DNA of 32,000 nucleotides from Geotalea daltonii FRC-32 (GCF_000022265.1 NC_011979.1:3090001-3122000), one strand, 5' to 3'; positions 1 to 32,000 are shown, counted from the first letter of the stretch. Numbers and translations are program-made. The notes: generated by a model from the letters alone, not told the origin.

Positions 1-121
1 CGCCGGGGAATTCCCATTTGTGGGGCAGGCTCATTGTTGCGCTGCGCTGAGCGGCAAGCACCAGGCTACCGCGCTCGATAATGGCGCAGGTGACGTGAAT
101 ATGTTTTTTTGAAATAATCAT
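1..121 (-). CDS. NUDIX (MutT-like) hydrolase, N-terminal part; the gene runs off the left edge
   Basis: Minus-strand ATG at 121, absent from the ORF track because under 60 aa is visible. The translation MIISKKHIHVTCAIIERGSLVLAAQRSATMSLPHKWEFPGG resembles MutT-family N-termini up to the start of the NUDIX box. The frame stays open to position 1. Confidence 0.55.
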   Translation of the reverse strand, partial: MIISKKHIHVTCAIIERGSLVLAAQRSATMSLPHKWEFPG

Positions 122-239
122 AACCGAACCATTGCCTAAGGATGGAAAACAGCGCTGCGGATAAAATAAAAACCAGGTAAATTTAGCCTCACATACTTAC
201 CTACCCCGGTATTGCCCGGCTTACCAGTGGGAAATAGCA

Positions 240-277
240 ATAAAAACAGAAAAGACGGCTTGTTATGGCCGTCTTTC
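240..277 (-). terminator. Rho-independent terminator after the creatininase-family gene
   Basis: On the minus strand the stem AAAGACGGC/GCCGTCTTT (251-276) is followed by TCTGTTTTTAT. It lies about 25 nt downstream of the stop at 303. Confidence 0.6.
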
Positions 278-302
278 ATTCCATTGTAATTCATTGTGCT
301 TG

Positions 303-1022
303 TTAATCCTCCAATGCCTCCAGCGCCCTGGCCAGCTCAACCACCTTGGTCGCCACCAGTGCTTCCAACTTTGCTCCTTTTTCGGCGGTTGCCTTGGTTG
401 GGTCGCCCCAGACGCCATTCTGCCAGTATTGCCGCTTGTTGCGCACCAGAATACCCGGAGGGAACGTGGGGAATTCCCGTTCCCCCGTTCCGGTGACAAG
501 CTGGGGATGGGAATGCATGATCCGGGAAGTCTCGATCTCGCCGGCGTGGGCATCGCCGGCCGTTTCGATCAGCCCTCTCCCCTCTTCCTTGGCCAGATCA
601 TATTCGGTAACCACGGCCATCTTTATGTCATAAATTTCGGCGATCAGCTCCTCGCCTGCATCTTGCAGAGCCATTTTATGGGAGCCGCCGGCGTGGCCGG
701 TGAGGACGATGAAGTTTTTCAGGCCGTGGGAGTGGAGGGACCGGACAATATCCTTGAGAAAGGATTTGAGGGTGGCGGTGGAAATGGAGATGGTTCCCGG
801 ATGGCGGGCCGTGGAACGGCAGCACCCATAATGGACCGGCGGGGCGACAAAGAGGGGAATGAGTTCCGCAGCCCGTTTGCCAACTTCATATGCCTGGATG
901 GTGTCGGTGGAAAGGGGCAGGTGATAGCCATGCTCCTCAACGGAACCGAAGGGGATGTAGACCGTTTGGGTCCGCTTCAATCCCTCTTCGAAGTCCCCCA
1001 TCGTCATGTTTTCGATGATCAT
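303..1022 (-). CDS. Creatininase-family amidohydrolase (creatinine amidohydrolase/ArfB/MftE fold)
   Basis: 239-aa ORF with family-type motifs VEEHGYHLPLSTD, TGHAGGS and DAHAGEIETS. It starts 10 nt after the queE stop, on the same strand. Confidence 0.85.
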   Translation of the reverse strand: MIIENMTMGDFEEGLKRTQTVYIPFGSVEEHGYHLPLSTDTIQAYEVGKRAAELIPLFVAPPVHYGCCRSTARHPGTISISTATLKSFLKDIVRSLHSHGLKNFIVLTGHAGGSHKMALQDAGEELIAEIYDIKMAVVTEYDLAKEEGRGLIETAGDAHAGEIETSRIMHSHPQLVTGTGEREFPTFPPGILVRNKRQYWQNGVWGDPTKATAEKGAKLEALVATKVVELARALEALED

Positions 1023-1032
1023 GTAAAAATCC

Positions 1033-1782
1033 CTATAACTGACCGATGAATTTGTGGGTCTGGGGAATTATCCGTACTTCCTGCAGATACCGATTTGCCG
1101 TCTCCTGCATCTCCAGCATGCGGATCGCGGAGAGGTTCACCCTGCCCTTCAGGTCGGTAAATGGCTGAAGGATGAGTGGAATCCGGCTGTCGATTGCGGC
1201 CACGAGCTCTGCAGTCCTGATGATCTCCCAATCTTCCGTATCGGTCCCGATCACTGTCTTTACATAGGTTTTTTTCGATGCGGCGAGGCGAAGAAACTCC
1301 TCGTGGGCCTGCCACAGATCAGTGTAGCCGGAGGTTGAAGGGAGCTTGATGTCCATGCTAACGTAATCCACATGGTCCAGGAGTTGGGCGAGTTGGCCAT
1401 GAAGAATGCCGTTGGTTTCAAGATATATGGGAAGATAGTGCCGCAGGGCCGGCAGCAGTTCCTGCAGCAGTTGATGACACAGCAGCGGCTCACCGCCGGT
1501 GATGCTTATGGAATGATGAATGCCGGGCCAGCCTCGCTGCCAGCCGCTGACAAGATTCACCAGGCGATCGACAGGGACGGGATTTTCAACCTGAAAAAAG
1601 TCACGGCGGCCGGGCGTGCTTTCCAATTGGCAGTATTGGGTGCGATCAGGCTCTGTGTCGCAGTAACTGCAGGTGAGATTGCATCCGCTGAAACGAATGA
1701 AAACCTGGCGCAGTCCTACCAGCAGTCCTTCGCCCTGGATGGAGGAAAAGACCTCGATGAGGTCGGCACTGCTTTTATTCAT
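1033..1782 (-). CDS. queE: 7-carboxy-7-deazaguanine synthase (radical SAM)
   Basis: 249 aa. It has the N-terminal IEVFSSIQGEGLLVG and the radical-SAM cluster motif CNLTCSYCDT typical of QueE. It overlaps the queD stop by 8 nt. Confidence 0.9.
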   Translation of the reverse strand: MNKSSADLIEVFSSIQGEGLLVGLRQVFIRFSGCNLTCSYCDTEPDRTQYCQLESTPGRRDFFQVENPVPVDRLVNLVSGWQRGWPGIHHSISITGGEPLLCHQLLQELLPALRHYLPIYLETNGILHGQLAQLLDHVDYVSMDIKLPSTSGYTDLWQAHEEFLRLAASKKTYVKTVIGTDTEDWEIIRTAELVAAIDSRIPLILQPFTDLKGRVNLSAIRMLEMQETANRYLQEVRIIPQTHKFIGQL

Positions 1783-2143
1783 AATAGCTGGCGCTGGCGA
1801 AATCCGATTCCCAGACCGTTACTTCTGTCAGGCCGATGTTGTCACTGTTGAATTTCTTGGCCAGTTCCTGGAAAAGATAACGGGCGATGTTTTCAGAAGA
1901 TGGGGAGCTCTCGATAAAGGGGGGAAGTTCGTTGAGATATTTGTGATCCAGGGTTTTGAGCAGAGCATTGGTTTCGCTTTTCAGGACCTTGAAGTCGATG
2001 CCCAGCCCGGACTTGTCCAGCTCCCTGGCCGTAACTGTCACTTCCACCTTCCAGTTGTGGCCGTGGAGATTTTCACAGTCCCCCTGGTAGTGGATAAGGC
2101 AATGGGCTGCGGCAAAAGATGTTTCAATTCTCAGTTTATACAT
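1775..2143 (-). CDS. queD: 6-carboxy-5,6,7,8-tetrahydropterin synthase
   Basis: 122 aa. It has FAAAHCL and LHGHNWKVEV (PTPS/QueD zinc-binding histidines) and the typical QueD length. Confidence 0.9.
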   Translation of the reverse strand: MYKLRIETSFAAAHCLIHYQGDCENLHGHNWKVEVTVTARELDKSGLGIDFKVLKSETNALLKTLDHKYLNELPPFIESSPSSENIARYLFQELAKKFNSDNIGLTEVTVWESDFASASYYE

Positions 2144-2252
2144 GACGGCATCCTTTTGAACTAAATTTCGAGGAATATTACCACGATTTGCCGGGGATTG
2201 CCAGCAGGTTCCCCATAAGCAAAAGGGGGCAGCTCCACCTCGCAGGTAGTGT

Positions 2253-4190
2253 CTACTTCTTTATGAAACCCATGATCACTTCCTTGCCTTTCTGCAGATC
2301 CAGAGGTTTGGTAAGGTATCCATCCATTCCTGCTGCATAACATCTTTCCTCGTCCTCGCGGTAAGCATGGGCTGTCATGGCGATAATCGGAATATGGCCG
2401 CCAACCGCCTCCTCCTTTTGGCGTATGATCCTGGTAGCAGTAATGCCGTCCATCCGGGGCATCTGTACATCCATGATGATCAGATCATAGTGCCCTTTTT
2501 CCCACATTTCTACCGCCTCCTGTCCGGTCTTGGCCAGATCCATTTCCAGGCCGAACAATTCAAGAATCTGTTTCAGGAGTTCGCCCGCTAAAGCATCGTC
2601 TTCTGCAGCAAGAATCTGTGGAATAGTGCCTGTTTCGTTAATTGGTGGTGCAGCCTCCCAAAATGGCGGCGTTTCATGCCTGCTGTCGTCTCTTCCTTCA
2701 CCCTCCACGGCTAACGGCACGGTGAAAAAGAAGGTACTCCCCTCCCCTTCTCTGCTGTCAAAGGCGATGCGCCCCCCCATCATTTCCACAATCTGGCTGC
2801 TGATGGCGAGACCGAGGCCGGTGCCGCCATACCTGCGCCTATCGGAACTGTCGACCTGACTGAAAGAGCGGAAGAGCAAATGTTTCTTGTCAGCTGGAAT
2901 ACCGATGCCGGTGTCGTTTATGGTGAAAGTTATCTCCGTTTCTCCGGTAGCCGTTTTGTTGCCAGTTACAGCCTTAACCTCTACTCTCCCATGGTCGGTA
3001 AATTTAACAGCATTACCGATCAGATTGAGAAGGACCTGTCTCAGCCGCACCTGGTCCCCTTTCACGACATCGGGGACATCCGGTGCAATTGACAGGGTCA
3101 GATGGAGACCTTTGCCCTGGGCTTCGGAGGAAAAATAATCGACCGCGTCGGAAAGACATTTACGCAAGGAAAACGGTTGCTCGTGTATCTGTAATTTACC
3201 CGCTTCGATTTTCGACAGGTCGAGAATGTCGCTGATGATCTGTAGAAGCAAATCGCCTGATTTGGTGGCCTTTAACAGCAATTCCCGTTGTTTCTTCTCC
3301 AGCTGGCCGGCATGACCGGAAAGCAGCAACTGGAGAACGCCAAGAATGCCATTCATGGGAGTACGCAGTTCATGGCTCATGTTGGCCAGAAATTGGCTTT
3401 TGGCGCGGTTGCCCTCTTCGGCGGCCTGCCGGGACTGCTCAAGTTCCAGGTACGTGCTGGCCAGTTTCGCTGTCATAGCGTCGAAGGCGCACGAAAACTC
3501 GGCAAATTCGTCATCACCTTGAATAGCAATGCGGTGATCAAGGTTCCCGTCACCAACGACCGAGGCGCCGGCCGACAGCCTTCCCATGCGGTTGGCCATG
3601 ATCCGGGCCATATTCCATGAATTGAAAACCCCTACGGCAGTGGCTATTATCACTATGCAGAGGATGCCGACTCCGGCCAGGTTGAGGGTGAACAGCAGGC
3701 GCCTGTCTGCTGACTCGTGCAGCCTGCGTGCCTCTAAAACCATTTCATATAACGTCATGACTAATTGGGTTGTCAATCGGCTTTCGATCTGCCGGTGCAG
3801 GTCATACGGTTTTTCATCGGCGTTCTTTTTTTCACGATTTTCCACCACGGCAGAAAATAATCTTTCCGATGACTCATGGTTGTGAATCATTTTCCCGATG
3901 GTTCTTGTATCGTTGCTATCCTTGAAGGTGCCTGAGGCAGTTTTCAAAAGTCTGCCCAGCTGTTCATGCTTGGCAAACCACTGTATCTTTGACCTCTCAT
4001 TGCCGATCCGCAGATAGTCCTCTCTGAAAGTACTCCCTTCAAAAGCCTCATTGACTATCTCGCTGGCTATGTGGGATTGTTTTATGGCACGATCCACGTG
4101 GTACAACGCCACCGAAAGCATGGAGATGACCATCAGACCCGCCATTGCCGAAGCAATTGCAACCAGTTGCAGTTTTCTTTTAACTTGCAT
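2253..4190 (-). CDS. Hybrid sensor histidine kinase/response regulator (TM-HAMP-HisKA-HATPase-REC)
   Basis: 645 aa. It has an N-terminal TM segment and a second TM followed by a HAMP-like region. The H-box is [14 protein letters not shown], the N and G boxes are [15 protein letters not shown] and GGTGLGL, and the C-terminal receiver has [14 protein letters not shown]. Confidence 0.9.
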
Positions 4191-4204
4191 GCCCCATCTA
4201 TCCT

Positions 4205-4389
4205 ATCAGTTTCCATCCGGAAACTCCGGATGAGAAACTAGTGGTTTCCGATTCGGAAAGAGGGGATTTTGTTCTGGCAAGGAAACCAAGGGCTTGCGCG
4301 GAGACGTACATCGGTACGTCGCACAAGTAAGCCCGCAGATTGACGCCGCCAGGGCAGAAAAGAACCCTTTCCGGATGAAAACTATCTAA
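4205..4389 (+). mobile_element. MITE-like palindromic intergenic element, copy A (no coding capacity)
   Basis: About 95% identical by eye to 17538..17724, with a few substitutions and indels. It has terminal inverted repeats (T)AGTTTCCATCCGGAAA ... TTTCCGGATG(A/G)AAACTA, and its flanking sequences are unrelated to those of copy B. Confidence 0.7.
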
Positions 4390-5413
4390 GTATCATTAAC
4401 CTTTCCGGTTTGACCGACTGCATGCCATCATAGTAGATGAAGTTAAGGTAATTGGGCATTTGCCGCTTCTTAACCAAACCGTTGGCCATAGCCCATTGGG
4501 ATTCATCTTCCAGAGCGAGCAGCAGTGACTGGTCCAGGGTGACCTGGAATGAGTATGCAGGCCAAAACTGGCGCAGTACTTCCCGGTCAAGGTGGCAGAA
4601 ATCCGCCACTATCTTTTGCGCCGCTACCGGATCCCGGATAGCGAATTCCTCGGCTTTGACCAGGGCACGGATAACTTTTGCCACTTGTTCCGGGTTATGG
4701 CGAATAAAGTCGTGGGTGGCAATAATGTTAAAGGTCAGCCGATGGATGTCTTCATCTTTAAATGAAACACCCCGGTCACCCATTTTTTGTTGGGCGTAGA
4801 AGAGGAATGGTTGCCAGGTAGAGATGGCATCCACAGTGCCATTGGCTAAGGCATCGACCATTTCCTCCGGCTTCAGGTCGACGACCTTCACATCGGCGAT
4901 TGATATGCCATGGGCAATCAGAAAGGCATCCATGAAAAAATGGCCTGAGGTGCCCAAGGTGGCGCCTATGCTTCTGCCCTTGAGATCGTCATACTTAATG
5001 ATTCCCCGGTCTTTTCTGGCAACAATGGCATGTGCCTCAGAGGAGGTCAGAATAGTGGCGACGATGGATATCTTTTTACCGTTCAGCACGGCAAACGTGA
5101 AGGGTGTTTCGGCGACCACGGCAAAATCGGCACTACCATCCATAACTGCCTGTAGAGCAGGTTTTCCATAGGGGTATACCTGCGGCGTCACAAGCAATCC
5201 CTCCTGCAGATAAAAACCTTGCTGCTGTGCAATTTGGGCAAGAGCTGTGAAGGGCAAGGTCGGAATCGCGATGGTAACATTTTTAAGGGGGAGTGTTTTC
5301 TGCTGCAGGTGGGCTCGCACAATGAAAAATACGCAACCTGCCGTCACGGCAAACATAATAACTACCCAAGTGAGGTGGTGTCTAATGGATGGAGCAACGT
5401 TTCGGTTCTTCAT
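4382..5413 (-). CDS. Periplasmic substrate-binding protein, NMT1/THI5-like (SsuA/TauA-type ABC binding-protein fold)
   Basis: 343 aa with an N-terminal TM/signal anchor and a binding-protein-like body (GKPALQAVMDGSADFAVVAETP, GATLGTSGHFF). It sits directly upstream of the hybrid kinase on the same strand. Confidence 0.8.
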   Translation of the reverse strand: MKNRNVAPSIRHHLTWVVIMFAVTAGCVFFIVRAHLQQKTLPLKNVTIAIPTLPFTALAQIAQQQGFYLQEGLLVTPQVYPYGKPALQAVMDGSADFAVVAETPFTFAVLNGKKISIVATILTSSEAHAIVARKDRGIIKYDDLKGRSIGATLGTSGHFFMDAFLIAHGISIADVKVVDLKPEEMVDALANGTVDAISTWQPFLFYAQQKMGDRGVSFKDEDIHRLTFNIIATHDFIRHNPEQVAKVIRALVKAEEFAIRDPVAAQKIVADFCHLDREVLRQFWPAYSFQVTLDQSLLLALEDESQWAMANGLVKKRQMPNYLNFIYYDGMQSVKPERLMILR

Positions 5414-5634
5414 CTCCCTGCTCCACTTTATTTATATTTTAAAAATCGGATAATTAACATTTATAGGTATAAAGTTCAATTACTATTTTGCTCTATCCAA
5501 CTCCATCTGCAAGGCTGGCAGGCAAGGCTGTAAAGATTTTTTACAGGAAGCTGAACGTGGTAGGCGCATAAACAAAAGGGCTACTTTAATCAAACCTTCG
5601 TATCATAGAAATACGCTCCCCCCTCCGACCTATT

Positions 5635-6798
5635 TCATTGCCTTTTACTTATCTTGAGAAGCTTGGCGCCGAGTACCGCAGGAACTGCGATGCCAATACT
5701 CAAGAGTGCTCCCATTTTGGCTCCATTAGTTAAAGCTGGATCAGTAAAGGCCTCACCCGCAATAAATAGAGACACAGTGAACCCTATTGCCGCGATACAC
5801 CCTACCAGCAAAGTTTCCTTTGCCCCCATGCCGTGAGGCCTGTGCCAGCCAAGCTGATGGGCGACACTGCTGAATAAAGATATGCCTGCAACTTTACCAA
5901 TCAGCAGGCCAAGTAGTACCAGTATGGTCGGTACCCCCATATGTGAAATCTCTACACCAGCATTCACCAGTCCGAACATGAACATGCCGAAGTCAACGAA
6001 AAGCCGCCAATCATGAACAAACTTGTCGAGCGTAGAATGCTCCCACGCATCTTCTTCAAACATATGCACGGTTTCCTTCTTTTCGTGAGGCATGAAAGGA
6101 ACTATAAAAGCAAGAGCAAGTGCCGGGTGAAGATTACCCAGATACAGGCCTGTCCAGACGACCAATCCGCCCGTGATCAAGTATGGCCAGTATGGTTTCA
6201 CCCTGGCGGACCTAAGGCCCCAGGCGAACAGCATTCCGAGAGGAATAAGCAGAAGCATTAACGGTTCCGGTGGATGATGGGGGTTTGGATAGAATATGGC
6301 GATTATCAGGAGGCCGATGGCATCATCAGCAATGGCCAATAGCAGCAGAAATGCTACAGCCGGATGATTGCGCCCGAAAACAGTCCGAGCCACCAGCCAA
6401 GCCAAGGCTATATCCGTAGCTGTAGGAATTCCCCACCCGTTTCTCAATGCAGAGGAGCCAAACAGCATGTTGAGTGTCAAATAGACTGCTGCAGGGCCTA
6501 CAACACCCCCAATGGTCGCTATAATGGCATTCAGAGCCTTTCTGGGCGGATTCAAATCGCCGCCGGGCAGACAGCTTTCGGTGATCTCGGCGGCAGCAAT
6601 GCCAAAGAACAGCACCATAAATAAATCATTTGTGAGGAAGTGAAGATTGACGCCCCCGACGATGGGCGTATGAATCAACCATTCATAAGATTTATGATCG
6701 AGGTTTGCCCAGGCAAGGGCAACCGACACCCCCATGAGCAGAGGGATGGAAAATTCCCGCAGCAAGTTGATGTGCTTGTTTTTTTTAAGGTTGTACAT
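5635..6798 (-). CDS. nhaA: Na+/H+ antiporter NhaA
   Basis: 387 aa and polytopic. It has NhaA-type motifs (ALAWANL, DLFMVLFFGIAAAEI, GIPTATDIALAWLVA, AIADDAIGLLIIAIFY). Confidence 0.9.
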   Translation of the reverse strand: MYNLKKNKHINLLREFSIPLLMGVSVALAWANLDHKSYEWLIHTPIVGGVNLHFLTNDLFMVLFFGIAAAEITESCLPGGDLNPPRKALNAIIATIGGVVGPAAVYLTLNMLFGSSALRNGWGIPTATDIALAWLVARTVFGRNHPAVAFLLLLAIADDAIGLLIIAIFYPNPHHPPEPLMLLLIPLGMLFAWGLRSARVKPYWPYLITGGLVVWTGLYLGNLHPALALAFIVPFMPHEKKETVHMFEEDAWEHSTLDKFVHDWRLFVDFGMFMFGLVNAGVEISHMGVPTILVLLGLLIGKVAGISLFSSVAHQLGWHRPHGMGAKETLLVGCIAAIGFTVSLFIAGEAFTDPALTNGAKMGALLSIGIAVPAVLGAKLLKISKRQ

Positions 6799-6987
6799 TT
6801 ATTCGCTCGATTCTTGGCTGGTTATCTGCACAACCCGGCTAGCCCGGCAAATCCTGCACCGAGAAAACAGTCCCTTTAACTCTACCACGCAAAGTGCTAC
6901 CACAATAGGCCAATGTGCCACCGCCACCCTTGACCCAAGACGGTCTGCCTTGTACCGCTGGACCGGCTCCTTCAGATTTGCCGCCAT
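6799..6987 (-). CDS. Small ORF (62 aa) translationally coupled to nhaA; function unknown, possibly a leader ORF
   Basis: A strong Shine-Dalgarno sequence, AGGAGGATAA, precedes the ATG at 6987. The stop TAA abuts the nhaA ATG (TAAATG). No recognisable domain. Overlapping plus-strand ORFs also exist, so coding status is uncertain. Confidence 0.3.
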   Translation of the reverse strand: MAANLKEPVQRYKADRLGSRVAVAHWPIVVALCVVELKGLFSRCRICRASRVVQITSQESSE

Positions 6988-7000
6988 TTATCCTCCTGGA

Positions 7001-7035
7001 AACAAAAAACCGCTTCCGTAGTTAATGGAAAGCGG
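7001..7035 (-). terminator. Intrinsic terminator/attenuator hairpin just upstream of the small-ORF RBS in the nhaA leader
   Basis: On the minus strand the stem CCGCTTTCC ... GGAAGCGG is followed by TTTTTTGTTT and then AGGAGGATAAATG. Confidence 0.5.
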
Positions 7036-7165
7036 CGTCTTCATCTTATAAAGCTATCATTACACAGCCTCTACGACAAATAAGTCGTTATTAATTACGT
7101 CATCCGCCCCTTAAGGTCAACAGGTTTCTCCTCCTCGCAAGATGTTCCCATAAATGTTCTACGAA

Positions 7166-7199
7166 TAGAAAAAGGGATTAGCTTGAATAGCTAACCCCT
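7166..7199 (-). terminator. Rho-independent terminator after tRNA-Cys
   Basis: On the minus strand the stem GGGGTTAGCT ... AGCTAATCCC is followed by TTTTTCTATT. It begins about 10 nt after the tRNA CCA end. Confidence 0.55.
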
Positions 7200-7208
7200 T
7201 GTTTTTAT

Positions 7209-7283
<75 letters not shown>

Positions 7284-7391
7284 GTATTTGATGTGGACCG
7301 GTAAAGCAAGAACGTCTTATACATGGTTTTGATCACAGTGTCAACGAATAAATCAGATCTCTGCCATGGAAGGTATTCGGAATAAAAACCC

Positions 7392-7985
7392 TCATTTAGC
7401 AATTACCCGGGAGAATTTCACCAAATAGTCCACACCAGACCAAATGGTTATGATGGTGGCAATCCAGAGATAAAACATGCCGATATTGTGCATATTGACC
7501 GTCAGGATCGGCAGGTCTATGGCGAAAAACCAATGGTATTCATAGTGGAGCAGCAGTCCCAAAATGGCAACGATCTGAAAAATTGTCTTGAATTTGCCAA
7601 GATTGCTTGCCGGAATTACAAGCCCTTCGGTTGATGCGACACCTCGCAGACCGGTAATTATTATTTCACGCCCAAGAATGACAAGCACCATCCAGGCAGG
7701 CACCCGGTTGTAGGGAAGCAGCATGATAAGCGCGGCCATGACGATGAGTTTGTCGGCGATGGGATCGAGAAACTTGCCGAAGACCGTCTCTATACCCATG
7801 CGCCGTGCCAGATAGCCGTCCAGCCAGTCGGTGATCGAGGCAATGGCGAAAAGCGCAGCGGCCCAGAAACCGGCCTCTCTGGAAGGAGAGAGCAATAGTA
7901 TCACCAGAAGTGGTATGGCAGCTATGCGGAGAAGGGTCAAAATGTTCGGCAGGTTAAGGATGGAGTCTTTTGCAGTGGTGGGCAT
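7392..7985 (-). CDS. pgsA: CDP-diacylglycerol--glycerol-3-phosphate 3-phosphatidyltransferase
   Basis: 197 aa. It has NLPNILTLLRI and the CDP-alcohol phosphatidyltransferase motif DWLDGYLARRMG...GKFLDPIADKL. Confidence 0.9.
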   Translation of the reverse strand: MPTTAKDSILNLPNILTLLRIAAIPLLVILLLSPSREAGFWAAALFAIASITDWLDGYLARRMGIETVFGKFLDPIADKLIVMAALIMLLPYNRVPAWMVLVILGREIIITGLRGVASTEGLVIPASNLGKFKTIFQIVAILGLLLHYEYHWFFAIDLPILTVNMHNIGMFYLWIATIITIWSGVDYLVKFSRVIAK

Positions 7986-7995
7986 GTAGAAACCT

Positions 7996-8592
7996 TTATT
8001 CGTAATTCTTTTTATAATTTAGTACCTTTGTCACGTAATTGCGTGTTTCCTGGTAGGGAGGAATCCCTCCGTACTTTGCCACCCTGTTCAGACCGGAGTT
8101 ATATGCTGCCAGGGCAAGGGCTTCATCCCCTTTAAAGGTATCCAGGAGGAATCGCAAATATTTTACTCCACCCCGGATATTGTCGGCGGGATCGAAGGAA
8201 TTGGCAACTTTCAATCCCTGTGCGGTCTTAGGCATCAGCTGCATTAATCCCTGGGCACCCTTGGAGGAGACAGCCGTGGGATTATAGCCCGATTCGGCAT
8301 GAATCACTGCTTTTACCAGCGCCTTGTCCACGCCATATTTGATTGAGCATTCATTGATGATAGGTTCGAACTCCTCGGGGTTCCGGGCGCAGCCGGCCAG
8401 CCTGAAAGTCGTGCGCAACCGTTTGTCCTTCTTCAGATCCCGCATGAAGATCTTGAAACGCTTATCGGTGGGGGCATCGGTGAAGTGAAGTACCCCTTCT
8501 TCATCCTCATATTTGTAGATATCTGCAAAAACAGGCATGGCCATGGATGGGACAACCAGGAAGGCAACGACCCACAGTGACAGCTTGTTCAT
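7996..8592 (-). CDS. Lytic transglycosylase (SLT domain) with signal peptide and a DUF4124-like N-terminal region
   Basis: 198 aa. It has a signal peptide, YKYEDEEGVLHFTD, and the SLT catalytic region HAESGYNPTAVSSKGAQGLMQLMP ... AYNSG. Confidence 0.85.
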   Translation of the reverse strand: MNKLSLWVVAFLVVPSMAMPVFADIYKYEDEEGVLHFTDAPTDKRFKIFMRDLKKDKRLRTTFRLAGCARNPEEFEPIINECSIKYGVDKALVKAVIHAESGYNPTAVSSKGAQGLMQLMPKTAQGLKVANSFDPADNIRGGVKYLRFLLDTFKGDEALALAAYNSGLNRVAKYGGIPPYQETRNYVTKVLNYKKNYE

Positions 8593-8708
8593 TTATTTCC
8601 ACCCTCTTTTCACAAGCAGCTCAAATCATCATTAATGTTTATAGAACATAAGCAATGATAATTCAAGCATTAATCTGCCTACGCTATCCGTTAACACCCT
8701 AAAATACC

Positions 8709-8737
8709 TTGACAAAATGGAAGTGGGGGTAAATAAT
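8709..8737 (+). promoter_or_regulatory. Candidate sigma-70 promoter for nadB
   Basis: TTGACA at 8709-8714, a spacer of about 17 nt, then the AT-rich -10 region TAAATAAT (8730-8737), about 50 nt upstream of the nadB ATG. Confidence 0.4.
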
Positions 8738-8787
8738 CCTGTGGTTTTCGGCAAACACAGTACTGCCGGAACAGGGAGGAGATTAGC

Positions 8788-10383
8788 ATGAAACTAGAAA
8801 ATGATTTTCTGGTAATCGGCAGTGGTATTGCAGGTCTGTCCTTTGCTCTTCAGGCAGCGGCCCATGGCAAGGTCGCCATAGTCACCAAAAGGGACATATC
8901 GGAATCTGCTACCAATTATGCCCAAGGAGGTATCGCCACCGTATCTTCCAAAGATGACACCTTTGATGCCCATGTGGAAGACACGCTGGTTGCCGGTGCA
9001 GGCATCTGCCACGAGGATGTGGTAAGGATGGTTGTGGAAGAAGGCCCGGCGGTGATCAGTAGCCTTATCGACTGGGGGGTTAAATTCACCACCAGCGGCG
9101 ATACCTATGACCTGACCCGTGAGGGGGGGCACAGCCAGAGGCGAATCCTTCACGCTGAAGATATAACCGGTCGCGAGATCCAGAGGGCGTTGGTGGCTGC
9201 TGCCAGGGCCAATGAAAATATCACCATTTATGAAAACCATATCGGCATCGATCTGATCACTGAATCGAAGATCCTGCGCAAGCGGATCAAACCCAATCGC
9301 TGTATTGGCGCCCATGTCCTGGATATAGCCAGCGGCCAGGTGAAAACTTTCAAGGCGAAGATCACTCTTTTGGCAACTGGCGGTGCCGGCAAGGTATATC
9401 TGTATACCTGTAACCCCGATGTGGCAACGGGAGACGGTGTCGCCATGGCCTATCGCGCCGGTGCAACCATAGCCAATATGGAGTTCATGCAGTTCCACCC
9501 CACTACCCTCTACCATCCCAATGCAAAATCATTTCTCATATCAGAAGCTGTCAGGGGTGAAGGCGCCATTCTTCGCCGTCGTGACGGCACAGCCTTCATG
9601 GAGAAATACCACCATCTGAAGGATCTGGCGCCACGGGATATCGTGGCACGTGCCATTGACAACGAGATGAAAACCTATGGGGACGACTGTGTATTTCTCG
9701 ACATCACCCACAAAGACCCGGAGTATGTCAGGAACCGTTTCCCCAATATCTACCAGACCTGCCTCGAATACGGGTTGGATATGACCAAGGAGGGGCTGCC
9801 TGTGGTGCCGGCCGCTCATTATCTCTGCGGAGGTGTTGCCGTTGATACCAACGCTGAAACCGACATCCAGCACCTCTATGCCATTGGTGAAGTGGCATTT
9901 ACAGGTTTGCACGGCGCCAACCGTCTGGCCAGTAATTCTCTTCTCGAAGCTGCTGTCTATGCGGGCCGTGCCTATGCCCATGCCGTGCAGCAGCTGAAAG
10001 CCCATGATTTCCGGTTTCCAGAGATCCCCGTCTGGGATTCCGGCACTGCCACCAACAGCGACGAAATGGTGGTCGTCTCCCAGAACTGGGACGAAATCCG
10101 CCGCTTCATGTGGAACTATGTGGGCATAGTGCGGTCCGACAAACGTCTGGAAAGGGCCATGCACCGGATCAAACTGATCCAGGAAGAAATTGAAGACTAC
10201 TACTGGAACTTCATTGTAACTTCTGATCTCATCGAACTGCGCAATATTACCACGGTCGCAGAACTGATCGTAAGATGTGCCCGGCAACGCAAGGAATCCA
10301 GGGGGCTGCATTACAACATCGATTATGCCGACCGGGACGATATCCACTGGAAAAAAGACACCTTCGTCAAAAAGCAATTCTGA
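8788..10383 (+). CDS. nadB: L-aspartate oxidase
   Basis: 531 aa. It has the FAD-binding site VIGSGIAGL, plus YAQGGIA, MEFMQFHPT and LHGANRLASNSLLE, which are typical of NadB. The RBS GGGAGGAG lies upstream. Confidence 0.95.
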   Translation: MKLENDFLVIGSGIAGLSFALQAAAHGKVAIVTKRDISESATNYAQGGIATVSSKDDTFDAHVEDTLVAGAGICHEDVVRMVVEEGPAVISSLIDWGVKFTTSGDTYDLTREGGHSQRRILHAEDITGREIQRALVAAARANENITIYENHIGIDLITESKILRKRIKPNRCIGAHVLDIASGQVKTFKAKITLLATGGAGKVYLYTCNPDVATGDGVAMAYRAGATIANMEFMQFHPTTLYHPNAKSFLISEAVRGEGAILRRRDGTAFMEKYHHLKDLAPRDIVARAIDNEMKTYGDDCVFLDITHKDPEYVRNRFPNIYQTCLEYGLDMTKEGLPVVPAAHYLCGGVAVDTNAETDIQHLYAIGEVAFTGLHGANRLASNSLLEAAVYAGRAYAHAVQQLKAHDFRFPEIPVWDSGTATNSDEMVVVSQNWDEIRRFMWNYVGIVRSDKRLERAMHRIKLIQEEIEDYYWNFIVTSDLIELRNITTVAELIVRCARQRKESRGLHYNIDYADRDDIHWKKDTFVKKQF

Positions 10384-10406
10384 AAGTCTTATCCTCAGGG
10401 AGCTCT

Positions 10407-10706
10407 ATGCAGATAGATGATTACAGGGAAAAAATTGACCAGTTGGACAGCGAACTGCTGCGGATATTCAATGAACGGGCCGGTCTGGCCCTGAAGATCG
10501 GTGAGATCAAAAAAGGGCTTGCCCTCCCCGTCTATGATCCCTCCCGAGAGAAAAAGATCTTCCAGCGAATGAAAGCAGAAAACCCCGGACCTTTGGACGA
10601 TCAGGCCATTGTCAGGCTGTTCGAGAGGGTAATAGACGAATCGCGCCGTCTGGAAAGGCTGATGACGCGGCAACAGATTCTGTCCGAGGAGAATGATCGA
10701 TGCTGA
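10407..10706 (+). CDS. Chorismate mutase, AroQ class, free-standing (99 aa)
   Basis: The internal ATG at 10407 is preceded by CAGGGAG. The sequence MQIDDYREKIDQLDSELLRIFNERAGLALKIGEIKK...VYDPSREKKIF...ESRRLE fits the AroQ helical CM pattern. The longer ORF-track start at 10275 overlaps nadB and is unlikely. Confidence 0.8.
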   Translation: MQIDDYREKIDQLDSELLRIFNERAGLALKIGEIKKGLALPVYDPSREKKIFQRMKAENPGPLDDQAIVRLFERVIDESRRLERLMTRQQILSEENDRC

Positions 10707-10909
10707 TAATCATGAAGAAAAGTGCCGATGAATCGGCCCAGGTACATATCAAGGAGTATTTGATCAACAGGAACTTCGACATCCACCAGTCAACCGGCGC
10801 AAACCGCGTCATCATCGGCGTAATAGGCGACACCGAAAAACTGGAACCGGCCGATCTGGAAGCGATGCCGGGAGTACTTCAGGTAATCAGGATCAACAAG
10901 GAAGAATGA
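10700..10909 (+). CDS. Stand-alone ferredoxin-like/ACT-like domain resembling the N-terminal regulatory domain of type I-beta DAHP synthase
   Basis: 69 aa. MLIIMKKSADES...HQSTGANRVIIGVIGD...LEAMPGVLQVIRI parallels my recollection of the Thermotoga-type DAHPS N-terminus (MIVVLKPG...ERTVIGIIGD...). The start overlaps the CM stop (ATGCTGA). No catalytic domain follows. Confidence 0.65.
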   Translation: MLIIMKKSADESAQVHIKEYLINRNFDIHQSTGANRVIIGVIGDTEKLEPADLEAMPGVLQVIRINKEE

Positions 10910-10945
10910 TTCAGTGACTGTTAAAACGGCTAAGTCATGAATAGC

Positions 10946-10980
10946 AAAGGGGCTGATGGATACCATCGCCCCTTTTAATT
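10946..10980 (+). terminator. Rho-independent terminator after the CM/FL-domain pair
   Basis: The stem AAGGGGC ... GCCCCTT has a 14-nt loop and is followed by TTAATTT. Confidence 0.55.
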
Positions 10981-11002
10981 TGCTTGCCTGGATAAACGAA
11001 AA

Positions 11003-11037
11003 GGGCCTACGTTCGCACGTAAACCCCCTGTTTTTTT

Positions 11038-11038
<1 letters not shown>
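11003..11038. terminator. Weak bidirectional hairpin with T8 run between the plus-strand operon and the tRNA-Ala 3' end
   Basis: GGGCCTACG-TTCGCA-CGTAAACCCCC forms 3+4 bp with an internal loop. It is followed by TGTTTTTTTT on the plus strand and TTTTCGTTT on the minus strand. Confidence 0.35.
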
Positions 11039-11113
<75 letters not shown>

Positions 11114-11127
11114 ATTCAAGAATCCCT

Positions 11128-11156
11128 TTTATAGCAAACCGGTCTTCAGGTGTCAA
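11128..11156 (-). promoter_or_regulatory. Sigma-70 promoter for tRNA-Ala
   Basis: On the minus strand an A-rich UP-like tract is followed by TTGACA, a 17-nt spacer and TATAAA. The -10 ends 14 nt before the mature tRNA 5' end. Confidence 0.6.
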
Positions 11157-11178
11157 TCTTTTTTTTCAATTTTTATGC

Positions 11179-11207
11179 TTGACCGTTCTGCACTCATTGG
11201 CTATAAT
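11179..11207 (+). promoter_or_regulatory. Consensus sigma-70 promoter for tRNA-Leu
   Basis: TTGACC (11179-11184), a 17-nt spacer, then TATAAT (11202-11207). The tRNA starts at 11223. Confidence 0.65.
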
Positions 11208-11222
11208 CCACGGACAATTTCT

Positions 11223-11309
11223 GCCGGAGTGGTGAAATTGGTAGACGCACTGGACTCAAAATCCAGCGGGAGCAATCCCATGCCGGTTCGACCCCGGCCT
11301 CCGGCACCA
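11223..11309 (+). tRNA. tRNA-Leu (anticodon CAA), long variable arm, CCA encoded
   Basis: The sequence is GCCGGAGTGGTGAAATTGGTAGACGCACTGGACTCAAAATCCAGCGGGAGCAATCCCATGCCGGTTCGACCCCGGCCTCCGGCACCA. The acceptor stem is GCCGGAG/CTCCGGC and the anticodon loop is CTCAAAA. Confidence 0.95.
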
Positions 11310-11323
11310 TTTTCAACAAAGTT

Positions 11324-11356
11324 AAAAAGCCCTGTAACCCAGGGCTTTTCTTTTTG
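11324..11356. terminator. Bidirectional rho-independent terminator shared by tRNA-Leu (+) and asmA (-)
   Basis: AAAAAGCCCTG-TAAC-CCAGGGCTTTTCTTTTT is a perfect 9-bp stem flanked by an A-run and a T-run. Confidence 0.7.
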
Positions 11357-11365
11357 ATAAGCGCA

Positions 11366-13339
11366 TTATTTCCCCAAAATTCCCCGCAGACCCTTCTCCA
11401 GAAGTTCCTTTTCCGGGCGCTGAGATTCACCTTCCTTTTTCTTCAGAAGTTTCTCCTGAATGGTCTGCTCAAGCTTCTCCCTCCCTTTCTGCTTCAATTG
11501 CTGGCGGACACCGGAAACGTCGAGTTGGAACCGAGGGGAGGAAAAGGTTCCCTTGACCTTGAGGGGCAGGACACCCCATCCTTTTTCATCGGTAATCATC
11601 TTGCCCAGTTCACCTCTCGTTATCCTGCTGGTCAGCTGAGGTGCAAGGCGTGTTTCCAGGGACAGATCGAGACTTGAGTCGAGTCCGGCGGTTCCTTTCG
11701 GTGTGATATGCACATCACGACCGGTGACGTTGCTATCGACAACCACTTTGCCGTTGACTATTTTGAAACTGCCGGCGAATTTTTCGAACTGCACAACCCG
11801 CAACTGTTCGAGGTCCAGGAACTGTGCCAGACTCTGAACCAGTCCTGATCCCGTTAGTTTGCCTTGTGAGATATTGTAGGTGCCCTGACCATTGATGTTT
11901 TTCTTTATAGCTGCAGTTTGGGTTCCCTTGCCTGCCAGTTGTGCATTAAGGGAAAGGGTGCCGAAAACAGTTCCCGCAGCTTTAGGGGCAAAGGCGGCAA
12001 CGAGTGAATCCGCCTTTACCCCTTGAATTGCCAGGGTTGTTGAATAGGTAAAACCCTTTTGTCCAAGGTCGACTCGCGCCGTATCGCTGAAAGAGCCACC
12101 AGCGACCTTGCCTTTCAGTTCATCGATATTCAGGATGTTGTCAGCGAGCCTGTATCTGAGGACCAGACCGGCAACCGGCAACCCCTTGTAGGATGTCTGC
12201 CCCAGTTGGAACGTGCCGGTGGCTCGAACCGGAATTTTCAGCGGGCCGGGTTCAGGCTTCTCCCCTTCAGCAGCAGTTGCTTTTTTGCTCTTTTTCAAAA
12301 ACGGTTCCAGGTCAAAGCGTTCAGCACTAACGGAACTGGTGACGGACAATGGCTTGCCAAGCAGATTCGAGACGGTGAACTTTATATCCAGCTTGTTGGC
12401 GCCCATGGCTAATGTCAGGTCTTGGGAGGAAAGTTGACTCCCCTTTAGCACAAGTAATCCTGATAGTGATGGCCGTTGCCCGGAGGTTGTGAAAGCGACA
12501 TTGTTAAGTTTCACCTCCCCCGCCTTAAGCAGTTCTTTCGGCGCCGAAACAGGCCCTGCCAGGTGTAATCGTACATTTACCGCACCCGAAGGATCAAGGG
12601 CTCTGATCTTTGCCGTCAGCTGCGGAGGGAGTCCGGCGGCCAGCTTCTTGATATCGGCCTCCTTGATGGTGATGACGACATCGATTGCCGGTTTCTTCCC
12701 CACATCGGCAGCTTTTCCATCCATCTCCATGGATGCACCAGGCACCATGGCCTTTACCCTTAAGGGGAACTGCTTATCCATGGCTATGTCGCTGGCATTA
12801 ACTTCAACGCCCGTGATATCGTATATAAACGGCTGATCTGTCTTTTTGCTCCGATCTTCGTAGTGGACCGCACCTTTGAGCAATGCCACTCGGGATATCA
12901 GCAGATTGATTCCCTCTTTTGTCGTTTGTGGCGCGGGAGCGGGTTCTTTTTTTGCCATTAGATCGGAATAGTTGAAAGTGCCATCGGGCAAACGGATCAC
13001 CCTGATCTTAGGCGTATCGAGCACCACCTGGTCCACCACCACCCTTCCCGTCAATAACGGCCAGAACCGGTATTTCAGCTTAACCTGTTCGGCCTGTACG
13101 AAGGGATCCGCTCCTGTTTTTTCCATTACGGTCAGCTTCTTCAGGACAATGCCGGAAAAAATGCTGACACTGACCTCCCCCAGCTGAACCTGGCGCTGCA
13201 GCTTCTTTTCGGCCAAGGGCAACACGGTCTTCCTGACCCCTTCGGGGGTGACTAGCAATTTTACCAGGACGGCAATAACCAGGAACAGCACGGCAATGGC
13301 CGCAAAGATAATACCTGTGATCTTGAGAGTTTTTTTCAC
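11366..13339 (-). CDS. asmA: AsmA-family outer-membrane biogenesis protein
   Basis: 657 aa. It has an N-terminal TM anchor, then a long beta-rich repetitive body with an AsmA-like N-terminus (LVKLLVTPEGVRKTVLPLAEKKLQRQVQLGEVSVSIFSG) and a basic C-terminal tail. Confidence 0.8.
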   Translation of the reverse strand: MKKTLKITGIIFAAIAVLFLVIAVLVKLLVTPEGVRKTVLPLAEKKLQRQVQLGEVSVSIFSGIVLKKLTVMEKTGADPFVQAEQVKLKYRFWPLLTGRVVVDQVVLDTPKIRVIRLPDGTFNYSDLMAKKEPAPAPQTTKEGINLLISRVALLKGAVHYEDRSKKTDQPFIYDITGVEVNASDIAMDKQFPLRVKAMVPGASMEMDGKAADVGKKPAIDVVITIKEADIKKLAAGLPPQLTAKIRALDPSGAVNVRLHLAGPVSAPKELLKAGEVKLNNVAFTTSGQRPSLSGLLVLKGSQLSSQDLTLAMGANKLDIKFTVSNLLGKPLSVTSSVSAERFDLEPFLKKSKKATAAEGEKPEPGPLKIPVRATGTFQLGQTSYKGLPVAGLVLRYRLADNILNIDELKGKVAGGSFSDTARVDLGQKGFTYSTTLAIQGVKADSLVAAFAPKAAGTVFGTLSLNAQLAGKGTQTAAIKKNINGQGTYNISQGKLTGSGLVQSLAQFLDLEQLRVVQFEKFAGSFKIVNGKVVVDSNVTGRDVHITPKGTAGLDSSLDLSLETRLAPQLTSRITRGELGKMITDEKGWGVLPLKVKGTFSSPRFQLDVSGVRQQLKQKGREKLEQTIQEKLLKKKEGESQRPEKELLEKGLRGILGK

Positions 13340-13466
13340 GACGATCTCCCTTTCCGGCTATCTGGCGAAGACAGAAGAGTATCAGACAACCTGTGGCTTT
13401 TAAAATTGTAGCAGTTCCCCCGATTATTTCAGTGACCGGCAGGGTGGAGACAGGGTTCCTGCCAAG

Positions 13467-14684
13467 CTAAGAGATAAGGCTGAAGTTGCTCCGAAAGGAT
13501 GAAAAAAGATCCAGGTACTGCTCCACCAAGCGGGAAAGCAGGAAACTTTTCAATACACTGTCCCGCGCCTTCCTTCCCATCTCCTCGCGCAACCGATCAT
13601 CCTTCAAAAGCTGGACGATACGCGCTGCAGCCTCCTCAGGTGACGAGACAAGGAAGCCGTTTACGTTATCGTCGATCTGGTGCGGAATGCCACCTACCCT
13701 GCCACCGATGACTGGAGTTCCTTTCAGCATTGCCTCAGCCACAGTCAGACCGAATCCCTCCCGCAAAGATTTTTGCAATACAACGGCTGCCCTCCTCTGC
13801 AGTGCATTCACCAGTGCCGAGTCCTGGGAGCTGAGAATCAGCAGGCGCTCTTCCTGGCACTTAAGTAAAGATTCGTATATCTGCGCACCCTCGGGATCGT
13901 CGGTGGCCATGCTGCCAAGGAGGACCAGGGTGCATGGCATCTCTTTTCTCGCAATCTTGAATGCCTGAATCACACCTTCGGGGTCTTTCCAGCGGTCGAA
14001 CCTGGATATCTGTACAAGTATGGGCAGATCCACCGGAATATTGTAATGGCTAAGACGCTCGTCGATTTCAGGATCGCTCAACTCGCGGTTCTTCTGGGAA
14101 AACGGGTCAATGGCCGGCATAAAGAAAACCTGTGGCGTATTCAGCTTTTGCCGGTATTCAGGCAAGGACATGATTACCGCATCGTACATCTGAATGTAAT
14201 TCTGCAGATATTCCCACAATTGGGGATGGGGATCATGCAATTGCAGGTGGCAGCGCCATATCCAGGGACCACGCTTTCGATTATGGGCCACGATCGGCAA
14301 AGGCTGTGGATCATGAACGACCACCATGTCATGATTTAGATGCATCCTGATGGCGTTTTCGTGGATTACCTCTTCAAACACCTGGACTTTTCTCCGGGTG
14401 AAGTGGTAATCGCTCCCTTGCAGGGCATTGTGCATCTTCTTGGTAATGGCAAAGAAGTCGGGCGAACCGGAAATTACACGCCAGCCGGTTTTGATGCCCA
14501 GACTGTTCATCAGGAGCGTGAGGGAAGAGAGAATTTCCGAGACGCCTCCTCCGTAAAAGGTGGAATTTATGTGGACGATGTGCAGGTCGTTCAGGCGATG
14601 GGCCTTGCTGAGAATTCGATCCACGGCTTCACTGCCGATCAATGGTTCATAATTGTGTATGTTCGCGATCTTGTGAAACTCCAT
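13467..14684 (-). CDS. GT4-family glycosyltransferase, trehalose synthase/phosphorylase-like (TreT-like)
   Basis: The ORF track gives 13467..14753; I prefer the ATG at 14684 (MEFHKI...). It has VHINSTFYGGGVSEIL, the C-terminal GT-B region EGFGLTVAEAMLKGTPVIG, and the N-terminal architecture typical of TreT-like GT4 enzymes. Confidence 0.78.
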   Translation of the reverse strand: MEFHKIANIHNYEPLIGSEAVDRILSKAHRLNDLHIVHINSTFYGGGVSEILSSLTLLMNSLGIKTGWRVISGSPDFFAITKKMHNALQGSDYHFTRRKVQVFEEVIHENAIRMHLNHDMVVVHDPQPLPIVAHNRKRGPWIWRCHLQLHDPHPQLWEYLQNYIQMYDAVIMSLPEYRQKLNTPQVFFMPAIDPFSQKNRELSDPEIDERLSHYNIPVDLPILVQISRFDRWKDPEGVIQAFKIARKEMPCTLVLLGSMATDDPEGAQIYESLLKCQEERLLILSSQDSALVNALQRRAAVVLQKSLREGFGLTVAEAMLKGTPVIGGRVGGIPHQIDDNVNGFLVSSPEEAAARIVQLLKDDRLREEMGRKARDSVLKSFLLSRLVEQYLDLFSSFRSNFSLIS

Positions 14685-15102
14685 GGTCAGCCCCCGAGAG
14701 GTGCGGTGTGGAATCACACAGGCGTCTCTTCCTGAATTCAGCGTCTCACCCACGCAAAGCGATCCATTATTTTATATTAAGTATATGGCGAATCGTTCCG
14801 ACCGCATTATATAGTGAATGTTTTCATAAGGAATGCTGCTTTTATTCCATCCGTTATCTTGAGCTGGCAGGCAAGGATATTACACAAATACGTCGGTAAG
14901 TAAGTATATCGATTCCATGGTAGCATTGTATTTTCAATTGCTTATCCTTTGTATTATATGGTAATAACACACTGTCATGTGATGCTTGAGGTTCTAACGC
15001 TGATCCGCCTAATCTGCAATGAGACTTAAGATTGCTTTTGCTTTTTCTCGATTCTGGTAACATGTTTTGAGAAGTGGTCTGTTATCCATAGAGGAGGGAT
15101 AG

Positions 15103-15750
15103 ATGAAAAGGTTATTGCTGGCACCAATTTTGGTGCTGATTTTAATTACCATGACCGGTTGCGGTGATGATCATCGCAACGAACCTCAATTGTTCTTCAC
15201 GCAAATCCTTAGTAATGCGGCACTCGACGGGGACATTGAGCGTAATCCGGCTGCAGGGACATTGACAATTACCCAGGGAAACACCGAGAGTGTCTTTGTC
15301 GGAGTAGATCCTGTGACTGGGACAGAATTTCGAGCTTTTCTCGATTTTTCACTGACAGGCGCCGGTGGCGTTCCCCTTAATGCGATAATAAATTCGGCAA
15401 CTCTGAACATCTCCATAAACAACCTCGACCCCAGAACCGCCACCATCCCCATCCGTATCGACCTTATTTCCTTCGCTCCGCCAACACTGTTGGGAGACGA
15501 CTTCGATCGCACACTGCAACCGGCCCTGGCAACCACCACCATTCAGCCCCCTATAGGTCCTGCTGATTTCGGGCAAAATGTGGCCATCGACATTACCTCT
15601 TTGATGGTTGAAGCACAACGCCTCGGCCTGCCGACCCTCCAACTGCGCCTTTTGCCGGACTCTCCAATTCTAGGACTTGTGGAGATCAATGACACAACCG
15701 GCGTCAATCGGGGAATCCTTGCCCCTCTTCTGGAAGTTGAATACTTCTGA
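15103..15750 (+). CDS. Lipoprotein of unknown function (possible DNRLRE/CBM96-like beta domain)
   Basis: 215 aa. It has the RBS GAGGAGGGA and a signal peptide with the lipobox ITMTGC. FLDFSLTG...INSATLNISINN weakly recalls the DNRLRE-domain pattern, so the domain label is low confidence. Confidence 0.7.
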   Translation: MKRLLLAPILVLILITMTGCGDDHRNEPQLFFTQILSNAALDGDIERNPAAGTLTITQGNTESVFVGVDPVTGTEFRAFLDFSLTGAGGVPLNAIINSATLNISINNLDPRTATIPIRIDLISFAPPTLLGDDFDRTLQPALATTTIQPPIGPADFGQNVAIDITSLMVEAQRLGLPTLQLRLLPDSPILGLVEINDTTGVNRGILAPLLEVEYF

Positions 15751-15963
15751 AATGCTGTAAATCCTTCTTTCAGCGAGCAAAAAAGCCAGTACAACGATAA
15801 GTTGATATATTGATGAACAGGTAAGGATAATTTACAAACGAAATTTCTTTTAGATTAAGAGATTACAGGAAATATAAAGATATTAATTCTGCACTTGCAT
15901 ATTGGAAAAAATGCTGTAAGATTATAAACATTTAATTTTAAGCCATTGATCCGGGGGGGACAC

Positions 15964-16170
15964 ATGGCCAGGATGGTAAACGTAATTTTCATTGACGGGG
16001 CCATTGAACCGGTTCCGCCATCCCTGCTCAAGGAACTGATAAGCTTGCGGGAGATAAGAGCTTTCGAGAGAACAGAAGGCTGGGTATATATCGGACAGGC
16101 CCCTATCAGAAGAAAACTTAAACCCATTAAAGGGCCTGGCCAGCGTTCCTACGACATATATCTGGAGTGA
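15964..16170 (+). CDS. Small hypothetical protein (68 aa)
   Basis: The ATG at 15964 is preceded by a G-rich RBS (GGGGGGGA). The sequence is MARMVNVIFIDGAIEPVPPSLLKELISLREIRAFERTEGWVYIGQAPIRR..., with no domain I can name securely. Confidence 0.45.
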   Translation: MARMVNVIFIDGAIEPVPPSLLKELISLREIRAFERTEGWVYIGQAPIRRKLKPIKGPGQRSYDIYLE

Positions 16171-16453
16171 CGAAACTCGCACTACCCTACTCCGCCGATT
16201 CATTACATCTAAGATGGAAAAAAATGTCAAACCAGTTGACAAACCCAAGTCGAACGATTATCCTTCATCCAAGCAATAAAGGGGAGTAGTTATCGGCCAC
16301 CGAAAAGGCCGACCCGGATTCCGTCAATACGGCCACGAGCCCGGAACCGGGGCAGATTTCTGTCAACAAGACCTTTATCCAGGGCATTCAAGCCGGGGGT
16401 AAAGGTCTTTTTTATTACCCCCGGCGATAAACCACATCGTCGGAGGTAAAGCG

Positions 16454-17311
16454 ATGAATCGACTCAAAACGACCCTTCTCCTCTCTCTTCTCACCGTGCT
16501 GATGGTGCTGATGGGCAGCGCCATCGGCGGCAAGACCGGAATGGTCTTCGCCTTCTTCATGGCTGTCGCCATGAACTTCTTCTCCTACTGGTTTTCCGAC
16601 AAGATTGTCCTGAAAATGTATGGCGCCCAGGAAATCGGCGAGCATGACCATCCTGCATTTTATGGGCTGGTCCGCAGGTTGGCGCTCCAGGCAGGGCTCC
16701 CCATGCCGCGGGTCTTTGTCGTCCCGTCGGAGAGCCCAAACGCCTTTGCCACCGGGCGAAATCCTTCCCATGCTGCCGTTGCCGCGACAGAAGGCATTTT
16801 ACGCATTCTTTCTCCCGATGAACTTGAAGGGGTCATGGCCCATGAGCTGGCCCATGTTCAGAACCGGGATATTCTCGTTTCTACCATTGCAGCAACCTTC
16901 GCCGGCGCCATTTCCATGATTGGCAACATGCTCCAGTGGGGAGCAATCATGGGTGGCGGGCGAAGTGACGACGAAGAAGGCTCAGGAGGTCTCATCGGCT
17001 CGTTGGTAATGGCTATCATCGCTCCCATTGCCGCCATGCTGATCCAAATGGCTGTGTCCCGTTCGCGGGAATACCTGGCCGATGAAACCGGTGCCCGCAT
17101 TTGCGGTCGTCCACTGGCATTGGCGAACGCCCTGCGCAAGCTGCACAACGCTTCCCACATGATACCAATGCAAGAGGCGTCCCCGGCGTCAGCGCATCTT
17201 TTCATCGTCAACCCGCTTACTGGCGGCTCGCTGATGAACCTATTCTCCACCCATCCCCCCATGGAGGAACGTATAGCCAGACTGGAAGGACTGGCGAGGA
17301 ACAGATGGTAG
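16454..17311 (+). CDS. htpX: Zinc metalloprotease HtpX (M48 family)
   Basis: 285 aa with four TM segments, the [10 protein letters not shown] zinc motif and the C-terminal [11 protein letters not shown]. The RBS GGAGGT lies upstream. Confidence 0.92.
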
Positions 17312-17529
17312 AATGGACCCTGAGGAATGTGAAGCGGCTGATAATAGCCGTCACCGGTTTTATCGTCATGGCAGTAGGCATTGCCATGATAGTGCTCCCC
17401 GGCCCGGCGGTCATCGTCATCCCAATCGGGCTGGGGATACTGGCGACGGAATTTGTCTGGGCCAGAACGTTCCTGAAACATGCCAAAGAGCGAATGGCCC
17501 GTTTTAGAAAAAAAGCCGAGATCAGCTAG
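17305..17529 (+). CDS. PGPGW-domain small membrane protein (74 aa)
   Basis: The start overlaps the htpX stop (ATGGTAG). [53 protein letters not shown] fits the PGPGW two-TM pattern. The ORF-track start at 17101 lies inside htpX and is unlikely. Confidence 0.7.
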
Positions 17530-17537
17530 AGTGTTTT

Positions 17538-17724
17538 ATCTAGTTTCCATCCGGAAACTCCGGATGAGAAACTATGGTTTCCGATTCGGAAAGAGGGGGG
17601 TTTTTGTTCTGGCAAGGAGATCAAGGGCTTGCGCGGAGACGTACATCGGTACGTCGCACAAGTAAGCCCGCAGATTGACGCCGCCAGGGCAGAAAAGAAC
17701 CCTTTCCGGATGGAAACTATCTAA
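17538..17724 (+). mobile_element. MITE-like palindromic intergenic element, copy B
   Basis: This is the same element as 4205..4389, in the same orientation. It has the TIR TAGTTTCCATCCGGAAA / TTTCCGGATGGAAACTA and internal hairpins (for example GACGTAC-ATCG-GTACGTC). It starts 9 nt after the PGPGW stop and ends 25 nt before the next ATG. Confidence 0.7.
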
Positions 17725-17748
17725 ATCTATTAAAGAAGGAGAACCGAG

Positions 17749-18051
17749 ATGAAATGTCCCGTCTGCACCAATGTGAATCTGCTGCTGGCCGAACGCCAGG
17801 GAGTGGAAATAGATTACTGTCCCACCTGCCGTGGTGTTTGGCTTGACCGGGGAGAGCTGGACAAAATACTCGATCGTGTCGGTCAGGTACCCATGGAACA
17901 ACCAGTCCCAGAGTCCTACCGTCAACCGCCACCACAGCCGGTGCATCACATGAACCATGGCCATAATTACCATGGAGAGCACAAAGGTTACGGTCACAGC
18001 CGGCCACACAAGAAGAAATCCCTGCTGTCCGAGATCTTCGACTTCGATTGA
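17749..18051 (+). CDS. TFIIB-type zinc-ribbon protein (zf-TFIIB/PF13453-like) with His-rich tail
   Basis: 100 aa with the RBS AAGGAG. It has the CPVC...CPTCRGVWLDRGELDKI pattern and a C-terminal HHMNHGHNYHGEHKGYGHSRPH tract. Confidence 0.8.
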   Translation: MKCPVCTNVNLLLAERQGVEIDYCPTCRGVWLDRGELDKILDRVGQVPMEQPVPESYRQPPPQPVHHMNHGHNYHGEHKGYGHSRPHKKKSLLSEIFDFD

Positions 18052-18094
18052 TGATACGCAAGAATCAGTTAAAACAACAGGAAAGGAGAAATAA

Positions 18095-18319
18095 ATGTCC
18101 CATTATCAGAAGCAAGACCGTGGCGAATCGAGGAAAATGCAGAAAAGAAGAAGGGATGATAGTGCCCTGACCAACGTGGTTTCCTTGCGCATCAGCGATC
18201 AGGAGAAACGGGTCCTGGAGAAAATCACCAGGTCAAGCTCGAAGAATGTTTCCGAAATAGTGCGCGAGGCCATTGAATTATGGTTGGCAAAGCGCAAAAA
18301 GCTGTGTCTCGATAACTGA
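18095..18319 (+). CDS. Ribbon-helix-helix (CopG-like) small DNA-binding protein
   Basis: 74 aa with the RBS AGGAGA. VVSLRISDQEKRVLEKITRSSSKNVSEIVREAIELWL fits a beta-strand plus two-helix RHH layout. The start could instead be the internal ATG at 18137. Confidence 0.6.
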   Translation: MSHYQKQDRGESRKMQKRRRDDSALTNVVSLRISDQEKRVLEKITRSSSKNVSEIVREAIELWLAKRKKLCLDN

Positions 18320-18334
18320 AAAAAGGAGCCGTGA

Positions 18335-19282
18335 ATGAAGAAAAATATTGCTAGAGTATTTGCCATCGTGGCAGCCGTTATGTTCATGAGTATCGCCGTG
18401 CTGGAATCGAATGCTGAAGCCAGGGCCGGCGGCGGCCGCTCTTCCGGCTACCGTGGCTCACGCAGCTATTCCCAACCTAATACATCTTACTCACAGCCAT
18501 CCCAATCGCGGCAGCAGTACAATACCGCCCCAAATGCGATGCAACAACGCCCCGGCGGCGGTTTTCTCAGAGGTATGGCCGGCGGAATCATGGGAGGCTT
18601 GCTCGGCGGCATGCTCTTCAGCAGTCTTGGTTTTGCAGGTGGCGGCAATATGGGCGGAGGAGGTATCGGAATCCTGGAAATCCTGCTTTTAGCAGGTATC
18701 GGCTACATGATTTACCGCTTCGTCAAAAAAAAGCGTGAAGCCAGCCTGGCCACACCGTATGGGCAGACTGGCTATCAGGCTGGTACGGTAACCTCCTTTC
18801 CCAGCGGATACAACAGCAGTTTGCCGGTGGCGGATACTGTGGATTCCGGAATAGCCAACATCCGCAGCATGGATGCCTCCTTCGACGAGCAGCGCTTCAA
18901 GGATTCGGTGATGGATACCTTCTTCCGCATTCAGGGGGCATGGATGAACCGCGATCTGGCTCCGGTTTCCATTCTCCTTACCGAAGAGATGAAGAATATA
19001 TTGCAGGAGGATGTCAGCCGCTTGCTTCGTGACAGGCAGGTAAACCGCCTGGAGAATATCGCCGTCCGCAGTGTGGAGATTGCCGAGGCATGGCAGGAGT
19101 CGGGACAGGACTTCATAACTGCTTCCATTTATGCCAATCTGCTTGACTATACCACTGACGATGCAACCGGAGCTGTCGTCTCGGGAAACCGAACCGAGCC
19201 GGTGAAGTTCGAGGAATACTGGACCTTCACCAGACCGGTGGGCGCTAATGCCTGGCGCCTTTCAGCTATCGATCAGAAGTAG
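18335..19282 (+). CDS. Tim44-like domain membrane protein
   Basis: 315 aa. It has a signal/TM segment, an S/Q-rich then G-rich low-complexity region, a TM segment, and a C-terminal region (FDEQRFKDSVMDTFFRIQGAWMNRDL...) that resembles the Tim44-like domain. Confidence 0.78.
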   Translation: MKKNIARVFAIVAAVMFMSIAVLESNAEARAGGGRSSGYRGSRSYSQPNTSYSQPSQSRQQYNTAPNAMQQRPGGGFLRGMAGGIMGGLLGGMLFSSLGFAGGGNMGGGGIGILEILLLAGIGYMIYRFVKKKREASLATPYGQTGYQAGTVTSFPSGYNSSLPVADTVDSGIANIRSMDASFDEQRFKDSVMDTFFRIQGAWMNRDLAPVSILLTEEMKNILQEDVSRLLRDRQVNRLENIAVRSVEIAEAWQESGQDFITASIYANLLDYTTDDATGAVVSGNRTEPVKFEEYWTFTRPVGANAWRLSAIDQK

Positions 19283-19300
19283 TAAACTACAGCTGCATGT

Positions 19301-19323
19301 GGGGCGCCCTTGATGGGCGCTCC
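19301..19323. terminator. GC-rich hairpin between convergent genes (Tim44-like and ppiC)
   Basis: GGGGCGCCC-TTGAT-GGGCGCTCC is a 9-bp stem with one mismatch. There is no clear U-run on either side. Confidence 0.3.
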
Positions 19324-19359
19324 ATTGATACAAAACGTAAGTAAATATACAGCGAGAGG

Positions 19360-19638
19360 CTACCAGCGCTTGGTAATTTCGATGAGATGGTAGCCGAAGT
19401 CTGTTTTCACCGGTCCCAGCACCTTGTTCAGGTCGCCTGAAAAGACCACTTGGTCGAACTCGGGAACCATCTGCCCTTGAGCGAAAGTCCCCAGATCGCC
19501 GCCCCTCATCCTTGAAGGGCAAGCAGAATTAAGCTTCGCAGTCTCGGCAAAATCGGCGCCGTTCTCAATCTCTGTTTTCAGCTTCAGGCATTCTTCTTCT
19601 GTGTCTACTAGGATGTGGCGTGCGTTAGCGCAAGGCAT
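19360..19638 (-). CDS. ppiC: Parvulin-type peptidyl-prolyl cis-trans isomerase
   Basis: 92 aa. ARHILV...CPS...GGDLG.F..GQMVPEFD...FGYHLI are typical PpiC/Par10 motifs. Confidence 0.9.
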   Translation of the reverse strand: MPCANARHILVDTEEECLKLKTEIENGADFAETAKLNSACPSRMRGGDLGTFAQGQMVPEFDQVVFSGDLNKVLGPVKTDFGYHLIEITKRW

Positions 19639-19746
19639 GGGAGAACTCCTTATTGGTTGATATGGACGGCGGCGCCCTTGATGAAAGAAGGCCGCCCATG
19701 GCTAATATATGTGTAAAAAAGGTTGTTTTGCAAGAGCAGTTTAAGA

Positions 19747-20445
19747 TTACCTCTTTGCCACCCCAACGGGCTGTGGCTTTGCCACGAACACCACATGCCG
19801 AAGCCCTCCCCTCCCCGGTCGTTCGCTTTTCACTGAAAACCCACCATCCCGGAGCCGCTTGTCGAATCCAGCATCGTAGTTTTCGCCCCATATGGCAAAT
19901 ACACCATGGGGCTTGAGGGCCTGGCGCGTATTGTCAATTGCCTTGCTGCCATAGAGGGGATCGTCACGTTTATGGGAACGATAATGTGGCCCTTTATAGA
20001 GATCAAGGACTATGGCATCGAACCCTTCTTCCTCTCCGCCCCTCCTTGATCTGCGGATGACATGGGCGACGTCGGCTATCTCGACTGCCACCCTGGGGTC
20101 ATTGACGGCCGAATCTGTAAGCCTCGCCAACGGTCCCCGGCACCACTGCAAAACAACCGGATTCAGCTCGGCTACGACCACCCGAGCGCTGGCAGGCAGA
20201 GTATCGAGAACAGCTCTGAGGGTATAGCCCATGCCAAGTCCTCCCACCAGAACACGCGGTCTGTCACTGATCTGCAAGTGTTCGCAGGCCAGACGACCGA
20301 GGGCGAGCTCTGAGCGATTGGCTCTGCTGTTCATCAGCACCAGCCCCCCAACAGTAATGAGAAAATCTCCTTCGCCACGACGACGAAGCTGCAAGACCCC
20401 TTCGTCTGTGGAAATACTTTCAATAACTATCCAGGGTTGGGACAT
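19747..20445 (-). CDS. Spermidine-synthase-like class I SAM-dependent methyltransferase family protein
   Basis: 232 aa. It has VLVGGLGMGYTLRAVL (a Gly-rich SAM loop), VVVAELNPVV and FDAIVLDLY, which resemble short bacterial spermine/spermidine-synthase-like proteins. Confidence 0.75.
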   Translation of the reverse strand: MSQPWIVIESISTDEGVLQLRRRGEGDFLITVGGLVLMNSRANRSELALGRLACEHLQISDRPRVLVGGLGMGYTLRAVLDTLPASARVVVAELNPVVLQWCRGPLARLTDSAVNDPRVAVEIADVAHVIRRSRRGGEEEGFDAIVLDLYKGPHYRSHKRDDPLYGSKAIDNTRQALKPHGVFAIWGENYDAGFDKRLRDGGFSVKSERPGRGGLRHVVFVAKPQPVGVAKR

Positions 20446-20533
20446 GCTTTAACCTCGTGTGCAAGGGAATTGATAACCGGGAACACAATAGCACAATGGT
20501 GCTGACTGGCCTTAGTGCTCTCTGTAAAAGAAG

Positions 20534-21025
20534 TTACTTGATGCCCTGTTTCTGGAGAAGTATGGATCTGACTGCTTGCTGACGGTAGATAAAGATCCGT
20601 TCCAGCTGTTTGCGGACTATTGGGTAGGCAGCCTCCCCCATGGGGGCGACGGGAAGGCGAAAGCGGACGTCATCATCGATAATGGTAGTGCCATTGGGCC
20701 CGTCACGGAAGCTATGCTTGTGGATCCATAGCCGGTAGGGGCCTTCCACCTGCTCATCGACGAAGAAATCGGGAGGCGACCAGGCAATGATCCTGCTTTT
20801 CCAGCTGAATGGCACTCCGAACAGCTTTAAGCGGTAGGCTATCTCCGCCCCCTCTTTCATTTCCAGGGGCAGTTTGGAGAGTATTACGAATTCCAGCTCG
20901 GGAGGGGTTATGGTCCCCAGATTGGCGGCCTCTGCGAAAAACTCGAAGACGCAGGACCGAGGAAATTCCAGTGTCTGTGAGTAATGTAAAGTGTGTTCTG
21001 GCATATACGCTTTAGTTGTCCTCAA
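20534..21025 (-). CDS. SRPBCC-superfamily protein (cyclase/dehydrase-like, COG4276-type)
   Basis: 163 aa. ...FEFFAEAANLGTITPPELEFVIL...FGVPFSWKSRIIAWSPPDFFVDEQVEGPYRLWIHKHSF is typical of this family. The start may instead be the internal ATG at 21004. Confidence 0.72.
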   Translation of the reverse strand: MRTTKAYMPEHTLHYSQTLEFPRSCVFEFFAEAANLGTITPPELEFVILSKLPLEMKEGAEIAYRLKLFGVPFSWKSRIIAWSPPDFFVDEQVEGPYRLWIHKHSFRDGPNGTTIIDDDVRFRLPVAPMGEAAYPIVRKQLERIFIYRQQAVRSILLQKQGIK

Positions 21026-21088
21026 TATTAGAAAAACCCCGCCTGAAAAAGACGAGGTTTTTCTAATAGAAGATTATTGGCTTTTCGG

Positions 21089-22393
21089 TCAGGCCAGATC
21101 CTGGACTGCTTTGAAGATGATATCAAATAGTTCGGGAATGTCCTTTTCGGCAATGCACGAAAATGCAATGCGCAGGTCGGTTTTACCAATGGAAATGGCG
21201 CCTACCCCGTATTTGTCCAGCAGGTGCTGGCGCAGTTTCTCCGCATCAACGGTTTTCAGTTTAAGGCACATGAAATAGCCGGAATTGAAGGGATAGTAGT
21301 CCCAAGCCTTATCATACTTGCCGCTGTTAAGCACCTCCTTGGTTTTGAGGGCTCTCCCCTTGAGCACCTGGAACTTTTCTTCCTTTTGCTCGAGGAATTT
21401 GGGCGAACGCAGCGCCTCGATGACGAACGTCTGGGAAGGGTGCGGACAGTTTGAGATGCGGGCGCGGATAATCCCCATGGCTTTCTTCTCGAGGGCGGTC
21501 ATGACCGGTGCGTTCTCATATTCGTTGCCGTCGGCAAAGGTTATGAAGCCGGTACGGAACCCCCAAACGAACTCCTCTTTAGTTGCACCGTCGAGCTTTA
21601 TGGTCAGGATGCGAGGATGGAGGTTGGCAAGCTTGCCAAACAATGACTCTTTGAGACTGTCTTCATAGAAAAGCCCGAAGTAAGCATCATCTGTAATGGC
21701 AACAATATTACAACCCGACTCAGCAACCTCCTTTATGGCGGCTACCAGGGCATCTCCCTCCGCAACGGTCGGCGTGTAGCCGCTCGGGTTGTTTGGGAAG
21801 TTAAGAAGAACTACAGCCTTGCCTTTCTCTGCTGCCGTATTCTTGAGGACAGCTTTGAACGCATCGATATCATAGCCGCCAGTGGCAGTGAAGGTAGGAT
21901 ATTTCTGAACAATTGCACCGCAGCAGGTTCCGAAGGTCAGGTTATAGTTACCCCAGAGCATGTCAGGAAGGATCAGGTGGTCTCCCTTGTCAATGAACAT
22001 ATCTGCGACAATGGAGAGACCATGGGTCAGGGCATTGGTGACAATGGGATTGCTAAAGTGTTTGCCCTGTTGGCTGGGATTTTCCCGCAGCATCTTCTCA
22101 CGCCAAAGAGAGCGCAACTCGGGTTTTCCTGCGGGAGGTGCATAGGGATAGATTTCTTTAGGATCAAAGCCGGACAATTTATCCTGAATGCATTGCAGGT
22201 ACATGGGGCCACCGTTTTCGGTGGCGATGCCGATAGTCGCATTGAACTTGTGTGCTTTTTCCTTGGCTTCAGCCGATTGGGTCAGAATCCCTTTCGGGAA
22301 GAAGAGGTTTTTCCCCAGATCAGACAGCATCTCCAAAACGTGCGGACTGTGCTGGGAAAGCAGATCGTTTAATTCACTAGCAAGTGGGTTCAT
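21089..22393 (-). CDS. Class I/II PLP-dependent aminotransferase
   Basis: 434 aa. It has NFPNNPSGYTP, ITDDAYFGLFYE, and the PLP-lysine region DGATKEEFVWGFRTGFITF. The RBS GGAGGAGAAAG lies upstream. Confidence 0.88.
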   Translation of the reverse strand: MNPLASELNDLLSQHSPHVLEMLSDLGKNLFFPKGILTQSAEAKEKAHKFNATIGIATENGGPMYLQCIQDKLSGFDPKEIYPYAPPAGKPELRSLWREKMLRENPSQQGKHFSNPIVTNALTHGLSIVADMFIDKGDHLILPDMLWGNYNLTFGTCCGAIVQKYPTFTATGGYDIDAFKAVLKNTAAEKGKAVVLLNFPNNPSGYTPTVAEGDALVAAIKEVAESGCNIVAITDDAYFGLFYEDSLKESLFGKLANLHPRILTIKLDGATKEEFVWGFRTGFITFADGNEYENAPVMTALEKKAMGIIRARISNCPHPSQTFVIEALRSPKFLEQKEEKFQVLKGRALKTKEVLNSGKYDKAWDYYPFNSGYFMCLKLKTVDAEKLRQHLLDKYGVGAISIGKTDLRIAFSCIAEKDIPELFDIIFKAVQDLA

Positions 22394-22625
22394 TCTTTCT
22401 CCTCCGGACTATTTTGAAATGGCTACAACAAATCAAGATCGTTCAAATTAAATTCAGCGGCAAACTTCTTGGATAATACTTGAAAGAAGTAAACCCTGCA
22501 ATAGTTCTTAAGCCATCGACTAAAAAATTATCCACCATCCCAGTGGTGTTCAGGGGCATGAATAATAAAAAAGGGAACGGCGGCTATTGGTAGACTACTT
22601 GAGCATCATACTTTTATTAGTTTTA

Positions 22626-22667
22626 CTTTTGCAAAAGAGCACAGCCGCTTTTGCATTTTTGCAAAAG
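22626..22667. promoter_or_regulatory. Pair of TTTTGCAAAA palindromes (candidate enhancer/UAS or repressor sites)
   Basis: CTTTTGCAAAAG (22626-22637) is a perfect 12-bp palindrome and TTTTGCAAAA recurs at 22657-22666. The centres are 30 bp apart with a half-site CTTTTGCA between them. The pair lies about 200 bp upstream of the sigma-54-type promoter. Confidence 0.35.
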
Positions 22668-22851
22668 TTCCTTTGTCGGGCCAAAGCCTTGTTCCGTATA
22701 CATTTATGACGCTTGGTCCAATCCCGGTCGACCAAAAGAATTTGCATTTCTACAAAAAAGATGTTTTTCAACTCTTCCATCCTTTGGAGTATCTACCCAT
22801 AACATGCTGGAATTACGACTTAAAAATTAATCAAACACGATTATATTCCTC

Positions 22852-22867
22852 TGGCATGTATGTTGCT
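22852..22867 (+). promoter_or_regulatory. Sigma-54 (-24/-12) type promoter upstream of the MFS transporter gene
   Basis: TGGCATGTATGTTGCT matches TGGCAC-N5-TTGCW in spacing and in 9 of the 11 specified consensus positions, including the GG and GC. It ends 44 nt before the ATG at 22911, and the RBS AAGGAGG lies between them. Confidence 0.55.
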
Positions 22868-22910
22868 CCCTTTTTCAGTAAATCCAGTCAAAAAACTAAG
22901 GAGGTGACAC

Positions 22911-24206
22911 ATGTCACAAACATCGACTAACAAGGGTTGGCAGGTTACTATGGCCGGTCTGGGCATCAACCTGGCACTCGGCGTGCTGTACGCTTGGAGT
23001 ATTTTCAAGGGAGCAATAAAGGCATCCATCGAACAAGGTGGGCCAGATGCTTTCCAGTGGAGTCTCTCCTCCATAAACGATCCATATGCTCTTTGCTGTC
23101 TCGTGTTTGCCTTTGCCATGATTGTCGCCGGCAAGTGCCAGGACAAACTTGGCCCCGCGCGCACCGCACTGATCGGTGGGCTTTTTGTCGGCAGCGGTTT
23201 TACCCTGATGTCATTCTCCAACAGCTATGCTGCCTGGGTAATCGGCTTCGGAGTGCTGGCTGGTACTGGTTTCGGTTTTGGCTACGCTGCAGCTACTCCT
23301 CCTGCTCTTAAATGGTTTTCTTCAACAAAAACCGGGGTCATCGCAGGCACGGTCGTGGCCGGTTTCGGTCTTGCTCCGGTCTATATTGCACCGCTTTCAA
23401 GCTTCCTTTTGGGCACTTATGGAATACAGAAGTCGATGCTGTTCCTGGGCATCGGCTTTACGGTTGCGGTCTGTGGGCTCTCTTTCCTGCTGATTAACCC
23501 GCCGCAAGGATATGTGCCTGCCGAGCCGGCCAAAAAAGATGACGGCAAGCCTGCCGCCAAGGCAGTCTACAACGCAAATATCAGCGAAATGATGCGGTCA
23601 CCCAAGTTCTATCTCCTCTGGATGAACTTCTTTATCGGTTCGGGTGCTGGCCTCATGGTTATCGGCAGCGTTGCCGGTCTGGCCAAGAAGAGCATGGGAC
23701 CGATGGCATTTGTTGCCGTTGCCATCATGGCAATCGGTAACGCCAGTGGCCGGGTTATTGCCGGCATCCTTTCGGACAAGATCGGCCGCAAAGCCACCCT
23801 GACAATAATGCTTGGCTTCCAGGCCGTTATGATGTTTGCAGCTATCCCGGTGGTAGGTTCCGGCAGCGCCAGTCTCCTGGTCGTGCTCGCTACCTTCATC
23901 GGTTTCAACTACGGCAGCAACCTCTGCCTCTTCCCTTCCTTTGCGAAGGATTACTGGGGCTTCAAGAACTACGGCCTCAATTATGGGGTTCTTTTTACCG
24001 CGTGGGGCGTGGGCGGATTCGTCATGGGTCGTGTTTCCGAAATGCTTAACGCCGTTCCCGGCGGTCTGAATAAATCATTCATTCTTGCAGGCGTCCTTTG
24101 TGCCACCGGCACAATACTGACCATCTTCCTCCGCGAGAAGAAGAAGGTCGAGGTTTCGGCTCCTGTTATCATGGGCGAACCGGTTGCAGTGAAAGAAGAC
24201 TACTAG
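22911..24206 (+). CDS. MFS transporter, oxalate/formate antiporter (OFA)-like family
   Basis: 431 aa with about 12 TM segments. The N-terminus GWQVTMAGLGINLALGVLYAWSIF is typical of OFA/L-lactate-type MFS proteins. Confidence 0.88.
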   Translation: MSQTSTNKGWQVTMAGLGINLALGVLYAWSIFKGAIKASIEQGGPDAFQWSLSSINDPYALCCLVFAFAMIVAGKCQDKLGPARTALIGGLFVGSGFTLMSFSNSYAAWVIGFGVLAGTGFGFGYAAATPPALKWFSSTKTGVIAGTVVAGFGLAPVYIAPLSSFLLGTYGIQKSMLFLGIGFTVAVCGLSFLLINPPQGYVPAEPAKKDDGKPAAKAVYNANISEMMRSPKFYLLWMNFFIGSGAGLMVIGSVAGLAKKSMGPMAFVAVAIMAIGNASGRVIAGILSDKIGRKATLTIMLGFQAVMMFAAIPVVGSGSASLLVVLATFIGFNYGSNLCLFPSFAKDYWGFKNYGLNYGVLFTAWGVGGFVMGRVSEMLNAVPGGLNKSFILAGVLCATGTILTIFLREKKKVEVSAPVIMGEPVAVKEDY

Positions 24207-24207
24207 T

Positions 24208-24363
24208 GTCACGTGCGGCTAATTCTTTCCTGACAATTTCAGGTCTTTTGGCCCCCGGCTGTGTTGCGGCTCCTCGGTTTAGGCCCTGCTAAGCCTGCGT
24301 CGCCGCGCCTTGCCGGGAACCAAAATCCCTCGAAATTCTTGCAGAGAACTAACCGCACGGGAC
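24208..24363. repeat. Long imperfect inverted repeat/hairpin (~50-nt arms plus a structured centre)
   Basis: The left arm GTCACGTGCGGCTAATTCTTTCC...AATTTC...TTTTGG..CCCGGC pairs with the right arm GCCGGG..CCAAAA...GAAATT...AGAACTAACCGCACGGGAC. The inner stems are GCGGC/GCCGC and AGGC/GCCT. It starts 2 nt after the MFS stop. Confidence 0.6.
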
Positions 24364-24539
24364 ATTAGGTTTCGCACTTTAATGGCAGAATATCAATGAT
24401 AGATCAGGGTCATGCAGCACGGCGTGGCCCTAATCTATTTCAAAATGTGAAAATATGGGTATAATCCGTTGGCAAACAATAGGAGCAGATTGGACGAATA
24501 ACGGCAAATTTCTCCCCTGATTTGTGCGAGGTTGCAGTA

Positions 24540-25715
24540 ATGGACGATCAAGAAGAACAGGGAATGGATACCACCTACGTCGGGATCATGCTGGTGGTCT
24601 TTCTTGTAATTGCAGGTCTGGCAATAAATATAGGCTATATGTATGTCAGCGAAGACGACCTGCATAATGCAGCGGAGTTATCCGCTCTTGCCGGCGCCCA
24701 GGCAATCGGGCAGCAGATGCAGCTTTCGGCCAGGACCGGTACCGGGAAACTGAAAGAAACAATCTACGATCAGGTGCAACCTGCCGCAAGGGCCGCGGCT
24801 ATCGATCACGTTTCAGGACACCACCAAGCGTCAGCCTTAATAGAAATACGCAACAGCAATATCAATCGGCTCACCACCGAGAATGACCTTACAATGGGGT
24901 TCTGGAATATTAGCTCCCGGACCTACACTCCCGGCGGGACACCGGTCAATGCTGTTCAAGTCAGGACTCGACGCACAGCCGAAAGCGAATCTGCCGGTCT
25001 CGGTACCCTGGGAAGCATTCTGTCCAAAATCTCCGGCTCTCAAAAGCTGAATTACACCCCGGAGGCAGTGGCCGCCATTCCAGCCCTGGCAGACGCAAAT
25101 TTTTCCGTCTGTGTCGATGCCTGTGGCACGGAATGTACTTATCCCAACATCTGCACTATTCAGGAAAGGAAGCTGAGCCCGGATTCATCCGATCCGAGGA
25201 TGGATTCTCCCACCAAGAGCCGCTACGCTTACACATCTCTGTCGTATCCCCCAGGAGACACAATGAGTCTGTCAAATCTGATCTGCATGGGGATGCCTCC
25301 CAAGGAGGTATGCGGAAAGGAGATTTACACCATCCGGGACAGGGACGACAATGCACTGCGGGATATGGAATCGGTGATGTACAATCCGAACATGAACAAG
25401 GCTAACAAGGATTACGACAAGGCAACCGGCGCTTTGCAAGGATGGTGGGTCATTGCCCCGGTGACCGATTGCCTACCGGCCACGCAGGAAAATAGTCACG
25501 AACGTCACAGGGTGACAAAGTATGCCTTGATCAGAATCAGCAGGATATGTGTAACGGGAACCACCGGTTGCTCCCAAAACGATACTGCTTTTGATGCGCC
25601 GGCAGCTCAATGCCGCGAGGATAACGGCCTGTATATCGACCGCATTTCGTGCCTCGGTTGTGGAAGTCCTACCATGACTCAATTCCCGGGGCTGCATCCG
25701 GTTCTGGTAAAATAG
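24540..25715 (+). CDS. TadG/TadE-like (Flp-pilus-assembly-related) N-terminal domain protein with Cys-rich C-terminal region
   Basis: The ORF track starts at TTG 24522; I prefer the ATG at 24540. YVGIMLVVFLVIAGLAINIGYMYVSEDDLHNAAELSALAGAQAI fits the TadG-like N-terminal TM plus helix pattern. The rest is unique and contains many Cys residues. Confidence 0.65.
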   Translation: MDDQEEQGMDTTYVGIMLVVFLVIAGLAINIGYMYVSEDDLHNAAELSALAGAQAIGQQMQLSARTGTGKLKETIYDQVQPAARAAAIDHVSGHHQASALIEIRNSNINRLTTENDLTMGFWNISSRTYTPGGTPVNAVQVRTRRTAESESAGLGTLGSILSKISGSQKLNYTPEAVAAIPALADANFSVCVDACGTECTYPNICTIQERKLSPDSSDPRMDSPTKSRYAYTSLSYPPGDTMSLSNLICMGMPPKEVCGKEIYTIRDRDDNALRDMESVMYNPNMNKANKDYDKATGALQGWWVIAPVTDCLPATQENSHERHRVTKYALIRISRICVTGTTGCSQNDTAFDAPAAQCREDNGLYIDRISCLGCGSPTMTQFPGLHPVLVK

Positions 25716-25795
25716 CAACCGACATCAGCTTTTGGTGTTTGAGTTATCATGGTTGTCCCTGATCTAAACCACCAACTCCTCATTCATCTCACTCA

Positions 25796-26197
25796 TCACC
25801 GCGCCAACTGCATAATCTGGTTGAGCCGGGCGCAGCATTCGGCAAACAGGTGGTCATCAAGGCGCTTGAGCGGGTGCGGCGCTCCATTGCGGATGCGCCA
25901 GTCAAAGGACTTGGGCTGGTGACAAAGGACATAGCTTGTTTTGCCGGTTTTTTTACCCTTGGCAAGACCGATGGCAACGGCAAAGGGGTTGTCGGAATTA
26001 TATTCCGCGGTGGTCATGGGAAGACCGATTACCAATGATGTCCGCTCGTTGAACGTCTGTGGCGAGATAACCAGAAACGGGTGAATGTCCCGCATTTCGT
26101 TGCCTGCCTGCGGGTTGCAGTTTATCCAGATGATATCCTGCCGGTCCGGAACCCACGGCTGCTTGCCGCCCGGCACCATTTTGAGCGGCTTTACCAT
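25796..26197 (-). CDS. mazF: Type II toxin, PemK/MazF family endoribonuclease
   Basis: 133 aa. PDRQDIIWINCNPQAGNEMRDIHPFLVISPQTFNERTSLVIGLPMTT is the typical MazF/ChpB core. The start overlaps the mazE stop (ATGGTAA). Confidence 0.85.
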   Translation of the reverse strand: MVKPLKMVPGGKQPWVPDRQDIIWINCNPQAGNEMRDIHPFLVISPQTFNERTSLVIGLPMTTAEYNSDNPFAVAIGLAKGKKTGKTSYVLCHQPKSFDWRIRNGAPHPLKRLDDHLFAECCARLNQIMQLAR

Positions 26198-26454
26198 TTT
26201 TCCGCGCCCAACGGTTCGACGGTCATTACTTCGCCGCCATGTTTTGCGGGATCAAACAGAGCAAGCCGCTGCTCAAGAGTCAGTTCCAACCCGTCAACCG
26301 GCGTGATGGTCACGGTGCCGTCATCGACGGAAACACGCACCATCTGATCGGGATGTAAATGAGCGGCTTTCGCCACATTTGCCGGCAAGCGAACCCCCAG
26401 ATTGTTGCCCCATTTTTTTATGCCAAGAACGGCTTCAACATGTGCCATGATCAA
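26191..26454 (-). CDS. mazE: Type II antitoxin, AbrB/MazE/SpoVT family
   Basis: 87 aa. IKKWGNNLGVRLPANVAKAAHLHPDQMVRVSVDDGTVTITPV matches the swapped-hairpin MazE/ChpS pattern. The RBS AGGAGG lies upstream. Confidence 0.85.
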   Translation of the reverse strand: MIMAHVEAVLGIKKWGNNLGVRLPANVAKAAHLHPDQMVRVSVDDGTVTITPVDGLELTLEQRLALFDPAKHGGEVMTVEPLGAEKW

Positions 26455-26463
26455 TCCTCCTGA

Positions 26464-26490
26464 GTATGTTTAAACACAGTATAAACATAC
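26464..26490. promoter_or_regulatory. Inverted repeat in the mazEF promoter region (candidate autoregulatory operator)
   Basis: GTATGTTTA-N9-TAAACATAC starts 10 nt upstream of the mazE start codon on the minus strand. Confidence 0.35.
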
Positions 26491-26569
26491 AGCCGCCATC
26501 CGTCAATCATTCTTCTTTCACGCCTGAAGCTCATTTTTAAAGGACAAGAAAGCAGCCGGCCGCTCTACG

Positions 26570-26938
26570 TTACGCTGCCGATAACCCATCATCTGCAACG
26601 ATCAGCATTTCCAGGTCGACTTTGAGGGTGCGGGCTATCTTATGCAGGAGTGTTACGGAAGATTTTCGTTTTCCAGATTCGATCTGGGAGATGGCGGCTG
26701 CGGTTACGCCGCACGCTTTTGCCAGGTCGGCCGCCGACAGGCGGCGGTATTCCCTCCAGACGCGAATTGGGTTCTCGCCATCCAGCAGGCGATCGACCAC
26801 CTCCGAGGGAATGACTTCTTCCTCTCCGGCGGCAAGGGCTTTAGTTGCCGAATCGAAGGCCCTCACGTCGGCCGGCATTTCCGCATCCGCCAGCAGGCTC
26901 CGGTATTCATCATAAGGTATGACGGCATATTCTTGCAA
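26570..26938 (-). CDS. XRE-family HTH protein, antitoxin-like (N-terminal extension plus Cro/C1 HTH)
   Basis: I prefer the TTG start at 26938 (M)QEYAVIPYDEY.... The HTH is LSAADLAKACGVTAAAISQIESGKRKSSVTLLHKIARTLKV. The longer ORF-track form (to 27019) overlaps the upstream pseudogene. Confidence 0.7.
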   Translation of the reverse strand: MQEYAVIPYDEYRSLLADAEMPADVRAFDSATKALAAGEEEVIPSEVVDRLLDGENPIRVWREYRRLSAADLAKACGVTAAAISQIESGKRKSSVTLLHKIARTLKVDLEMLIVADDGLSAA

Positions 26939-26993
26939 TCCTGACCCGAAAGGTCCCCCCAAAGATTCTACCCTACCTTTTTCCCTTCGGCAT

Positions 26994-27312
26994 TTATACG
27001 GCCGTAACGGTTGTGTCAATCCTCACGTGCATGGCCTTTTTAATGGTGGCGAAGATGGCTGCCAGGTTCTCCATTGTCGGGTTTCCGGAAGCGGAAAGCA
27101 TGCGATGGAGGCTTTTGCTCGGTTTGTGAACCTCTTCGGCCATGCGCTCGAAGCCGACCGTCGCGTTGATCAGGTCGCGCAAGATCAGTTTTGCAGTCGC
27201 GGAGTCACCATCCAGCAAAAGCTCAATTGCCTCGTTGAGCAGCGCTTTGGCAAAATCAGGGTCTTGTTCCGCCCTCTTCTTGATAGTCTCTTTAAAGTCT
27301 CGTCAGAGCCAT
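26994..27312 (-). pseudogene. HTH transcriptional regulator/antitoxin-like gene disrupted by an apparent 2-nt deletion after codon 5
   Basis: ATG at 27312 reads MALTR then L-stop. Shifting by 2 nt gives DFKETIKKRAEQDPDFAKALLNEAIELLLDGDSATAKLILRDLINATVGFERMAEEVHKPSKSLHRMLSASGNPTMENLAAIFATIKK..., a family I recall as starting MALTRDFKET. Confidence 0.6.
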
Positions 27313-27347
27313 ATATTACCTTCCTTATAATGCTTTCGCCCAGGCAT

Positions 27348-27728
27348 TTATGATGTTTGAAATTCTTCCTGGCCGTCCTTTTCCGCCTTGATCTGTTGTC
27401 GTTCGGCTTCTTCCTTAACCCGCTGCGCTTTCTCTATTTCCTACTGTTTACGCTCAATCTCTCGCTGTTGTTCACACTGTTGTCTCTGGATTTATTCCTT
27501 TCACACGGCAAGGATGATCGTTACACGTCTTCTTCGAAGAAATCAGAATCCGCCTTCTTTATCTCATAGACTGTCTCAACTGACACTCCGACACCATGAT
27601 CGATCATATACTTGGCTAACTGCCCGTCTATTATACGGGACGGCTACATCAATTTTAAATGCCCCCGCAGCTTTTCCAGGGACCTCCCGAAAGTAAAAGT
27701 TGTTTATCTCATTTGCTACAAGCTGCAT
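27348..27728 (-). pseudogene. Decayed coding remnant(s): three out-of-frame or stop-interrupted minus-strand pieces
   Basis: Piece 1 (27576..27728) is MQLVANEINNFYFREVPGKAAGAFKIDVAVP.... Piece 2 (27521..27637, another frame) is RIIDGQLAKYMIDHGVGVSVETVYEIKKADSDFFEEDV. Piece 3 (27348..27491) is the charged coiled-coil-like IQRQQCEQQREIERKQ-TAG-EIEKAQRVKEEAERQQIKAEK. None can be assigned to a family. Confidence 0.3.
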
Positions 27729-27765
27729 AACATTACCTCTACCGTATGAAATAAGACTACTTGTT

Positions 27766-28134
27766 TCATTCACTGTTAAGCCCAGCCGCCACATTCCTAA
27801 AGGAGGTTAACGCCGCTTCCAGGTGCTCGATTATTTCTGTTGCAAGGACGTCAGGCGGTGGCAGCTCATCCAAGTTATCCAGACTATCGTCCTTTAGCCA
27901 GAAGATATCGAGGCTGGCCTTGTCACGGGCAATGAGCTCATCATAGGTGAAATACTTGAAGCGCTCAGCTTCCTTGCGTTCGTGCCTATTCTCCGGGTTG
28001 TAACAGGTAATGAAGTCTTTTAGATCATCCTCTTTCAGTGTTCTGGTTTTCAGCGTGAAGTGCTTGTTTGTGCGGAGGTCATAAAACCAAATTCCATTGG
28101 TGTGTATTGACGACCGACTCACCCCGGATGTCAA
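27766..28134 (-). pseudogene. hsdM: 3'-terminal fragment of a type I restriction-modification methyltransferase gene (HsdM C-terminus only)
   Basis: GIWFYDLRTNKHFTLKTRTL...DKASLDIFWLKDDSLDNLDELPPPDVLATEIIEHLEAAL matches the conserved HsdM tail as I recall it for EcoKI-type HsdM (WVYDLRTN, LDISWLKD, LPEPDVLAAE). The methylase catalytic and SAM-binding part is absent upstream. Confidence 0.8.
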
Positions 28135-28170
28135 TATACTTTTCAGGACGATAATGGACGATAGATGAAC

Positions 28171-28199
28171 AAAAAGCCCTGATTTCTCAGGGCTTTTTG
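28171..28199. terminator. Perfect bidirectional rho-independent terminator at the hsdM truncation junction
   Basis: AAAAAGCCCTGA-TTTC-TCAGGGCTTTTT is a 9-bp stem flanked by A5 and T5. Confidence 0.7.
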
Positions 28200-28491
28200 T
28201 ACTGCTCCGGTCCTTACCGGACCTTTAATTGGGGGTGGCGACTATAGAACTGGCTGCCTAAGTGATTGTATAATAATAATTTTTGTTATGCCATATTGAA
28301 CGACTACCCCCAAATATACCCCCAACGTTTGTCCTTAACCTCTTTCCCTTTCGTAAAAAATAGCGCTCCTCATGGCAGGATTTGATTGTTCTGCATGCTG
28401 AGATGTCGCGTCCGGATGATTTTGCCATATAGCAGTAGAGCCTTGACTGCTTCACGGTAGTAAGGTGCCAATGGCGTACAGTATGGGAATT

Positions 28492-29310
28492 TTATTTTCC
28501 CAGCGGTACCTGTTGATTCTTCTTTGCCAAATATGATGCAATGGCGCAAGACATTCCTACTATGAGTTCTGCTTCGTCAAAAGAAGGATTGCTAGTTTCC
28601 CGTAGATGACGTGCGTTTTCGGAAGCGAATCCCCAAGCCTTTGAAACAGCATCATCAAGAGGGCGTGGAATCAGCCCAGCATATCGCTTCATAATATCAC
28701 CGAGAGTGGCCTTCTTATCGCCACAGGCCTCTCTTGCAACACACTCCATTGCGGCCATTGAATGCTGAATTGCTCCAGTAATATCAGGCACAGGACGTCG
28801 CGATAGATCGTGAAGTGACTCTTTCAACTCGTTTTTAGCCACAAAGAAGCCTGATCCTTGAAGCTGTTCAACGGCATTGTGAAATGTCTGCTCAAAGGTA
28901 GCGGGACCTCTTATCTCAATACCTGCTTCTGTAAGTTTCCAACCAATCCCATTTTCGATGAAGTATTCATTCATTTCATACTGAAATTTCTCGGGTGCAT
29001 ATGAAAAAGGTGTCTCGTTCATACATTGCGCGATTCCCTCGATTACATCATAAACGCGAAACCACTCACAATTGTCTATCAACTCACGAACTTCCCTGTC
29101 AATATTCGGGTATTCAGACCAGTTGCTCGTGTCGGGTCTCTTTCTGAGGATGCCGCACAAAAGAGAACGAAGGTTTGAGGGACCAAAACCGCATTGATAT
29201 GCAACTTGGATTACGACACCACGCAGTTCATGGGGGGCATCTTCTCGAACTGTGATTTCAGCCTCGGAAGCCTGACGATAACCAAATCTTTTTGAGAACA
29301 AATCACTCAT
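28492..29310 (-). CDS. Abortive-infection-type protein (AbiJ-NTD4-like N-terminus, Abi_C/HEPN-like C-terminus); family label tentative
   Basis: 272 aa. The N-terminus MSDLFSKRFGYRQ... resembles the AbiJ N-terminal-domain-4 pattern (MxxFSxRxGy). The C-terminus AMECVAREA...KAWGFASENARHLRE is helical and recalls Abi_C/HEPN, but without a clean Rx4-6H motif. Confidence 0.6.
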   Translation of the reverse strand: MSDLFSKRFGYRQASEAEITVREDAPHELRGVVIQVAYQCGFGPSNLRSLLCGILRKRPDTSNWSEYPNIDREVRELIDNCEWFRVYDVIEGIAQCMNETPFSYAPEKFQYEMNEYFIENGIGWKLTEAGIEIRGPATFEQTFHNAVEQLQGSGFFVAKNELKESLHDLSRRPVPDITGAIQHSMAAMECVAREACGDKKATLGDIMKRYAGLIPRPLDDAVSKAWGFASENARHLRETSNPSFDEAELIVGMSCAIASYLAKKNQQVPLGK

Positions 29311-29331
29311 GACTTCACCTTCAATTCCTGA

Positions 29332-30201
29332 TTACGCTGCTCCGTTGCCTTCGGCAGCCTTCTCTTGAATCTGCTTCAACGTCTCCCCTTTGCTGTTCTT
29401 CCACTCAATTCTGCCGTTAGCACTTCTCCCAAGAGCAACACCTGCAGCGGTTGAAGGAGAGTTAAAAAAGTAGTCTTGAGTAAATTCTAAAACATCTCCT
29501 TTTTCGGTAAGCACCCCGGTCTCTCGCAATTCACGCCTAAGAACAGACATATAGTGATGGATTGAAGGTACTTCCGCCTTCACTGCCTGCGACCCTTCTT
29601 TAATATTGAATCCTTCGGGAGATTCATAGCCAGTGGCCTTTATCCCTTTCGATTCTAATGTCAGTAGCTGGTGTTTCCCTACGTTCGTTGACTCGACTCT
29701 CTGGAAGGCACTGAGGCCGACCAAAGGAAAGATGCTGAGCATGTCCTCCAAAAAACTTTCCACATCTGCAACTTCTGCTTCGGAAAGGGAAGGATTCTGT
29801 GGCTCATTGAGATTGTCGAAAAATGACCTCTTAGCTTCCCGCGCTATACGAACTAGCTGTGCTTCCAGATGCTGCACATGCGCCTTGTTCAGCGATCGAT
29901 CTTTCGAGACGAAAAACATGGCCCAAGTCCAAAAGTCTTTTTTCGAAAAATGTTGCTCAAGTCGCCCCTTAACAGGATCTCCTTCACCAATGTAAATCCT
30001 TGGCAGCTCACCCTCTTCTGATGGTCCTACCAGCACATATACGCCCGTTTCCTGAAATTCATCTCTTTTCTTGATGTCGGGGAGTAATGAGCGTGGAAAA
30101 ACAACGCCTCGCCCAGTCCAGTTTGACTTGTCAACAATGCGAAGCCCGTCAGGTTGGCCATAAGGCAGGAATATCTTGATCGAAAATGGTCTTTCTGGCA
30201 T
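29332..30201 (-). CDS. GIY-YIG nuclease family protein with DUF4357-like C-terminal domain
   Basis: 289 aa. It has GVYVLVG...RIYIGEGDPVKGRLEQH...FWTWAMFFVS...VQHLEAQLV (GIY-YIG core). The C-terminal ...FNSPSTAAGVALGRSANGRIEWK fits DUF4357. The RBS GGAGG lies upstream. Confidence 0.8.
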   Translation of the reverse strand: MPERPFSIKIFLPYGQPDGLRIVDKSNWTGRGVVFPRSLLPDIKKRDEFQETGVYVLVGPSEEGELPRIYIGEGDPVKGRLEQHFSKKDFWTWAMFFVSKDRSLNKAHVQHLEAQLVRIAREAKRSFFDNLNEPQNPSLSEAEVADVESFLEDMLSIFPLVGLSAFQRVESTNVGKHQLLTLESKGIKATGYESPEGFNIKEGSQAVKAEVPSIHHYMSVLRRELRETGVLTEKGDVLEFTQDYFFNSPSTAAGVALGRSANGRIEWKNSKGETLKQIQEKAAEGNGAA

Positions 30202-30210
30202 TTCGCCTCC

Positions 30211-30949
30211 TTAGATCATCAACATTTCAAATGGTGCAGTTTTTATAACTTTAGTCTGATATGCAATATGGTCCTTACTAGCAGCAAAATACACCAGGGA
30301 GGTTTTTGTTGCATCTTCCCTCAGAATCACCCGAACTCCCAGATCTGGCTTCGATGGCACCAGTGCTATACCCCCTAGCCCGGCGCTTTTTGCGCCTATC
30401 ATCAAGCCAGGATCAATCACCATACCATGTAAGGTTTCACCAGTAGCCAGAACCCAGTTCAGCCAGTCCATCTCACTTGAACTCATGGGTCCAATGCTTG
30501 CTTTTGCTTCTTCTTCAACTACCTTATCACCCTTTATAACCTGAGCAAGGGCGACCATAAGAGCATTAGTACGGACCCTCTCGTCCCGTTCTTCGCTCGA
30601 CTCCTGATATGGCTTTTTCAATGTAACGCGGATGCCACTGTCCCAGGCAAGCCAGAGGATTAGACCTTTTAGCCGGGCCAATTCATCAGCGTCAGCCAAA
30701 TCTTCAGATGGGTAGATAATAGAATTTGGTGCCTCGAAAAGATTCCTCGCGATACCCGAGGCAGTCTTCGCTCCACTTGTTGCGATGGTGGCAGCAACAG
30801 TTCCATTCGGACTTACTGCATCAAAAGTCAAAATAGCCACCGGACGTCAAAAGAATCCTTTCTCGATAAAACGGCATGCCGAACTGCTTCTGCATCCATT
30901 CACGACGGACCCAATCTTCGACTTCTAATTGCACCCTTGTGTCAGCCAC
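30211..30949 (-). pseudogene. Hypothetical protein gene with a frame break (42 codons from GTG 30949, then the 209-codon ORF 30211..30840)
   Basis: GGAGG lies 6 nt before GTG 30949. Frame A reads VADTRVQLEVEDWVRREWMQKQFGMPFYRERILLTSGGYFDF-TGA and frame B continues (A)ILTFDAVSPNGTVAATIATSG.... The frames overlap at 30821-30840, which contains two 4-nt homopolymer runs. This could be a sequencing error, in which case the gene is an intact CDS of about 245 aa. Confidence 0.55.
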
Positions 30950-30965
30950 TCACAACCTCCACATT

Positions 30966-32000
30966 TTATGTCGTAAGCTCCGTCAGCAATGCTTCAAGCT
31001 TTGCTGGCTCCTGCATGATGGTTAATGTCAGATTTCTGATAATATTATTTGCTTCAGGGGGATTTTCGTCAGCAATTTTTAGCTGCAGCTCCTGCAGCTC
31101 AGAACCAATATCAACAGTTGTTGCTTGAATTGAGCCTCTACGTATCTGTCCTCGAAGACTGTTTTTATAAGAACGTGTTTGCATTTTGAATTCAGATGTC
31201 CAGCGACTGGAAAGGTTGATCAACCGATCGAGCCTCTTAACTCGTTCAGTGTGCTCAACTGCCGTTGGCATTATCTTAATCTGCGTCATCTGGTGACGTG
31301 GCTCAAAACATCCATGGGCTGAACGGAACACCGGGTGAAACCATTCATCAAACGCATTCCCTGCATTATCCCAAACGGGTTTTTCTCCTTTATTTGCTCG
31401 TTTATTACAATCATGGCAAATGGGGATAAGATTGTGTGATGCTGTAGATAGCCCCGGGAAGTGTTTCTTCGCAATCCAGTGGTCTACTTCTGGAGATACG
31501 AATGGACCATCGCACAATATGCATGATCTTTCACCATGTTCAGCTTTAAATGCATCAGCAAACGATTGCCTGTTAACACCTCCTGCTGCAACAGGATCTC
31601 CATTTTGATCAAAAGGTACGCCCTCCCCTAGCCCTTTATTGTAAAACTCTATCAAAAGCTCTTTAACTGCGTTCCAACCATCATCACTACAAACCGGTTT
31701 AATTGGCCAAGCTGGAGGAGGATTCTGAAACTGATTTGCCGTATTGTTACTCGCATCCAACCAACAAACTAAGCTGTTTTTTTCCGTCACCGACAGAGCC
31801 GCGATTGTTATTGCTCTGGAAAGCAAAGTCTTTTCTTTATGTTCTTTATTAAGAAATGCGACCAACCAATCACCAACAATAGGGCTTGCATGCAAGGCAC
31901 GCAAATTAGCTGCAGTGACATCCGCTGCAACACGAGTTGCCTCGCACAACCAAAGGATGAGACTTGTTTGAAGAGAATGACAAGCGTCAAGTGCTGGCTG
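30966..32000 (-). CDS. HNH endonuclease-domain protein, 5'-partial (the frame is open to the right edge of the window)
   Basis: The HNH core is CILCDG...EVDHWIAKKHFPGLSTASHNLIPICHDCNKR (about 31398-31523). I checked by hand that the frame has no stop between 31949 and 32000 (QPALDACHSLQTSLILW...), so the ORF-track TTG start at 31949 is probably not the true start. Confidence 0.8.
   Translation of the reverse strand, partial: QPALDACHSLQTSLILWLCEATRVAADVTAANLRALHASPIVGDWLVAFLNKEHKEKTLLSRAITIAALSVTEKNSLVCWLDASNNTANQFQNPPPAWPIKPVCSDDGWNAVKELLIEFYNKGLGEGVPFDQNGDPVAAGGVNRQSFADAFKAEHGERSCILCDGPFVSPEVDHWIAKKHFPGLSTASHNLIPICHDCNKRANKGEKPVWDNAGNAFDEWFHPVFRSAHGCFEPRHQMTQIKIMPTAVEHTERVKRLDRLINLSSRWTSEFKMQTRSYKNSLRGQIRRGSIQATTVDIGSELQELQLKIADENPPEANNIIRNLTLTIMQEPAKLEALLTELTT

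Follow-up and report, generated by a model that had tools for sequence, protein, structure and literature searches.

Four open reading frames follow each other on the minus strand at one end of the 32,000-nt stretch of Geotalea daltonii FRC-32 DNA analyzed here (the window), separated by spacers of exactly 16, 9 and 21 nt. They comprise the 3' part of a gene for an HNH protein (gene 1), an interrupted reading frame (gene 2), a gene for a GIY-YIG/DUF4357 protein (gene 3) and a gene for a protein with an AbiJ-NTD4 domain (gene 4). GGAGG sequences precede genes 2 and 3, 7-8 nt 5' of their starts, and all these elements lie where the initial annotation of the locus had placed them. The co-directional array is closed 3' of gene 4 by an intrinsic terminator (28168-28223, minus strand), a double hairpin with a U-tract that folds with a minimum free energy of -33.9 kcal/mol (z = -6.3) and is equaled by none of 200 shuffles. 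No terminator is present within the four-gene array and the one following gene 4 is the sole strong one. Because the genes share one strand, are separated by short spacers and end at this single terminator, they are very probably co-transcribed, which agrees with the earlier proposal of one operon. The same features make joint expression probable, and cross-talk among the jointly expressed genes is thus possible in this strain.

With a G+C content of 46.1 % as compared to 51.2 % at positions 1-27500, the cassette falls below every other 3.5-kb segment of the window (48.1-53.7 %). The lower G+C content noted initially is therefore real, while the values quoted at that time (35-45 % versus 50-60 %) are not. 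Further hints come from the neighborhood. Just downstream, a C-terminal HsdM fragment of about 120 aa is encoded (27766-28134, minus strand; PADLOC MTase_I, 3.6e-34, profile positions 361-479 of 487). It stems from a different type I methyltransferase and marks an older, disrupted restriction-modification (R-M) locus. A MazEF pair is also found near the cassette. Both the R-M remnant and the toxin-antitoxin genes had been recognized before, and the notion of horizontally acquired, defense-type genes residing in a defense island is supported.

The HNH gene extends beyond the window, which contains its 3' 1,035 nt (30966 to >32000, minus strand). Its upstream region was viewed on Logan contig SRR29904085_140610, a longer sequence that matches the window with 100 % identity over 3,896 nt. 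The full gene encodes 353 aa and starts 27 nt past position 32000. In line with the earlier assignment, the protein matches Pfam HNH (3.1e-6) and exhibits the expected core CILC...DH...CHDCN, with CILC at residue 169, DH at 182 and CHDC at 204 in full-length numbering. It is encoded by the last gene of an overlapping hsdR-hsdM-hsdS-ABC ATPase-HNH operon, in which hsdRMS and the ATPase gene are all intact; of the five genes, the one for the HNH protein alone reaches into the window. The genes for the ATPase (L001, 6458-8182) and the HNH protein (L001, 8175-9236) are adjacent and co-directional, with an overlap of 8 nt between the HNH start and the ATPase stop. Likewise, the ATPase start overlaps the hsdS stop. 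Both overlaps are kept in a corresponding five-gene module on Pantoea plasmid NZ_CP134740.1, where identities to the Geotalea proteins amount to 87 % for HsdR, 75 % for HsdM, 35 % for HsdS, 61 % for the ATPase and 20 % for the HNH protein. On the plasmid, the HNH gene is followed by IS fragments and genes 2-4 are absent. The ATPase-HNH module is coupled to hsdS in translation and travels together with hsdRMS, the five genes forming one unit.

The initial annotation had considered that a PtuA-like ATPase might lie upstream of the HNH gene, and this is indeed the case. The ATPase contains intact Walker A (GLNGSGKS), signature (SDGE) and Walker B (LLLLDE) motifs. Its best PADLOC model is PtuA (2e-29), with coverage limited to profile positions 252-403 of 527, and its best match in the PDB is PtuA of retron I-A (1.8e-5), restricted to the C-terminal lobe. 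The HNH protein is hit by PDC-M01B (8e-13), in its core only (positions 23-95 of 216), and by PtuB (2e-5), and its sequence matches none of the solved PtuB structures. Judged by sequence, the pair has the architecture of Septu (PtuA/PtuB) or PDC-M01 in a divergent form. It shares with these systems the co-directional, overlapping ABC ATPase-HNH gene pair, the ATPase motifs with PtuA as best profile and structure match, the CxxC...DH...N...CxxC beta-beta-alpha-Me core of the nuclease and the embedding in another defense locus that is seen for many Septu and PDC systems. [quoted passage not shown] The Geotalea pair differs in its HNH protein, which measures 353 aa and carries an N-terminal region of about 150 aa, and in being joined to a type I R-M operon within a conserved unit of five genes. 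Since the profile matches are limited to the catalytic cores and the HNH protein is unmatched to solved PtuB structures, "Septu-like" describes an architecture here and not membership. The HNH protein would then supply the nuclease of a two-gene, Septu-like module. By analogy with PtuAB, an oligomer of the ATPase may hold and regulate the HNH nuclease, which may be freed upon infection and cut DNA or tRNA, thereby halting phage growth (PMC12819146; PMC13096335).

The close association with hsdRMS raises the question of whether the ATPase-HNH pair, perhaps along with gene 3, works in a subordinate role to the type I R-M enzyme rather than as an autonomous module of the Septu type. It would then resemble PrrC or PARIS, standing guard and firing once restriction is blocked. 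The overlap of hsdS and the ATPase gene in both Geotalea and Pantoea and the persistence of all five genes together across phyla fit this idea, as does a canonical Septu that follows hsdS in another locus, L162. PrrC has been cited as occurring almost exclusively inside type I R-M loci, and embedded defenses commonly include ABC ATPases (bioRxiv 10.1101/2024.01.29.577857). On the other hand, Septu is mostly found outside R-M loci and works alone (PMC13096335; bioRxiv 10.1101/2024.01.29.577857), and embedding is common for autonomous systems as well (bioRxiv 10.1101/2024.01.29.577857). PrrC, the classic embedded case, is functionally dependent on the R-M enzyme, a dependence that is hypothetical for the Geotalea modules. 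We consider such subordination unlikely and favor an independent Septu-like module.

Gene 3 (29332-30201, minus strand) is intact and encodes a protein of 289 aa that is annotated at NCBI as "GIY-YIG domain nuclease, putative" in G. daltonii FRC-32. A C-terminal, RAMA-like DUF4357 domain is clearly recognized (Pfam DUF4357, 5.3e-23; RAMA, 0.0057), and the Pfam GIY-YIG match stays below the curated cut-off (13.5 versus 22.6 bits). The residues G53-V-Y55, Y70-I-G72 (in YIGEG), R80, H84, N105 and E113 are invariant in 20 homologs, and the AF2 model (pLDDT 84) features a beta-beta-alpha-beta-alpha core made up of strands 53-58 and 68-74, helix 77-86, strand 93-99 and helix 106-123. A Foldseek search with the complete model gave no informative result. 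With the motifs, the conserved Arg and Glu and the core fold in place, the protein belongs to the GIY-YIG superfamily, and the domain composition given for it in the initial annotation holds. PADLOC lists the family as the single-gene candidate PDC-S14, which the Geotalea protein matches over its full length (7e-101, residues 4-284 on profile positions 23-315 of 320). Genes of this family reside next to type I R-M genes in 30 of 65 loci (46 %), and HsdR, HsdS and HsdM are the only recurrent neighbors revealed by unbiased clustering of flanking ORFs, so that the earlier remark on GIY-YIG/DUF4357 genes riding on R-M loci is well founded. Gene 3 shares with PDC-S14 both the domain architecture and the location within or next to type I R-M operons. 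Many family members are situated 2-15 nt after hsdS, whereas in Geotalea the ATPase-HNH pair and a pseudogene intervene between hsdS and gene 3; there is otherwise no substantive difference. The protein would accordingly represent a stand-alone GIY-YIG nuclease with a DUF4357 domain that presumably binds DNA, probably serving as one of the accessories that usually lie within type I R-M operons or at their ends.

Gene 4 (Geob_2862; 28492-29310, minus strand) is likewise intact. The encoded protein of 272 aa consists of an AbiJ-NTD4 domain (Pfam AbiJ_NTD4, 2.3e-29), present in 20 out of 20 family members, and a conserved helical C-terminal domain. It matches PDC-S32, likewise listed by PADLOC as a single-gene candidate, over its full length (9e-27, residues 5-266 on profile positions 10-282 of 285). 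Invariant in the family are DLSRRP, QH, ECVAR and ASENARH, including RR171-172, QH182-183 and ENARH231-235. The N-terminal domain and the helical nature of the C-terminus had thus been correctly predicted, but the assignment of the latter to Abi_C/HEPN is not confirmed. None of the 20 family members yields a Pfam match to Abi_C or any other HEPN family at E≤10, the Rx4-6H motif is absent from the family alignment, and hhalign against Ymh HEPN returns a probability of 0.3 %. HEPN proteins are the best PDB fold matches of the AF2 model (pLDDT 87) in Foldseek, albeit weak ones (E 0.32-3, best target TM 0.44). The C-terminus is helical but not demonstrably HEPN, and taken together, these four observations imply that the effector may be something other than an AbiJ-type RNase. 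In the AbiJ type proper, exemplified by AbiJ from L. lactis and SadR from S. aureus, AbiJ-NTD is combined with an Abi_C/HEPN RNase. Gene 4 shares with these proteins and with PDC-S32 the N-terminal AbiJ-NTD4 domain, the conserved helical C-terminal domain, the stand-alone occurrence and the occasional position at the end of R-M operons; it differs from the AbiJ type in lacking an Abi_C/HEPN Pfam match and the Rx4-6H motif. Type I R-M genes are located beside it in 6 of 79 loci (8 %), and unbiased clustering found no flanking ORF family in more than 5 of 80 loci. We regard the gene product as a probable stand-alone AbiJ-NTD4 protein. Under the published AbiJ model (PMC3710099), the N-terminal domain would sense a phage cue and free a toxic C-terminal effector, here the conserved helical domain, whose nature is uncertain and possibly HEPN-like in a non-canonical manner.

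Gene 2 makes up a different case. It is split by a frame break into ORFs at 30821-30949 and 30211-30840 (minus strand). The break is real and caused by one extra T in the T-run at 30826-30823 (GAC TTT TGA, 30829-30821), which creates an in-frame TGA at 30823-30821; the frameshift is also contained in the independent Logan assembly. Irrespective of the break, the sequence is composed of two pieces of distinct origin. The 5' piece (30754-30949, minus strand) corresponds to codons 1-65 of a gene from a conserved family encoding about 147 aa. It is 83 % identical to residues 1-65 of P0003 and keeps the family-invariant residues through G65. Intact 147-aa members of this widespread family are encoded by stand-alone genes in other contexts. 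The 3' piece (30211-30753, minus strand; Geob_2864 at NCBI) encodes the C-terminal ca. 180 aa of a P0002-like protein, with 59 % identity to residues 154-336 of P0002. In 79 of 79 relatives, this domain forms the C-terminal end of proteins of either 310-340 or about 850 aa, and in none of the 79 is it preceded by the N-terminus of the 147-aa family. The two pieces are joined in frame at a K..SG microhomology (30754-30768). P0002 itself follows a 516-aa PLD protein and the two are fused in P0362-P0364, which would make P0002, on the basis of sequence, the last module in a candidate system of the PLD type. Gene 2 is not a component but a pseudogene, a scar composed of fragments of two unrelated genes. 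A deletion, presumably of at least 3 kb, joined the 5' 45 % of a gene for 147 aa to the 3' half of the gene that ends the PLD-type system, and a +1 frameshift was added to this fusion.

Does the cassette as a whole then represent a decaying remnant, i.e. four non-functional relics comparable to the neighboring HsdM fragment? Degeneration was already suspected in the initial annotation. It is evident for gene 2, and the HsdM fragment just downstream as well as a G+C content unlike that of the surrounding genome could be read in the same direction. However, the HNH protein and the products of genes 3 and 4 are full length for their families and keep all family-invariant residues, the latter two match their PADLOC profiles from end to end, and further upstream neither hsdRMS nor the ATPase gene is disrupted, the ATPase motifs being complete. 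As three of the four genes are intact, the cassette in its entirety is not undergoing decay, and we attach very little credence to this reading. Within the cassette, decay is confined to gene 2, and the remaining genes are better seen as complete modules.

The initial annotation had proposed the four genes as a candidate for a single uncharacterized system that fits none of the named ones. This claim fails because the genes are assigned to the cataloged Septu/PDC-M01-type, PDC-S14 and PDC-S32 modules of one or two genes, because the four do not occur together elsewhere and because gene 2, a frameshifted chimera pieced together from fragments, is not the fourth intact component. Gene 3, the HNH gene, the ATPase gene and the pieces of gene 2 were each found in 0 of 80 gene 4 loci from distinct species, and neither gene 4 nor a detectable relative of the Geotalea HNH gene was found in any of 89 gene 3 loci. 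For genes 3 and 4, the closest relatives (77-86 % identity) reside in unrelated, differing neighborhoods. The order hsdS-ABC ATPase-HNH-...-gene 3 does recur in two other loci, L162 and L181. This exceeds expectation for a purely random mosaic and suggests that the genes are riders on R-M operons. Across the three loci, the ATPase-HNH pairs are 27-31 % identical and the gene 3 products 54-86 %, a pattern that independent insertion of gene 3 into R-M loci would produce. An integrated multi-nuclease system, in which the products of all four genes or those of the ATPase-HNH pair and genes 3 and 4 act together, for example with one sensor controlling several nucleases, would be in keeping with the common strand, the 9-21-nt spacers, the SD sequences, the lack of an internal terminator and the layout in L162 and L181, yet it is most improbable in view of the missing co-occurrence, a gene 4 that never accompanies any of the others, the dead chimera at the position of gene 2, the Pantoea module that stops at the HNH gene, the presence of the ATPase-HNH pair in only two of the examined gene 3 loci as opposed to R-M genes in 30 of 65, and the discordant identities.

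Independent modules thus offer the better explanation. The sequences establish the gene structure, the assignments to families, the boundaries of the modules, the composite origin of gene 2 and the missing co-occurrence. The Geotalea stretch very likely represents the distal end of a horizontally acquired defense island, and in all likelihood this island is built from independent anti-phage modules, with biochemical activities and a defense phenotype that we infer for all of the genes, and one dead fusion gene stacked behind a type I R-M operon. As the genes are separate modules plus a dead fusion behind an R-M operon, this is an ordinary defense island and no new four-gene system. PDC candidates are putative defense genes that were defined by their location inside BREX, DISARM or type I R-M loci (bioRxiv 10.1101/2024.01.29.577857), and the three Geotalea modules belong to families cataloged by that embedding criterion. 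They resemble the embedded genes described for type I R-M, BREX, DISARM and Hma loci (Payne et al., 2024) in that unrelated modules are nested in or appended to the host operon on the same strand. The G. daltonii locus differs from this class in its degree of stacking, with at least three modules and the scar of a fourth, the PLD system, lined up behind one hsd operon.

The region at window positions 28492-32000 is a defence-island mosaic that consists of the tail of a type I restriction-modification (R-M) plus Septu-like operon, the scar of a pseudogene and two candidates from the PADLOC catalogue, PDC-S14 and PDC-S32. ORF listing and direct reading place four features on the minus strand, namely an HNH gene (gene 1, 30966 to beyond 32000), a gene in two pieces (gene 2, 30821..30949 for 42 aa and 30211..30840 for 209 aa), a GIY-YIG/DUF4357 gene (gene 3, 29332..30201, 289 aa) and an AbiJ-NTD4 gene (gene 4, 28492..29310, 272 aa). 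The spacers of 16, 9 and 21 nt between these co-directional ORFs, as counted in the initial annotation, are exact by ORF listing and minus-strand reading, the GGAGG motifs upstream of genes 2 and 3 can be read directly, and Pfam supports the domain calls (HNH 3.1e-6, DUF4357 5.3e-23, AbiJ_NTD4 2.3e-29). For the two pieces of gene 2, Pfam returned no match. The G+C content is indeed lower here (46.1 % versus 51.2 % in the rest of the window, and below every other 3.5-kb window in the stretch with 48.1-53.7 %), but the contrast originally counted by hand was far too extreme. Gene 4 is followed by a strong intrinsic terminator (ΔG -33.9 kcal/mol, z = -6.3), a placement that fits co-transcription of the array by read-through. 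The R-M remnant and toxin-antitoxin neighbours noted earlier are present in the flank as a C-terminal HsdM fragment (MTase_I 3.6e-34) and a MazE/MazF pair (26191-26454 and 25796-26197); the latter and an HTH_3 protein (26570-27019) lie between the core genes and the island. A search of the window against Rfam yielded only three tRNA genes, all far from the array (7212-7283 and 11041-11113 on the minus strand, 11223-11306 on the plus strand).

The region upstream of the array is accessible through Logan contig SRR29904085_140610, which is 100 % identical to window positions 28105-32000 over 3,896 nt and runs on upstream. Genes 3 and 4 were placed on it by exact-protein look-up, and Geob_2862 (gene 4) and Geob_2864 (the 3' piece of gene 2) match at 100 %. 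Just nine codons of the HNH gene fall outside the window. In the direction of transcription, the contig encodes HsdR (908 aa), HsdM (818 aa), HsdS (644 aa), an ATPase of the AAA_21/ABC type (574 aa) and finally the 353-aa HNH protein, with overlaps at three junctions (hsdM/hsdS 4 nt, hsdS/ATPase 1 nt, ATPase/HNH 8 nt). A PtuA-like ATPase, the neighbour that had been envisaged for the HNH gene, is therefore present: it carries Walker A (GLNGSGKS), signature (SDGE) and Walker B (LLLLDE) motifs, PtuA is its best PADLOC match (2e-29), followed by AriA, HEC-01A and PDC-M01A, and PtuA proteins are also its best matches among PDB sequences (1.8e-5). For the HNH protein, PADLOC ranks PDC-M01B first (8e-13), followed by PDC-M62B and PtuB (2e-5), while solved structures gave no sequence match. 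With the PtuA-like ATPase directly upstream and these matches to PDC-M01B and PtuB, we regard gene 1, as judged from sequence, as one half of an ATPase-HNH pair with the architecture of Septu/PDC-M01, albeit a divergent variant. A retron upstream of the ATPase is ruled out, as hsdS abuts the ATPase gene. In characterized Septu systems, the ABC ATPase PtuA and the HNH protein PtuB form an oligomeric complex, the Walker and HNH motifs are required for defence, infected cells stop growing, and both DNA nicking and cleavage of tRNA-Tyr have been reported (PMC12819146, PMC13096335). As motifs and gene architecture match, the PtuAB logic is our best guess for how the pair would work. In the intact R-M system (contig region 2071-6458), the Pfam domains of HsdM span residues 1-473 only and are followed by a C-terminal extension of about 345 aa; its HsdS is also long. 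The HsdM fragment in the flank, just past the terminator (27766-28134), stems from a second, different HsdM. The independent Logan contig stops inside it, at window position 28105, which would fit an hsdM sequence that is repeated at another genomic site, or else an old boundary left by insertion or recombination.

A tblastn search with the ATPase led to a Pantoea agglomerans plasmid (NZ_CP134740.1; locus positions 1891-12094), on which a helicase (HsdR), a methyltransferase, a specificity subunit, an AAA ATPase and a 365-aa hypothetical protein are annotated in this order. The gene overlaps are the same as in Geotalea, including that of the ATPase start with the hsdS stop. Amino acid identity amounts to 87 % for HsdR, 75 % for HsdM, 35 % for HsdS, 61 % for the ATPase (residues 1-535) and 20 % for the HNH protein. 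The two HNH proteins still find each other in a pairwise comparison (E 2e-11) with aligned CxxC…DH…N…CxxCN motifs, and the Pantoea ATPase-HNH pair matches the same PADLOC models as the Geotalea pair. What follows the Pantoea HNH gene is limited to unrelated genes and ORF fragments resembling IS elements; genes 2-4 have no homologue there. The arrangement hsdR-hsdM-hsdS-ATPase-HNH is a unit that ends at the HNH gene and is common to Desulfuromonadota and an enterobacterial plasmid. Searches with the HNH protein in plasmids and viral contigs did not reveal any relatives, and the Pantoea homologue surfaced via the ATPase only. The difference between 87 % identity for HsdR and 20 % for HNH, together with the end of ATPase similarity at residue 535, suggests that the C-terminal tail of the ATPase and the HNH protein were exchanged as one unit.

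Gene 2 was analyzed after repair of its frame by deletion of one T from the run at 30826-30823. Residues 1-65 of the repaired product match about 670 clusters of proteins of about 147 aa (roughly 70-83 % identity), while for the rest of the product the sole matches are Geob_2864 itself and P0002, a protein of 338 aa. In pairwise comparisons, residues 1-65 correspond to residues 1-65 of P0003, an intact member of the 147-aa family (83 % identity), and residues 61-243 to residues 154-336 of P0002 (59 % identity), with a K..SG microhomology at the join. Gene 2 thereby retains 45 % of one parent gene and about half of the other. An exhaustive HMMER search over 1.84 billion representatives returned 79 relatives of the P0002-like domain (counted at 50 % clustering); in all 79 the domain forms the C-terminal end of proteins of 310-340 aa or about 850 aa, the latter being a PLD protein fused with P0002, and in none is it preceded by the N-terminus of the 147-aa family. 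A sequencing error as the source of the frame break is ruled out by an identical independent assembly. Programmed +1 frameshifting could be invoked to rescue gene 2, since the break at 30821-30829 falls in a slip-prone GAC-UUU-UGA context; this is improbable, given that such a product would continue to lack more than half of either parent protein and that an intact chimera is absent from the billions of proteins searched. At this site Phe-tRNA can re-pair in the +1 frame beside the stop, a formal resemblance to a +1 recoding site. Because of the double truncation of its parents and the real frameshift, gene 2 is best regarded, from its sequence, as a pseudogene, a deletion scar that documents the loss of a PLD-type system.

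The 147-aa family (66 % mean column identity across phyla) features an invariant N-terminus, MADT..Q...EDWV...WM...GG.FDFDAV, and has no Pfam or PADLOC match. Its intact genes (P0003-P0120; for example at 8001-8438 in locus L005 and 8001-8450 in locus L007) stand alone, among toxin-antitoxin genes or beside dnaN/dnaA; the fragment in the window occupies 30754-30949. P0002 closes a trio of overlapping genes (locus L004, 7545-11017) for proteins of 309 aa, 516 aa (PLDc_2; similar to ZacB, PDC-M27B and DrmC) and 338 aa. This PLD-type trio (P0002, P0361-P0366), the last two genes of which are fused in proteins of about 855 aa, is an uncatalogued candidate system and resides in L004 within a defence island together with Mrr, SIR2_2 and DUF4365 genes.

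Genes 3 and 4 belong to large families (3,030 and 1,367 clusters, respectively) that retain about 60 % identity across bacteria and archaea. Gene 3 is a full-length match to PDC-S14 (7e-101) and gene 4 to PDC-S32 (9e-27), the PDC sets being 145 untested candidates picked for their embedding in BREX, DISARM or type I R-M loci (bioRxiv 10.1101/2024.01.29.577857). The 80 gene-4 loci compared each came from a different species and included up to 8 kb of flanking sequence; not one contains a homologue of gene 3, of the HNH gene, of the ATPase gene or of either parent of gene 2, and none of 89 gene-3 loci contains gene 4 or the HNH gene of the window. Even the nearest relatives (77 % identity for gene 4, 84-86 % for gene 3) occur in unrelated surroundings. 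Unbiased clustering of flanking ORFs revealed no partner of gene 4 in more than 5 of the 80 loci; for gene 3, only HsdR (25 loci), HsdS (22 loci, 2-15 nt upstream) and HsdM recur. By tblastn, type I R-M subunits were detected in 30 of 65 gene-3 loci, i.e., about half, as opposed to 6 of 79 gene-4 loci, in line with the earlier remark that GIY-YIG/DUF4357 genes ride on R-M loci. Since the two genes do not co-occur and R-M subunits are the sole recurrent neighbours of gene 3, both ride on R-M operons independently of each other, and gene 3 does so to a marked degree. The initial proposal of one uncharacterized four-gene anti-phage system has to be abandoned in favour of separate modules and a dead gene 2. 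That nuclease genes are tightly packed on the same strand does not argue for a single system; here, contig extension and co-occurrence split the cassette. Novelty is low, with new members of known or catalogued kinds and a divergent variant in the ATPase-HNH pair, and interest lies mainly in the conserved five-gene R-M/ATPase/HNH unit and in the clean dissection of the array.

Gene 3 encodes an intact GIY-YIG catalytic set and a predicted GIY-YIG core, the Pfam score for this domain being sub-threshold. Its DUF4357 domain shows weak similarity (0.0057) to RAMA, an R-M-associated domain in Pfam. The protein is probably a DNA nuclease that would be steered to its target by the C-terminal DUF4357 domain. 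Foldseek with the two-domain model against the PDB gave no meaningful match, and neither gene 3 nor gene 4 obtained a hit when their profiles were searched against PDB sequences. Two further gene-3 loci exhibit a related layout. In L162 (1995-8487), hsdM, hsdS, canonical ptuA (8.7e-179), canonical ptuB (6.5e-91) and gene 3 all overlap or abut, and the PDC-S14 gene starts 5 nt past the canonical Septu genes; the PtuB located between the two rules out that gene 3 supplies this ATPase with an alternative nuclease. L181 (1-9441) contains hsdS, an ATPase (599 aa), an HNH protein (358 aa), a 163-aa and a 524-aa gene product, an 886-aa PLD protein, gene 3 (86 % identical to that of the window) and a CxxCxxCC protein. 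It does not represent an undeleted ancestor of the array, as the 163-aa gene is not of the 147-aa family, the PLD proteins are only distant relatives and DNA similarity is confined to gene 3. Taken together with the divergence of the ATPase-HNH pairs (27-31 % identity to that of the window), we read this as independent settling of modules at identical preferred positions within hsd operons. The region illustrates clearly how type I R-M operons gather accessory defence genes and swap them. The recurrence of the order hsdS, ABC ATPase, HNH, (PLD module) and GIY-YIG/DUF4357 in the window, L181 and L162 and the hsdS/ATPase overlap in Geotalea and Pantoea could also be taken to indicate an integrated, R-M-coupled multi-layer system, in which the R-M complex would hold the Septu-like pair and/or the GIY-YIG protein in check until a phage blocks restriction, similar to the guards PrrC and PARIS. 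We consider this quite improbable; if true, it would widen the PrrC/PARIS principle to HNH and GIY-YIG nuclease classes.

For gene 4, a HEPN-like C-terminus had been suggested. The C-terminal domain is strongly conserved and confidently helical in the structural model (pLDDT 87), but it lacks the Rx4-6H motif and any Pfam HEPN match. The HEPN call was dropped after Pfam searches with the protein and with 20 homologues (E≤10), Foldseek of the model against the PDB and hhalign against Ymh HEPN, which left a weak fold resemblance only. AbiJ-NTDs have been proposed to sense phage components and to release a toxic C-terminal effector (Anantharaman et al., PMC3710099); by analogy, the N-terminal domain of gene 4 would sense a phage cue and then release such an effector. 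In locus L009 (5165-12233), the nearest relative of gene 4 (77 % identity) shares a 4-nt overlap with an upstream gene for a 195-aa protein. This relative belongs to a lengthy series of unannotated genes on one strand, at the end of which a Ymh-type HEPN protein and a DUF6998 protein are encoded. The series adjoins an SbcCD-like Metallophos/SMC pair and may represent another multi-gene setting of the gene 4 family.
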